Origin: Andalucia godoyi And28
Lineage: Eukaryota > Protista > Jakobida
Assembly: GCA_009859145.1 (NCBI GenBank)
Contig: VRVR01000037.1
Location: 138,892-202,891 of the forward strand
DNA: 64,000 nucleotides
Reading direction: 5' to 3'
Shown: positions 1 through 64,000 of the stretch, in pieces
Numbering within the stretch: position 1 is the stretch's first letter
How the letters are laid out: every line of letters starts with the position of its first letter
Translations under genes and position numbers: made by a program
Notes under the pieces: generated by a model
Database searches by the model: none
Told to the model about the DNA's origin: nothing
Seen by the model: the letters and a program-made list of their open reading frames with translations, nothing else

Positions 1-88
1 AACACTCTCAACTTGTCTCTCGAATCGGCTTTCGTTTTCTCTTCTTGTTTTTACCGCTCTGTTTTTTTCTTGTTTGTCGGCGCTGAAC

Positions 89-3013
89 ATGAATCTTGAT
101 TCTGGATTTGTTCACTCTATATTGGCAGCTCTCCAGCTCGCTGGAACAGGAGGTATGTCGACAACATGTCGCTATTGTTTCTTCCTTTTTTTCCCCCTTC
201 CCTGTTATACCACCATCATCAACATTGAGTGCTTATGTGTGTGTTTTTGTTTTGCTTTCTAATTCTCAGACAAGGCGGGGGAAGCACAGCTTGTGTCTCA
301 CTACCAATCATCCTATGAGCATTTCATGGCTTCGTTGGCTGCGATTGCTGCTGAAGAGTCTATCCAGAATGCTGCTGCCCGTCAGTTGGCATCGGTTTAC
401 CTGAAGAACGCAATTACGTCGAAGAATGCTTTGCTGCACCAGACTCTTGGAGACTCCTGGGCTCGCGTGTCACCGGATTGCAGGAAGTTTGTTCAAGAGG
501 CTTCATTGCGTTCGCTGATGAGTGCAGACCGCTCTGTTCGTATGGCTGGAGCTCAAGCTATTGACGCACTTGCGCAAGTTGAGCTTCCACGAGGGCTTTG
601 GCCGACGCTGATGCAAACGCTTCTGCAAGGAGTGGAGTCTGAGCATGCGCCGGTTTCGTTGAAAGAAGCATGTCTTTTTGTTCTTGGATATATCTCCGAA
701 TCTGTGAAACCGTCGTCTGTTCTTGAACGAGAGTCGTCATCGATTCTCACGGCGCTATGCATCGGCATGGCCTTCACATCAAAGGATGTTGTGGCAACCG
801 CAGATATCCGAAGGGCGGCGGTGAGTGCTCTAACCAATGCACTGCGATTTGTGCGTCGTCACTTTTCCGATGCAAAGGAAAGAGATTACATCTTCAAGTG
901 TGCTCTGGACTGCTGCTTGTACAAGCCGTCGTCTGCGCTGAGGAAGGCTTCGTTTGCTTGTTTGGCTGAGATAGTGATGCATTACTATGAGTTTTTGGAG
1001 CCATACTTGTCGCAAATTTGGAATGCGACCATTTCATGCATGACGGAAACAGCACTTGCTCTTCCGGAAGAACAGGAAGTTGCAATGTCTGCTATCGAAG
1101 TGTGGTCGGAAATTGCGGAAACGGAGATTAATTGCATTGATCTTTTGAGACAGAATCCTGGTGTTAGCCCCCATGAGTTGGGCATCGTTTACTTGAAGGT
1201 CTTGGATTTCGCGAAAGCACCGTTGGTGGAAATGCTACTTTCTTGCATGAAGAAACAGAATTCTCATTCCCAAGACTCTGATACGTGGGATGTTGCTACT
1301 GCTGCATCTACTTGCTTGACTCTTGTGGTCTCTGCGATGGGTGACGAGTTGGTTTCGCTTGTGATGCCTTTCGTCGAGGCTAATGTCCAAAACCAGGATT
1401 GGCACTGCCGGGAAGCCGCTGTCATGGCTTTCGGATGCCTTTTGGAAGGCCCTTCTGAAGATCGAATGGAACCGTATGTTAGCAATGCGCTACCATTGCT
1501 GTTGAATCATGTTCGAGATACGTATGCTATTGTCAAGGATTCGTCAGCGTGGTGTGTGTCTCGTATTGCCGAATTGTTCCCAGGTACTATCTTACTTCAG
1601 CCGGAAAATCTTAACAGATCAGTGGAAACTATTATTTATGTGTTGATGCACGATAGCCCGCGTGTCGCCCATCACGCTGCTGCTGCTTTGTCGCACATTC
1701 TGGAATGCATTGCACAAGACTCGGAAAGGTACTCTGCCGCCAAATCTGCGTTTTTGGTTTCTTCGGAATTCATTGCTAGTGCGCTCTTCCAGTCGTTGGA
1801 TCGAGATGATTCTGATGATGATAATTTGGATGTGGAAGTGACCGATTGCCTTCGATTCCTGATACAGGTCAACGAAGCATTTTGCGCACCAATTTACACG
1901 AACATTGTGCAGAGACTTCTTGCAGCTGAGCAAGACTCCAATTTTGAGCGTGCAGGATTACTGATTGGAGTTGCGAGCGAAATTTTGCAGGCCATGCGAC
2001 GACAGGATCTGGAAGCTGAGTTTCCTCAGATGACCAAGACGCTCGTCAGACTTTTGTCGTTGTCTCTGGAGCATTGTGGAGAAGAGGCCTTCATTGCGTT
2101 GCAGGCTCTGTTCCATCGTGTATTGCTGACAGAAAACGAGCAGGATGACGAAGGTGAGCATGCGAGACGGCAGATGCTTCTCAGCCCCTATGGACGTGAT
2201 GTTGTGCAGAGTTGCGAACGGGCGCTCAATATCCGTTTCAAGAACCAACCAGACATTGTTTCATCTGCGTGCTCATGTTTGTCCGAATGCTTGGTCTCTG
2301 AGTACTTTGGTCCTGTCCGGACCTGGTTTGATGGCGCGAGTGTTCAACGCATAATGGAATCTGTGGTGAACCTCTCTGCATCGGAGGAATTGGGCCTTCC
2401 TGTTCGTTGCTCGTGTATTTCGATTCTCGGAGATATCTGTTCTGTTTTTGAAGGAGATTATGTGGCATTTTTGGAACCCACAATTCGCATTTTCTACATC
2501 ATTGCAAAGGCCTGTGTTTTCTCGGATAGCTTGGATGCACGAAGCGATCCTGCGAACACGACCGTCGTTCCCTTGTCCTCTCGTGGAGGGTTGTACGATG
2601 ATGATGATGAACGGTATGCAGGAATGGATGCGCTTCTTGAAGGATTCACGTCGCTTCTGACTGGGTCCAAAGGAGTTCCTGCCATGGAGTCCATTTTGTT
2701 CGATTCCCGCATCCCGTTTGTGATTTTCGCGTGTGTAGCTGATGTGGTCGAACATACTCTGGACTTCCAGTCTACTGGTCATTTGCAATCGACTTGCATC
2801 TCTCTTATTGGAGACGTGTTTTCCATGTTTGGGCACAATGTTCTTCCTTCTATGGAACCATTCAAGAACGAATTGGTGAAGCTCCGCACTCGTGTCTTCC
2901 AATTTTTGGAACGACTTCGGTCTTCCAAAGAAGAAATGGAGGATGATGACGCTGCATTGTTTGAGAAGGCCAGTTCCGCTGTGAATTGGCTGGAACGCAA
3001 TATTCCGAAGTAG
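89..3013 (+). CDS. KPNB1: Importin subunit beta-1 (karyopherin beta), join(89..152,270..3013)
   Basis: The 906-aa ORF has the IBN_N motif (ARQLASVYLKN), HEAT repeats and the importin-beta signatures QDWHCREAAVMAFGCLLEGP and VKDSSAWCVSRI. Splicing GTATGT(153)..TTCTAATTCTCAG(269) joins ATG 89 in frame (…GTGDKAGEAQLVSH). Confidence 0.9.
153..269 (+). other. Spliceosomal intron (117 nt, phase 1)
   Basis: GTATGT donor, U-rich body, branch-like TTCTAAT immediately before TCTCAG; removal restores the importin frame. Confidence 0.85.
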
Positions 3014-3252
3014 AAGCATCTCTTTTCTTTTCCTTCCCTTCCCCCCTTCCCCCCTTCCCCCCTTTTTTTGGACAAGTATACGCTTAATTGTTGATGGATA
3101 GTACTAAATAATTAATAAAAAAATGATGATTTTCAAGAAGAACAGAAGGAAATGAAAGAGAAAAGGCGTACGTTTTACTTTGTATTGTAAGTGGCTGTTT
3201 GTTTTTTTGTCTTTTGTTTTGTTTTTGCTCTGCAAAACCCGGTGATAGATGT

Positions 3253-4446
3253 TCAGTGGTATCCGTGGTCTCCATCGAGACTTAAACGTGGCCCAAGCCC
3301 AGAAGGGTGAATAGGGAGCGGAGGTCCCAAGAGTTCTTCGTGGGTGTGCGGAGCATCATGAGCATGCGCGTGGACATGAGGATGCAAATGGGGATGGCCA
3401 TGAAGATGCACATGGACCTCGCCCTGCACTGGCGAGAAGAATTCATTGCTGGATACCCTCAGAAGCTCAGGATAACACTGCAGAAAGTAAAGCAGGCTGG
3501 TGTTGTCAAATGGATGAACATGAGAACCCAGTGGCATCATGGAACGTGCAGCGTCATCCGTCACGGAGGGGATCGCTGAAACAGACGAGGAGATGACCGG
3601 TCTGAGAGCGCAAACAGAGGAAGGATGGGAGGGGTCCGCGATTGAAGCCGAGGCAGAATCCACTCGTGGAACATTGAACGTCGATAAGGTCGGAAAGGAG
3701 GGAACTGCGAATCTTGGAAGGATTCTCTGAACATGAAATTGATTCAAAGAACCCAAGGAATCTGTAATCCCTGGTGCGGGATGCACAAGAGGTTGCAGAG
3801 GAATTATTGGATGCGGGAGCAAAACTCGGGAGTGAGAACTTGGATGACCGTGGGCAAAAGAGGACGCCCCAACTTCACTGCTCAGGTCCGATATTGAAAG
3901 CCGCCGCGACAAAAATGTGCTGCCATCGTTCGCAGTAGTTGCAGCATCAGTAGACGACGGCTCTGGAGGCTCATTTGGGCGTTTGAGATTGTCGAATGCA
4001 ATGTTATTCGATCGAAATACATCAGCAACTGCTTGATCGCTCAGCGTTCCATCTGCAATACTCCTCAGCAATACAGCTTCGTCTGAAGTTCGTCTTGAAA
4101 TTTCGCTAAATTTTGTTCGACATTGCAAATCTGTTCTTCCGAACAAACCGCGGCTCACCGACCTCCAATTCCCAGCACCGTACACTCGAACCAGCCAAGC
4201 AAGTTGGAACAGCTCTTCTCTGGAAAATTTGTCTTTGGAAATTCCGGGATGCAACACTCTGATCCAATGCTGGTAGCAAGAGTATGCATCACGGCCACCT
4301 CCGACATCGTCACTAACGACCTTCCAATTCTTGGTTCCGTGCTTACAAACTGATTCTCTTAGCCTCGCGTCTTCCTCCGCAGACCACTTCCGAGGACCTT
4401 TTCGCGGACCAGATTCCACGGTGAAGGAACTTGGCTCGAAACTCAT
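3253..4446 (-). CDS. Two-repeat Myb transcription factor with Ser/Pro-rich and His-rich tail
   Basis: Myb repeats WSAEEDARL…GTKNWKVV…CYQHWIRVLHP and FSREELFQL…GAGNWRSV…GRTDLQCRTKF; first ATG at 4446. Confidence 0.85.
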   Translation of the reverse strand: MSFEPSSFTVESGPRKGPRKWSAEEDARLRESVCKHGTKNWKVVSDDVGGGRDAYSCYQHWIRVLHPGISKDKFSREELFQLAWLVRVYGAGNWRSVSRGLFGRTDLQCRTKFSEISRRTSDEAVLLRSIADGTLSDQAVADVFRSNNIAFDNLKRPNEPPEPSSTDAATTANDGSTFLSRRLSISDLSSEVGASSFAHGHPSSHSRVLLPHPIIPLQPLVHPAPGITDSLGSLNQFHVQRILPRFAVPSFPTLSTFNVPRVDSASASIADPSHPSSVCALRPVISSSVSAIPSVTDDAARSMMPLGSHVHPFDNTSLLYFLQCYPELLRVSSNEFFSPVQGEVHVHLHGHPHLHPHVHAHAHDAPHTHEELLGPPLPIHPSGLGPRLSLDGDHGYH

Positions 4447-5077
4447 AGCGGTACACCTATTGTTGATGAATGAGGAAGACACGGATCAGAGGGAGTTGGG
4501 GATGGCGCTGGGAGCTTTTTGGGACGCAATCTTTATGAAAAATGAAAAACCTCCCCCGGTTTTGCCCAATTTATTATTTTTTTACAGCAAGTGCCGTCGA
4601 AAGGCACGAAAACAAAGCTCTCGCGGACTGAGAAATGTACAATGCAGATTCAGTCTTTCGGTCCAGAGGCAAAGCACGGTGGAATGAAGCAGCCCAAACG
4701 CTCTTAGGTGCTGACAAACCGACTGACGGGAAGAAATCAGCGCCTGCAAGAAAGCAAGAGAAACATGCAGACCACAGACGTCGTAACGCTAGTAGTTGAT
4801 AAGCACAGATCTCGCACATTGATCGTGCGGTGATACCTAATTCGAAGCTGACAGCTCTGCGTGTATGCGGATGCGGGATCCGCCCGCTCATCCTCTTTGT
4901 GTCACGCCCAGTCAACGATTCACAAAAAACAAAAAAAACAGAAAAAGAAAGAAAAAACCTCCGAATCCCTCTGTTCATTGTTTGCATTCCTGGAAAATAT
5001 GGATCGCTTTGATCATGCAAGAAGAGGTTCGCCGTGTTTTTCACGGAAGTCATTATACGGTCTGAGGTTGCGGATCC

Positions 5078-7237
5078 ATGAAGATAAAGTTGAAAGGGTA
5101 TTTTGTTGTGGAAATTGATTATTCCCATATCAAGGTTTCGTACTGTGATGAATCCGATCGAGTGACTTTAGTTCCTGTCAATGAGCGTTTCTACCGAGAC
5201 GTCCGCTCGCCATCGCTAAATGACTGCCCATCGTTTTCCTCGCAAAACCAAGTCGTACAAAAAACTACGGACTCTTTTCAAATTGCGTTCAGCGAATCTT
5301 CGTCATGGTATTCGTGGTTTCGAATGCCGTGCAATGTATGTGCGTCTTTTGACTCGTCGGAGCATCACCACTCGTACTCGTCTTCCTCTATAAGAATTGA
5401 GGGAAGGGAAGAAAGATTCTTTGCAGGAGATTATGATAAGGGCTTGGTTGATCGTGGATTCTGTGAATTCACAAACATTTTACGTTTCTTTGAAGCGACG
5501 CCGAGCTGGGAATTGTATTCGCCTGTTGATATTGCAGGTGCGGCTCATAAAGCGCTGCTTGAGCACAAACCCTCGTCGACGTCCCGATTTTCTGAAAGAC
5601 AGCAAGCATATCCTGCATTGTTAAAATGCGAGAAATTCGGAGGAGAAACGTTGCGATACTCTGTCGATGTGAACGGGGCTGAAAAGACTTTTGATTTGCC
5701 GCTCTTGGTATCCGTGCTCCTTCTTGGAGTCCAAAAGTGGGTTTGCCGTTTCGTAACGGACATCTTGCAGATTCCAGACAAAGGTGAAGAGAAAAAGGTG
5801 AAGTTTCCAACACGATTTGTTTGTCCTGCCCCGTTCAGTCCTGTACAAAAGTCCACTTTGCGGGACCTTATTTCGCTGAGGTGCACCCGTCTCGTCTGCT
5901 CTTCATCCTTTGAGCTGGTTGACGATGTTTCCTGCCATTCTTCAAATCAGCTTGACTTGTGGAGAGATGCAGATTCTGACGCCGCGTTGGTAGTTTTGAA
6001 GTTCGGCTGGGACGCATCGCATGTGCATTTACTGCGTCGAACAGCAAGAACGCCTCAAAAGCACTGTAGTCTCGGCTGTTGTGCGTCGACAGAGATTCGG
6101 TTTTCGGGACGTCGTCTTGCGCGCGCCGTACTGCAGAAAAACGCTGCTGGTGGAGTTGGAGGTGCAGATTCGTTTCCTGCTAGCGAACTTTCTGAAGATG
6201 TGGTTACTGCAGAATGTGTGCAGTTTACCGTGGGGTCCACAACAGCCACCTTCGAAGCGAACGGCGTTGATTCTGGTGCTCTGGATCAAGAATCTATGCT
6301 GAATTCTGCAGTGAACCTCCTTGGAGGGCAGTCGTTGAAAACGGCGATTTCTTCCTTGTTTCCAGACCGTGCATTTGAAAAGGCGAATCTCAGGTTCTTG
6401 GTTGTTGGGTGCCCTTTCGTCGTACGAACTGTGTATGCTGCGGCCCATCGTGCGTTGACGGCCGTGAAGGATGCCGACGTGTATGTGTCGTGTCTGCCCG
6501 AGTTTGGCGCATGCGTTTTAGCACCCACTCTTTGGACCTGCGTTCCCACCGCGAGTCCAGTTGATCAAACAGTGTTGACCAAGCATATTTGGTATTGTCC
6601 ATTTTCTGTTGTGATCCAGACTTCTCCTGAAAACTATTCAGAGATTTTGCCTCGGGGCCACAAGCTCCCGTATTCTGCTTGCGTGGATCTTTTTCCCGAT
6701 GTGGATGATTTTCGATGCGCATTGCAAAAGGGAGTGTGGTCAGTGAAACTTGTGTTCTTTGTTTGCTGGGATAGCTCCAGTGGGATTGATGTGACCAAAC
6801 TGCGAAAGTTCGAAGAAAGGGTTGTGTCCGTTGTTTGTAAGAACAACAACAAGAACGTTCCGACCATCACGTTGTCCATCAACATGAAGGATTCCCTCGG
6901 ATTTCAAATTGCATGGGATGTGAAGATCGGTAAATTTGCCGACAAAACCGAAAGTCGATGTGTTGCCTGCTTTCCTCGAGCTCTGCCGAACACGGAGATG
7001 CAACCTCATGTTTTAAATGGCATCGTGGAAGGTGTGCAACAATTTGTGGCTATGTTGAAAACAGACCCTAAGAGGCTTGATCAAGCTTTGAAATTTGTCT
7101 TCTCATTAGATCCTGACGCTGTTCCCATGAGCAGGGTCTCGGATTGGATTTTGACGCATGCTGTTGGCGTGATTCCAAAACATGTCGATCACGAAGCTGT
7201 TTCCCCGTTCGGGATTATCGCAGAAGTTTCGCCCTAG
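5078..7237 (+). CDS. Highly divergent Hsp70-family protein, probably ATPase-dead
   Basis: Degenerate Hsp70 segments occur in the right order: VVEIDYSHIKV, FVCPAPFSPVQKSTLRD, LVVLKFGWDASHVHLL, FLVVGCP, PFSVVIQT…ILPRGHKLP, VPTITLSIN. Confidence 0.6.
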   Translation: MKIKLKGYFVVEIDYSHIKVSYCDESDRVTLVPVNERFYRDVRSPSLNDCPSFSSQNQVVQKTTDSFQIAFSESSSWYSWFRMPCNVCASFDSSEHHHSYSSSSIRIEGREERFFAGDYDKGLVDRGFCEFTNILRFFEATPSWELYSPVDIAGAAHKALLEHKPSSTSRFSERQQAYPALLKCEKFGGETLRYSVDVNGAEKTFDLPLLVSVLLLGVQKWVCRFVTDILQIPDKGEEKKVKFPTRFVCPAPFSPVQKSTLRDLISLRCTRLVCSSSFELVDDVSCHSSNQLDLWRDADSDAALVVLKFGWDASHVHLLRRTARTPQKHCSLGCCASTEIRFSGRRLARAVLQKNAAGGVGGADSFPASELSEDVVTAECVQFTVGSTTATFEANGVDSGALDQESMLNSAVNLLGGQSLKTAISSLFPDRAFEKANLRFLVVGCPFVVRTVYAAAHRALTAVKDADVYVSCLPEFGACVLAPTLWTCVPTASPVDQTVLTKHIWYCPFSVVIQTSPENYSEILPRGHKLPYSACVDLFPDVDDFRCALQKGVWSVKLVFFVCWDSSSGIDVTKLRKFEERVVSVVCKNNNKNVPTITLSINMKDSLGFQIAWDVKIGKFADKTESRCVACFPRALPNTEMQPHVLNGIVEGVQQFVAMLKTDPKRLDQALKFVFSLDPDAVPMSRVSDWILTHAVGVIPKHVDHEAVSPFGIIAEVSP

Positions 7238-7583
7238 TCTTGCCCTACAGGTAAATATCAGTGCTTCTGTTTCAAATGTGTAGTGTTTGCATTCTGAGAT
7301 TGGGAAGTCTGCAATCGCACGGCCAGTTGTACACTCCAGCGTCCGCACGTTCTTCCACTAATCGATTGTGTCTTGTGTGCTTGTGTTTTTCTTATTGTTG
7401 TTCGATTTGTTTGGTTGGTTGTTTTTTTCGTGGCGATTTCCCGCTGCCCCGAAACTGCCTTGGCGATTTCGTTTTTTTTCCTCTTTTTTTTTTTGTTGGT
7501 TTTTTTGTTTTGTCTTTTGTTAGATTTTTGCCTCTGTACCTTTTTGCTTGGGGCTTGATAAGACAGCAACATTTATTTTTCAC

Positions 7584-8138
7584 ATGTTTCGAAAATTCCT
7601 AGACTGGGTCCGCTCCTTGTTCTTTAAGCAAGAAATGGAGCTGACACTAGTCGGGCTTCAGAATGCGGGCAAAACGACATTGGTGCATGTTCTTGCAGCA
7701 GGAGAATTCACAGAGGACATGATTCCGACTGTTGGGTTTAATATGAAGAAAGTGACAAAGGGAAAAGTTCAAATGAAACTGTGGGACGTCGGAGGTCAAT
7801 CCAAATTCCGTTCGATGTGGGAGCGTTACTGTCGAGGTGTTTCTGCAATTGTGTACGTGGTTGATGCGGCGGCCGGAGATGAAACTATGTCTCAAGCAAA
7901 GGAAGAACTGCATGATCTTCTTGGAAAGCCTGCACTGAATGGGATTCCTGTTCTGGTTCTTGGGAACAAGAACGACCTTCCGGGAGCATTGGGTACTGAA
8001 GAATTGGGAACGAAGCTGGATCTTCAATCTTTATCTGGAGAGCGAGAGGTCGCAGTCTATTCAATTTCTGCGAAGAATTCTAACAATATTGACAAGACCA
8101 TGGATTGGTTGATGAAACATGCAAAGAAACGAAATTGA
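7584..8138 (+). CDS. ARL8: ADP-ribosylation factor-like GTPase 8
   Basis: [40 protein letters not shown] and SAK motifs. Confidence 0.95.
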
Positions 8139-8216
8139 TTTCAAAAGCCGCAAATATTGCCGGCACATTTTACATCATTGTAAAAGAGAGAAGGAGGAAA
8201 AACCTACTCCGGTAAG

Positions 8217-11186
8217 TTACATTCCTTTGATTTTCAATCGCTTTGCCAATGCCGTGGCAAATCGGACTAGTTCCTTATCACGACGAAACCGAGAAGCCCT
8301 TTTGACGCCCATCAGAACCTCGGGTAAGCTCATCATTTTTTCCCGTGCCGACGAATACTGGACCAGAGAAAGCAGAACCGCACACGCCAAGAACATCAGC
8401 TTGGGCAAAACACATTTCAGCAAGCAGTCCGCAACTGCAACAATCAGATCGGACGACTTGGCCATCTTCTCCCCAAACTCGGAAGAAGCTGAAAGCAGAA
8501 ACCCCATCACAGGAACTTTGGCTTCGTCCGTTCGGAAAATCTCTTTTAGAAATCGGGCGCATAATGCAGAAAATCCTTTGGCAGCCAAAGGAATGCGGCG
8601 GAACGATTTTTCGCGGCAAGACCTCCACAGCAAGTCAAAGAGGGACTGGAAAAACTTTTCTTCTTCCAGAGTGGGCTGCGAAACGCCAATGCGGAAAGAA
8701 CGAAGGATGATGGAATTGACAGCATACGAAACAGTAGCACCATTGACAAAAGCTTCCATAACACCATCTGGATCCTCCCCAGCGCTGTTTTTCACAATGA
8801 GAGCTGCATATCGAGCTGCAACAATATCAGCACGAAGACATCCTGTATCCGAAAGGTAGAAACGAGAAATCAAAGGCAAAATCGATTTGCGAATACCAGG
8901 TTTCAAAGGCGCCAGGGTCGACAGATTCACCGCCAGTTTCAACGCTGCAAGCCGCAACTGAAGTTTGCAAGGATCGGAAAAAGATGAACAGACACTCGCG
9001 TCCTGCAATCCTAGCCATTCTTGAATGACTTGCGGAACATCCACTTGACAACGGAGAAACAGATCGGCGAATCCTTTCTGAGACGAAATCAAAAAGGATA
9101 ATTCCAAGGCAACCGCAAGCTTAAGTGAGGGCAGCCGAGCCTTGGAGAAAAGAACTCCCATGATAGACGCCAATTCAGCATTCGACACTTCCACTAGATC
9201 TTTCTTCTGCTGATTTTCAAAATCAGCACTGGTGACAACCGCAAGATCACCATCTGGTTTGCCTTCTGCTTCTGATTCTTGGTGCGTCTCCAATTCACTC
9301 CGGTTCACATAAGCGCATGGAAAGCAAATGTCGAACAAATGCACATCCAAAAGTCGTGCAACAAATGGCTCATTGATCGTGTTCTGAGAGAAGGCATCTG
9401 CGAACAAATCGGCAGTGAACCCCTGACGACTCTGAATTCCAGAACAGTATGTCAAAACCGACATCAAATGGACATGCACTTCAATATTCGATTGGAATTG
9501 GGACTTCCGGAGACTCTTCGCAACATGCTCCAAATTAAAACGGTCACCAAGGACCAGACCATCCAAACACTGGGCCAAATAGACGGGGGATATCCGAGGC
9601 TCGCAGATAGTTTCTTGGTCAGGAGTGACCTTCTGACTGTCCACAATGACCTCCCGTGGATCTGCATCAACTCGAAAAACGCCAGTGAATAAAAACTTGT
9701 GAAATGCATCGGTCCACGACGCCGCTCGTTGAAACCACGGAGGAACAACGTCGCACAAAACATCCGCCCATGCAAAGAAGTCCGAGGAAGCTAATTCCGG
9801 ATCAATTTCCTGGGCATTTTCGACAAGAGATTCACGGATAAAGGCTTCGTCATAATCAATAATCGTCGTGGACTTCGAAGGACGGATCGTGTGAAGAATG
9901 TCCTGTATGAGAGACAAGGGGCTCTCGGCACCAGCTGTCCTGGGACTCTTTTGAACAGTCACAACGAAGAACTTTTGATGTCTTCCATGAGGAGGACAAT
10001 ACAACCGCGCCATTAGGCCGACTGCAAGTTCCGCATCTTCGGTAAGAAGCCGGGCACAGCATCCTTTCCAAATTCCGAAGTCTGCTTCAGCGTAATCACC
10101 GTCTCGAACAGGGACATCCTCGACACTTAACACACGCGCGTCCACATGATTCGTTGTAATGTGCTGTTTGAGGAGGGCCTGGTAAACGTCCGCGTCAGAA
10201 AACCGAGAATGCGTCATCAGAATGCCATCTGACGGTCCGTATGTAGACACCTTTAGAAACACTTGTGCCTCATAGTCCTTCATGAGCCATTCATCAGCCC
10301 CAGAAGACGACGGAGACCCTGACCCAACATCAACAAACACTGTCGATGGGTCAACGCCAATCGGCTGAAACTCTCTGCGAGCGAAGAACGTCAAAGTACC
10401 GGAGCACGCATCAAACTTTTCCAACCCCTTGAGGGCCAATGCATCTCTCCATACCAGAAATGGGAGATAAATATTCCGACGACTCCAGAAATTCATGGAG
10501 CGAGTCAATTGCTGATCTAAAAACTGGAGAACTTCTTGCAGGCGACCCATCCAGGTACGGAAACTGTCGGGATCCTCCGCTTTGAAAACGAAAACACGAC
10601 CAGCATCTTCTCCCCCAGCTTGCAGGTGAAACTCCAAAAACTCTTCGCTGGAGTCCACAAGCCTCGCGCCGAGAAGGGATATCTCACCTTTTGGTTTCGG
10701 ATCGTTCGGCTGCAGATAGTAGCGAATGGAGTCCCCGTCCATGTAGACATATCGACGCTTAAACGCTTTCTTTCCATCTCTGCCACCACGTTTGGATAAC
10801 CAGCCGGCCAGACTTTTATCGCGTACAGACGCCTTCTTTTGCATATCGAGCATATCATGATTTACTCCAGAAGCTTTCTGCAACATCGTCATCCAATCAG
10901 CACTCTCGTGAACAGACTCGGTGTTGAAATAGTAGACGCGATTGTTTTCGATATGAGATTCAATCTTGAATCCAAATTTCTTGTCTGGTCTTTCGCCTTT
11001 TGAAAGACGGAGAACATTGCATCCTGCAATGGGGATTATTCCAACCGGCTTTTTCTGTGCAGAACCTGCGTCCGATTCCTTCTTGTAATACCGCAGTTCC
11101 TGATGTTGAAGCACAAAGTACCGGCGCTTCCATGACTTGTAGGAACCTCCTTCCTTTGTCATCCATCCTCTGTACTCAACCTCCAT
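8217..11186 (-). CDS. Tandem PH-domain protein with C-terminal helical (ARM-like) region
   Basis: Two PH domains (GWMTKEGGSYKSWKRRYFVL…WMTML; GWLSKRGG…FKRRYV…WMGRL); Leu-rich helical C-terminus; first ATG at 11186. Confidence 0.8.
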   Translation of the reverse strand: MEVEYRGWMTKEGGSYKSWKRRYFVLQHQELRYYKKESDAGSAQKKPVGIIPIAGCNVLRLSKGERPDKKFGFKIESHIENNRVYYFNTESVHESADWMTMLQKASGVNHDMLDMQKKASVRDKSLAGWLSKRGGRDGKKAFKRRYVYMDGDSIRYYLQPNDPKPKGEISLLGARLVDSSEEFLEFHLQAGGEDAGRVFVFKAEDPDSFRTWMGRLQEVLQFLDQQLTRSMNFWSRRNIYLPFLVWRDALALKGLEKFDACSGTLTFFARREFQPIGVDPSTVFVDVGSGSPSSSGADEWLMKDYEAQVFLKVSTYGPSDGILMTHSRFSDADVYQALLKQHITTNHVDARVLSVEDVPVRDGDYAEADFGIWKGCCARLLTEDAELAVGLMARLYCPPHGRHQKFFVVTVQKSPRTAGAESPLSLIQDILHTIRPSKSTTIIDYDEAFIRESLVENAQEIDPELASSDFFAWADVLCDVVPPWFQRAASWTDAFHKFLFTGVFRVDADPREVIVDSQKVTPDQETICEPRISPVYLAQCLDGLVLGDRFNLEHVAKSLRKSQFQSNIEVHVHLMSVLTYCSGIQSRQGFTADLFADAFSQNTINEPFVARLLDVHLFDICFPCAYVNRSELETHQESEAEGKPDGDLAVVTSADFENQQKKDLVEVSNAELASIMGVLFSKARLPSLKLAVALELSFLISSQKGFADLFLRCQVDVPQVIQEWLGLQDASVCSSFSDPCKLQLRLAALKLAVNLSTLAPLKPGIRKSILPLISRFYLSDTGCLRADIVAARYAALIVKNSAGEDPDGVMEAFVNGATVSYAVNSIILRSFRIGVSQPTLEEEKFFQSLFDLLWRSCREKSFRRIPLAAKGFSALCARFLKEIFRTDEAKVPVMGFLLSASSEFGEKMAKSSDLIVAVADCLLKCVLPKLMFLACAVLLSLVQYSSAREKMMSLPEVLMGVKRASRFRRDKELVRFATALAKRLKIKGM

Positions 11187-11297
11187 TGCAAAAAAAATCT
11201 GGAGAACAGAAGAAAAAAAGAGTTGAAAACTCTTGAAAATCAAACAACAGAAACAGAGCTGCGGATCAGTCTGAAGTCAAAAAAAAAGTGGTCAGCA

Positions 11298-11862
11298 CCG
11301 ATGAATAATGACGCGTCATTGTCATACATTCGGAAGAATACATAAACAGACATGGTCCATACTGGCCGACACCGGCTCGTTTGTTTCGCAGGAATTCGTG
11401 CTTACGCACGCTCGGCCAAAATTCAGCCTCTGACAGAGGCTCCGCATTTTCGACACTCTTTAACGCAGCATCCGTAGCCATCTATTCTATCATTCGTTGG
11501 TGTCACTCTTTTTATTCAAATATGGGCATGGGTGCGCTGGGATGACGCATTCGCCTACGCCTACCCCGCTCGATACAGGGCCTCCTAGGTCCCGCAGACC
11601 TCCTAAGAGACCACGTGTCACTACGCCTGCTGCTAGGGCCGTCGGAATCAAAAATGCACCCTTCTCAGGAGCAACGTGTCACGCTGAGAAGGTGGCTCAC
11701 CGATGAATCGAGATTGGGAACGGAGCGCGGAACATCTATCTGAAGAACGCCTTGAGGCGTGTTGGGGCCTATCCCTTTCCCGACAACGAGATGCAAGACT
11801 GAATATGCATGTCTGTTCGTAGATATGCATATTCAGTGTATAAGGTAGGCGAGCACCCCAGC
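11298..11862 (+). mobile_element. Decayed interspersed element, copy 1 (TnpB/Fanzor-like)
   Basis: Aligns by eye with 33402-34140 in two blocks (about 11298-11558 and 11622-11862). Encodes PPKRPRV…RAVGIK/MHPSQEQRVTLRRWL, similar to the TnpB/IS605 OrfB N-terminal motif. Confidence 0.7.
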
Positions 11863-12870
11863 AGATGACCAAAAGCCTCCGTGCAACAACAGGTGGAGTA
11901 CGACAGCGGCAAAAGAGACACGATTCCGCCATCGTGAAAACCAAAATCGAAACTTGGTGACACATGCTTTCTTTCTTGATTACATTTTTCCTGGTGCGAA
12001 ACTCTCAGAAAGGCACAGGCAAAGCATCTCTGGGCAGCAAAACAGAAAGGACAAGCTTCCTGGAAGAAAAACAGACTTCTCAGCGACAACAGTCTAACTG
12101 ACACAATACGGACTGCCGGCAAATGGAGTCGATGCCCCTCCATTCGATTCACGAAACTAGACGTGAACAAAGGAAATAATTGGAAAATCGGCGAAGTCTT
12201 CGGCTGCAGCAAGCTGTTGATGCAGAGGTCTGTCAGCACTGCCAAACGGACTGGCAGCTGCCCGGAGTGGACGAGAAAAACAGACAAGAAAAATGACCCA
12301 TTACCGCAAACATCCCGAAAATGAACGAACAAACAATCACCTCGGCGATAAATGACGTCCAGGTCTTCCGAACACATCATAAAACGACGCCAGCGGCGGA
12401 GAACTGTAAAAAGGACATAGAAAATGCACACCAAGGAACATCAGGGATAGTGGTAGATTTTCTCATCAAAGCGATTCTGTTTGCGGGTCTGCAAAAACAA
12501 TGACTCCAAAGAAAAACATTTTGAACTGCAGAAGAAGCCTGAATGATCGGCTTTCGCTGAATATCCGTCGAGACAAAAAGCACATAAGAAAAGATGACGA
12601 GTCAGTGGAGGTTTGGAAAGACGGAAAACAAATATGTAAAGCTTTGGAGCCAACCAAATGAAAAGTTGCATGGGAACATGAATCACAGAAACTAACAGGG
12701 CAACTGCTCGACAGTAACAAGAGAACCCGAAGATACTGTATCTCTGCATCCCGGCAAGATCAACAGTTACAGAAGATGTCGGGAAAAAGCAGAAGTATCC
12801 TCAGAACTACTTTCAAAAGGAAAAAGACAGAAAAACAAGATCCGAAAGTACCTTTGCCGGATTTCTGGTG
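11542..12870 (+). pseudogene. Fragmented TnpB/Fanzor-like ORF remnant
   Basis: ATG 11542, NLS-like PPKRPRV, frameshift in an A5 run, then MHPSQEQRVTLRRWL. Weaker colinear fragments follow downstream (TITSAINDV about 12336, LYLCIP about 12736, QDP about 12836). Confidence 0.45.
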
Positions 12871-13560
12871 TTCCGGATACAAAAACAATGCTGAAAAGGG
12901 CAGGACAGACCATTTCGCCAGTTCATTTACTCGTCGACTCTGGAGCGAATTTTCGTATATTTTCAATGCACTGGATATGGACATGCTATTCTTCGACAAC
13001 AGAGAGTAAACCGCCAAAGCTTCGTCATTTACTTTGCTTACCAGAATGCTGTGGAATGCAGTCCGATGTGTTGAACATCTCATTCTTCTAATTCGACTGG
13101 GGGAAGACATGCGAGATATTACTTTTGCATCACTGGACACATCTCCAAAGATGGTCTGAGGCTTGCGAAACAACGGAAATTTCTCCTGAAAGTCACGTTG
13201 ATTCTTTTTTGCTACATCGGATACAGCTCGTGATGCATCACTCTCTTCTGGGTATCGACATTCTCCAACCCCTCCGTGGACTGTGATTCATCATTCAGCC
13301 AGGAACTGGGGTTCGGTTGGAATGCTGCCTCATAGTGCAGCTATACAGCTATGGTAAAACATTTCCTTGGAGATGAATCAGGGGTTATTATCTTCATACA
13401 CTACTGCACGGATTGACTTGCTTCCAACGAAGCAAAGCACCAGGTCCAAGAAGAGTAAACATAACGTAACAACAGTAAGAAAGAAGCGACCCAGAATCGA
13501 TGAATGTACCATGCATTTATGAGACCAAGCATGTTGATACGAACTGCTGCACGCCTGCAT
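12760..13560 (-). pseudogene. Stop-interrupted coding-like fragment of unknown family
   Basis: A hydrophobic segment (SILGRFFLTVVTLCLLFLDLVLCFVG) is followed in one frame by four TGA stops and then about 175 open codons. Confidence 0.25.
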
Positions 13561-14764
13561 AGAATTTGCACATTTCGGCGTTATAAGGTTGTTTTCTCGA
13601 TGAAATCCATTTCATTAGTGAAGCCTGCTGTGGTTCGTCGTCGGCTTTCGAATCTTCTGGAGCTTATACTTCTTGAAAATTGGGGAAATGACTGATGAAG
13701 CCCTGGAATATGCATGACAAACTCTTAAATTCATGTCGTTTTCAGTCTTGGATTGGATCGAACTGACGAAGAATGCCGTTGCTTCCTGGTTCCTTCTGTT
13801 GAGATACAGTGCCTCGACGGCCTGTAGTTGACTCCGGCAGGGTACGATCTCATAGTGATTCGTTGTCACGTACGGTGTGATGTACGTACATTATGACGCA
13901 TATCACGACATACATAATGACGTTTTTTATGACGTATGGGGTTACATTGGAACAGCCCTCCGACTTCATATTTTAGGACTTGTTTGTGTATTTGTTTGTT
14001 TGTTTGTTTTGTTTTTCTCCATAATAAATCTTATTGACACAAACTATCTTTTATTATCTCTGATTATCTCTGATATTGGATATGTTACAATACCTTCATG
14101 TACGCTGTTGTCGGGCTCGGATAAAATGGACACTATGTAGTTTGTCGCCGGCCGTCCTCTTTTGGCACGCATCCGCGTGAAGGATTCGTCGAGGGCCTTT
14201 CTAATGTTTCGTCTTCGTTGTGGATGTCGGAAATACTCGTCCAGGATTCCACAGCCTTCCAGCAGACCTTTTTTGCCACAATTGTGAGTGCTTGTGTTTT
14301 TTGTTTTTGTTTTTGTTGTGGCGCACTTCTTGTTGCGACAGGTAGTCGCGTTTTTCTTGCTTGTTTATCAGTTTTTTTTTGCTTGTTTTTTGTTGCTGGA
14401 CACCTAAGTTTACACTGTTCCCCATTGATCCCCATTTTTTGGAAGAGCATCATCTACTCGAGCGAGAATTGCCTTGATTTTTCAGAATTGGTGAGATTCC
14501 AGCAATTATCGTGCTTCTTCGAGTTGGTTCTTGCAGGCAATTTATGCAAAACACACCTGCCACCATAGCGTCGGAAGATGGAAAACTTGCAACGAAGTAT
14601 GCGTGCGTGATTTCCTGACAATTGAGTGATTCGCGAGCTTGATGAAGAGGCGTTCCAGCGATATTACGTGATTCTCTGAATTCAAACAGAACTTCTCCAT
14701 ACATTCTGAAGAGTACCATCTGCCTTGCAGCATAGAACATTCATCATCGTACAAGAGGAAAACT

Positions 14765-15670
14765 TCAGAAGTCACAGACATCTGCTTCTTCATATAGATC
14801 ATGTCCGGCAACTGACGGTGCAGTACGTATACCCGAACGGATGCGATCAATTTCCGTGACAGCTTCCAAGTATCTCATTTTGTGTTTTCCGAGTCCTCTA
14901 ATGTGCCTCTCCTCTCGTTCCATGCGTCGCAGGACATCGTCTCTTGCAGCATTGTCTACTCGTGTTTCGTTGGATCGAATGCGATTGACTCTCACTTGAG
15001 ATCGCTCATGCGCAAAATGCTTATCCGTCAAAGAAAACGACGACATATTATCCCTGATAAACTGTCGGTCTGGGGTGCACAACATATCACTAAATGATGG
15101 GATTGTCAAGTGCTTGGTGTCTGGATAAACGGTGCGTCCAAATCGTGTTGCGATCTCACCAACTGGGGTTGTTCGGTTGAGCATTTGCTCAATATATTCA
15201 GGATCACGGCAGCGAGGATCCAGTTCCTGCGTAGATTGGAAGTGCGTGGACGGTCGATCTTTCGAGGTGGTATGCAAAACTGCTGAGGGTCCAGAAATCG
15301 CGGTCCGAGTTGTGGACTTTGGCGGAGGAGCGAACCGTTGGGATGCAGATCGCAAGCGGAAATCTGCCAAAGGAGGATGCAGCGCATCAGCTGTTGTCCG
15401 GAGATATTCATTCCGTTTCTCAAGCAGATTCTCGTGTTCTGCAACGTGATCTTTCAGAGGAATTGTAGAACGAAGGGCCAGTGCCTGATTTGACACACTA
15501 GCAGACAACGTCATCTGCGATCGACGCGTCTCCTGCAGGCCTTCAAGCGTCATTGTCAAAGGAGCGGTTCTTCGATTGGTCGCGCCAGTTAATTGACGTT
15601 CACGATGCCGTGGGCCACCTAATGGATGACCAACGGATGCATGGCGCTGAACAGGTAACATCCCAGTCAT
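14765..15670 (-). CDS. Hypothetical protein (301 aa, basic, coiled-coil C-terminus)
   Basis: ATG-initiated long ORF with natural composition; no family recognised. Confidence 0.7.
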   Translation of the reverse strand: MTGMLPVQRHASVGHPLGGPRHRERQLTGATNRRTAPLTMTLEGLQETRRSQMTLSASVSNQALALRSTIPLKDHVAEHENLLEKRNEYLRTTADALHPPLADFRLRSASQRFAPPPKSTTRTAISGPSAVLHTTSKDRPSTHFQSTQELDPRCRDPEYIEQMLNRTTPVGEIATRFGRTVYPDTKHLTIPSFSDMLCTPDRQFIRDNMSSFSLTDKHFAHERSQVRVNRIRSNETRVDNAARDDVLRRMEREERHIRGLGKHKMRYLEAVTEIDRIRSGIRTAPSVAGHDLYEEADVCDF

Positions 15671-16653
15671 CTCCTATGATTTTCAAGTTTTGAATACAGA
15701 CAGTTTTTTTTTGTTTCTATGCAAAGCAAAAATTCAAAACAGCAAACAGCAGAACCGCATTCCCTGCGTTCTTGACGGTTGGAATTTTTGCGTGAGAGCA
15801 TCAAACAACATCAAACCGGAAGTATGTTTTTCCGAACCCTTTTTGGGGACGCGATGTGTTTCCTACCGTAGTCCAGTCTAGAAGGGTCTTTCATTCTTCA
15901 CCATTTTCTTATTCTTTCTGTTATTTTCTTTCTGTTTATTTAATTATATAATCGAACCCCCCTCAATCACCTTTCATCAAAGACAAAGACAAAACATCTC
16001 TTGGCTCCAAAGAGGGATCTTTCCCAACAAACGCAAACTGACCATGCTCGAGGATAGCGAGAACAAAGAAACTCGTTGATCCCCTCTCGTCGCAACTTGC
16101 TGAGCAAGCGGGGATGATCATTATATCACGGAGATGTGGTCGATTTTCGTTCGGAATGCGCTTTCAAGTCAGAGAGGACAAGAAGGAGCAATGGCAACAG
16201 CGTGGTCAGGCGCAATGTGCATCACCCACCGACCACATTCTGTTTCCTCCAAACGTTCATTTATTGAATGTTGAATCAATTGGGGAATATGTTGGTTGCG
16301 ATGACCCTTTGATGACCAGCAGTCTGCATTGAAGAGGTGGTGCTCGTCCCAATTAATAAAAACAAAACAGCACGTGACTTGGATCTGTCTTCGGTGACAG
16401 CACAATAATGATTCATGTTTGGAACTGAACAACTGTGTTTCGTTTGTCCTGCAGTCGATTTTTCTTTCTGCCGGACTTTCGTGTTTCCCTATCCAGTCGT
16501 TCCTGCGGGGTTTGTCGAACGCGGGCGTCGCTTTCTTGGAATGCTTTGCTTTTCGAGTTCTGGTTGAAAAAAGACTTGTAGCGTTCTTGCGTTCTTGCGC
16601 TTGTTCAACTTTGCTTCAGTATATTTAAAGTGTTTCGATCAGGTTGTTGTATC

Positions 16654-17655
16654 ATGTCTCGTATCATTGACGGCAAGGCAATTGCTGCAACCATCCGTTC
16701 GGAAGTTGCAGCTCGCGTTAGCCATCTTCGCTCGCTCTCAAACCGAGTTCCTCATTTGGCTGTCGTTCTTGTCGGAGAACGTCCAGATTCTGCAGTATGT
16801 TTACCCCCTTTTCCCCGCTCCAGCACTTGCATTTCAGTTTGCTGTTTATTTCCGATCTGTACTGATCATTCTTGTGCAATGCACTTTCAACTGCAATTTT
16901 AGACGTATGTGCGAATGAAATCGAAAGCCGCTGAAGAATGCGGAATGGTATGCCGCGACGTTCATGTTCCTGCATCGGTAACCGAAAAGGAGCTGTTGTC
17001 CATTATCAACGACACTGCAGCTGATCCTGCAGTTTCTGGTATTTTGGTGCAGCTTCCCCTTCCTTCGCATATCCACGAACCGAAGATCCTTGCTGCGGTT
17101 CCGCCTTCGAAGGACGTCGATGGGTTTGACCGAGTTCATATTGGAGATCTTGCGCTGAAAGGACACACTCCACTGTTTGTGCCGTGCACCCCGCAGGGTT
17201 GCCTGGAGCTTCTTGTGCGTTCCGGAGTCACCTTGAAGGGTGCAAAGGCTGTTGTGATCGGCCGATCGAACATTGTAGGTTTGCCGATGGCTTTGCTGCT
17301 GCTTAAGAGTGATTGCACGGTTACTGTGTGTCACTCGCAGACCGCTACCGACGAGCTGATTCGAGAACTGAAAAGCGCAGATGTTGTGATTGCTGCGATT
17401 GGCAGACCCGAATTCGTCAAGGGCGAATGGATCAAACCTGGTGCCGTTGTGATTGACGTCGGAATGAATGCGGTTGAGCGTAACGGAAAGCAAAAGCTCG
17501 TAGGTGATGTTGCCTACGAAGAAGTCTTTCCTGTTGCTGGCATGATCACTCCTGTGCCCGGTGGTGTTGGGCCGATGACGGTTGCTTGTTTGATGAGAAA
17601 TACTCTCCGCGCTTTTGAGAGCCAGCTCACCAATGAAGGCATGCAGCTTGACTGA
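16654..17655 (+). CDS. folD: Methylenetetrahydrofolate dehydrogenase/cyclohydrolase, join(16654..16794,16903..17655)
   Basis: IIDGKAIA, LAVVLVGERPDSA|TYVRMK, GILVQLPLP, KDVDG, PCTPQG, VIGRSNIVG, ITPVPGGVGPMT. Confidence 0.95.
16795..16902 (+). other. Spliceosomal intron (108 nt, phase 0)
   Basis: GTATGT donor, ACTGAT branch-like motif, TTTTAG acceptor; removal gives PDSATYVRMK. Confidence 0.9.
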
Positions 17656-17929
17656 TTACACGTATTGCGATCGACATGATACTCGTAAACGTTTGTGTGT
17701 GTTTTACTGCTCAAGGAATTAACGCTTCTTTTTCCCCTCTCTGCTGTCTTGGCTGAGGGGATTGCAGCTGTAGAAAGCCCATCGGCGGGCCTTTTTTGGT
17801 GGGCTTGTGCGCCAAACTGACGAAAGAGCGACCTGAACACTCTCAAGGAACGTGCTTTCCTTTTTTTTTTTTTTTCTGTTTTTGTTTTATGCACTAGAGA
17901 TCCAGATCCCTTGGCCGTTGACTTTCAGC

Positions 17930-18672
17930 ATGCGTGTGAACGGATCTATTTGGTTGCTGGTGATCTCTGCAGTGTGCTTCGTGTCATGCACATGCTTTGC
18001 CGATCATGAGGATCTGAGGTACCAAAAGGTCCGTCTTGTTGCGACGTCGGACAGCTCTTCGGGGGCATCCAATCTCTTGTTCCGCACCAATGAACCAGTG
18101 GTGAATGGCACTTTTGCTTTCGACGAACTGGTGGGATTCATGAAGCAGCGCGCAGCAGAATCCAAGATCGTGTTCCAGAAACGTTTTATCTTGTGGATAT
18201 CAATTTCTTGAATGTGTTTGAAGAAAAGGATATTGAAACTGAAAAGAACTTCTTCAAAGCGGATCCTTCCCGGGGCGAGTTTGTTTTCTGGCCTATTGTT
18301 GGCAACTTGCTGGACCCACGCAACTTCTCTGAGTTTGAACGCAAACTTGCGGCTGAAGAGATGCCTCACTGGGATGTTGACGAATTAGGGAAGCGTGTTC
18401 CAGCGATGCATGCGATGCTGAACACAAAATACGATATTCCCCACGTGATCATTGGGCACTGTGAAGCTGGATCCGACAGAACTTCGGAAGTGTTTGCCTC
18501 GTATGCCATTCAGTTCCTCGGGTACACCACGAACCAGGCATTTGAGTGGTGTTCAACCATCGCAGGAAGATCTCCATACCAAGTGTCCTTGAATGCCTTT
18601 GACTGGTATTGCTACTATCTGAGTTATGTCCAGGGATTTTCCAGTCTTGATTGCAATGACTACCATCATTAG
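17930..18672 (+). CDS. Secreted cysteine-based (CX5R) phosphatase-like protein, split by a 1-nt frameshift at about 18175
   Basis: Signal-peptide-like MRVNGSIWLLVISAVCFVSC, LLFRTNEP, P-loop HCEAGSDRT. One extra C at 18175-18176 gives a continuous VFPETFYLVDINFLN. Confidence 0.7.
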
Positions 18673-18775
18673 CAATTTTGTGTGTTTCTGAACATGCCAC
18701 CTGTTAATTGTTCGTTTTTTCTTCATTTTTTTGGGTTTTTTTCTGCGTAGACAACAACATCGGTTTCGTTTCACA

Positions 18776-21700
18776 CTACTCCCAGCATGTTCTCCCGCAA
18801 TACAGTAAAGCGGCGAAAATGATGAAGATGGCTAGCAATGCGACAAGGGTGTCCTGTACATAGACTCCGAGGAATCCCGCGCAAATAAACAAAAAGAAGA
18901 GCACAAAGTATCCCTCAATTGCCATTTCAAGCTGGTCCGCGGTCTTGGGAGCCGAGGATGACGAAGACGGCTTCGCCTTGTCGGGAATAGTCAAAATGAT
19001 GTTCCACATGCGGTTGTCATACTCGATTAAGTGCCATCCATCGTTGGCCTTCGTGCGTTTAGCTCCTCGGAGTTTCGGTGAGATCCTGCTATCTTGACAC
19101 ACCCGCCTTTCCTCCCATCTTGAGGGCGCAATCGGATCTGCAAAGGAATCAGAAATAAACCGACCATCAATAAAAGACGGCAGCCCAGACCGGTTCTTGA
19201 TTTTTCGGGGGATTCGAGACCGCGGGAGCGAAACAGCAATGTTATACAACAAGCCAGTTTGTCGGAACAATGCCAGAACCATGCTGTAACCGATAAAAGC
19301 CATCGAGGGAATGATGCCAGATTGAATATCTCGTCGTTTTCGCAAAGTCCAGACATCCAGCACAATATACAGAACGACAGCGCCAGCAATGAACAGCGCG
19401 AAACTGGCTGCCAGGAAAGGAATACTGTTGTTGTAGATTACAATGATTAGAAGCGGAATCCGAATGCAGTCCAAAACAAGAGACCAGAGCTCGTAGACGA
19501 GGTAGAGCTTCAAATTGAGCATTTGCCGATTCCAGACTGAGAGTGTCAGCACAAGGAACGTGAAAAACAATCTGAATGCCCCCGCATCCCACGAAGCGGT
19601 ACGTTGGCAAAAGAGCGATTTCTCCTCGTGCTTGCAACCCCACCTTGTACATCGATATGGAGCCGTCAGCATCCGAAATACTGCCGAACGCCCACTGTTT
19701 TTGGCCTGCGGGGTGTTCCAGGGGCAGCAAATGAAATGCGCAGGAGTTCGTGTGCCAATCGGAACATTTGCAACGTACTTCAGTGCATAGCCCTTGTTCA
19801 TAGAATGCAAAATAAGTCCCATCTGCATGTCCTCGCCATGAAAGTTCGTGTTGTGCCGCATCATGACTTCCACGAGAGTGTCTCTTCTCCACATCCCAAA
19901 CGCACCATGAGCAAACATCGTTGATCCCATTTGTGACTGGAACAGCTTCGTAATGCCTGCTTTTTTGTATTCAATATCCTGAAAGACCGGCCAAAAGTTG
20001 GGTCTGGTGTCCACTTTGTGAATATTGGATGCCCGAATGGAAAAGCCGACGCCGCGAACGTTCTCTTTAATTTCCATGAGCTCTGTTGGCAATTGTAGAT
20101 CTTCTGGCAAAATACAGTCATTGTCCATAACGCAGACGTACTTTTGCTTGCAAGACAGAAGAGAAGCCAAGTATATTGCAATGGACTTGTTTCCTTCTGC
20201 GGACCACACATACCGGATTGCACCCTCGGCGCCAGGCTTCGAAGACTTGAACTGTTCAGTAACTTCTTTGCAGCAGGAAAACGTATCGAGGATGAGTTTT
20301 CCGTCATTGGGGACGATCGCATTTCCATTATGACACACAAAAATGTTGTCCAGCGGAAAAAGGTTCACCGCTGCCTTCAGGGTGGCTTCCAGAGGTCCCC
20401 TCGGTCCAAAATGAGCGATGAGCAGCGCACAGTCCTCCAACTTTTTCGCACGATCCTGATGAATAGCTTCATCTACTTCCTTGTTTCCCGTGTTCGTTGG
20501 GAGCGGATAGGACACCGCAATCAGTGCGATAAACATCAGTCCAAGATCCATTGCTGCACCGAATAAGAAGACTAGCAAACTGTACCTTCTAATGAAGCCG
20601 CGCAGCCAGCCACAAGTTCCACAAGCATCACACGAAAGTTTTTTGCAGAAGCAAGTGCTTCCCGGACGAGGATTTAAGGGATTCGCATTCATCGAACAGT
20701 TCAAGTCTGCAGACAGGCATACACACGACGTATGTCCTTCGCATCTGCTTGCGCACTGTGGGAGGAACTGAATCGTATCGAATGACCTCGGCTCAGTCTC
20801 GAATGTCCCGCGATCTATTGTTACCGTCTGGCTAGGTGCGTTACACGACGAAGAAACATAGCAGCGCACCACCAAAAACATTACAACGAAGAAGAGCAAG
20901 TAGATCGTGAGAACATTTCCGAATTTTTCATACCGCTTTTCTTTCCAATTTCGAACATCTTGCTGAATCCGTTTGCACAAAACCAACTCTGGAGCCTTTG
21001 GGTCTTCTGAGCCTCTCAGGGTTCGAGACAAAAACAAACGAGCAGCAAAATCCTCAATGAAGAGCATGGCCCCTTTGCGAGACAAGGAGGGATATCGAAG
21101 AACACATGACCTGAGATTTTTCCACTCCTCTTGCAAGTCGTCCAGTTGGTAGAGCATACCCAGTCGGACCATCGAGCACATCAGCTCCAGAGCATGCGAA
21201 AGCAAAGACACCGCTCTCTCGTACTCAGCATCCTGGAAACACATTCTCCCCAGTTTTCTGCAGACCTCTACAATTTGAGGGAAAGCATGGAGTTTTTCTT
21301 CTTCACTCTCGTTACCGCTCCGAAAATGGTCAAACATGTCGTAGAGCAAAAAGAACGAAGGAGAATCTAGAAGCCTCACTTTTTTGCTAATTTCCACAAA
21401 CCTCTTCCGTTTGTTCCACAGCTCACAGGCATTATCAAGTTTTGAACGAATCTGGCGCAAGATTTCTTTCTCAGACGCACCTTTTGAAATGCTGGCTCTT
21501 CGTAACTCACTGAAGTTTAGATCGAATGCGGGATTTCGTTCTCCAACCAGACGATTACGCGACGACGAGGATGAAAAGCTTGTCGATGACGAGTGATACC
21601 ACATGCGACGGCCAGAAAACGACCGGAATGCGGGAAACGCAGCGTCTTGCGACGTCGAACTTCCGGATGCGGTATTTGTCTCGAGGGAAAACGTCACAGA

Positions 21701-22255
21701 CAATTCATCGGAGGGATGCTTGGTGACATGACACTCTGCTGGAGGAGGTATCTGTATTTGAACTTCACCGCTTCCTTCATTCGCGTTGGGGGTTGAAGGA
21801 TGTGTTGTGTTAGAACGAGAAAAGACATCCGCTGGAAATCCGTTTGCAAGATAACGAAACGGAGATACCGGTGACGATGCAGAGAGCGCTTGCGGTGAGG
21901 GCGAGGGACTGAGTAAGAGCGATGGAGATGGCGAAGCTCCTTCGACTGGGGAGACGGCACTGGGGGATCTCATGCTCGACAGCGGTGATATTGGAGTTGC
22001 CGCAGTTTCTTCTGCTGGCAGCACAAACATTTCGTCTGCATAGCGCACTGGCGAAGTCACCGTGAAGCCATTGGCAGCCTGAAAATGTTCTCTTAGCATT
22101 CCTGGAGACAGAGGTCCGATTGTGGTAGATCCAACCGACATTCTGCTTTCGAGCAAACGGTGATCTAACAAACGGAGGTGCCTTCGTGGAATCGAAGACA
22201 CCACAGCGCCGCAGGTTTCTGATTCGAAGTTATCCGCATCCGGTGATTCCTCCAT
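18776..22255 (-). CDS. Multi-pass processive glycosyltransferase family 2 (catalytic motifs intact)
   Basis: DxD motif (VMDNDCILP), FQDIEYK, HGAFGMWRR, GED (FHGEDMQMG), QRTASWD and flanking TM helices; first ATG at 22255. Confidence 0.8.
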   Translation of the reverse strand: MEESPDADNFESETCGAVVSSIPRRHLRLLDHRLLESRMSVGSTTIGPLSPGMLREHFQAANGFTVTSPVRYADEMFVLPAEETAATPISPLSSMRSPSAVSPVEGASPSPSLLLSPSPSPQALSASSPVSPFRYLANGFPADVFSRSNTTHPSTPNANEGSGEVQIQIPPPAECHVTKHPSDELSVTFSLETNTASGSSTSQDAAFPAFRSFSGRRMWYHSSSTSFSSSSSRNRLVGERNPAFDLNFSELRRASISKGASEKEILRQIRSKLDNACELWNKRKRFVEISKKVRLLDSPSFFLLYDMFDHFRSGNESEEEKLHAFPQIVEVCRKLGRMCFQDAEYERAVSLLSHALELMCSMVRLGMLYQLDDLQEEWKNLRSCVLRYPSLSRKGAMLFIEDFAARLFLSRTLRGSEDPKAPELVLCKRIQQDVRNWKEKRYEKFGNVLTIYLLFFVVMFLVVRCYVSSSCNAPSQTVTIDRGTFETEPRSFDTIQFLPQCASRCEGHTSCVCLSADLNCSMNANPLNPRPGSTCFCKKLSCDACGTCGWLRGFIRRYSLLVFLFGAAMDLGLMFIALIAVSYPLPTNTGNKEVDEAIHQDRAKKLEDCALLIAHFGPRGPLEATLKAAVNLFPLDNIFVCHNGNAIVPNDGKLILDTFSCCKEVTEQFKSSKPGAEGAIRYVWSAEGNKSIAIYLASLLSCKQKYVCVMDNDCILPEDLQLPTELMEIKENVRGVGFSIRASNIHKVDTRPNFWPVFQDIEYKKAGITKLFQSQMGSTMFAHGAFGMWRRDTLVEVMMRHNTNFHGEDMQMGLILHSMNKGYALKYVANVPIGTRTPAHFICCPWNTPQAKNSGRSAVFRMLTAPYRCTRWGCKHEEKSLFCQRTASWDAGAFRLFFTFLVLTLSVWNRQMLNLKLYLVYELWSLVLDCIRIPLLIIVIYNNSIPFLAASFALFIAGAVVLYIVLDVWTLRKRRDIQSGIIPSMAFIGYSMVLALFRQTGLLYNIAVSLPRSRIPRKIKNRSGLPSFIDGRFISDSFADPIAPSRWEERRVCQDSRISPKLRGAKRTKANDGWHLIEYDNRMWNIILTIPDKAKPSSSSSAPKTADQLEMAIEGYFVLFFLFICAGFLGVYVQDTLVALLAIFIIFAALLYCGRTCWE

Positions 22256-23039
22256 TTTGCCTTTTCCCTTTATTTGTTTTGTATGTTTTCCAGACAAGAG
22301 ATAGAAAAAAGAGAAAGAAAAAATTTTAGAGAAAGAATTGCCTGGGAAGAGAAAAAAAAATCACTTCCCTCTTCTTCTTCTTTTTTCTTTCTCCCTTGTT
22401 CTACAATCTGAGCTCAATTTTGAGCTGCGATTTTTTGAACTGGACCGTCCACATAATCTGTTAAAACTTGATTTACGCTGTTGAACGAACAGAAAAGGAT
22501 CCACCGCCAAGCATTTTTTGTGCAGCAACACCGGAGCAAAAACTAGAGGAGTGTTTTTTGGCCGCCCGCCACTGTGCTTTGCCCGGCGATGAATGCTGAA
22601 TCCGGACGTTTTGCAAAAAAGAAAATAGTCACAAATCTTTCCCGACGCTGGAATTCTCCCGATAAAAACTGCAAAAAAAATAATAATATTATAATAAAAA
22701 TCCACTGGAAACTTGAAGCGAGGAAAAAGCAGCAATCGCAATCTGGTCTGCTTTTCGTATTTCCTTTTTGGGCTTTCGAGTTCCGGTTTGGCCAGGTCGA
22801 AGCAGAGCGTCAACTTGCATCGTTTTTCTTGATGTTCCGTTGTTGGTGCGCCGGTGCGACGTCCTTCTCGACCTAACAAAAACCGAACGTCGGGGGAGGG
22901 GGCCTTCGAATGCTTTTCTCATAATTTTTTAAAATTATCATTCTTCGTTGTGCAGCGTATTTTATTTTATATTACTTACACTCCCAAAGCAAAACTGCTT
23001 TTCGTGTAGTATACATTTCAAAAAATTAGAGATTGCACC

Positions 23040-26000
23040 ATGGCATCGAACTCGAACAACTGGGAAACTGCCAGCAGCACGAGTTCTGCTTCGTCATCAG
23101 CAACTTCAAAATCTGTGGAGGCTCTTATTGCAGAAGCCCGTCGTCGCCGCCAGAACGGGGGCAATTCCCCTCCTGCAGAAGTGCGAACCGATCTTCTCCA
23201 GCAAAACGTAATTGGTGAAGATGGCTTGAATCGCGGAAACCCTGCGAATCGCGCTCAGAGGATGCACCAAGCATCCGAAGCGTCATCCATGAAACAGAAG
23301 TTCCGGAAGCAGCAAGCAGAGGCCGGTACCGATGCGCCTTCTGGGGAGGGTGATGCTGGAGAAGCCCCTGCAAGTTCAAATGACGTTGTATTTGGACAGT
23401 CTGGCATTTCCGTGGATGTTCGGCCGAACCTCGGTGACGGGGGACCCGAGTCTGAAAACGCTCCCTTGTCTCCTCCTGGCACCAAGCTGTCAGATGACTC
23501 GAATCCTGTGCAGCAGATGAATGACACTGAAAAAAGATCGTACGTCTCATCGATCATGAGGCGAAGATCTCCGTTCAAGCAGTCGAAAAAGCAGTCTTTG
23601 TACGAGTATCATTTCGACGAGAGGAAAAAGAAAGTCCACTCCCGCTTGTCTATCGAGCTTGTGCTTGCAATTGACTGGGGCCAAAGAATGGCGGAGCTTC
23701 GTAGTCAAGGCTATTCGGAAGAGAAAATCTGTTCCGTAATCCACGAAGATGTCCACACAATCGTCAAAGGATTACTAAATCACCTGGATCGTACGGAGAA
23801 GTTGGATACGCTCAGCACAGACAGCGATGCGTTTCTGTATCTTTATGCGGAATATGATGCGTTCGTCTCGGATTCTTCTTCTCTCGAAGAAAAGCTAAAG
23901 TCTTACCCGCATATTGTGTCTGTCTGCCAAGTGCTTGCTCTCCTGTATTCAGGAACATACGACAATGACATTGCAGCCGATTTGTCCGCACAAGCACTGC
24001 ATCTGATGCTTCACTACAATGTTCGTGGTGTGATGTTTGTCTCTGATCACGTCCTCTGGAATCAGTGGAAAGATTTGCGTTCTTACTCCACAAAGCGCCG
24101 CTTGTCTCCTGTTGGAAAAGTGGAGTACCTTGAGAGAGTGCTGCAGCAGGCGAAATACAGCGTTCTTCGCGAAGAAAATGTCGACATATCTAAAAAACCA
24201 TTGATGAAGAAGATAGAAAAGGACTTGAATAAGGTGAAGCAAGGGAAGTTTGAATTTGTCACAGGAGTCCTGCTAGCACTGTTCATCTCATTTTTCGCTG
24301 TGTTCCTCGCAACCCGATGCTACGTGGATTCCTCCTGTTCTGTTCCCGGTCAGTCGATGACGTTGCTCGCCCACACATATGATTACAGCCCTCCGTTACT
24401 CGGTGATGCTGCAATTCAGCCCTGTCAAGTTTCTTGCACGTTGTTTCGCCCAGCATGTACCTGCGAACGTTCTGATCTTTCTTGTCCCTCGAGTGAACTT
24501 GGTTCGACTTGTTTCTGTTCGAGCTTGACTTGCGACCAGTGCAACATCTGTGGCTTGATCAGAAAGCTCTTTCGTGACAACATATTCTTGTTCTTCTTTC
24601 TTCCGGCAATCTTGCATCTCGTTATCTTTGCAATGTCAATCAGCATTGTTCGCTTCCCGGAGGCGCCTCTGCAGTGGGATGTCGAACTGGACTCTGAATT
24701 CTACCGAATTCGAGAAGCGAATTTGGAGCATATGACCGTTGTTGTTGCGCATCAAGTCGGCAGTCACCACAACTTGGAACGAACAATTAAAGCGCTGTTG
24801 GAGATTGTTCGTCCTGGTCAGGTTGTGATTGTGCATTACGGGAAAACCGATATTCCTTTTGAGAATGACGGCGTGGAGGGCATCATTCAGCTGACCACGG
24901 ATCTTACGAACACGTTCTATGAAGTGAATCCTGAAGAAAGCAAAGAAAATGGAGGCTCTGTGAACTATTCCTGGGTCTGCACCGAGTCACGAACATTCGC
25001 AATCTACATGGCAGTGTTGTCCAAGGTGACATCTAAGCATATAATGGTGTTGAAGGACGACTGCGTCCTCCCACGAGAGTTGTTTATCCCTTGCAATTGG
25101 TTCAAAGAAGACGAGCTCGTGTCTGCAATATCTTTCTTTTCTCGAGCGGATCAGCTGGTGTCGCCGTTTGGACACGCAAACAAAGTCGCGATATTGCAGG
25201 ACATTTATGCCAAGAAGTTTGGTGTGATGTCCGTCTGGCAGTCCGCTTCAGGCTCCATGTTCTGGCCGTCACAACACTGTACGATTTGGAAGCGGGACGA
25301 CTTGCTCAAAGTTATGGACCGCCATGACTGTTCCTTGATGGGTGACGCAATTCAACAAGGTATTTTGCTTCACAAAATGCACCAGTCGAACAGAATCAAG
25401 TGCGCAGCCAATGTTCCGATTCCTGTTCCGCATCCGTCCCATTTGGTCTGCTGGCCGTGGAATTCTGCGTCTGCCAAGAGCGCCAACAAAAGCTTCCTCT
25501 CTCGCTTGATTCTCGCACCTTTCCATTGCCGTGTTTGGGGCTGCCAGCACCGAGCGAATTCCGTGTTTGCAGATGTGGTTCGGACCACCATTTCGCAATA
25601 CAAATTCTTGTTGCCAGAAATTTCTGTACTTCTCTGGGTGTGGAATCGAAATACGATTGTCCTGAAACTGTTCATTTTGTCGGACATCCTAGATGTCATT
25701 ATGGATTTCATTCGCTTGCCGTTGCTTTTCTTCATTGCATACTCGGGCAGGTGGGAGGAATTCTCTTATTTGCATCAGCTGGCTTTCTACTTTGGCATTG
25801 TATATATCCTAAATGTCCTTCTGTTGGCTGCCATGGAATTGTGGCAATTCCGAGAGCGATTGGAACTTCAGTCCACGTTCGGTTTCTTACTGGTATATCC
25901 CCTCTTCTGTTGTTTGACGCAAGTTTTCAGGCAGATTGCAGCATTCTATGCCATTCTTCGACTGATTCCGCGCAGCCAGAATTCGCTCAAGATCATCCAG

Positions 26001-26411
26001 AGACTTCGTCTTCCAGTTCTTGTCGATTCAAATCATATGTGCACCGAGCTTGGAGTGACCCCTGAGCCGCCTTCTCGAGCCGAGACGGCTTTCTACAAGA
26101 ATCAGCTGCGCCACATTGAAATCCACGGAATGCAGCGAAACGTGGACGGCAGCTGGTCGCTTTTGAAGTGGAACCAAGCTGCAAAAGGATGGGAGGATGA
26201 GAAATCGATCAACGATGACGAAGCGAAACGCCAGTCTATGCGACGAGAAAGGGACTACACTTTGCTACTTATCCTGGTCCTGGTCCCGTTCCTTGCTGGA
26301 GCTGCGTATCTTGCGTTGCTCGACTTCCCTATGCTTATCCTGATGTCGCTGATTTTCGTCGGCTTCATTGTTATTTCCGTCTTCAACAGTGCGCTGTTTT
26401 CTATTGCATAA
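23040..26411 (+). CDS. GT2 paralogue with degenerate catalytic motifs (pseudo-glycosyltransferase)
   Basis: Colinear with the 18776-22255 protein (RCYVDSSC, GSTCFC, LQDI..KK, WPWN..AK, C..WGC.H) but has LKDDC, MGDAIQQG and no QRxxxW. Confidence 0.75.
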   Translation: MASNSNNWETASSTSSASSSATSKSVEALIAEARRRRQNGGNSPPAEVRTDLLQQNVIGEDGLNRGNPANRAQRMHQASEASSMKQKFRKQQAEAGTDAPSGEGDAGEAPASSNDVVFGQSGISVDVRPNLGDGGPESENAPLSPPGTKLSDDSNPVQQMNDTEKRSYVSSIMRRRSPFKQSKKQSLYEYHFDERKKKVHSRLSIELVLAIDWGQRMAELRSQGYSEEKICSVIHEDVHTIVKGLLNHLDRTEKLDTLSTDSDAFLYLYAEYDAFVSDSSSLEEKLKSYPHIVSVCQVLALLYSGTYDNDIAADLSAQALHLMLHYNVRGVMFVSDHVLWNQWKDLRSYSTKRRLSPVGKVEYLERVLQQAKYSVLREENVDISKKPLMKKIEKDLNKVKQGKFEFVTGVLLALFISFFAVFLATRCYVDSSCSVPGQSMTLLAHTYDYSPPLLGDAAIQPCQVSCTLFRPACTCERSDLSCPSSELGSTCFCSSLTCDQCNICGLIRKLFRDNIFLFFFLPAILHLVIFAMSISIVRFPEAPLQWDVELDSEFYRIREANLEHMTVVVAHQVGSHHNLERTIKALLEIVRPGQVVIVHYGKTDIPFENDGVEGIIQLTTDLTNTFYEVNPEESKENGGSVNYSWVCTESRTFAIYMAVLSKVTSKHIMVLKDDCVLPRELFIPCNWFKEDELVSAISFFSRADQLVSPFGHANKVAILQDIYAKKFGVMSVWQSASGSMFWPSQHCTIWKRDDLLKVMDRHDCSLMGDAIQQGILLHKMHQSNRIKCAANVPIPVPHPSHLVCWPWNSASAKSANKSFLSRLILAPFHCRVWGCQHRANSVFADVVRTTISQYKFLLPEISVLLWVWNRNTIVLKLFILSDILDVIMDFIRLPLLFFIAYSGRWEEFSYLHQLAFYFGIVYILNVLLLAAMELWQFRERLELQSTFGFLLVYPLFCCLTQVFRQIAAFYAILRLIPRSQNSLKIIQRLRLPVLVDSNHMCTELGVTPEPPSRAETAFYKNQLRHIEIHGMQRNVDGSWSLLKWNQAAKGWEDEKSINDDEAKRQSMRRERDYTLLLILVLVPFLAGAAYLALLDFPMLILMSLIFVGFIVISVFNSALFSIA

Positions 26412-26446
26412 AAACAAACCACCGTTGACAAGGAATCCTGTTGTCT

Positions 26447-27649
26447 TTATAGCAATCCGGTGACAGTATTTTCTGCTTCCGATCGATCGATTTTGATCAA
26501 TGAATGCGCAACAAGAGAATAAATGACTTGCAGAACCATGGATGGATCGAGAAAATCACTCAGTTCTGCCTTTAGATCTTTCAAATACATGTGATTGCCA
26601 TTTGCAGAGAGTATTGATAGAGCAACGGCATACGCGTTCTCCTCACTGGAGAGTTTTGCTACCAGATAGTTTGCCATCGCACTGTACACCCGATGCGTTC
26701 TTTCATACTCACGTTCTTCATGGTTTAGACGCGTGATGTGCTTTTGAAGATCCACAACAACAGGATGGCTTCGCTGAATCAGCGCAAACTGCTCTTCTCG
26801 TAATGCAATCGTTTTCTTCAACTCTTCAATTTCTTGCACTGTTTCTTCGTACCTTCTTTGAATATGCGCGGAAGCTTTGGACGGAGTGTGTACAGAGGGC
26901 GAAGCCATCAAAATAGACTTCAATACGATTTCGTGGTCCGCAAACACCCTTTCCTTCTCTGCAATCTCGGCAAGCAGAGTTTCGACTTCATTCCGAAGCA
27001 GTGTCTGACTCTCTTCCACATGAATCGACTCAAGATGGTACTCGCTGATTCGCTTCTTGACATCCTCGATTTCGCTCTTCAACACACGGATTTGAGAATC
27101 AAAGGTTTGCATCTGGAGCTTCATCGATTCTTCAGCCTTGAGGTTATTTTGCAGCTGCTCAGACAATGGCAAAACACCAAGTTCTTTGCGCTGCCGCACA
27201 AGCTGCTCTCTGGAATCACTCGAGGAATACTTCGAAAGTGATGCTTCCAAATTATTCAGCTCTTCCACGAGGTTCAGGAACTTGGCTCGCAAAGCCTCAT
27301 GCTCGATGACTTCGTCATGCAAGCTGTACATATCCGAGAGCTCGAAAAGCCACGATAGCAAATCCTCAATTTTCTTGATCCGCATGGAAACGCTTTCGTT
27401 TGGAAGCAGATCGGAAGGACTGGCTTGCAGAACATCGATCGAAAGCCGCCCTGCTCCGGGCGCAGCAGCCCTGGGAACGCCTTTGTGCGAATGCGCAAGA
27501 ATAAATCGAATATCCTGAGGAGAACTGTCGGAAACACTAAGACCAGGTCGTTCAGACAGCGCAAGTACCGGAAGCTGAGACACACCTTCACAAAAAGCAA
27601 CAATCTCGTTCAAAAGAATCGAAGAATGCAGAATCGGATCGACGGACAT
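26447..27649 (-). CDS. Coiled-coil protein with possible C-terminal winged helix
   Basis: Long heptad E/K/L-rich region, then YLKDLKAEL…VLQVIYSLVAHSLIKIDRS. ATG at 27649; the upstream in-frame stretch is T-rich and looks non-coding. Confidence 0.7.
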   Translation of the reverse strand: MSVDPILHSSILLNEIVAFCEGVSQLPVLALSERPGLSVSDSSPQDIRFILAHSHKGVPRAAAPGAGRLSIDVLQASPSDLLPNESVSMRIKKIEDLLSWLFELSDMYSLHDEVIEHEALRAKFLNLVEELNNLEASLSKYSSSDSREQLVRQRKELGVLPLSEQLQNNLKAEESMKLQMQTFDSQIRVLKSEIEDVKKRISEYHLESIHVEESQTLLRNEVETLLAEIAEKERVFADHEIVLKSILMASPSVHTPSKASAHIQRRYEETVQEIEELKKTIALREEQFALIQRSHPVVVDLQKHITRLNHEEREYERTHRVYSAMANYLVAKLSSEENAYAVALSILSANGNHMYLKDLKAELSDFLDPSMVLQVIYSLVAHSLIKIDRSEAENTVTGLL

Positions 27650-28263
27650 CCTCAGCCTACTGTTTCCTAAAATGACAAAAAAAAGCCAGGCAATAAAAAA
27701 ACAAACAAACACAATAATAATAATAAAAAGTAATATTGAAAATAACACAATAACCAGACAATTCAAAAAATAAAATAAAATAAGATAATAAAACTCGCAA
27801 AAAATTCTCCAATATGCATTAAAAAAAATAATATATAAATATAGAGTGAAAACTGAAAAATGGCGCCAAAAAAATAAAAATTAATAATAAAAGCTACAAA
27901 AGGACTGAAACCGGGGGGGATGAGTATCGGGAATTTTCCAGTAGGCTACGGCCGTTGAGGTGGACCGTCGCCATGTTGGAACTTTCAACTTGACGAGATG
28001 TCGAACTTCTCTTGGCAGTGAAGTTCTTTTTCTCCTGCGAAGAAGTCGCCGTTTATTCCACCTGACCTCGAGCGAGATTCGACGCGAATGTGTTTAAAAG
28101 ACTGGGTATTGCGTAAAACTGCTCTTTTCCCATTTCTTCTTCTTCTTCTTCCTTGTCTTCTCGTCTTCTTTCCTCCAACAACTCTCTCAATCTCCTCCAT
28201 CTTCTTCTTCGTATCATTGTTATTACTATTTGACCACAGACCTCGCGTCGTTACATTGCAATC

Positions 28264-30888
28264 ATGAGCACGCTCTCCAACACGATTCTCGTTCTTGGTG
28301 GCGACGGATATCTTGGATGGCCGCTGTCGGTCAGTCTCGCGTTGAAGAACCCATCCACCAAAATCATCTGTGTGGATAATATGCTCCGCCGTAAGCTGGT
28401 TCGTTCGTGTGGCTCTGATTCTCTTCTTCCTATTCTCTCACCGCAGGAGCGCGTTTCTGCTTTCCGCCGCATCTACGGACAAACCAACCTGCAGTTTCTC
28501 GGTCTGGATGTGACTTCGCCCGAGATTACGCAGCTGATTGCTCGTGAGCGTCCGCATACGATCTACCATCTGGCACAGCAGTGTTCTGCCCCGTATTCCA
28601 TGTCCTCTCCGGAAGCTGCCATTTTTACTGTCAACAACAATGAAGGAGGAAACATGCGGCTTTTGTGGGCGGTTCGTGATCATGTTCCCGAGGCGCACCT
28701 CATCAAGCTTGGCTCGTTCGGAGAGTACATGAACTGCGGGTTGGACATCATGGAGGGATACTACTATCCTGAGCACAACGGAAAGAAGGCTTGCGTGAAG
28801 GCCCCTTTCCCGCGCCAGTCTGATGACATCTATCATGTCTCAAAGATCAACGATTCCAACTACATCTCCGTGGCCTGCAGGAAATGGGGCTTGCGCGTGA
28901 CGGACATCATGCAGGCAACTGTGTTTGGCACGTGGACTCCTGAGACCCACAGTCACCCCGAGCTGTGGACTCGTATGGATTACGATGAGAAATTCGGAAC
29001 GGTCATGAACCGTTTTCTTACGCAGATGATGATCGGCGAAGCCCTGACGGTCTACGGAACAGGAAAGCAGCGTACTGGACTGATGGCTCTTTCCGACTCG
29101 GTGCACTCTTTGGCTGAGTTGGTTTCTTCCGTCCCCGAGCCGGGCGAGCACCGCGTGATCAACCATGTCACGGAGAAGTCGTTCTGCATCAATGAAATCG
29201 CTGAGCTGGTCAAGATGGTCGGCCGAGATGAGGGATTCCAGGTTCTGGTGACGAACGCATTTGATCCTCGCGAAGAACGCCCCTCTGAAAAGGCAACATA
29301 CGACATCGAGACAAAGTACGTTTCGAATCACGTTGCGAAGACTCCGTTGGCAACTGTGCTCCGACAAACGCTTTCCATGATTGCAAATCACCGCAATCGC
29401 ATCAAGGTCGAAGTGGTGGTGCCGAAAACCATCTGGAGAAAGGAGGCCACCGCCACGGAAGCCTCGCAACAGACAGCCAAGCCAGCGCAGTGCGACACCT
29501 CCAATGACTTTAATCTGCTGTCACCGAGCTTCAAGAGTCCTCGCAAGTTTGCATCCCTCGATCTCATCCCGCAGCTGCGAAGCGCGGACAAGGCGTCCAT
29601 TGCTTCTGACGAAGATTACTGGAATTGCTTCCGTGACCAGTTTTTCCCTTCGCGCCGAATCAACCTGAATGCTGGCACTTTGGGAACCACTTCCATGGAA
29701 GTCCGGAAGGCCTCCTATCTCTTTTACGCAGAGGACTTGCCTGCCTACCCCCTGGGGCAGTATTCAAAGGGCCGTGAAACTCTGTCAAAGGTCGTCAAAT
29801 TAGCAAATGAGATTTGGCCGTCGGCGACCCATGAGGTGACAGTCAACGGCTCTGCGAGCCAGTGTGCCAACCTGCTTGCTCTTGCACTGTCGCGCGTTGC
29901 TTGGAAGGAAGGCAGTCGTCAAGGTGAAGGACATCCTCATTTTACCTTGTTAACAACGGATCACGAGCATGTTGGCGGCATCGGCGCCTTCTCTCGCTTA
30001 CCAGAGTTCAAAGTCTCCCAGCTGAGCAACCATGAGCTGTCTAATGTTGATGCTTTCGAGGCTCGGGTTGCTGCAAGTCGTCCCGACATTTTCTTCGTGT
30101 CGCACATTTCGTGTGTCACGGGAGAAATCTTTCCTGTCGAACAGTGGAGCTCGATCATCCGCCGCATCGTTCCGCATGCAATCATCATCTTGGACGTTGC
30201 CCAGTCCCTTGGAATCCTCCGTTTGCCGCTGCAGGCTGCCGATTGCATCTTTGGATCTGTGCACAAGTGGTTGTTTGGGCCGCGGGGCTGCGGACTTTTG
30301 TGGACCAACGAGAAGCTCCGCAACTTCGTGAAAGCCATCAACTGGTCCGGTGAAGAAATTCATCCCAGAGAAGGCGGCCACGGATTCTCCATTCCGGGCG
30401 GCCAGGATTTCGGATCATACGCAAAGCTGGAGGCAGCTCTTCGTCTGTATGCAGCTGTCGGACCAGAGTTGATTTACAAGAGAGGGTCGTCACTGAGAAA
30501 ACACTTTGAGGAACGCATCTGCACCATCTTTGCGCAAGCAGGATTGTCAGTCCAGATCCAGCAACCATTCAATGGCGCTCCCTCACAGTCTCCGTGCATC
30601 ACTTCTCTTGTTTGTACGAACTTTGATCCGTACGAGTTTTATTCATATCTGAACCAGCATGGTGTGCACGTCAAGTGCATGAAGGGGAAGTCAGTTGGGG
30701 ACGTTGTGCGCTTTTCGTTCCCGTACTATGAATCCGTCTATCGCATTGACGAAGCCTTGAGAATCATCGAGAACGGTGTCAGCCATGTCACGACCCAGCC
30801 GATCCAACTCATCGCGAAGGATGCCAACAAAGGGGAGCTCTTGCGCGAAGCAAAGAAGAACAGTTTCAACGTTGTTGCCATGCTCTGA
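28264..30888 (+). CDS. Fusion: UDP-sulfoquinovose synthase (SQD1-like SDR) plus class-V PLP aminotransferase/C-S lyase-like domain
   Basis: N-half: VLGGDGYLGWP, SAPYSM, KLGSFGEY, YHVSK, TDIMQATVFG, FGTVMNRF, LTVYGTGKQ. C-half: LNAGTLG, TDHEH, DVAQSLG, GSVHKWLFGPRGCG, VRFS. One uninterrupted 874-aa frame. Confidence 0.85.
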   Translation: MSTLSNTILVLGGDGYLGWPLSVSLALKNPSTKIICVDNMLRRKLVRSCGSDSLLPILSPQERVSAFRRIYGQTNLQFLGLDVTSPEITQLIARERPHTIYHLAQQCSAPYSMSSPEAAIFTVNNNEGGNMRLLWAVRDHVPEAHLIKLGSFGEYMNCGLDIMEGYYYPEHNGKKACVKAPFPRQSDDIYHVSKINDSNYISVACRKWGLRVTDIMQATVFGTWTPETHSHPELWTRMDYDEKFGTVMNRFLTQMMIGEALTVYGTGKQRTGLMALSDSVHSLAELVSSVPEPGEHRVINHVTEKSFCINEIAELVKMVGRDEGFQVLVTNAFDPREERPSEKATYDIETKYVSNHVAKTPLATVLRQTLSMIANHRNRIKVEVVVPKTIWRKEATATEASQQTAKPAQCDTSNDFNLLSPSFKSPRKFASLDLIPQLRSADKASIASDEDYWNCFRDQFFPSRRINLNAGTLGTTSMEVRKASYLFYAEDLPAYPLGQYSKGRETLSKVVKLANEIWPSATHEVTVNGSASQCANLLALALSRVAWKEGSRQGEGHPHFTLLTTDHEHVGGIGAFSRLPEFKVSQLSNHELSNVDAFEARVAASRPDIFFVSHISCVTGEIFPVEQWSSIIRRIVPHAIIILDVAQSLGILRLPLQAADCIFGSVHKWLFGPRGCGLLWTNEKLRNFVKAINWSGEEIHPREGGHGFSIPGGQDFGSYAKLEAALRLYAAVGPELIYKRGSSLRKHFEERICTIFAQAGLSVQIQQPFNGAPSQSPCITSLVCTNFDPYEFYSYLNQHGVHVKCMKGKSVGDVVRFSFPYYESVYRIDEALRIIENGVSHVTTQPIQLIAKDANKGELLREAKKNSFNVVAML

Positions 30889-31189
30889 TAGAAGACGTAG
30901 ATCCTTGGACGTTGGCAGCAAGCTGATTTCTTTTCTTCCTTTCTGTGTCGTGGTCAAAAGCTTTGTATTGTTGTGCCGTGTGTAGCAGATCTAGTTGTTG
31001 AGCCACGCAAAAAAAACAACAACAACAACAACAACAAACCACAACAACAAACAATCAAAAAAAAAAAAGGAGTCGCACATGTGAGACAATACGTTTTTGC
31101 GTGGCAGAAAAAGTGTCAAAGTCCAAGCCAAAGTGATGTAATAAAATAAGTATTGTGTATCATCTATCAAAAACAAGGGACGTCCTTTC

Positions 31190-33232
31190 TTAGACAGCAG
31201 ACCCATGACTCGAAATGTCGGATCCAGCAGAGTAGCTGGATCTGAGAGAATCCACGTCATTGTCAGAACCAGCAGCATCATGACTACTAGATCCTCGAAA
31301 ATAAGCATCGTCGCCGTCGTCGCCGTCGTCGTGGTCGTGGTCATCATCACCACCACCACCATCACCAACAACCGGGCTACCATCGTCCGACAAGACCGGA
31401 TACTCGCGCGATACTCGCCCACTCAGCGACGGTGGACCACCCGATTTCTTCAGATCCCACCCAAGTAATGTCAAGGACTCCAAAGACTTGTGTGCGTTCT
31501 TCAAATCATTCGAGCTCACACTTCTCCACAACTGTCTTTCGAAGAATGAAACGAGTTCATCTTTTGCAGAACTTGCGACACGCAAACTGCTCGAAAAGCC
31601 AGGCCGCTTCTTCGCCCGAATTTCCGAGGGAAGCGTGTCATTGCAAGGGCTGGACAAAGATGTACAATCCACAATGATTTTAGCAACTTGCAACGAAATA
31701 TCGTTCTGCCGAGTTCGGAATCGATCGAGGACCTCGAGGACGTTTTGGCGCTCGTGCAACACGAACGGACAGGAGGAAACAACAAAGAACGTCGATGACA
31801 AATGCATTGTACGGCAAAACGCCTGCAGCGACTCTCGCAGCTTCAGGATTGCGGCCGAATCTTTGCAAAGCGCCAACTCCAGAGGAGCAACAACAGTGTG
31901 AACCCGAAGAGAGGACTGCTCTAGAACAGCAGGATACACGAGGTTTTGAACGATTTCAACAACTTTCTGAACCCCCCAGGTTTCATTGAATCCCGCGCAC
32001 ATTGTGCACGCAGATTGGATGCTGGACACCCACTCCACAAGCCGCAGAACAACAACAGGGCCATACTCAACAAACGCAACAAAGGATCTTCCAACGACGT
32101 TCGCAGAGCAAGAATAGGACCTCACAGACTCCACAATGCTTTGTATCAGTTCCAGCCTGGCAGACAGCGATAGTTTGAGAATCAGGACTTTGTGACGGCT
32201 CCACAATCGGAAAAGAGGGCTTCCATACGTCAAGAGTTCGGGAATGACTTCAGGGCGACGACGGATTGTCAACAACTCTGCTTCAGCTGATGCAGACGAC
32301 TCCCGGAAGAACGTCCACGTGGCGTCTGTCAACACAACTTGGATGCCATGCTGGCTCGTAGAACTTTGACGGTCATTGAAACGGAGAGCATGCACCACAT
32401 CGCAGCACTCCTTGATGGAGTGCTTCACAGTTTCAAGAGTACAGAACATTCCGTCCAGAACATTCGGAATGTTCAAGCCTGCAAGATCCGTCATCTCCAG
32501 CGAAAATGACGCGCAAATGACGAGGGAAACAGAGCAAGCGCCGGCAAACATGGTAGTCAGTTCCATCAATTCTGTCATCCACGCGTTGCACAGCCGCCAA
32601 GGCAAACAAACATGAATGCGGCGAGCGCTCTCTGCATCGCCTTCTGTGGCAACGAAATCCTCCAATTCCCGCTCAATCTCAACAAATCCGAGTTCGCGGA
32701 ACACAATCTCATTGAGGGCATCGTGATCCCAAAACAACGTTTCAAAGGTCGTCTGCCGATTGCATTCCAGTAAGCACGCCACCTTATCATGAGACTTTTG
32801 CAGCAAGCTCAATTCACCCTCTTGTGTTCTGCCTTGTTGGACCGCATGCTCAATCCGACTTTGAGATGCACTGATCTCGGTTTGAGCAGCCTTCCCCTGA
32901 TCCTCCAGCAATCTTGCGCTGTTCTCCAGAACCGCAATTTCCTGTTCAATCTGCCACAGTTGCTTCTGCACGTCACGTGCTTCCTCAACCAGCTGTTTTT
33001 GTAGTTCTTCCTTTTCAGCCAAGCAAGACTGGAGATCTTGCACTGTGCGATCGATTGATCTCGTCAAGATTGCTCGTGCGCGCATTTGTTCCGCATGTTT
33101 GGATCGAAGTTGAGACAATTCCAGTGCATTCTGAGTGATTTGAGGATCCAGCCGGGCGATCTTGGATGCGATCGAACTTGCACATCGAGAAAGTCGATCA
33201 TGAGAAACCCACGACGGACGCAGAATATCCAT
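31190..33232 (-). CDS. Hypothetical protein: N-terminal coiled coil, acidic low-complexity tail
   Basis: About 680-aa ORF with heptads (LQSCLAEKEELQKQL…) and a G/D/H-rich C-terminus; no family recognised. Confidence 0.7.
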   Translation of the reverse strand: MDILRPSWVSHDRLSRCASSIASKIARLDPQITQNALELSQLRSKHAEQMRARAILTRSIDRTVQDLQSCLAEKEELQKQLVEEARDVQKQLWQIEQEIAVLENSARLLEDQGKAAQTEISASQSRIEHAVQQGRTQEGELSLLQKSHDKVACLLECNRQTTFETLFWDHDALNEIVFRELGFVEIERELEDFVATEGDAESARRIHVCLPWRLCNAWMTELMELTTMFAGACSVSLVICASFSLEMTDLAGLNIPNVLDGMFCTLETVKHSIKECCDVVHALRFNDRQSSTSQHGIQVVLTDATWTFFRESSASAEAELLTIRRRPEVIPELLTYGSPLFRLWSRHKVLILKLSLSARLELIQSIVESVRSYSCSANVVGRSFVAFVEYGPVVVLRLVEWVSSIQSACTMCAGFNETWGVQKVVEIVQNLVYPAVLEQSSLRVHTVVAPLELALCKDSAAILKLRESLQAFCRTMHLSSTFFVVSSCPFVLHERQNVLEVLDRFRTRQNDISLQVAKIIVDCTSLSSPCNDTLPSEIRAKKRPGFSSSLRVASSAKDELVSFFERQLWRSVSSNDLKNAHKSLESLTLLGWDLKKSGGPPSLSGRVSREYPVLSDDGSPVVGDGGGGDDDHDHDDGDDGDDAYFRGSSSHDAAGSDNDVDSLRSSYSAGSDISSHGSAV

Positions 33233-33401
33233 CCTTTCGACACGCGCGCACACGCACACTCCTTCTTTCAATGCACGGTGTCTCAACTAGGATTCAGGTG
33301 CGGGTGTGAGTGTCGAAACCACAAAAGATGCTGGTCACTCTCGCCCCACCTCTCCTGAACTTGGCGGCAGATTTCCCTGGAATTCCCCCCAGAAGCCGAT
33401 G

Positions 33402-34140
33402 CCGTTGAATAATGACACGTCATTATCATGCACACGGAAGTATCCATAAACAGACATGGTCAATACTGGCCGACACCAGCATGTTTGGTTTCACGGGAAT
33501 TCGTGCTTACGCGCGCTCGGCCAAAATTCAGCCGGTGACACAGGCTCTGCATTTTCGATACTCTTTAAGGCAGCATCCATAGCCATCTATTCTATCATTC
33601 GTTGGTTTCACTTTTTTTGGTTTCACTTTTATAATTCAAATATGGGCGTGAGTGCGCTGGGATGACGCATTCGCCTACCGCCGAGTCGCACCGCACTGCC
33701 AAGAGGCGAACTTCCAAGACCCGATGATCTCCAATCCCAGCACTCACGGTAGCCAACCCCAAGCAGAAGCCTCAGGGACCGTCTCTTGCAGAACTCGTGG
33801 TTTTCTGCTGCGATGCACCAGGCGCAGTCAAAGTCGCAAAACCCCACCGTCTTCCTCTCGTATCTCCAGTTGCATCAGTCGCTGCAACTGAGGACACGAA
33901 AGCGCCTGCTGCTAGGGCCGTCAGCATCAAAATGCACCCTTCTCAGGAACAACGTGTCACGCTGCGAAAGTGGCTCACCGATTGATCGAGATTGGGAACG
34001 GAGCGCGGAACATCTATCGAAGAACGCCGTGAGGCGTGTTGGGGCCTACGCGCTTCCAGGCAACAGGATGCAAGATTGAATATGCATGCCCATTCGTAGA
34101 TATGCATGCTCGGTGTATAATGGCAGACGAGCACCCCAGC
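33402..34140 (+). mobile_element. Decayed interspersed element, copy 2 (TnpB/Fanzor-like)
   Basis: Homologous to 11298-11862. One frame from ATG 33662 reads MTHSPT…*…AARAVSIKMHPSQEQRVTLRKWL; it has about 220 bp of middle sequence not shared with copy 1. Confidence 0.7.
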
Positions 34141-34472
34141 GACTGCGCTTGCCATGCCCACTTGATGCAAGCCTTTGCTCTTGCGTCTTTTCACTTCTCC
34201 GTCGTGTTTTTGTTCCCGATAGGCGGTGCCTGCGAATTAGTGCGTGCGATCCTTCAGGGAAACAGAGCAAGGAAGCAATCTGGAAAATAGAAGGAATCTA
34301 TCCATTCTCCTTCCACTGATCCGCCACCCTTTTCCACCATCACCACTTTTCGTTTCACAGCTCGAGATCCTGAAGCAATCCCACATTCACGCATTCATTC
34401 GATCATTTCTTTCATCCTGGCTCCTTCTTCTTCTCTCTCTCCCTCTTTTTCTTGTTTTGGGGGTAACAAGCG

Positions 34473-36317
34473 ATGAGGGGTGATAGTCAATCGAGTGCGA
34501 TGAGTAGTCCCTTGCTGAACGATGCAGATTACATACGATCGCCGAAATCTGGCGATGTCGAGACGCCTGCCGAGGCCGCATGGTACGACGGGCAGCGGCC
34601 ACAACAGCGCGTCCACGACCTCCATCAACGACGTCAAAGTGTCGCGGCTTCTGATCCATCGGCGCTAAAGTGTTCTGGCGCAGCTGCAGCCCCGAATCCG
34701 GTTTCCATTGCAGATGCCTACGTCTCTTTTCACTCTGGCATATTCATTCGAGAGTTTCTGTACAATTTTCTGATTCCTTTTGCGATCCCAGTCATCTATG
34801 TTTTTGAAGGCTGGTACAGTCTGATGAATCGCCTGCTTTGGGTTTCGTCTCGAGTTCCTGGTTCTGCGATATTCTTCACTCAACAGCTGGCTTTCTTTGG
34901 ATTGCTAATTGCTTGTGATACGCTCTACTTTTACAACACCACAAACAAGAAGACTGGAAAAGTGGAGTACTCTGAATCCACAGTCTCATTCATTGAAATC
35001 GTAATTGTGAATCTATTGTACCTGATCCGAGTCGCCACAATTGCTTGCAAGTACGCCTACCAGCCTCGGTCCTTTTGGAAGAGGTTCAACTCGGGGCTGC
35101 TAAGCGCAAACGATGCGCAGGACTTGCTGTTGGCGGTTGGCTGGTTCCAACTGCGGCCACAGTTGATGATCCGTCAACTGTACTTCACGGAAGCCCGTAC
35201 CGGAATTGATCTTTCGTCGTCGTACTTGGTGTTCCGCTCCGACACCCAAAACTTGGCCGTCGTTTCGCAAGTCAGTCCCGAGCAGCAGATTGCAATTGAC
35301 AATGAACTCTTGCGGGTGCCGTACGAGAAGAAAAGGTTGCATGCACGAGAAGTTGCTTGGCTGTGTCTTGCAGCAGCAGCCTCTCGAGTTAATGTTTCTC
35401 GTATTCGTGTCGCAGCAATGACGGTTACCGTCATTCATTCTTTTCTGCCCTGCCTGTTTAGACTGATCACGTATGGGACGTTCTTTGGCGAAAATCGATT
35501 TGACATCTCCGTTGTGGTGATTGGGATCGTTCTTTCGCTGTTTTTCATGTATGTTGACGTGCTCTTCTTGGCATGTTCTGCCGTGGACATGTACCGCCGT
35601 GCAAAGAGTCTTGGGCATTTGACAACAGTGACGAATCACATTGCTCAAGATGCGTCTCCAATGAACTGGAGAGTGTGGATCGCCATTCGCCGTATTCTGG
35701 TAGATTTCGGACGCCAGTATCTTTCGCGGCTCTGTTGGTTCCTGGGCATGTTCCTTGTATTTCTGTTCATTTTGCTTCTATACATGGTGATCACCCTCTA
35801 CAATGCGACGGATCTTTCGCAGATTGATTCCATTGCAATTGGAATAGTCGCCTTTGACAGTCTTGTCTTTTCAATCATCATGATGGTTGTGGTTGTGAAT
35901 GGAGCATCTGCAAACCAAATGTGCATTGCGCACCAGTCCAAGCTACGAAGCATTCAGCTCGAACTCGCAAGCGGCGGTGGAATCGATAATGAAATGCACC
36001 AGCATGAAATTGATGCTGTGGAGCCGGAGCTGCGGAAGACAACAGGCTCTTTCAAGGACATGTCGAGGAGTTCGGCGTTCGAATCAGCAGACAAGCGAGA
36101 TCTGGACCTTGAGTGCATCCGGGCGATTGAAGCTTTATGCCAGGCGGTCAGCACCGAGCAGGAGCTGAATCCAATCAGTATCCTTGGGATTCAAGCAGGT
36201 TACCCTTTTGCGCGATTCCTCATGACCGCAGTTGGGGGCATCTTTGCAGCTTCCATCCAGCAATACATCCGTCTCATCCGGCAGGACAGTTCATCTAACA
36301 CCGCAAAAACAGACTAG
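34473..36317 (+). CDS. Multi-pass membrane protein, gustatory-receptor-like (7TMIC) candidate
   Basis: About 7-8 hydrophobic helices, a long helical loop before the last TM, and a C-terminal PISILG…IFAASIQQY with GR TM7-like spacing. Confidence 0.5.
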   Translation: MRGDSQSSAMSSPLLNDADYIRSPKSGDVETPAEAAWYDGQRPQQRVHDLHQRRQSVAASDPSALKCSGAAAAPNPVSIADAYVSFHSGIFIREFLYNFLIPFAIPVIYVFEGWYSLMNRLLWVSSRVPGSAIFFTQQLAFFGLLIACDTLYFYNTTNKKTGKVEYSESTVSFIEIVIVNLLYLIRVATIACKYAYQPRSFWKRFNSGLLSANDAQDLLLAVGWFQLRPQLMIRQLYFTEARTGIDLSSSYLVFRSDTQNLAVVSQVSPEQQIAIDNELLRVPYEKKRLHAREVAWLCLAAAASRVNVSRIRVAAMTVTVIHSFLPCLFRLITYGTFFGENRFDISVVVIGIVLSLFFMYVDVLFLACSAVDMYRRAKSLGHLTTVTNHIAQDASPMNWRVWIAIRRILVDFGRQYLSRLCWFLGMFLVFLFILLLYMVITLYNATDLSQIDSIAIGIVAFDSLVFSIIMMVVVVNGASANQMCIAHQSKLRSIQLELASGGGIDNEMHQHEIDAVEPELRKTTGSFKDMSRSSAFESADKRDLDLECIRAIEALCQAVSTEQELNPISILGIQAGYPFARFLMTAVGGIFAASIQQYIRLIRQDSSSNTAKTD

Positions 36318-36400
36318 ATGTGATGTGTTGATTGCCTTCTGCCTTCTTTCTCACCCTACTTCTCCATCTGCCTGCCCACCATGCAGCTCGCATACTGGAT

Positions 36401-36883
36401 TCAATCCTTTCGTTCAAGGTGTGTGTAGCTGGGATTCTGTCCGAGTAAATGAATCGTTTGACCGACTTCTTCCAGTTCACTTTTCAACCTGGCCTGCATA
36501 TCACGGACCAACTGCAACTTGCCTTCCAATTCCGCTGATTTCGCAACAATTTCGCGATCAACTTCGTCAAACCGTGTTGTTGGCGGCAGCGCGTCAATTG
36601 CTTCACGAACCGAAGCGACTGTCTGGCCAATCAGCGCGGACCACACTGCAACCGGATCATCGCGGATTTTCCTATGAATCGCCTCCAAGTCCGATGAATC
36701 TGCAACGAGCTTCGCAGCAACGTCAGCAATGGACGGAGGCGGCACGGGATTCGAAGTCGGAAAACACAAATGTCGGATTGCATAAGACAGGTGAAAAGAG
36801 AGATGAGACAGCGTAAGCTGCGCATTGGTCACTGCATCTTCAGCGGGCTGTCGCCTCTGGGCACTCGAATCATCCGAACTCAT
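36401..36883 (-). CDS. MED21: Mediator subunit Med21 (Srb7)-like
   Basis: DAVTNAQLTLSHL…YAIRHL, ALIGQTVASVREAIDALP and a C-terminal coiled coil match the Med21 pattern and size. Confidence 0.6.
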   Translation of the reverse strand: MSSDDSSAQRRQPAEDAVTNAQLTLSHLSFHLSYAIRHLCFPTSNPVPPPSIADVAAKLVADSSDLEAIHRKIRDDPVAVWSALIGQTVASVREAIDALPPTTRFDEVDREIVAKSAELEGKLQLVRDMQARLKSELEEVGQTIHLLGQNPSYTHLERKD

Positions 36884-37694
36884 TCTTGATACTCAGTTGT
36901 CCTCAGTTTTCCAGCCGTTTCAGAACACTCACTCACACACTCGCTCACATATATACAGAGAGAGACACAGGCTGACCGATCGAGAGAGAAATGCATGGTG
37001 AACCTTGCAGCCTTTTTTTTTTGGAGCTTCTGGGAAACAGGGGCAATCGAAAATTGTCGATACTGCGGATCTTCCTTGTGCACGGACGCTTGCACCCCAG
37101 AACAACAGAAGGATGACAGCGTTCCAATGCTAATCAGTGTTGATCAGTACTGGCCACACTCACCTCACTTTTCATGAGGTTTATGTTTACAACTCCCTAC
37201 ACGAGAAGGGCCGAGGCAGCCATCGCGGACTTCGATTAAAGCAAAGGCGCTCAATATGACGGAATAATGCTTCAGATATATCTTTTCGAGAACCAAAACC
37301 AACTGCGATCCATTTCGAACTCCAAAATGTTTGTACTCCTCATTTACTTCATCGTGAACCACAACATCTTCGTATTCAGCAGCTTTGGTTATCAGATGCT
37401 GACGAAAACGTCGTATGCGGTTAGGGTGATTCAGAAATGGACAGAACAAAAATCTTTTAGTTTTTTTTTTCAACATCAGTCGAGTATCCTTTGTTTGGCC
37501 TGTTCGCAAAGGCTTTCTCAATTTAGTAGGGAAAAGTCTCCCGGGACCTTTTCAATCTTTGGCGGGGTAAGTCAGTTTATTATGGTACAGTGATAGCCAA
37601 TCATAATAGCAGTTGTGGGTTAACAACATAGGTTTTGAGGGTACGGCAAACAGAAAAGGAAAGGAAAGGAAAGAAAAAAAGGGGAGAAGAAAAC

Positions 37695-40286
37695 CTAACA
37701 TCGTGATCCAGCGACGATTGGGATGCGGTCCGAACCCGAAAGGCGAGATGGGGTGTGCGAAGATGAAAGCGAAGAAGAAAGCGAAGAAGACCGTCTGAAC
37801 CATTCGTCGTGAAGGGCATCCATATCGACCTCTTCGCCGTTCTGCAGAACTGCTGCAATGCGTTCCATGAAGAACCGCCCCTTGTCAGTGCTCGCACTGA
37901 TGCCTGCAATGCGAACCATCTGTTTCGCAATGACCGAGTAGTCAGTCAGCACGTGCGCCGACACTTGCTCGAACATTGCCAGCTCCCCACGAGTGAACGG
38001 ATGCTGCAGTAGCTCGGGAATCGTTGGGCGCATGTCCGGATCGCGCTGCAAGCATTTCCTCAGAATATCTAAATGCAAAGGATGCAGTTTCTGTCCGTCA
38101 GCTTCTTCCGGGAACGAGATGGGATGCTTGTCATCGGTTATTGCTTGAATTCTCTGGACCATGGTGGACAGATGTGCAAACGGGGGTCTACCGTACGTCA
38201 TCTGATACAAGATGCAGCCAAGGCTCCAGACATCCGAAGGACGACCCTGCTTCGACTTGGATATCGACTCGGGAGACATATAGTTGATCGTTCCCACTTG
38301 GTTTTCTCGGTGCACATTCGTTGTACCAGCAGAAATAGTCTCCGCGATTCCAAAGTCGATGAGCTTCAGTTGTCCGGACACGATTAAAAAGTTCGAGGGC
38401 TTCAAATCCGCATGCACAATGCGCTCATTGTGAACCGTTTGAACGGACTCGAGCATCGCTTGCCAGTACAGCCTCCTGAAATTCTCGGTCCTCGAACCTT
38501 GCTTCTGAAGCAGCTGCGCCAGATCCGTCTCTCCGAATTCCAGAACCATGTACAGTATTGCATTGTCCACCACTTCGTGGTCCACCAGCTGCACAATGTT
38601 ATCTTTGCCCCGGAGTTTCAGCAGCAACATGACTTCGTTCCTGAACGATTCGACAGAATGCGGATCCAAATTGGTCAGCTTGACTCTCTTCAAAGCGTAA
38701 ATCTTCCTGTCGATAGGATTGAGAACCTTGAACACCTTGCAGGATCCTCCCTTGCCCACACATTCCAAGCGGATATATGTCACTCCGTGTACGACAATCT
38801 GTTCGTTGGTTCCAAACATGACTTGCCCGGATGCTTGCAGATTGTGCTGTGCCACTGGAGCTTGCACAGGGAGGGCATTTTGCGCGAATGCCAGTGCACG
38901 ATGCGTGGCAGGGGCAACGGGGGCCAGAGGCACGTTCTTTCGAGGAGAAGGGTCCATGACATTTTCTCTGTCCACAAAGGGCTGTGTTGGTTGCGCGATC
39001 GGCGCCAGCGCAGGTCTGTGAAAGGTGCTGTGTGGGACATGTGAGATGGCCTGCATAGGATTCTGGCCGCTCTGGGGAGCTGCGGCCGGTGAGTGGTGAT
39101 GGGTCTGCGTCGGACCACCTGTTGTCGAAGGAGTCGTTGTCGGCAGGGCGTCTCGAAGGACATCCAGTGATTGAAGAGGCACTCTTCTCTTTGGAGTTTT
39201 GACGTCAGCAACAGTTCCTTTGCTTACCATTGGAGTCGGGGCCATGTTGGAGGAAAGATGCACGGAAAGCGCGCGGGAAAACTTCACATGCCGTTGTGGA
39301 GTTGGTTGATTTTCCTTGTCTTCCATGGTAGCATCTCCGTCCCCGTCTCCACGTCCATTTCTGTTTCTATTTCTAACTTCGTCTCCATTTCTGTCCGCGT
39401 GCCGCCGCACGTCGTTCTCCCTGGACTCTTCCCAGTGCTCACTGTGAAGGTGTGCGGCGTTTTCCATTGTAACAGTCGGAGCTGTTGCCAATGACGTTGA
39501 CACAGTGGCTGTGTGATACGACGGTGTAGCGAGTGGTCGTGTTGCCAACGACGGTTTTGCAGGAGTTGTGAGACCCTCGTCCTCATCCTCATCATCATTC
39601 TCTTCTGTTTCCTTCTTTGTTTTTGCAGGCCCCAAAATCCCGAGTCTCTTGGGGACGAACCTCTTTGCTAGAAGTGAAGCACCGAGTTTTCCTTGCCCAA
39701 GTGAAATCGCAAGTTGCTCCGTCAGCCCGTCTTTCGCAGCCGCTGGAGCGCTTCCTTTGGACTGTACTTTCTGAAACTGCGCTGGAGGTTGGAGTGTAAC
39801 CGACCTTGGAATAAGAACTGTGTCTTCTTCCGTGGTTGAACCATGTTTCGCTTGCAATCCATTCAGAGGCTTTGTGGCTGACTTGGGCATGATGACGACT
39901 TCGGTTCGTTCAGGATCCGTCGCACTCCTGATCTTCATCCCAGCGTCCAAATCAAGTTTGATCCCCTTTTCTTGGGCACGATTCACAATCTGCAGGGCCT
40001 TTTCAGGATTATCATGCTTTTCTTCGAACCGTATCCATGCAGTGTAGAAAACGGGGTCTTCCGAGCCTATTCGTTCAGTTCGCATCGTTTTGTAGACTTG
40101 CCTAGCATCTTCCTCTCCTCTGTACTTTTCCACAAGTGCAGCTCTCGAGAGCCACAAACCCACAAATCGCGGATCCGATTTGAATTCGGATACTGAAAGT
40201 GCATTCAGCGATGCCTCCAACGCTTTCAAATCGTTCGAGTTTCGGGAAAAAGATGAGACGGCACAAGACAAGGCATCCGTTTCCAT
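37695..40286 (-). CDS. MPS1: Mps1/TTK dual-specificity kinase
   Basis: VGKGGSCKVFKV, YALKRV, FRNEVMLL, IVHADLKPSNFL, LKLIDFGIA, ENQVGTINYMSPE, SDVWSLGCILYQMTYGRPPF; N-terminal TPR-like domain. Confidence 0.9.
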   Translation of the reverse strand: METDALSCAVSSFSRNSNDLKALEASLNALSVSEFKSDPRFVGLWLSRAALVEKYRGEEDARQVYKTMRTERIGSEDPVFYTAWIRFEEKHDNPEKALQIVNRAQEKGIKLDLDAGMKIRSATDPERTEVVIMPKSATKPLNGLQAKHGSTTEEDTVLIPRSVTLQPPAQFQKVQSKGSAPAAAKDGLTEQLAISLGQGKLGASLLAKRFVPKRLGILGPAKTKKETEENDDEDEDEGLTTPAKPSLATRPLATPSYHTATVSTSLATAPTVTMENAAHLHSEHWEESRENDVRRHADRNGDEVRNRNRNGRGDGDGDATMEDKENQPTPQRHVKFSRALSVHLSSNMAPTPMVSKGTVADVKTPKRRVPLQSLDVLRDALPTTTPSTTGGPTQTHHHSPAAAPQSGQNPMQAISHVPHSTFHRPALAPIAQPTQPFVDRENVMDPSPRKNVPLAPVAPATHRALAFAQNALPVQAPVAQHNLQASGQVMFGTNEQIVVHGVTYIRLECVGKGGSCKVFKVLNPIDRKIYALKRVKLTNLDPHSVESFRNEVMLLLKLRGKDNIVQLVDHEVVDNAILYMVLEFGETDLAQLLQKQGSRTENFRRLYWQAMLESVQTVHNERIVHADLKPSNFLIVSGQLKLIDFGIAETISAGTTNVHRENQVGTINYMSPESISKSKQGRPSDVWSLGCILYQMTYGRPPFAHLSTMVQRIQAITDDKHPISFPEEADGQKLHPLHLDILRKCLQRDPDMRPTIPELLQHPFTRGELAMFEQVSAHVLTDYSVIAKQMVRIAGISASTDKGRFFMERIAAVLQNGEEVDMDALHDEWFRRSSSLSSSLSSSHTPSRLSGSDRIPIVAGSRC

Positions 40287-40308
40287 GATTCTTATAGTTT
40301 AAATACCA

Positions 40309-40338
40309 ATAATGATAATGATAATGATAATGATAATG
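40309..40338 (+). repeat. (ATAATG)5 microsatellite upstream of MPS1
   Basis: Read directly. Confidence 0.9.
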
Positions 40339-40817
40339 ATGATAATAATAATCAACGAACCCACACACACGCACGCACGCACGCGAGATTCAAACTCTCT
40401 CTAACTCTCCACAAAAAAAGTATAATAAAAACGATCTCCACCCTGATCAAAGCCAGACAGCGGGCAACAAGCGAACAGAGTTCAACGCAAGGAAAAAACA
40501 CGCTCTCTTCCTGCGTTATCTTGCAATGGTAAAAAAAGGAGCCGTTAAAACAGTAAGCATCACTTGATTCACCAGAGTGCGTGCTGCCTTTGGTTTGTCC
40601 ACGTGTCCTGAATTTTCCCCGTCGAAAATCCCGAGCATCAATTGCAGTTTACACAAGCATCAAACCAGTGCTTTTTCCTTCTTGCAGAGGCTTTCAATTA
40701 TAACTATTTTTCTTCTTTGCTTTTGTTTGGGTTTTGGTTTTTGGGTTTCCTTTTCTTTGCTGTTCTTTTCCTTCTCGTTTGAACCTTCGCTTCTCGCTTT
40801 TAATCCTCAAAGAAGAA

Positions 40818-41009
40818 ATGGCAGCTGGTCTTCGATCTCGTGGAACGCGCAGTGGGCAGCAGGTCCTTACGACTGGTTCAGGAATGTTCCGGACGGGACA
40901 TGGATCCGATAATGTCGAAGGTCTCAAAGTCGCTCCCATGCATGTCGTTGTCTTTGCAGCATCGCTTATCCTTGTTGTGGTTCTTTCCCATCTTTTCATC
41001 CGACGCTAG
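40818..41009 (+). CDS. SEC61B: Sec61 translocon beta subunit
   Basis: 63 aa; DNVEGLKVAPMHVVVFAASLILVVVLSHLF, single C-terminal TM. Confidence 0.85.
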   Translation: MAAGLRSRGTRSGQQVLTTGSGMFRTGHGSDNVEGLKVAPMHVVVFAASLILVVVLSHLFIRR

Positions 41010-41040
41010 TCCACTTCCGCTAGTCATATTGTGTCGCTGC

Positions 41041-41088
41041 GTGTCTGCGTGTCTGCGTGTCTGCGTGTCTGCGTGTCGGCGTGTCTGC
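41041..41088 (+). repeat. (GTGTCTGC)6 tandem repeat 3' of SEC61B
   Basis: Five perfect units and one variant (GTGTCGGC). Confidence 0.9.
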
Positions 41089-41370
41089 GAGCGTATCTCT
41101 GGGTCTGTGAGCGTGTCTCTGTGAATGTGTATGTATGGGCAACGTCTCTCTTCATGTGTCTGTTTATGATTATTAAAAAAAGATTTAAAAAAAAAAAAAA
41201 GAAGGAGAGAAAAAAGAAACAGGTTATCTGTTTTCCATTTACCCCTTTTCTTTACTATCTGTTGTTGCTCTTGTCGATGTCGATATCGATGTCGATGTTA
41301 TTTGCAGTGGTTGGGGTAGTATTTACAGAGTGGAATGTACAGGGATGGGGATTCTTAGAATAGGTTTGAT

Positions 41371-41904
41371 TCACGGTGTTCCCAGGAGTGGAGGGGAGGA
41401 TGATGGTAGTGGGAACAGTGATGGGGGTGGCGCTGGAGGAGAATCTGGAAATGTGATTTCCTGCAGTTCTCGCTTTGCGCACAGTGCTTCTCCGATGAGA
41501 ACCATGGTTACAGCGGCTCCAATCAGAGCAGCCCACCACGCCACGGAGACACCGGGGCCCAGTGTGAAGGATGCCGCAAGAATCGACGCAGTGGCGTAAT
41601 GGATTCCAAAGCACGTAACAGTGAAATCAAGGCACTGCTTAGTCTTCTGGACAAGATAAAAGAGAAGCGCAGAGCCGGGAATCGCCGATATGCAGAGAGC
41701 AACCGCGGCGATCCAAGTCGTGTTTGTCCCCGTGGACGATGGGCCTGCATCAGCGTCTACCGAACCGGGAAACACAAACGACAGAGACGGCTCTGTGGAC
41801 GTTACGAGACACAGAAGTTCGACAAGAACACACAGCACACACCAAAAGCACGACTGAAGACACACAATCTGCGATACCACGTAAACGGGATCAAATATTC
41901 TCAT
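41371..41904 (-). CDS. SYS1: Golgi membrane protein SYS1
   Basis: FDPVYVVSQIVCLQ, LVQKTKQCLDFTVT, WW…GEALCAKRELQEI. Confidence 0.85.
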   Translation of the reverse strand: MRIFDPVYVVSQIVCLQSCFWCVLCVLVELLCLVTSTEPSLSFVFPGSVDADAGPSSTGTNTTWIAAVALCISAIPGSALLFYLVQKTKQCLDFTVTCFGIHYATASILAASFTLGPGVSVAWWAALIGAAVTMVLIGEALCAKRELQEITFPDSPPAPPPSLFPLPSSSPPLLGTP

Positions 41905-42252
41905 CAGTTCCTTCTTTCGTTGTGACCTCGTCCTCTCGCATTCATCTGCACTAACCTCTCATAAAAATAAGGGAACCAGGAAACGATCGTCTTGCTCGCC
42001 GTCTCGAATCTCAACTCTTTGGGTACACAAAGAGACTTTGCAGTTCAAAAAAAGATGGGAAACTATCAAGGCAAACCAAAGCCAAACACAAACACAAAAA
42101 CAGAAAGAACAACAATAAATAAATAAATAAAAAAACCGACTGAGCCTTTCTCCTACGGTTCGAGTTTCTTCATCGGTTCAGTCTCCTGTGTGACTGCGTC
42201 CTGCGGTGGGTTCTGGTCAACAGATAAAGATCCATCGTAACGGAAATAGCAC

Positions 42253-43437
42253 ATGCAGGGCTGTTTGCGTCTCCCCGATTGGTTGTCTGTGGGAGAACGA
42301 AGACGAATAGCCAAAGATGCGCTGGTGCAGCTGATCACGCAGTCCGAGAACAGTCAGTCTCCTATGCAGTTTGATTCTTCTGCAGTATCGCACGAAGACG
42401 TGTTTGTCGCTGCTTCTGCGAAGTTGGCACTGCGGCTTCGGCTCCGTGGGTGCGATTCGAGCTCCAGCACCACGACGACCATCACTCCGAATGCACAATC
42501 TGTATCTGCAGCGCTGTCTTCAACTGGCCGAAAGCGAAGCACGGCTCCAATGGAAGCCAGTTTGATTCCGAATCCCGCGCCCAGCAAGAAGTTGAAAACT
42601 GCGGATGAATCGAGTGGGCAAACTGCTGCTAAATGGCTTGATAACAAGCATCTTCAGCAGGAACCGTGGACTGCGCTGGACTCTGCGATGATGAACGACA
42701 TTGCGCTGCATGCTGGCTTGTTTTTCAAGAGCGTGCATGCATCTTGGAGCGCTTTTTCCGACGAGGACTTGCAGAAGGTTGCAGGTCATTTGTTTGTCAC
42801 CCTGCAATCAGACTGTACGCTGCGCATGGCCTCGGCTTTTTCTGCTGAAATCTTGTGTCCGCGAGCAAAGCAACTTTCAACTCCGGCTTCACGAGCGCTG
42901 TTTCAGTGTTGCCGGATTGCATTTTCAGCATTTCCCTATGCGTTTGTCAAGGACTGCTTGCTTGACTGCATGGTTTTGTGCAGTTCTAACCCAAGCGTTT
43001 TGGATTTCGTTTCAAGATTCGTCAAGGAAGTGATGGACGAGTCGCAGTGTGCTCTGATGTTCACTTCCTTTGTGGACAAACACTGCCAAGTGGATCATAC
43101 AGGCGTGGCGTCGTCGACGCCGAGGATCTTTGATGTTGAAGGGCTGTTTGTGGCATTGCATCTGCTCATTTCAAAGATGGCTTGGCCGGCGCCAGAGCAG
43201 GTGGATGCGGGAGGCAAGACTGCCGAAGTTGCTGCCGTTTCCAAATTGTTGCAGGTGCTGACGTCCGTGGCAGAGAAGCACACCAAAAGCGTCAAGTTTG
43301 GGACGCTTCTTGTAGCAATTGGATCAAGGTCCTTTCTTGTGCTTGATGATGCAGGAAGACGCATGTTCCAGCAGTGCATATCTGCACACTCGTCCATGAT
43401 GAAGCGGGCGTGCTCCAAGTTCTTGGCACCCGTTTGA
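42253..43437 (+). CDS. FANCE: Fanconi anaemia group E (FANCE)-like protein
   Basis: C-terminal helical region: LCPRAKQLSTPASRALF, KSVKFGTLL, SMMKRACSKFL resemble the FANCE C-terminal domain. Confidence 0.6.
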   Translation: MQGCLRLPDWLSVGERRRIAKDALVQLITQSENSQSPMQFDSSAVSHEDVFVAASAKLALRLRLRGCDSSSSTTTTITPNAQSVSAALSSTGRKRSTAPMEASLIPNPAPSKKLKTADESSGQTAAKWLDNKHLQQEPWTALDSAMMNDIALHAGLFFKSVHASWSAFSDEDLQKVAGHLFVTLQSDCTLRMASAFSAEILCPRAKQLSTPASRALFQCCRIAFSAFPYAFVKDCLLDCMVLCSSNPSVLDFVSRFVKEVMDESQCALMFTSFVDKHCQVDHTGVASSTPRIFDVEGLFVALHLLISKMAWPAPEQVDAGGKTAEVAAVSKLLQVLTSVAEKHTKSVKFGTLLVAIGSRSFLVLDDAGRRMFQQCISAHSSMMKRACSKFLAPV

Positions 43438-43699
43438 CGGATCACCCGAGCGTTTTGAGCATGATTCAGTTGCCGCCTGACTCGATGTCCTCCGTCCCGA
43501 CTTCCGAGTTGTCCGTTCCTTGCATGCGGTTCCTTGACTGCAGATCTCAAGATTGGTTTTCCGGTTTTTTTTTTTTTCTGGGCGAAGCTTGCAATGGAAG
43601 ACGAATGATTTTGGTTTGACGATGATTTTTCTTCTTTTCTTCTTTTATATGTATTTGTTTTTGTTGTGAGCATTTTTACGCGTTTCAGCGTCACACAGC

Positions 43700-44215
43700 A
43701 CATTCTCACACGGAAAGCAACAGTATGTGAGGATCCCTGTCGTGAGAGCCTTATCCAGTAAACCGTCAGGAGCCGCGAGCCGTGAGCCGCGAGCCGTGAT
43801 CAAGACTCAGTAGGTGCTTTACTTGCGTTAGTGCGTCCCATGATTTATTATTATTATTCTTCTTCCTTGGCTCGAATGCCGAAGCTTCCGTAGTACAACG
43901 TCACATGCGGATATAACCCTCCAACCCCAAACGTCTGGTGGACGGCTGTGACGTTATCGGATAGTATGGCTGAAGGTGTGCAGGTCAAGGGACAACCGAT
44001 TCCTTGTAATCGCTGGTGGGCGCTGATGCTGACTGTAAAAATAAATAAAAAGTCACTTTATGCCGAAAAATCTGTTTGAGGCTGCCATGTCAGCAGAAAG
44101 AATTTGATGTTTCTAGTGTCTCAGTGTCAGTCCTCTGACATAGCACATTTTCCCTTGTTATTTGTTATCGAGTTCGCTTTGCAATGACAGGGCGCCACCA
44201 CCAAGTCATTCGCGA
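43700..44215. ncRNA. Candidate structured ncRNA locus (family unidentified)
   Basis: No ORF, more GC-balanced than typical intergenic DNA here, several stems (43702-43734; 9-bp AACGTCACA/TGTGACGTT at 43897-43955; TGTCAG/CTGACA). Confidence 0.3.
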
Positions 44216-44412
44216 AAGTGACTCTTACCAATGACTGCTCGATAGCCGGAAGTCCACTACCTGTCTCTCTACCCTCTTTTCTCTCTCTCCTTTTCTTTTC
44301 TTCTGTGTATGTCTGTCCGATTTGCCTTTTTCTCTCGTGGTTCCTCTTTCACTCTCTGGGGTTTTTCTTTCTTCTGAATTGTTGAGAACTTTCATCCACC
44401 GGAGCTGAAGAA

Positions 44413-45693
44413 ATGACTGACGACTCAATGGTTGTGGAGGCTACAAGGCTTCTCGAGCACTACTTGTCTCCGCAGAATCTTGCAGCCGATTCTTTTTTGG
44501 TCTCACATTTGGATTCCGAGAATTTCGTTCCTTTGTCAGTGCTTTCGACATTCCCCCTTCTGAAGGAGCTGAATGCGTCGAGTGAGCTGCTTGTGAAGGC
44601 AACTCGTGCATCGTCTCATCTCGAACTCTCAGCTTCGGAATCGGGTGTCCGTCAAAAGGAGTTCCAAAAGCCCAAGCGAACTACCATCATTTTGCGCGAT
44701 GTTCCTTCAGAAGTGAGTGCAGAAAAGATGGAAATAAGAAACGTCTTTGGAGATGCAAAGGACGAAATCACGTCAATCCGGGACGAAGTTGGAGGAAATG
44801 TGTTTGTCACCTTTGGAAACGCAACCGAGCAGAGAGTTTGCGAAATCTTCTTTTCTATTCGTGAAAAGCAACTTGGCGGAAAGCCAGTTCAGGCGCGCAT
44901 TAAAAACGAGACAATTGTCAGAGTCTCGCACTCCGTTGGTGGAAATTCGACGAATGTTTCCCCTGTCAACAACAGCACGTCCAGTGGCTCGATTCCCACT
45001 GGTTTTGGAATGAGCATTGGTGCAGGGCAATCGAATGCGAACACTGCACCTCGGTTTGCGTATTCTGGGAATGCGCAGCCCTCTGGTAGCAGGCGTGGAA
45101 ACCGCGGCGGAAGTAGCAGCAGCAGCAACAGCAGCAGCAGTAGTGGTGGTGTCGCAGTGCCCACCACCAGCTCAGCAGCTGGTGTTGTCTCCAGCACTTC
45201 TGCGATCGGTGTTTCGCAGTCCAATACCAATGGTACAAATGCGAACAATCCTTCAAGAAGTTCCCATGCTCGCACACATCGTAACAACAACTCGACTGCA
45301 CACGGATCAAGCAGTCAAGGCAGTTCGCAAGTCGTTGTACCCGTGACCTCGACTGTTCCAATGGCGCCTGTACAGAGCGACAAGCCGTCTGCACAAGATG
45401 TACAGTCCCTGAACACCGGAAGCAGCCAGTCCCAAGGAGGAAAGCGCGAGAAGCGAAGAAGAGGATCGTCCGCGGACAAGAAGGACGGCACTGCTGCTTT
45501 GGGAGCTGTTGCTCCTTCGGGAGGAAATGCTGGCCGTGGACGTGCTGGATCTTCCAACAATCGCGGATTCTTGTCAACGGACTTTCCCCCGCTGAACCAA
45601 AATGGCACCGCTGCCGTTCCTAGTGCAGCGTCTGTGGTATCGTCTTCTGCTGCACCTTCCGCTCAAAGAGGTTCTGCCAATGTTTCTTCTGGC

Positions 45694-45734
<41 letters not shown>

Positions 45735-46317
45735 TTCTTCTTCTGCGTCATCATTGACACCCTCTTCAGCTGTGGGTGCTCAGGAACCGACTGTCCAGGA
45801 GACATCCGAATCAGCAGCCGCAGCTGTTCCGAAGATCCATCACTTGTCTTTCGCTGCGGTTGCGAACGCTCCGTTTTCCGAGTCGCATTCAACGGCAGGT
45901 GTGTCGTCCAATGCTCCATCGCTGTCGTCCTCGAGTGGATCACGAGCGGTCGCAAGCAAGGAGAAGGATCGAAAGAAACCCGCATCCAGCGAGCAGAAGA
46001 AACCAGAGGAGAAGGATAAGTCTGAGAAGAAGGACGAGGGTGTGAAGGGTGGTAAGCGAGATGAGCGTAGAAGGCGACGTCCCAGTCGCAAGAATGAAGG
46101 TGAGGGTGATGTCTCCGCCTCCACCGCTGCCACTTCCGGTTCCGACGACGCTACTGCACCTGCTGGAGTTCCTGTTGTTTCGTCGTCGTCGTCGAATGTA
46201 CCAACTTCCGGGAAGATTTCGTACGCTTCCATCTTGAAGCAACAGCAGGAGGAGAAGCAACGAAAGGCCGCCGCCGCCGCAGCAGCAGCTTCCAAATCTG
46301 CCGAAGAATCTGCTTAG
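44413..46317 (+). CDS. La-related protein (LARP4-like): La motif, RRM and low-complexity tail
   Basis: LEHYLSPQNLAADSFL…FVPLSVLSTFP, RTTIILRDVP, VQARIK; Ser-rich and basic tail. Confidence 0.85.
45694..45732 (+). repeat. (TCA)13 coding microsatellite (poly-Ser)
   Basis: Read directly. Confidence 0.9.
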
Positions 46318-46878
46318 TGTTCTTATGATTCCGTTATCTGCTCCAGGTTACGCGTTTTGTCGTTTTGGATTTTGCCAACAACAAGTCGCATTGTGGAAAG
46401 GAATATGAAGAAGAGAAATCGAACACAGTGGAAGAGGAGCAGGAGCAGGAGCAGGTGAAGGAGAAGGAGAAAGGAGAAGGAGAAGGAGTGGTACGCAACT
46501 ATCTAGAGTCGTCAATGACGAGGGTACTATGTGAAAGATCAATATGTGTGAGGAAGAGAAAGGATTTTTTTTTGTTTTTTTTTTGTTTTGGGGAAGAGCA
46601 AGATCGGCGACATCGTTTTACTTCGAGAATGTGGAAGAGAATTGAGAACCAAAAAAAAAAAAAAAAAAGAGAAAAGAGAAAAAAGAAGAAGAAGGAAAGG
46701 AATGCCTTTACTATTGTCTAGAATGCGAAAAAGAAAAAAATATTTACAACATAAAGTAAAATGAAAAAAAAACGGGCGTCAGTCTCCAAGTCATTTGACA
46801 CGAGCGATGAGGTACGCTTAAATGACTATTCGACGATCACGGTCTTCATTGCACCGTGCACGTTTGCTTCATGATCCT

Positions 46879-48477
46879 TCATGACGGATCGGTGGTTCGG
46901 AAGTGGTCTCCTGTTACCTGGTGCCATTTCAAGGGATCTTCGCTTGAGAACGGAGTCCTGGGAGTGGCTCGTCGATCTGCACCAGACTTTGCAGTCTCAG
47001 AATCGATCATCACAAACGCTGTGCCTGATGCAACAGTTTCGTACGCCGGAACGCTAAAGGACCTATCTGCACTTGCAGACCGGTTCGCAGGGACAACAGG
47101 TACGCTTTCAGACTCGGAAGGCCTGCTGCAATCCTGGGTGCTCAAAGATGCTTGCGAGGCTTCCGAAATCCGTTCTTGTGCAAGCGACTCGTTCGACCGC
47201 TTTCGCAACCGCTGTCGCTGAGAGACTTCTGGACCTTCTGGAGCCTGGACCAACGCTGCTGGACTGCTTTGAACCTGCGGATTTTGCAAAGGCATCTGCA
47301 GCGTGGCAGAAAAGTTTGCAAACCTCGCTAGAGGTCCAGTGAGTGGAGGCGCGGACACCGGTCCAAGACGGGCATCCAGCGACGAGAAATCCCCAGTATC
47401 ATTTCGACTTTCTCGCGATGCCTGTCGAGACCGCTTTCTGTCTCGCAGCGGCGGGGCACTCGAGCTCCTTGAGGAGCTGCACGGAGAGCTCAAGCCCCTT
47501 GGAGAATGGTGGACGTTTGCTGCAACAGACTCGGCAACAGGCTGTCCAGTCGAAAATGCTCGGGGACAGTCTAATTTCAAGAAGTAGTCGTCAGAGCTCT
47601 GCCAAAACCGTTTGCAGCAAAGAACCGAGACAGCAATCGAGAAATCCCTCAGCGGACGAAACTGGGAGTGACCGTTTGCGAGCGACCAGATCAAGTGATG
47701 CGCCCTCGGAGGCCGCAGCACAAATTCATCAACAATCGGATTTATGTACAAGGGCTCTTGGAATGGTGGGAATCTCCACTGCTGACGAAGATGCTGTTCG
47801 TGATAGTGATGGTGCAGCTGCTGGCGATGATGATGGTATTGTTGAAGAAGATACTGTTGCTGTAGCAGAAGCGCATTTTCGTCTCGCTCGTCTGCCAGAA
47901 AGCGCTTCAAGGCATTGCACGGGCGCCCCACTGCTACAATTAAATTTCTTGCGTCAGTGGCATGCAGTGATTGCAGAGGCTCCGACGACAAAGTTCTATA
48001 CACAAGAGGATAGGTGGGCATTCCGTGCAGCGCACCATCAACATGCTCACGAGGAATGGTGAGCGCCGATCTGCTGTTTCGAGAACCCGAAGCTGGTGCT
48101 GCATCACGTACGGAGAGCACAGGAACCGGCAAGCCTCCAGGCCACGGGCTGCCTCGAGGTGGATGGGGATTAACGGCAGCGAACGGATCTACTGTTCTAG
48201 AGAACGCAGAGGCGGTGACATAGTAAGATTCTCGGTTGTGGATGCCTTCGGGACGAGGCTCCTGACCTGCATCTGTGGCACGTTCGTCCACCAAACTCGC
48301 TTCTCTCGGTTGGACATATCCAGAGGCCTGTTCTTTCTGAAGAACGGTTTGTCGGCGCTTCGGCATAGAGTCAGGAGGGGATGCTTCTAGACCTACACTT
48401 TCCTGCCTTGTCTTGGCACAAATACACACAAAACGACCGGACTGAAACCCCGCAGACTGTTGACGAAATCGGCACAA
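46879..48477 (-). CDS. Hypothetical low-complexity protein, possibly the last exon of a gene starting near 49860
   Basis: 532-codon ORF with Q/H run and Ser/Arg-rich regions. The 5' end looks intronic and a GTAAGT donor lies at 48671 on the minus strand. Confidence 0.55.
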   Translation of the reverse strand: MCRFRQQSAGFQSGRFVCICAKTRQESVGLEASPPDSMPKRRQTVLQKEQASGYVQPREASLVDERATDAGQEPRPEGIHNRESYYVTASAFSRTVDPFAAVNPHPPRGSPWPGGLPVPVLSVRDAAPASGSRNSRSALTIPREHVDGALHGMPTYPLVYRTLSSEPLQSLHATDARNLIVAVGRPCNALKRFLADERDENALLLQQQYLLQQYHHHRQQLHHHYHEQHLRQQWRFPPFQEPLYINPIVDEFVLRPPRAHHLIWSLANGHSQFRPLRDFSIAVSVLCCKRFWQSSDDYFLKLDCPRAFSTGQPVAESVAANVHHSPRGLSSPCSSSRSSSAPPLRDRKRSRQASRESRNDTGDFSSLDARLGPVSAPPLTGPLARFANFSATLQMPLQNPQVQSSPAALVQAPEGPEVSQRQRLRKRSNESLAQERISEASQASLSTQDCSRPSESESVPVVPANRSASADRSFSVPAYETVASGTAFVMIDSETAKSGADRRATPRTPFSSEDPLKWHQVTGDHFRTTDPS

Positions 48478-48638
48478 TGATGATACAACAACGCAGTGCA
48501 GAAGGATACCAAAGTGAGCACACTAGCACACAGAAGAGAGATATCTGACAGCAGAAAGGCGGATCAAAACGTTAAAAAAAGACAGCGAGGCCAGTTTGTA
48601 CTCTGTTCGAAGATGCATTGGTAGTAGAAAAGCAGCTC

Positions 48639-49857
48639 CTAAGTAAACAACTTGCAGGGTCTTCCACTTACAAACTGCTTGCTAGTTACGTCTGCAGGCC
48701 CGAGGGGGGACGTCGTGGGCACAACGATGAGAAGCGGCTGATTATGTCTGGGTCCAGGGGGAGGAAATTCGTGTCGCGCAAAAACAATCCTTTTCGTGGC
48801 ACGCTGTCTGGAACGGCACTGCAGCAGCAGCATCTCAGGGCGAGAAGGGTGCTCTCTCGGTCCTCGGATCTGCAAGGCTTGAAGGCTGAAAGCCACTCAA
48901 AAGACACTGTTGTGACGTGCGGTGCAACCTGGAATACCCCAACCCTCAGCTCATTCAGCTGGTGTTGCTGTCAGATCCCATCGAGCCAGCTCCGGAAAGT
49001 CGTGAGAGCACATCTTGCATCAGCAGCAATTCCAACATTTGCGAGGGTTCACGGGAAATCGGCGAATGGTGATTGGCGACTGGAGATGGTGCGACCGACA
49101 TTCGGCGTCATTTTGCTCTGTCGCGACAGGTGCATTGCCAACACAGCTCGTGGTCAGCGGTGGTGTGGTATTGGTCGTCTTTCTGCCTGAAACTGTCATG
49201 ATGTTGCCGTCGCCTATCTTTAGTTTCTCCGTGTCTGCTACGTCGCCCATCTCCGTGTCATGAAAGAACTTGACAAGTGTCGAATTTTGCTCATACACCC
49301 GCGGTCTTGCTCCACTTCTTGGGAGCAGATATCCGATTGTAACTTGACAGGTTGGAGAGGTCAGAAAGTCCCAAGCCCCTGATCGTCACCACCACTTGAC
49401 GCATGAGCCGGCCGGGTGGGAACTGGGGAGACCAGCTGTGGGGCTCCGGAGTCAGCTCCGTGCAATTCAGCAAACAGCCAGCGGTCTGGCTCAAGTCTGC
49501 GCAGCTGCCCTTCTCAAAGCTTCGTGAAACCCAGAAGAGCTTGTATGGGCTCACCGAATGGCCAGTAGGCAACTCCCGGTTGCTACCAAGCCTTTCCGCC
49601 CTTGGAGACGGGGAGGGGTGGGGTGGTGTGTATGGCTGACGCAAAAGTGCTTGCCGTTTGAGAGAGCAGGGACACCCCCGGGGTGCAAGCCCCTGCCATT
49701 CCACACAGCTCGGTGTCATGTAGACCACGACCTGCAAATGCACGTCTGACTGTACCGCCTCGTTCAAAGCGGCGACACGAACGAAGCATTTTGGTAAGGC
49801 CGGGCCGCTGGGTGGGTCCTCCGTCCCTTCTCCCCAGAATAAAAAGGCTGCTTTCAC
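48639..49857 (-). pseudogene. Interrupted IPT/TIG-like coding region (frameshift and in-frame TGAs, or unresolved introns)
   Basis: Removing one G from the GGG at 49372-49370 gives HSWSPQFPPGRLMRQVVVTIRGLDFLTSPTCQVTIG (IPT-like). The same frame continues with three TGAs clustered in 48897-49022. Confidence 0.35.
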
Positions 49858-49961
49858 ACATGTTCGTTTTTTTGTGCTGCTTCTTCGCTTTCTTTCTGTT
49901 GCTGCTTGCTGTTCTCTTCTGTCAGTTATCCTTTTTCATTGTTTTTTCCCCCCTCCAACTT

Positions 49962-51794
49962 TTACGCCACTTTTCTTTTCTTTGCATCCGCGTTCCTCCG
50001 GCGTTGCATGATCTCCTGAACACCCTCTGACTTTTTCATCTTCTTGAATTGTGGTGCTGTGGGATCCATCGCAAAGTCCGGATCGTGGATGAGCCCTGCA
50101 AAACGCTCATCCGCTGCATTGAGCGGCTTTGCCAACACTGCCCTTTCCCGTGCTTCTTCTTCGTCGTCATCGTCCTCGTCCATCGCACCTCTCTTCTTAC
50201 TACTCTTCTTGTTCTTGTCCTTCTTGGACGACGATTTGGACTTCGCGGCGTTCTTCAGTCGATTCTGTTCTTCAATCTCTTCAAAGTCCTCCATGTCCAA
50301 GTCGTCGTCATCGTTGTCCGACCCGGACGCATCGCTGCTGCTGAGAAGATCGCTCTTCCGGGCACCCTTCTTGAACTCTTTCGCCTGTTTCTTGGCTCCC
50401 TTTTTCTTTTCGTTGCGTTCACGAAGGTAGGTCTCCCACGTGGATTCTGCAGCCTTCTTTTCCTTGTCAACCATCTTTTTGGCAAGCCTGTCGCCAACGT
50501 CCTTCAGTCCCGACTGGAAAGTGACTTGCATGTCTCCCATCTTGTCTTCCTGCGCAGCCTCCTTGTCCAACGCCTTGATCAAGTCTCGGTACTTTGCTTT
50601 TCGAGTTTTTTTCCTTCCACCGGCGGCTGAGCCTGAGTCTGAGTCTGAGTCTGAGTTGGAACTCGAGTTGGAGGAAGAATCGCTGTCGTTTGCCGATTGC
50701 CCCCCGTCGTCGTCGTCGTCGTCGTCGTCGGATCCAGAGCCGATAAATGCGTTCAAGTCGTCTTCGATTTCCTTTTCCTTGGACCATTTTCGCCGCACCG
50801 CTTCCGTCATCACAGCAGTTCGCTTCGGATCCGTGCGCTCCCAAGTAAGCTCGACTTTGCTCGACTGCAGCGCCTTCGTAGCGAACTTGGGGGCCTTGTA
50901 CTTACTCGGATCCATTTCTCGCAAATCGTCATACACACTCACATCTCGAGGCTTCTTCTTGTTGAACTTGACATCATCCGGCACAAACCGCAGATCAAGC
51001 ACATTGGACGATGCCTCGACTTCAAGACCATCGCATTCGTCATAGATCTTGGACCCAGTCTCTACAGAATCACACTCGGCAATTGCGTAGTAGTACCGGA
51101 GTTTCTGCACCTCGTACTTTCTCAATGCTGTTTGGTCCACCTCATTCTCGTCCGCACCGTCGGCCAAATCAGCTGCGGCTGCTGACACACCGAGCTGGGG
51201 TCCTTTTCGGGCTTCGAGCTCCATCATCTTTTCACCAAAGTCGGAAGGGTATACACTCACTCGCAATACATGGCCAGTGGAGGGCACAAAGGACTCCAGA
51301 ATGACATGGATATCTCGCGCCGACATGTTTTCCCAGTCCAGATTCTCAACTGCAAGTCTCCGAGTTTCGCAATTCTTCTTCACCACAAGATCGCCGTACA
51401 GCACCGCATATGAATCGTCTTCAAACTCTACATCGTCCAATGGATCATCGGAATCGGACGACTCGTGAGAACTCTCACTGCTGCCCTGGGACTTCTCCCC
51501 TTCCTCTGGCTCTTGATTCACCTTCCTTTGAACACTCTCACTCTCACTGTCACTGTCGCTGTCACTGTCGCTATCATCCTCGGATGCATGACGCGGCACA
51601 GCAACAGCAGTAGCACCATTCAGTGACCTTTGTACATCACGCACATGTTTTTGCGGCCTTTCCAACGGCTTTAGATCAACGAGCTTCTTCGATGAAAAGC
51701 GCGAATCATCCGTTTTGTGGTTTTCCGACGAAGACTTGGTCTTGCGGAACCGCGGATCTGTCGCAATCTTTGAAAACCGAGCGTCAGGAAGCAT
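49962..51794 (-). CDS. ESF1: Pre-rRNA processing protein ESF1
   Basis: DARFSKIATDPRF, TRRLAVENLDW, VSVYPSDFG, LRKYEVQKLRYYYA, YDECDGLE, NVLDLRFVPDD, DERFAGLIHDPDFAMDPT. ATG at 51794 directly after TTGCAG; an upstream exon is possible. Confidence 0.92.
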   Translation of the reverse strand: MLPDARFSKIATDPRFRKTKSSSENHKTDDSRFSSKKLVDLKPLERPQKHVRDVQRSLNGATAVAVPRHASEDDSDSDSDSDSESESVQRKVNQEPEEGEKSQGSSESSHESSDSDDPLDDVEFEDDSYAVLYGDLVVKKNCETRRLAVENLDWENMSARDIHVILESFVPSTGHVLRVSVYPSDFGEKMMELEARKGPQLGVSAAAADLADGADENEVDQTALRKYEVQKLRYYYAIAECDSVETGSKIYDECDGLEVEASSNVLDLRFVPDDVKFNKKKPRDVSVYDDLREMDPSKYKAPKFATKALQSSKVELTWERTDPKRTAVMTEAVRRKWSKEKEIEDDLNAFIGSGSDDDDDDDDGGQSANDSDSSSNSSSNSDSDSDSGSAAGGRKKTRKAKYRDLIKALDKEAAQEDKMGDMQVTFQSGLKDVGDRLAKKMVDKEKKAAESTWETYLRERNEKKKGAKKQAKEFKKGARKSDLLSSSDASGSDNDDDDLDMEDFEEIEEQNRLKNAAKSKSSSKKDKNKKSSKKRGAMDEDDDDEEEARERAVLAKPLNAADERFAGLIHDPDFAMDPTAPQFKKMKKSEGVQEIMQRRRNADAKKRKVA

Positions 51795-51804
51795 CTGCAA
51801 AAAA

Positions 51805-51846
51805 CAATAACAATAACAATAGCAATAACAATAACAATAACAATAA
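51805..51846 (+). repeat. (CAATAA)7 microsatellite just upstream of the ESF1 start
   Basis: Read directly, one variant unit; produces the spurious YCYCYC in-frame extension. Confidence 0.9.
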
Positions 51847-52458
51847 TAATAATAACCTATCCTCTTAATCCTGCACTCTTTCAAAAAGTACAATCCTAAT
51901 AATCAAACCATAAATCAGCAGACACACACATTATGCAGAAAAGGGCGAAAGAAAATGTGCATGGGCTCAATTGATGCTACGTTTCCCCTTTAATTTCATC
52001 CGGAATTGCGGGGCATTGCCTGAAATGGAAATATGCTTACAAGTTTGATGGGCCGTTACTGATTGGGGAATGCGACGTGTTCATTATGCGGCGGTATGAG
52101 CAGACGAAGCCGAAGCAACGGCTTTCATAGGCTTTTACTTAGCGTGGCCCAAAGGAACAGAAGCGCAGCGAATGAGCTGAAAGAATCTTTGCAACTGCAT
52201 AACAGACGCTGAAAAGGATTCGTCGAAAGGGGAGGAAAAAAAAGAAGAAAAAGAGAAAACTTAGAAGATAATTCGTCCGTCCATTCGTACTATCCGCATC
52301 ATCATCATCATCGTCGTCGTCATCTAGCTTCCAACACAGCAGCAACTCTCTTCATTTTTTTCTCCCTTCGCTAATTTTGATTTGCATAGTTCCTGGGATA
52401 GTGGTCTGGTTAGCGGGTTTGTGGAGTGTGTGGTTGTCGATTCCGGACGGGTGTAAGT

Positions 52459-55005
52459 ATGGGGTGGGGCGAGAAAGTCGAGGTTCTTATTACATATTTG
52501 CAGTACCTTGCGGTGATTTTCACGGTGCAAGGGGTTTCGTGGCCGGCGACGATTAGCGTGCCGTTCGACTGGATTGATACGTTCGTGCTCAACTTGGGAT
52601 TCAGTCTCATTGTGCCCGACTATGACTTTCCGATGCGGTTTACGCTGATTTGCGTTGTTGTTCCGCTGTGCTTTACGTTTTTGCTGTTGCTTGTGTTCAA
52701 GCCATTGTCGGTGACGCTGTGGTTTGTGGCGCTGCTGTTCGGAATGGCGCTTGTGTTAATTGGTGTTGTTCCGCTGTATCTCATGAGTTCAAACGAGCTC
52801 ACAACGTATGAGCCCCAAACAGAGTACGCGGTCACTGGTGCCATTATTATTGGCGTTTGCTTCTTTATCGGCCTTGCAAACTACATGAACGAGAGACGGA
52901 AAGGAGATGTGCAAGTCAAGGAGCTGTCTGCCGAGCAGCTTGAAGACTACCTTCACTATGCACCTCCAGTAAGTACAGCGACGCAAGTGGTGCGCTTTGT
53001 GTTTGGAATCCTGCTGATTCTTGCTGGTCTGTGGATTGGCCAGTTTGTATATCCAGACCCAGCCGGAGTCGTCAAATATATTCCATTTCCACAGGTCGTG
53101 GCAGGGTTCCTGTTCGCACTCGGCTCGTTCCTCCTGATTCTGGGCATCCTGTGCACGTTTTACAAGGGTCGATTGTTCGTGAACAATGCATCGCACTTTC
53201 TAAAGTCAAAGTTCACCGAGCTTTTGCTGTTCGTGCTCATTTGCTTGTACTTGCCCATCCTCACCACACTCTTCTCAGCCTTCAATTGCTGGCCGGAATC
53301 GTGTTCGGCAACCACCGAGTTTGCAGAGCGGTCCATTTTCAAAGGCGTTTCTGCGCGACCCCTCTTTTCAAGCTCGGATTCGAACCCGGTGTGCACGAAC
53401 TGCCAGTTCCAGAATCTGAACTCGTCTTTCCTGTACCTTGCGCCCTCTGCAACTTCGTGGTGTCCGATCATGGCAACCGATCTTTGCTCGAAAACGACAG
53501 ACTGGCGACTGATCATCGACGCGACGATTTCTTGCAGCAGCGACATGTGGCCGCTCTACATCATTGCTTCTTTTCTCGTTCTGTTCGCGTTTGTGTGCGG
53601 AGTGCCCTTCTTTTTTTACCGACTTACAAAAATGTGCACCACGATGATGGAAGAGATCCCTGTTATGAAGCTCACGGATGCCGGCGATATTTCCACGGAT
53701 GCTATATCCTCGGAGGAGCTTTGGGAGGAGCGAACTGCGATTTCTAGGAACTCCGCAAAGATGCTCTTCGCGTCTTTTGAGCGATCGTGGAGGTTTTACA
53801 AGCTGTTCCAGATCGTTCTTCGGATTCTCTTGGTCGCAGTCGTCGTGTTCTTCGGTCGCTTTGTGTACGTTGCAATGGGCGGAATTCTGGTGGTCCACTT
53901 GCTGAACCTTTCAGTATCGCTGATATCTCGCCCGTTTATCAGTTCTGCAGAAGACGTTCTTGCGTCGGTCTGCGCTTTCTGCGCGGCTGCCACGGCTGCT
54001 CTCGGCCTTGGGCTTGCCACATTCAGCGATGTGCCATCTGAAATCGTCGTTGCCGTTCTGGCGGGCGATCTCGCATTGCCCATCGTTGCACTGTTTCTTT
54101 CCATGATCGTTCTGATGTTTCGTGAATCGCAAAAGGAGAAGGAACAGAAACGCAAGCAATTGCAAGCCAAAGCTCAACTTGCGTATGATCAGTACGCTGC
54201 CGAGGCTGCTGTCGTGTGGAGCCAAAATGGGCAGGGCCATGCAGCGCACGGCTCCAAAGGCAGCAGCCTGGTTCCCCTCTCGTACGAAGAAGCACTGGCA
54301 ATGTGTGCAGTTCAGCAGAACCATTCGATGAAGAATGCAGATGGCGAAAGCAAAGCCCCAGTGAATCCTTACTTTGCAAAGACAGCAACCGTAACTCCAA
54401 TGCCTCCAGCGCAGGACATGCAGAGCATGAAGCAGCAGCCCGCTCGATCGGCGTCTCGCGAGGACACGGCAGTCGAAGAGCTCACTCCTGTGGAAAAGGA
54501 AATGCGTAGATGCCGCCTGGCTCTCGTGCTCGTGGACAGAAAGATCAATGCGAGGATTATTTCGGTCCTCAGTACCACGTTCATTGTCATCGGTGTTCTC
54601 TTGTTCATGGCCCTTGTAGTCTGCGGCATTGCCATCCTCTTCCAGACGAATCCAGAAGTCATTCCTGGAAGGCAGCTCCGGTCCGTCTCTTCTTGTTCCT
54701 ACTCGAGAGATTTTGAGTTTGCCACCTACAAGACATGGACCGAGTTCACCCAGAATTGCTGCTGTGAACCTGCTCCCACCTATGGCACGTACAACTCAGT
54801 CGAAATGTGGCATTGCAAGAACGGGTACTACAAGGAACGCATCCGCGCAGAGAGCGGGTACGGAGACGGGTTTGCAATCCGTAGCTTCTGTTCTCCTCTT
54901 TTCAACTCGAATTCCATGACGCCTGTCTGTACCAACAACCATTTCCAGGTGCCACAGTATACTGCACCGACGTCAACGTCGTATGCTCGAGAAAAATTGT
55001 GGTAG
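52459..55005 (+). CDS. Polytopic membrane protein with Cys-rich extracellular loops
   Basis: At least 12 hydrophobic helices; KVEVLITYLQ, LFSAFNC, RFYKLFQIVLRILL, RPF motifs; Cys-rich C-terminal ectodomain. Confidence 0.75.
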   Translation: MGWGEKVEVLITYLQYLAVIFTVQGVSWPATISVPFDWIDTFVLNLGFSLIVPDYDFPMRFTLICVVVPLCFTFLLLLVFKPLSVTLWFVALLFGMALVLIGVVPLYLMSSNELTTYEPQTEYAVTGAIIIGVCFFIGLANYMNERRKGDVQVKELSAEQLEDYLHYAPPVSTATQVVRFVFGILLILAGLWIGQFVYPDPAGVVKYIPFPQVVAGFLFALGSFLLILGILCTFYKGRLFVNNASHFLKSKFTELLLFVLICLYLPILTTLFSAFNCWPESCSATTEFAERSIFKGVSARPLFSSSDSNPVCTNCQFQNLNSSFLYLAPSATSWCPIMATDLCSKTTDWRLIIDATISCSSDMWPLYIIASFLVLFAFVCGVPFFFYRLTKMCTTMMEEIPVMKLTDAGDISTDAISSEELWEERTAISRNSAKMLFASFERSWRFYKLFQIVLRILLVAVVVFFGRFVYVAMGGILVVHLLNLSVSLISRPFISSAEDVLASVCAFCAAATAALGLGLATFSDVPSEIVVAVLAGDLALPIVALFLSMIVLMFRESQKEKEQKRKQLQAKAQLAYDQYAAEAAVVWSQNGQGHAAHGSKGSSLVPLSYEEALAMCAVQQNHSMKNADGESKAPVNPYFAKTATVTPMPPAQDMQSMKQQPARSASREDTAVEELTPVEKEMRRCRLALVLVDRKINARIISVLSTTFIVIGVLLFMALVVCGIAILFQTNPEVIPGRQLRSVSSCSYSRDFEFATYKTWTEFTQNCCCEPAPTYGTYNSVEMWHCKNGYYKERIRAESGYGDGFAIRSFCSPLFNSNSMTPVCTNNHFQVPQYTAPTSTSYAREKLW

Positions 55006-55307
55006 CGAGGACAAACAAAAAAATAGTAATAAATCATCTCTTTGCCTGAAACACGAAACGTCCAGCTTTGCTCTGTGCTCTTTTGCAGAGGTTTTTAACG
55101 GCAGAGCAACCAAAAAACCAATAACAAAAAAGAAAGGACAAATAATAATAAATTAATAAATAAATACATGAATAAAAATTAGTCAATCATAATATCTTTA
55201 TGTACATCAAACACAACCAATGGTAACAAAGAGGAAGGGCGAAGGCGACCGCGTGGGGGAGGAGAACAGATCAAATGCCCAGACTGGCGATTTCCACGAC
55301 CGAATGA

Positions 55308-57776
55308 CTAGCTGATTTGCAGCATTCTGCGGTTTCCAACATCCTGCAATGCCGCAGTGAATCCTTGGCTCTCGAGAGCGCTGACAACAAGATTTACGAG
55401 GCCATCGCAATGGGTCGCTTCGGTCACATCAACATCCACGCGGTTCTGCAACGAAAAAGAGACCAGGGCATGGGAAACTTTCTTCATCGTCTGGTCAAAC
55501 ACTTTGCGCAGTGACGTCTGATACTCGATCCATTCGGTCCGAGAGGAAAAGGGAAGTTGACGAAGAGTATCGTCCAGAGAAACGGAACCGATTCGTTGGG
55601 CATTGACGACATCTGCAGAAGTTGCGGAATTCGCAACATCTTGCATCCTCTTCACAGATTCGGGAGGGGTCGGCTTTTGCGGGGAAATGTAGAACAACGT
55701 CAGTCGGCACGAAGCAGCAGCCGATGCCTCATTGTCCGTATATTTGGGAGTTCTGAAGAATGCATGAAAGCGAAAAGCGGAGTCGTCAAAGCTCATGCAG
55801 CGGGTTGCAAGATATGTCTCAATCCGCTCCACGGACGATAGCGACTTTGGAACTGTGGACTTGGAAGTGAGCGCATTGAATATCGTCTCGACGGACACTG
55901 CAGTCTCGTCGTTCACTGCATCGAGAGACCTGAGGACAGAGTACAGTTTGTCGTCCAGTGCTTGCGAAGGGGAAATCCACATCTTGTTGCTCAGGTGCTT
56001 GGTTGTGTTCAGAGGTCGGTCGTCCACGGCGGTCAACGTTTTCCCATCTTTTCCCGGATGCGGTTCGACGCTCCCGTCGAGGGAAGTGCACGACGACGAA
56101 TGGGCTGGAGAAGCCACGGATTCGGAGCCTGAACTGGAATCTGAGCAATACCAAACGGGATCTGGGACAGAATTGCCGTTCATTTGCGAAATGAGCATCC
56201 CAATTCTTCGATTTTGAACTTCAAAACCCCGGGCTGCAAGCGCAGACCCGATTTCATCCAGCAACGCCTTTCTGCGAATAGTCTTCCCTGGGTTGGTGTA
56301 GCCATTCGACACCATCACATTCCGACCAATCGTCTCCAGATCTGTTCGGGTGGGAACACGGAACGGCAGCTTGCTTGCATTTCCTGCAGCCGGGGTCGAC
56401 ACGGCAGCGGAGGTCTCTGCGTCTTTGACGTGGTCTGTCGTTTTTGACCTTGTTAATTCTGCGTTTGACGGACTTGGGGGACACACGTCTTTCGAAACAG
56501 CAGCCTGGCGATCGTTTTGGGGTGTTGGTGGCAAGTATGACTTTTCAGCTAGAGAGGCACCACCGACCCTGCCCTGGGAGGACCTTGTTGAAACGGATGG
56601 AGCCAAGGACTTGTCCACCTCGAGAGTCGGTTTCGATGTATCGGCGAGAGACTGGGAGGACGAACTCGTGGTCCGAACGACGCGCAGACGAACCACGGAA
56701 GCGAGTCCTTGTTGGGTGGTGCCCGACCCAGAGCTCGAGGCAGATGATGTAGCATGACTGCTGCTTGCTTTGCTCTTGGAAACGTCTGCACCATCTACCG
56801 AGTCTGCGGGTGACGATGACGATGACGATGACGATGAGGGGCCTGTTCCAGACGAAAGAGTCGGCCACGGCGAAAGGAGAGAAAGTGGTTCTTCGGGAAC
56901 AAGAGATGAAGGGGCTGATGCTTGTTTCCGGCTAATTGCAGACGAAACGGACGGTGCAGCTTGTGCCGGCTGTGCAATTCGTCGTGGAGACCGAAACTTT
57001 CTCAACAATGCTGTCTTTGGTACAACATTCTGACGCAGCAGCTCACCGCTATCCTGGTTCTTCTCTTCCGTTTCAACCGACTGCTGAGGCTGCTGAGTGA
57101 GAGTGTGTGGATGATGAGAAAGGGCAGCAGCACGCGGAGGCGACACGTGATTCGCCTCCGTCAATGATTTTCGAAGTTCGCCGCGTTTTTGCCTGGTAGA
57201 GCTGTCCTTGGATGTCGAAGAGGAAGAACCGGAGCTTACTGCGCAGTCCGGATCCATATTTTCCACATCTTCTGTCAAGTCATCCTCTGTTGGCTTTGCC
57301 CTTTTCCGGCTCCTAGTTCGCTGCGACACTTCGTCCATCACCAGTTCCTGTCCTTGCGTTCGTTCACTGTCTGCGACCTCCTGATCACCCTCCTGTTCAT
57401 CGTCTGCCTTCCTGCCCCCCTCGTGCTGCTCTTGTGCTGGCGGCTGCAGAGCCCTGGCATGAGGCTGTGACGCTGAGGACGCCGACGCCGACGCCGACGC
57501 CGCCGCATAGATCATCGCGGAGCCTCGCAGGACTGACGACGCGAGCTTGAAGCGATCGTTCTTCCTGTCGTGTTTGATAAAGAACCCACCCGGAAGCGAC
57601 ACTCCAACGACACTCATCAGCACCTGTCTGAGGTCCTCCACAGTTGAAAACACCCCAGAGGGCTTCATTACATCCAGAATCGAGCTCGCCGCAACTCCAC
57701 TCGATGAATCCAACGCTCGTAGCTTTCGAAGCGCGGCTGTAATGCTCGTCACCTGGTGCGAAAACACGTCCGACAT
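55308..57776 (-). CDS. Ser-rich protein with two putative winged-helix-like repeats
   Basis: 822-aa ORF; the N-terminal and about 600-670 segments resemble each other; long disordered linker. Confidence 0.7.
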   Translation of the reverse strand: MSDVFSHQVTSITAALRKLRALDSSSGVAASSILDVMKPSGVFSTVEDLRQVLMSVVGVSLPGGFFIKHDRKNDRFKLASSVLRGSAMIYAAASASASASSASQPHARALQPPAQEQHEGGRKADDEQEGDQEVADSERTQGQELVMDEVSQRTRSRKRAKPTEDDLTEDVENMDPDCAVSSGSSSSTSKDSSTRQKRGELRKSLTEANHVSPPRAAALSHHPHTLTQQPQQSVETEEKNQDSGELLRQNVVPKTALLRKFRSPRRIAQPAQAAPSVSSAISRKQASAPSSLVPEEPLSLLSPWPTLSSGTGPSSSSSSSSSPADSVDGADVSKSKASSSHATSSASSSGSGTTQQGLASVVRLRVVRTTSSSSQSLADTSKPTLEVDKSLAPSVSTRSSQGRVGGASLAEKSYLPPTPQNDRQAAVSKDVCPPSPSNAELTRSKTTDHVKDAETSAAVSTPAAGNASKLPFRVPTRTDLETIGRNVMVSNGYTNPGKTIRRKALLDEIGSALAARGFEVQNRRIGMLISQMNGNSVPDPVWYCSDSSSGSESVASPAHSSSCTSLDGSVEPHPGKDGKTLTAVDDRPLNTTKHLSNKMWISPSQALDDKLYSVLRSLDAVNDETAVSVETIFNALTSKSTVPKSLSSVERIETYLATRCMSFDDSAFRFHAFFRTPKYTDNEASAAASCRLTLFYISPQKPTPPESVKRMQDVANSATSADVVNAQRIGSVSLDDTLRQLPFSSRTEWIEYQTSLRKVFDQTMKKVSHALVSFSLQNRVDVDVTEATHCDGLVNLVVSALESQGFTAALQDVGNRRMLQIS

Positions 57777-58340
57777 CGCTGCTCAACAACACCCCTCCGC
57801 ACCCCTCCAAGCGCTCTCCTTGTTTGTTACGGAACACCACGGCGACAGCGACGAGTTACTTTGTACTATAGCTACAGCCGCTGATGTGAATTGTCTCTTG
57901 CCGGAACGCAGACACAGGCGTCGAAAGCATGCAAGACGGACGGACGACCAAAACAAAACCAAAACGAAACCAAAAAAAAAATAAATAATAAAAATAATAA
58001 AAATAATTTAAAAAAATAATAAAATAAATAGAAAAGGAAAAATCTAATGAGAATCAATGAAGTTAATACGGAAAAACAAAAGGAAAAACAAAAGCAAAAA
58101 GAGAATGAATGGAGTGAAGAAGAAAGATGGAAAACCAGTGGAAATTGGAGAATTCGGGGAAGTTTGTGTCCTCGTTTTTCACGCTCTATTGAGTCTGTTC
58201 CCGCCATGGCGGGTTGAAGCCTCGGGAAAGGTGTCGAGGAAAAGGATGGAAAAAGGAAAAGGAAAAACGGAGAGTTGAGACAACAGTCAAAAAAAAAAGC
58301 CCTCATTTTATCTACAGCAGATAGGATCTCGATTGCTTGG

Positions 58341-61300
58341 CTATAGCGTGGAGTCGTTGCTGGCGGAGCGGTCGAGCAGGGGATTGTGGACTGTGGACGC
58401 ATGGGCAGCGAAGAGATTGGAGCGGAGAAACGTTCTGAATTTTGAGGAGGCTCGATGGAGGAAAGCCCATGCAAGAAATGCAAAGAGCGTCGCTACGAAG
58501 GACGCGTTGAGGACAAACAGAACTGCTCCGGCAGAGTCCACATTCGAGGCTCCAAGAATCTGAGACTGCATCGAGCAAGCTATATTCACGATGAGCAGCG
58601 CAAGCGAGGTGATTTCCGCGATGTTTTCAAAGCGGGACTCGAACGGAGACGCAGTCGCTTGAAAGACGCCGGATGCGGTGAGAACCAGGCAGACCATCAA
58701 CGGCATAAACACCGAAAGACGCGGAAGCGTAACGAACGCACCGATGAAGAGAATTCTGCGAAAAGTCACCACCAGCTCCCACCAACGACATCCTGGACGG
58801 TAGGAGCTGAAGAGAAGCGAAAATATGTACATGGAACGCAGGTCTTTGCCGGCCAGGGCACGACTTCTGATTACAGCAAAGGACAACAGTCCAGGAATCG
58901 CAGCGATGTAGAGGACGAGCAAGATAGCGGAAACAGTTTGGAGCGCGGTGGAGCATTCGACATCTGGAAAATACCGGATGTAATACCGACCGTCACCGGC
59001 ATCTTGCGCACAGGACAGTGGAGAAAGGATCGCACGGATGGCAGGCATGAACAGAAACATCAGTAGAAAGATGCAGGCACGCAGACACCGGTCCAGCCAT
59101 CGCTGCTCCAATGATCGACGTCGCTCTGACTGCCGTTTTCCAACCCGAAAAGCCGTTCCAGTTCCCCAGATGGCAAGCACAAGCAGGCATGCAGCGACTG
59201 GGCAGACCACGGCGACGGTGTAGGACTCCTTGAATCCCCATCCGCGAAAGAAGCACTCTGGCCCGGCAAAGGAAAAGCTAGCAATCGATGCGCCACTGTG
59301 TGTGAAGACATACAAATTTGACGGCATGGGAGTCCGAACAAAGAATAAGGACTGCAAGAAAAAGGTGAGCACCTTCACGATTCCGGAGGAAGAGCTTCCG
59401 ACGAAGAAGGACCAAACGATCCAGCCAACAATGCATGCACAAATGAAGATCCCAAAGACAATGAGTGTGCCGTTTTCCGGACATGACACACACCGATCAC
59501 CAGTTCGAAAATATCGTTGTGAGCACGATGCGCAAAGTCGCCCTGTGTATCCTTCCGCGCAGTTGCTGCCCGTCTCCGGAGACGGCTTGCACGGTGTTAG
59601 GTCGGTTCCTGCCAAGAGACAAAGCTCGATTGCATGCGGATACGCGGTGTTGCTTTCCATTTCCGAAAGAGAGACTGGCGGAGACGCATAGTAGCCTTCC
59701 AATGGCACGACATTTCCGCTGTCGTTCCACGCGGTAGTCGCATCCAGCCGCAAGATCACGTCTTCATCCGGGAAGGAGCACTCCGCATTGGAAGACAGGC
59801 ATCGGCTACAATTAGGAGGCTTCCCGAAAAATCCTGGTCTGCACACGCAGTATCGGTAGTTGTAAAACTCCGGATCGGTCTGCACCGTAACCCCTCGTGC
59901 CTCTGCGACAAAACACGACAAACTCTGACTGAAGATGTACGCAGACGAAGCATTGAACACAAACAACCGCTGGTTGGATTCGGTTAGTGACGTCTCAAAA
60001 CGAGCATTGGGATTTCCGCGGAAATCAACAGTCGACAACAACGGTAGGCTGTCCAGTACGGAATCGAGATCGGAGTTGAGGTCGTTGTTGGAGAGGTCCA
60101 CATTTCGCAAGCCAGGAAGGAATTTCAAAAGAAATGTCGCGGGATACGCCGGGGCTGGACAGGGACCTTTGGCGGAGGGAAGCAAAGACGGTGGGAATTT
60201 GGAAGGAAGGGAGGTGCGGGAGAGCGACAGGGACGACAGGCTGTAGTACAACGCAGAGGATGGGCACGACGTGCACGTTTGATAGTCCAAAATCCCAGGG
60301 ATTCCCGTAATGATGTTTCCAGAAAGATCAAGGTTGATGAGGCCTCCCGAAAAGTCCACCTCGGTCACGTTCGGTTTCCCCCGTATTGGAATACCGCAAG
60401 GATAAATCGGAAATGAGCCGTTGAATTGATTGTATGCAAGTGACAGGGAGCGAAGAGAGACTCGCCCTGAAAACAGCGGCAATGGAAAAGGCCCCATCAG
60501 CGCATTGTGAGACAAATCCAGGGAAAGCAGGTTAGAGAAATTCGCTATCATGAGAAAGGGAAAGCTGGTCAGCTGGTTCGAAGACAGGTCAATGTTCACG
60601 AGCGACGCTACCGAGCAATTTGGAAAAGTAGTAAATGCGTTTGCGGACAAGTACAGAAACCTCAGTGCTTGCAGTGCACACAAGCGTCCGGGAAGCGGCC
60701 CTGCAAGCTTGTTGGCTTGCAAATTCAACGAAAGAAGGGACATCGACAAGCTAAGCTCGGGGATTGTACCATTCAAAAAGTTGTTTTGCAGCTGTAATGT
60801 TTGCAGCTGGGGCAGAGCACCGAGAGACTCTGGTAGACTCCCACTCAGTTGGTTCGCTCCCAACATCAGCGTCTGCAGGTTTGCAAGCGATCCGTTAAAG
60901 CTCTGGGGGACCGGTCCATTCAACCTGTTTGCAGACAAGTCGAGTGTCTGCAGATTCGAAAGCACCCCGATTGATTCTGGAATTGGGCCGTCGAAGCCAT
61001 TTTCAAAGAGCTGCAGCGCATTGAGGAGCGGCAGCCTCTCGAACACACCATCTGGAAGCCGCCCATGAAATCCGTTTGATCCCAAGTTGATGTAGGACAG
61101 CCTTGTCAGGTTCCCGATCCACTCAGGAAACGGTCCGGACAGGTCATTGTACGCGAGATCGAGCACCTCGAGTTGCGTAAGCGTCGAAAGCGACGCAGGC
61201 ACGGAGCCCCGGAGCAGGTTTGACACGAGTTGCAGCTCGGTGACGCGGCCGTATGCGTTGCAGTAGACGCGGTACACGGTTGGATCACAGCAGCTTTCCA

Positions 61301-61802
61301 AAATGAATTCCTTGCCGTTTGCCCAGCCGTCTCCCGAGGCCCAGCTCGGACCATCCGTCGCTTCGTACAAGTCCCACAGTGCCGCACAGTCCGGCGCATA
61401 CGACGCCACAGCCTTGTCGGACGCACGTCTCTCACCAACATCAGCAGCAACGTCCGTATTCACGTACAACGACACCGGTGCATCGGGCATTGTTTGCTCG
61501 TCAACATCACGCTGCAGCAGCTGCGCACAGGTCTCCTCCACAGTGTGCAACACTGCGTTTGCGAGGCGTATCCTAAACTCTACCGATCGATGGTCCTCAT
61601 GATGATGTGCCAATACAGAGTCCCACCATGTTGCATTCTGGAGATAGCGGGCCACCGGATCAGCGCCGCGGTCAACATGCATTGCAGGACTGGATGGCGC
61701 ACAGGTGACACAACCACACATAACCATCACCATCACCACCACCACCACCACCACCAACACAACCTTCAATGACAACACATGCGTACAATACGATACGCGC
61801 AT
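58341..61802 (-). CDS. Secreted-type LRR receptor: LRRNT, plant-type LRRs, Cys-rich/EGF-like stalk and about 7 TM helices, no kinase
   Basis: Hydrophobic N-terminus, CAALWDLYEATDGPSW cap, repeated LxxLxxLxLxxNxLxGxxP, CAEGYTGRLCASC, multiple TM helices. Confidence 0.85.
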   Translation of the reverse strand: MRVSYCTHVLSLKVVLVVVVVVVMVMVMCGCVTCAPSSPAMHVDRGADPVARYLQNATWWDSVLAHHHEDHRSVEFRIRLANAVLHTVEETCAQLLQRDVDEQTMPDAPVSLYVNTDVAADVGERRASDKAVASYAPDCAALWDLYEATDGPSWASGDGWANGKEFILESCCDPTVYRVYCNAYGRVTELQLVSNLLRGSVPASLSTLTQLEVLDLAYNDLSGPFPEWIGNLTRLSYINLGSNGFHGRLPDGVFERLPLLNALQLFENGFDGPIPESIGVLSNLQTLDLSANRLNGPVPQSFNGSLANLQTLMLGANQLSGSLPESLGALPQLQTLQLQNNFLNGTIPELSLSMSLLSLNLQANKLAGPLPGRLCALQALRFLYLSANAFTTFPNCSVASLVNIDLSSNQLTSFPFLMIANFSNLLSLDLSHNALMGPFPLPLFSGRVSLRSLSLAYNQFNGSFPIYPCGIPIRGKPNVTEVDFSGGLINLDLSGNIITGIPGILDYQTCTSCPSSALYYSLSSLSLSRTSLPSKFPPSLLPSAKGPCPAPAYPATFLLKFLPGLRNVDLSNNDLNSDLDSVLDSLPLLSTVDFRGNPNARFETSLTESNQRLFVFNASSAYIFSQSLSCFVAEARGVTVQTDPEFYNYRYCVCRPGFFGKPPNCSRCLSSNAECSFPDEDVILRLDATTAWNDSGNVVPLEGYYASPPVSLSEMESNTAYPHAIELCLLAGTDLTPCKPSPETGSNCAEGYTGRLCASCSQRYFRTGDRCVSCPENGTLIVFGIFICACIVGWIVWSFFVGSSSSGIVKVLTFFLQSLFFVRTPMPSNLYVFTHSGASIASFSFAGPECFFRGWGFKESYTVAVVCPVAACLLVLAIWGTGTAFRVGKRQSERRRSLEQRWLDRCLRACIFLLMFLFMPAIRAILSPLSCAQDAGDGRYYIRYFPDVECSTALQTVSAILLVLYIAAIPGLLSFAVIRSRALAGKDLRSMYIFSLLFSSYRPGCRWWELVVTFRRILFIGAFVTLPRLSVFMPLMVCLVLTASGVFQATASPFESRFENIAEITSLALLIVNIACSMQSQILGASNVDSAGAVLFVLNASFVATLFAFLAWAFLHRASSKFRTFLRSNLFAAHASTVHNPLLDRSASNDSTL

Positions 61803-62093
61803 CTTTGTTTTCTCCTCGTCTCTCGAAACTCGATATACTGTCGGGAATTCAAAAAAACGCGCGTTCTTTTTTCCTTTTTCTTTTTGGTCGGGAATTTCCG
61901 CGGACCCCCTTCCCGCTCGCGAGGAGTCGACAGATTTCGACTACTGACCGTTTCTTTCCCCCCATCTGTTTTACCTTTTCCCTCCTTCTGTCTTGGTTGG
62001 TTGGAAGTGGAAATACGAATCGTGTGTTCTTCGGAAGGGTCCAAGGGAAATTAAAAAAAAAAAAAAGTAAAAAAATAATAAAAAATATAAAAA

Positions 62094-63389
62094 ATGGGAG
62101 ATAGAGCGAATATCCCGCCATTATCAGATCTTCAGGAGGACAACTACTCTCTTCCGGAGCTGAAGCAGTTCTGCCGAACACTGAATCTCCCAGTTTCCGG
62201 TCGTAAATCGGTGCTTGTTGAGCGGCTCAAAGATCACTTGGTGCAACAGGCAGGCCCGTCGACGGCTACGGACGTTGTACCTAGTGTTCCCGCCAAGTCT
62301 CGCAAGCGGGGTCTGGCCGCCATTCAACAGCCGGACGATGACGCTGACGCTGAGGCTGAGGATGCTGATGCTGATGCTGATGCTGATGCTGATGCTGATG
62401 CGGATGCGGATGCCGCGGACGGCAATGGGCATAATGAACAAGAGGAGGAAGAGCAAGACGAAAAACGGGGGAAAAGGGGCGCAAAGGGAAAGAAACCAGC
62501 AAAGCAAGAAAAGAAGCCAAAAAAGACGGTAAAGAGGGAAGCAGCAGCAGACAATGATCGCGATGGCCGACATCGAGCGATAACGCAAGTGATCAGGGAC
62601 AGGATCGTCCGAGCGTTTGAGCATCGATTGCTGCTGATTGACACGCCGGTGGTCGACCACGAGACCCCGCAGTATGAGTATCGTATGCTGGGCCATTCGG
62701 GGAATGTGTACACGGTGCATATCAACAACCGCCCGCGATGTGAGTGCCCCGACGGCCGCCGTGGAAACGTGTGCAAGCATCTACTGTACATTCTCATTCG
62801 GATCCTGCGCATCCCGTCCACCAACTCCGTCATTGCGCAGCGCAGTCTTACGCGGGCCGAGCTGGACACCTACATTGTCCCTCGCATGCGTGAAATAGAG
62901 GCCAAGGCCATCGATGCTTCTCTCTGCGCCTCGGACCGTGTTCGCGCCTTCCTCTCCTCCCCCTCGTCGTCTTCTTCGACTGCCGGAGCGACTACGGCAG
63001 CAGCCGCGGATGCGACACTCAAAGTGGCGATGCGCAAGTCTGACGAATGTCCTGTGTGTTACGAGCCGTTCCACGAGTCCGAGCCAATCGTCTACTGCGA
63101 GCACTCGTGCGGAAACACATTCCACAAGTCTTGCATGGACCTCGTTATCCGCTCGGCTCCGTCTCACGAGTCTGCAAAGTGCCCTATGTGCCGAGTCAAC
63201 TGGCTGCCGCCCTCCTCCTCCGCTGCCTCTCGCTCTACCGGCAGCGGCAGCGGCAGCGGGTCCGGATATTACGGAACACAGTATGTGAATGTCGCCGCGG
63301 TCTCCGAGCAGCACCGAAACCCCGTGTCGCTGCGGGAGTCGTATCCCAACAGCTACCGCTTCATGCAGCGCCAGCGATACTACCGGTAG
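62094..63389 (+). CDS. SAP + SWIM zinc finger + RING protein (putative E3 ligase)
   Basis: SAP (LPELKQFCRTLNLPVSGRKSVLVERL), SWIM (CECPD…CKHLLY), RING (CPVC…CEHSCGNTFHKSC…CPMC). Confidence 0.88.
   Translation: MGDRANIPPLSDLQEDNYSLPELKQFCRTLNLPVSGRKSVLVERLKDHLVQQAGPSTATDVVPSVPAKSRKRGLAAIQQPDDDADAEAEDADADADADADADADADAADGNGHNEQEEEEQDEKRGKRGAKGKKPAKQEKKPKKTVKREAAADNDRDGRHRAITQVIRDRIVRAFEHRLLLIDTPVVDHETPQYEYRMLGHSGNVYTVHINNRPRCECPDGRRGNVCKHLLYILIRILRIPSTNSVIAQRSLTRAELDTYIVPRMREIEAKAIDASLCASDRVRAFLSSPSSSSSTAGATTAAAADATLKVAMRKSDECPVCYEPFHESEPIVYCEHSCGNTFHKSCMDLVIRSAPSHESAKCPMCRVNWLPPSSSAASRSTGSGSGSGSGYYGTQYVNVAAVSEQHRNPVSLRESYPNSYRFMQRQRYYR
62361..62396 (+). repeat. (GATGCT)6 coding repeat (poly-DA)
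   Basis: Read directly. Confidence 0.9.
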
Positions 63390-63600
63390 GTCCCCGAGCA
63401 CCAAATCACGCTTCGTGTATACTGCTGCTATCATCATACTTCAACGAATACAATCCAGCTGCTGTAGTTTTACTGTAGTTTCCTCCTCTCCCCCCCAAAA
63501 AAAGAAAAAGAACTCCGGGAAGCCGCCGTGTCTCGAACTCTGCGCTTGCTTTTTTCTTTCGTTGGAAACTTGAACAACTGGAGGAAAGCATAGCAAAGAC

Positions 63601-64000
63601 ATGGGGGCATTCACATATGCTCCGTATTGGTTGTTGGCGGCTTCGTGTTGCGTTGCGGTGGGCTTCGTGTCGGGATGCGGGATCACGACGCACACGGCCA
63701 TCTCGCATCGAGCACTTCGACAATGGTCGTCTGGATACGCGCCGTTGGTCCGTGAAGAGCTAGCATCTCTTGAGGCTGGGTCGCCGTACCCGGATACGTA
63801 CTACGACGGCTTGTGCATGCATGGGGAATTACACCAGGTGTCTGAAGACGTGCATTGGCTTCCGTACACGATTACTGCCGTGGAGTATATGCGAGATTTG
63901 TATCCACCCCCGCTTGCGTCGCATGGTGTGGATGCACGGCGGCTGTTTTCGTTTCTTCTTGGAGTAGCGTCGCATCAGATGGCAGATGTTGTGTGGCATG
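63601..64000 (+). CDS. GPLD1: GPI-specific phospholipase D, 5' part (runs off the window)
   Basis: Manual translation from ATG 63601: signal peptide, CGITTHTAISHRAL, AGSPYPD, SEDVHW, LFSFLLGVASHQMADVVWH; not in the ORF track. Confidence 0.88.
   Translation, partial: MGAFTYAPYWLLAASCCVAVGFVSGCGITTHTAISHRALRQWSSGYAPLVREELASLEAGSPYPDTYYDGLCMHGELHQVSEDVHWLPYTITAVEYMRDLYPPPLASHGVDARRLFSFLLGVASHQMADVVWH

Follow-up and report, generated by a model that had tools for sequence, protein, structure and literature searches.

Membrane-integrated family 2 glycosyltransferase (GT2) synthases produce cellulose, chitin, hyaluronan, and biofilm glycans. Hyaluronan synthase (HAS) works without a paralogous partner, and the solved chitin synthases are dimers, for which we know of no dead-paralogue subunit. 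Hetero-oligomers of paralogues are needed elsewhere in glycan synthesis, as in Cosmc/T-synthase, GtfB/GtfA, EXT1-EXT2, CHPF/CHSY1, and the heteromeric CesA complexes of plants. The pairs among these with a non-catalytic partner belong to other GT families or folds (GT31, GT4, GT47/64, and GT7/31), and in the plant CesA complexes every subunit is catalytic. To our knowledge, none of these systems pairs a membrane-integrated GT2 synthase with a dead copy, and no such synthase is known to require its own catalytically dead duplicate. Here, we describe a subclade, the B type, that bears the hallmarks of a selected pseudo-enzyme and is encoded head to head with an intact paralogue. We regard it as a real candidate for a pseudo-enzyme partner in a new protist synthase family.

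The pair lies within a 64,000-nucleotide stretch of DNA (the window). Gene A (18776..22255, minus strand; 1159 amino acids [aa]) was recognized as membrane-integrated GT2 synthase-like from the open reading frame (ORF) listing, Pfam, and an AF2 model, and gene B (23040..26411, plus strand; 1123 aa) was taken from the ORF listing as its putative pseudo-glycosyltransferase paralogue. The two genes stand back to back in divergent orientation, with an ATG-to-ATG spacing of 785 bp in the ORF listing. The stop codon of A occupies 18776-18778 and its first ATG is at 22255, with the reading frame open to a TTG at 22297. The encoded proteins are colinear paralogues with 27% identity over 1063 residues, a relationship far beyond chance given the BLASTP E value of 9e-113. 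An earlier, sequence-only reading of this DNA had described two colinear paralogues in divergent orientation with starts 785 bp apart; this layout is borne out, and every motif string quoted there was found in A and B. The divergent intergenic region (22256..23039; 784 bp) is A/T-rich and is presumed to hold a shared promoter region. Inspection of its sequence and a repeat scan found no credible gene, only low-complexity A/T-rich repeats, and the repeat scan yielded no shared motif worth claiming. Gene orientation alternates across the whole window, and a trypanosomatid origin was rejected on this ground. Perkinsus marinus, suggested by the GC content and by two Andalucia homologues annotated from Perkinsus hits, was set aside since the window proteins are singleton EukProt entries absent from NCBI sources. 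Neither an Rfam scan nor a tRNA scan of the window gave a hit.

The EukProt model of A is truncated (591 aa), and the upstream part that it lacks is conserved in the orthologues P0008, P0002, and P0009. An N-terminal, putatively cytosolic helical domain (20936..21523, minus strand; approximately aa 245-440) is conserved in alignment A1, with 51% identity to P0008, and matched no family in the Pfam search. A hydropathy scan placed a first transmembrane (TM) helix, an ectodomain loop with 12 cysteines, and a second TM helix at 20519..20923 on the minus strand (aa 445-463, 464-549, and 561-579, respectively). All 12 of the 12 cysteines are conserved in the A and B clades, and the cysteines together with the flanking charges suggest that the loop lies outside. 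The putatively cytosolic GT-A (GT2) domain (19571..20443, minus strand) was delimited by the motif table, the invariant columns of alignments A4 and A6, and hhalign to Escherichia coli PgaC. It contains C-H642-N-G, G-N-K690, D711-x-D713 (in full M-D711-N-D713), Q759-x-x-E-Y763 (Q759DIEY763), H783-G-A, G-E-D809 (G807ED809), and Q884-R-x-x-S-W889 (Q884RTASW889), as well as a His/Cys knuckle (H840, C843, C869, and C874); 13/13 signature positions are intact. The remainder of the protein (18794..19570, minus strand) was assigned from the AF2 secondary structure, the hydropathy scan, and Foldseek to interface and TM helices, with TM segments at aa 923-941 and 948-966, a small beta-rich C-terminal domain at approximately aa 1030-1095, and terminal TM helices at aa 1136-1154.

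Three Pfam GT2 models match A (PF13641 at 35.3 bits against a cut-off of 27, PF13632, and PF00535); these are generic models only (E up to 1), with no match to the chitin-synthase or cellulose-synthase models. The AF2 model of A (pLDDT 73.8), which like that of B rests on only 8 sequences, matched XlHAS1, CvHAS, BcsA, Chs1, and PsChs1 over approximately 500 columns in Foldseek, with a TM-score of 0.58 by target against CvHAS. In both models, predicted TM and interface helices of the glycan-channel type follow the GT domain, and the Foldseek alignments run along whole HAS chains. The A family profile aligned to E. coli PgaC with an hhalign probability of 97.9% (E=6.7e-13), and the DGD, QVGEY, TED, and QRLRW of PgaC fell in register with the A motifs, such that D711-N-D713 aligns to D-G-D and G-E-D809 to T-E-D, the catalytic-base motif. 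The corresponding alignment to E. coli BcsA was weak (probability, 6%). The Pfam matches, the modeled likeness to HAS, BcsA, and chitin synthases, and the register with PgaC uphold the earlier description of the left copy as an active-looking GT2 of the synthase type.

Two of the catalytic motifs named in that description need correction, as A departs from the canon at two points. The acceptor motif is not QxxRW: it reads QRTASW in A and QRxxSW family-wide, one residue longer than the QRLRW of PgaC, with Q, R, and W invariant in the family and without the Arg that precedes Trp in QxxRW. Likewise, the uridine-binding residue at the end of beta-2, with which the classical D,D,D signature opens, is not Asp but a conserved His in both the A1-A3 clades and the B clade (C-H-N-G in A and V-H-Y-G in B); C-D-N-G is the form seen in more distant members of the family. 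A would be a membrane-embedded family 2 glycosyltransferase that combines synthase and translocase in one protein. Its N-terminal helical and GT-A domains would face the cytosol, the 12-Cys loop between the first two membrane helices would face outwards, and the helices after the catalytic domain would serve as the export path. We infer that A most likely builds a beta-linked surface glycan from a UDP-sugar.

The protist family counts about 500 relatives at E<=1e-3, all of them labeled "hypothetical" and none known to be characterized. PDB sequence searches with A alone and with a 23-sequence profile found no synthase, and the family is linked to known synthases only via the fold comparison and the hhalign match to E. 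coli PgaC. The NCBIfam equivalog model PgaC_IcaA (TIGR03937) did not match A or B from the window, and the relatives P0005, P0037, P0042, and P0050 scored 21-34 bits on it, far short of the cut-off of 422. Kinesin domains (a motor, in P0031) and H-type lectin domains occur in some of the distant relatives. Literature searches turned up no account of the family and none of a kinesin-GT2 fusion or the SQD1 fusion discussed below.

The B protein is an exact match to its annotated EukProt model. It has the same first TM helix, 12-Cys ectodomain loop, and second TM helix (24255..24638, plus strand; aa 406-424, 426-505, and 515-533 in the hydropathy scan), followed by a degenerate GT-A domain (24717..25604, plus strand) defined by the motif table and a census of relatives. 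That domain reads V-H599-Y-G, E-S-R651, L-K672DD674, Q720-D-I-Y-A724, P743-S-Q-H, G768-D-A770, and D845-V-V-R-T-T850, with P743-S-Q-H in place of HGA and D845VVRTT850 in place of QRxxSW. By the motif table and the census, 11/13 signature positions are changed. The Lys that binds phosphate, the leading Asp of DxD, and the Asp serving as catalytic base are all lost, together with both substrate loops (QxxEY and HGA) and the entire acceptor motif QRxxSW. No Pfam GT2 model matched B, and a B profile fails to find PgaC, whereas a 6-sequence A profile still does. The AF2 model of B (pLDDT 75.8) matched CvHAS with a TM-score of 0.60 by target length; because A-type rows sat in its alignment, this fold is partly borrowed from them. 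Chs1, CaChs2, and PsChs1 were among the chitin-synthase structures matched by the A and B models in Foldseek. B thus retains, as predicted, the fold, together with the cysteine clusters, the membrane helices, the C-terminal domain, and the His/Cys knuckle (H801, C804, C830, and C835). Since the catalytic motifs are lost while the fold, knuckle, cysteines, and helices are kept under purifying selection (see below), B is, as judged from its sequence, a pseudo-glycosyltransferase.

The sequence-only reading called the right copy a pseudo-enzyme, with LKDD, QDIYA, GDA, and no QR…W. The 11 changed positions agree with this, but the last Asp of DxD is kept, as is GED in one orthologue (P0006), although the motif table shows that the equivalent acidic residues are not kept as a set. 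These remnants bear on the idea that B is still a glycosyltransferase acting through non-canonical residues, the pair then being a two-activity synthase that makes, for example, an alternating co-polymer. B of the window and P0006 keep K-D-D, P0006 also keeps G-E-D, and all B proteins have another basic residue, Arg, in place of the phosphate-binding Lys. Against this, neither site forms a conserved motif across the four members of the clade: DxD reads KDD, KDD, or SDY (the last in P0012), and GED is found only in P0006, the other three having GDA (window B), GEA (P0007), and GEH (P0012). Every member lacks the acceptor motif altogether, its Trp included, as well as the QxxEY and HGA loops, and there is no Pfam or PgaC profile signal. 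We therefore consider an active B very improbable.

The orthologues of B (P0006, P0007, and P0012; 34-56% identity) form with it a monophyletic clade of four members that includes ANDGO_00015 of the jakobid Andalucia godoyi and sits on a long stem branch. In the census, every full-length B protein had 9-12 of the 13 signature positions changed, 117/122 relatives had <=2 changed, and degenerate members were confined to the B clade among the 122. Synonymous differences are saturated (pS, 0.76-0.80), for which reason pN and pS are given in place of a dN/dS ratio; pN is 0.28-0.36 in B, equal to that of the A orthologues. The dead GT-A domain of B has 55% identity to P0006, and its conservation matches that of the remainder of the protein. 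The saturated pS, the A-like pN, and the even conservation of the dead domain show that B is not decaying. From these sequence comparisons, B is an old, long-retained pseudo-enzyme under purifying selection across species. The earlier claim that the right copy had been long retained thereby stands, given a clade from four sources that reaches Andalucia godoyi, and so does its corollary that the copy is not evolving neutrally. A decaying or neutral pseudogene was considered and is refuted by the ORF, which is intact over 1123 codons, by the orthologues in four sources, and by a pN far below the saturated pS. The one point in favor of a pseudogene was the loss of the catalytic motifs.

All four sources with B (the window, SRR15116022, JGI 3300042934, and Andalucia) also carry A-type genes, and synteny in relatives cuts both ways for the proposed pairing. 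In one other diverged organism (locus L001), the B orthologue is preceded on the opposite strand by an A-type N-terminus, so that the head-to-head arrangement is kept, and this divergent pair persists although its flanks are rearranged. At L003, in contrast, what lies upstream of the closest A orthologue (P0008) is a methyltransferase gene and not a B, and at L002, an A3-type locus, there is no B within 8 kb; both count against an A-B unit. When JGI metagenome contigs were scanned with the B alignment and with the A alignment, no locus was confirmed, and no further neighborhood examples were added.

These loci also enter into the question of whether B has acquired a new non-enzymatic function independent of A, such as that of a glycan-binding receptor, a channel, or a membrane scaffold, in which case its adjacency to A may be a relic of an inverted tandem duplication. 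The lack of an adjacent B at the L003 A orthologue and the L002 A3 gene would fit such a role, as would the long stem branch and the old active-site positions, which now hold different residues shared by all members of the B clade (P743, S744, S841, F843, A844, and T850). However, the head-to-head pair survives local rearrangements in L001, and B keeps all of the structural elements that it has in common with A, namely, the ectodomain cysteines, the knuckle, the TM motifs, and the C-terminal domain, as a shared A-B assembly would lead one to expect. We hold an independent role to be possible but doubtful. The reading that we favor, at roughly even odds (about 50%), is that A is a synthase-translocase and B a non-catalytic subunit partnering an A-type synthase, the two genes being divergently transcribed. 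B arose when the same gene was duplicated long ago, prior to the split between the lineages of the window organism and of Andalucia godoyi, and would most likely act in the assembly, trafficking, or activation of the A-type synthase or in shaping its export channel. Both genes would be transcribed outwards from the shared 784-bp spacer and may be co-regulated.

A third gene beside B (28264..30888, plus strand) encodes a fusion of UDP-sulfoquinovose synthase (SQD1; aa 7-399) with a class-V PLP domain resembling cysteine desulfurases and C-S lyases (approximately aa 520-840). The SQD1 part matched the PDB SQD1 structures 1i2b/1qrr (E=1.4e-75) and NCBIfam NF041015 (2.5e-101), and the PLP part matched SufS, EgtE, and Egt2. 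The same fusion adjoins the B orthologue in L001, and it is possibly linked to A and B in function. One extension of this link is a three-gene unit in which A uses UDP-sulfoquinovose for a sulfonated surface glycan or glycolipid. The fusion is separated from B by 1.85 kb in the window and by 175 bp in L001, where the next gene in the syntenic order has shifted to a distance of 22 kb. No N-terminal extension precedes its SQD1 domain, which begins at aa 7, so that UDP-sulfoquinovose would share a compartment with the GT domain. However, the adjacency is seen in two genomes only, which are moderately related, and residual synteny is thus enough to explain it. Moreover, the A sequence holds no sign of donor specificity, and the known sulfoquinovosyl transferases belong to other GT families, which makes such a unit improbable. 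A fuller version, which we consider a long shot, has A, B, and the fusion as one conserved unit in a heterotrophic protist: the PLP domain would free sulfite from a cysteine-derived substrate and hand it directly to SQD1, yielding cytosolic UDP-sulfoquinovose that the A/B synthase would polymerize or transfer into a sulfonated surface or cyst-wall glycan. If true, sulfoquinovose would have a novel role beyond photosynthetic membranes, and a GT2 synthase would use a donor new to its class. The fusion is of interest in itself, given the statement in a 2026 preprint that sulfoquinovosyldiacylglycerol (SQDG), the lipid made from the product of SQD1, is not known from any plastid-lacking eukaryote (10.64898/2026.03.27.714854).

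Among the described systems, the hyaluronan synthases of Chlorella virus (HAS) and Xenopus (HAS1; PDB 8sne and 8smn) are the best structural matches to both models, with TM-scores of 0.58-0.60 by target. The match spans the GT-A domain, the interface, and the TM helices over approximately 500 columns, although there is no match at the sequence level. The hyaluronan synthases are single-chain synthase-translocases, and A and B have in addition an N-terminal cytosolic domain, the 12-Cys ectodomain, the His/Cys knuckle insertion, and the C-terminal beta domain. At the profile level, the best relative among those tested is PgaC of the E. coli poly-beta-1,6-GlcNAc synthase, which requires a second membrane subunit, PgaD; annotation labels both as "synthase subunit." PgaD, however, is small and unrelated to PgaC, unlike the dead paralogue B. 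The chitin synthases have the fold class and a QxxEY-type motif in common with A, and because the solved ones are dimers, an A-B dimer is plausible. The kinesin motor on P0031, the distant relative of A, parallels the myosin-chitin synthases (PMC2241824, PMC12653383), with the difference that the motor is a kinesin here and a myosin in fungal classes V/VII and in the chitin synthases of molluscs.

A preserved dead copy beside a synthase points to a non-catalytic partner that has not been described for this enzyme class. As a working model for B, we propose by analogy the prozyme principle of trypanosomatids, in which a dead paralogue is kept under selection and activates the live enzyme in a heteromer, as in AdoMetDC/prozyme and the deoxyhypusine synthase DHSc/DHSp (PMC5201418, PMC3663545). 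If B is an obligate subunit, that principle would extend to polysaccharide synthases, and B would provide an entry point to the polymers that form the walls or coats of poorly studied free-living protists. The prozymes are soluble enzymes of polyamine and hypusine metabolism with no glycosyltransferases among them, and their complexes and activation have been demonstrated, whereas for A and B both are inferred from the paralogy, placement, and conservation described here.

The window is eukaryotic, with genes for an importin-beta, a Myb protein, a PH-domain protein, a BUB1 kinase, ESF1, and a La protein, among others, a GC content of ∼0.48, and alternating gene orientation. According to the ORF listing, the left ORF of the pair (18776 to 22297, minus strand), whose first ATG is at 22255, encodes the 1159-aa GT2 synthase-like protein A, and the right ORF (23040 to 26411, plus strand) encodes its 1123-aa paralogue, B. 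The genes are divergent, with start codons 785 bp apart, and the proteins are colinear over 1063 residues with 27% identity (E = 9e-113). The head-to-head pair of colinear paralogues described in the sequence-only reading is thus borne out, and its motif strings were all found in A and B where it had placed them. The A/T-rich spacer consists of low-complexity repeats alone, and no credible gene was found in its sequence or by the repeat scan. The public EukProt model of gene A (P0001) comprises only the C-terminal 591 aa and begins at an internal Met; it is truncated, since the 568 codons upstream are open and conserved in A orthologues.

Other ORFs nearby were also noted. Directly downstream of A, a 159-aa ORF (18193 to 18672, plus strand) carries a Cys-X5-Arg phosphatase-type motif, HCEAGSDRT, and has no Pfam or NCBIfam match at E ≤ 0.001. 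A methylenetetrahydrofolate dehydrogenase/cyclohydrolase ORF (16909 to 17655, plus strand) lacks the first ∼45 positions of the catalytic domain, and a V-ATPase subunit-a-like ORF (31190 to 33286, minus strand) aligns to no more than a small section of its profile; both genes probably contain introns, unlike A and B, or have diverged.

Alignments, a hydropathy scan, and AF2 models give A and B the same domain order: a disordered N terminus, a conserved helical domain of ∼200 residues that belongs to no Pfam family, TM1, an ∼85-residue loop with 12 conserved cysteines that is predicted to lie outside the cell, TM2, a GT-A domain, interface and TM helices, a small beta-rich domain, and terminal TM helices. 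Inserted in the GT-A domain, immediately ahead of the QRxxSW helix, is a His/Cys knuckle (H-x2-C ... C-x4-C-x-H; 19628 to 19738 in A and 25440 to 25550 in B), which is kept across the A and B clades and occurs in compact form in metamonad relatives. The knuckle is probably a structural zinc site, a feature that, to our knowledge, known synthases do not have.

Protein A falls in generic GT2 Pfam families (PF13641, at 35.3 bits against a cutoff of 27; PF13632; and PF00535). The best PDB matches of its AF2 model (pLDDT, 73.8; pTM, 0.72) were the Xenopus and Chlorella virus hyaluronan synthases, the bacterial cellulose synthase BcsA, and chitin synthases of yeast, Candida, and Phytophthora, with alignments that span whole chains (TM-score by target of 0.58 for 8sne). 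By sequence alone, the A family is remote from every solved structure. A profile of 23 family sequences nonetheless matched the Escherichia coli PNAG synthase PgaC in hhalign (probability, 97.9%; E = 6.7e-13), pairing D-x-D with DGD, QxxEY with QVGEY, HGA with SG, GED with TED, and QRxxSW with the one-residue-shorter QRLRW; the match to E. coli BcsA was weak. Because of the Pfam assignments, the model matches, and the PgaC alignment, A is placed in the synthase-translocase class of membrane-integrated GT2 proteins; its family signature is complete, and its activity and product are inferred. Two departures from the textbook signature are clade-wide: the first Asp is replaced by a conserved His (C-H-N-G), and the last motif is QRxxSW instead of QxxRW. 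In working terms A is like hyaluronan synthases, PgaC, and chitin synthases, but it lies outside every curated family of these enzymes.

No Pfam GT2 match was found in B, and a profile of four B proteins did not match PgaC, which is still found with six A-clade sequences in a profile of similar depth (probability, 45%; E = 2e-4). To take a census of the signature, 13 positions (Lys of GNK, both Asp of DxD, Q/E/Y of QxxEY, H/G of HGA, E/D of GED, and Q/R/W of the last motif) were scored in every retrieved relative covering at least 11 of them (n = 122). There were no mismatches in 79 proteins, one in 30, two in 8, and three, all conservative changes, in 2; the remaining 3 had 9 to 12. The full-length members of the B clade, and no other proteins, make up this strongly degenerate group: window B (11 mismatches), P0006 (9), and P0012 (12). 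Across the clade, the DxD position drifts (KDD, KDD, or SDY), as does the GED position (GDA, GED, GEA, or GEH), and the former substrate loops of B carry new fixed residues (P743, S744, S841, F843, A844, and T850). The B model retains the synthase fold (pLDDT, 75.8; TM-score to the Chlorella virus hyaluronan synthase, 0.60), although the alignment behind it included A-type rows.

The B clade consists of window B, P0006 (run SRR15116022), P0007 (JGI 3300042934), and ANDGO_00015 of Andalucia. In the neighbor-joining tree, it is monophyletic, with a long stem, and sister to subclades A1 (window A and P0008), A2 (Andalucia ANDGO_03581 and P0009), and A3 (ANDGO_07653 and P0003); the A/B duplication therefore occurred before the window organism and Andalucia diverged. 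Family members at greater distance were recovered by homology searches in Barthelona, skoliomonad-like "Eukaryota sp." isolates, and Telonema. None of the ∼500 relatives at E ≤ 1e-3 carries a functional name, and no description of the family was found in the literature searched. Among B orthologues, pS is saturated (0.76 to 0.80) and pN is 0.28 to 0.36, the same as for A orthologues (0.365). In the dead GT domain, window B shares 55% identity with P0006, a level of conservation no lower than in the other parts of B. Neutral decay of B is excluded. The proposal of one live and one dead paralogue, the latter long retained, is thus well supported by the motif census, the tree, and the comparison of pN with pS.

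The sequence-only reading had also proposed a co-regulated heteromer, for which synteny in relatives gave a mixed answer. On the contig carrying P0006, the B orthologue (2874 to 6218, plus strand) lies opposite the N-terminal helical domain of an A-type protein, encoded on the minus strand from ∼1200 down to the contig end; its top matches are window A (E = 2e-12), followed by P0009 and P0008, and any B ranks lower. The head-to-head pair is therefore conserved where B is only ∼48% identical, in rearranged surroundings: the next syntenic gene sits 22 kb off in the window. A-type genes are present in every source that has a B. However, the closest A orthologue, P0008, is preceded by a same-strand methyltransferase gene, and no B was found near the A3-type locus on a third contig, so the arrangement is suggestive rather than universal. 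A putative A-B heteromer and co-regulation are plausible. The P0008 contig (1 to 10870; run SRR28285705) has all four genes on one strand with spacers of 16 to 265 bp, a polycistron-like layout that differs from the alternating orientation in the window.

Near B lies an 874-aa fusion (28264 to 30888, plus strand) of the UDP-sulfoquinovose synthase SQD1 (PDB 1i2b, E = 1.4e-75; NCBIfam NF041015, 2.5e-101) and a class-V PLP domain that has its relatives among cysteine desulfurases and C-S lyases, with no N-terminal (targeting) extension. The same fusion, inverted, adjoins the B orthologue P0006 (6393 to 9062, minus strand). Its position beside B in both genomes may be residual synteny, and use of UDP-sulfoquinovose by the A/B pair seems improbable. 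Sulfite might come from the PLP domain, which could act, for example, as a cysteine sulfinate desulfinase. No description of this fusion was found in the literature searched. Between B and the fusion, the window encodes a 439-aa coiled-coil protein (26447 to 27766, minus strand) whose sole match is weak and SMC-like; the gene has no counterpart at the matching position beside P0006.

Two distant relatives from metamonad assemblies hint at function. P0031 (3001 to 8069 of its locus; GCA_040285825.1) combines a kinesin motor, a TM helix, two H-type lectin domains, more TM helices, and a GT2 domain, and P0025 (3001 to 7640; GCA_040285805.1) combines an H-type lectin and a GT2 domain. The lectin domains are placed where A and B have their Cys-rich loop, between the first TM helices, and the motor recalls myosin-chitin synthases; no kinesin-glycosyltransferase fusion was found described in the literature searched. 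Lectins and motor alike are consistent with an enzyme that makes a surface glycan, is carried along the cytoskeleton, and handles its product through the ectodomain, but they do not identify the sugar. A cyst-wall role for A and B is a reasonable guess.

The relationship of A to B recalls glycosyltransferase pairs such as Cosmc/T-synthase and EXT1/EXT2, none of which is known to be a membrane-integrated GT2 synthase. The relationship between A and B is most like that in pseudo-enzyme partner systems, such as the trypanosomatid prozymes (PMC5201418, PMC3663545).
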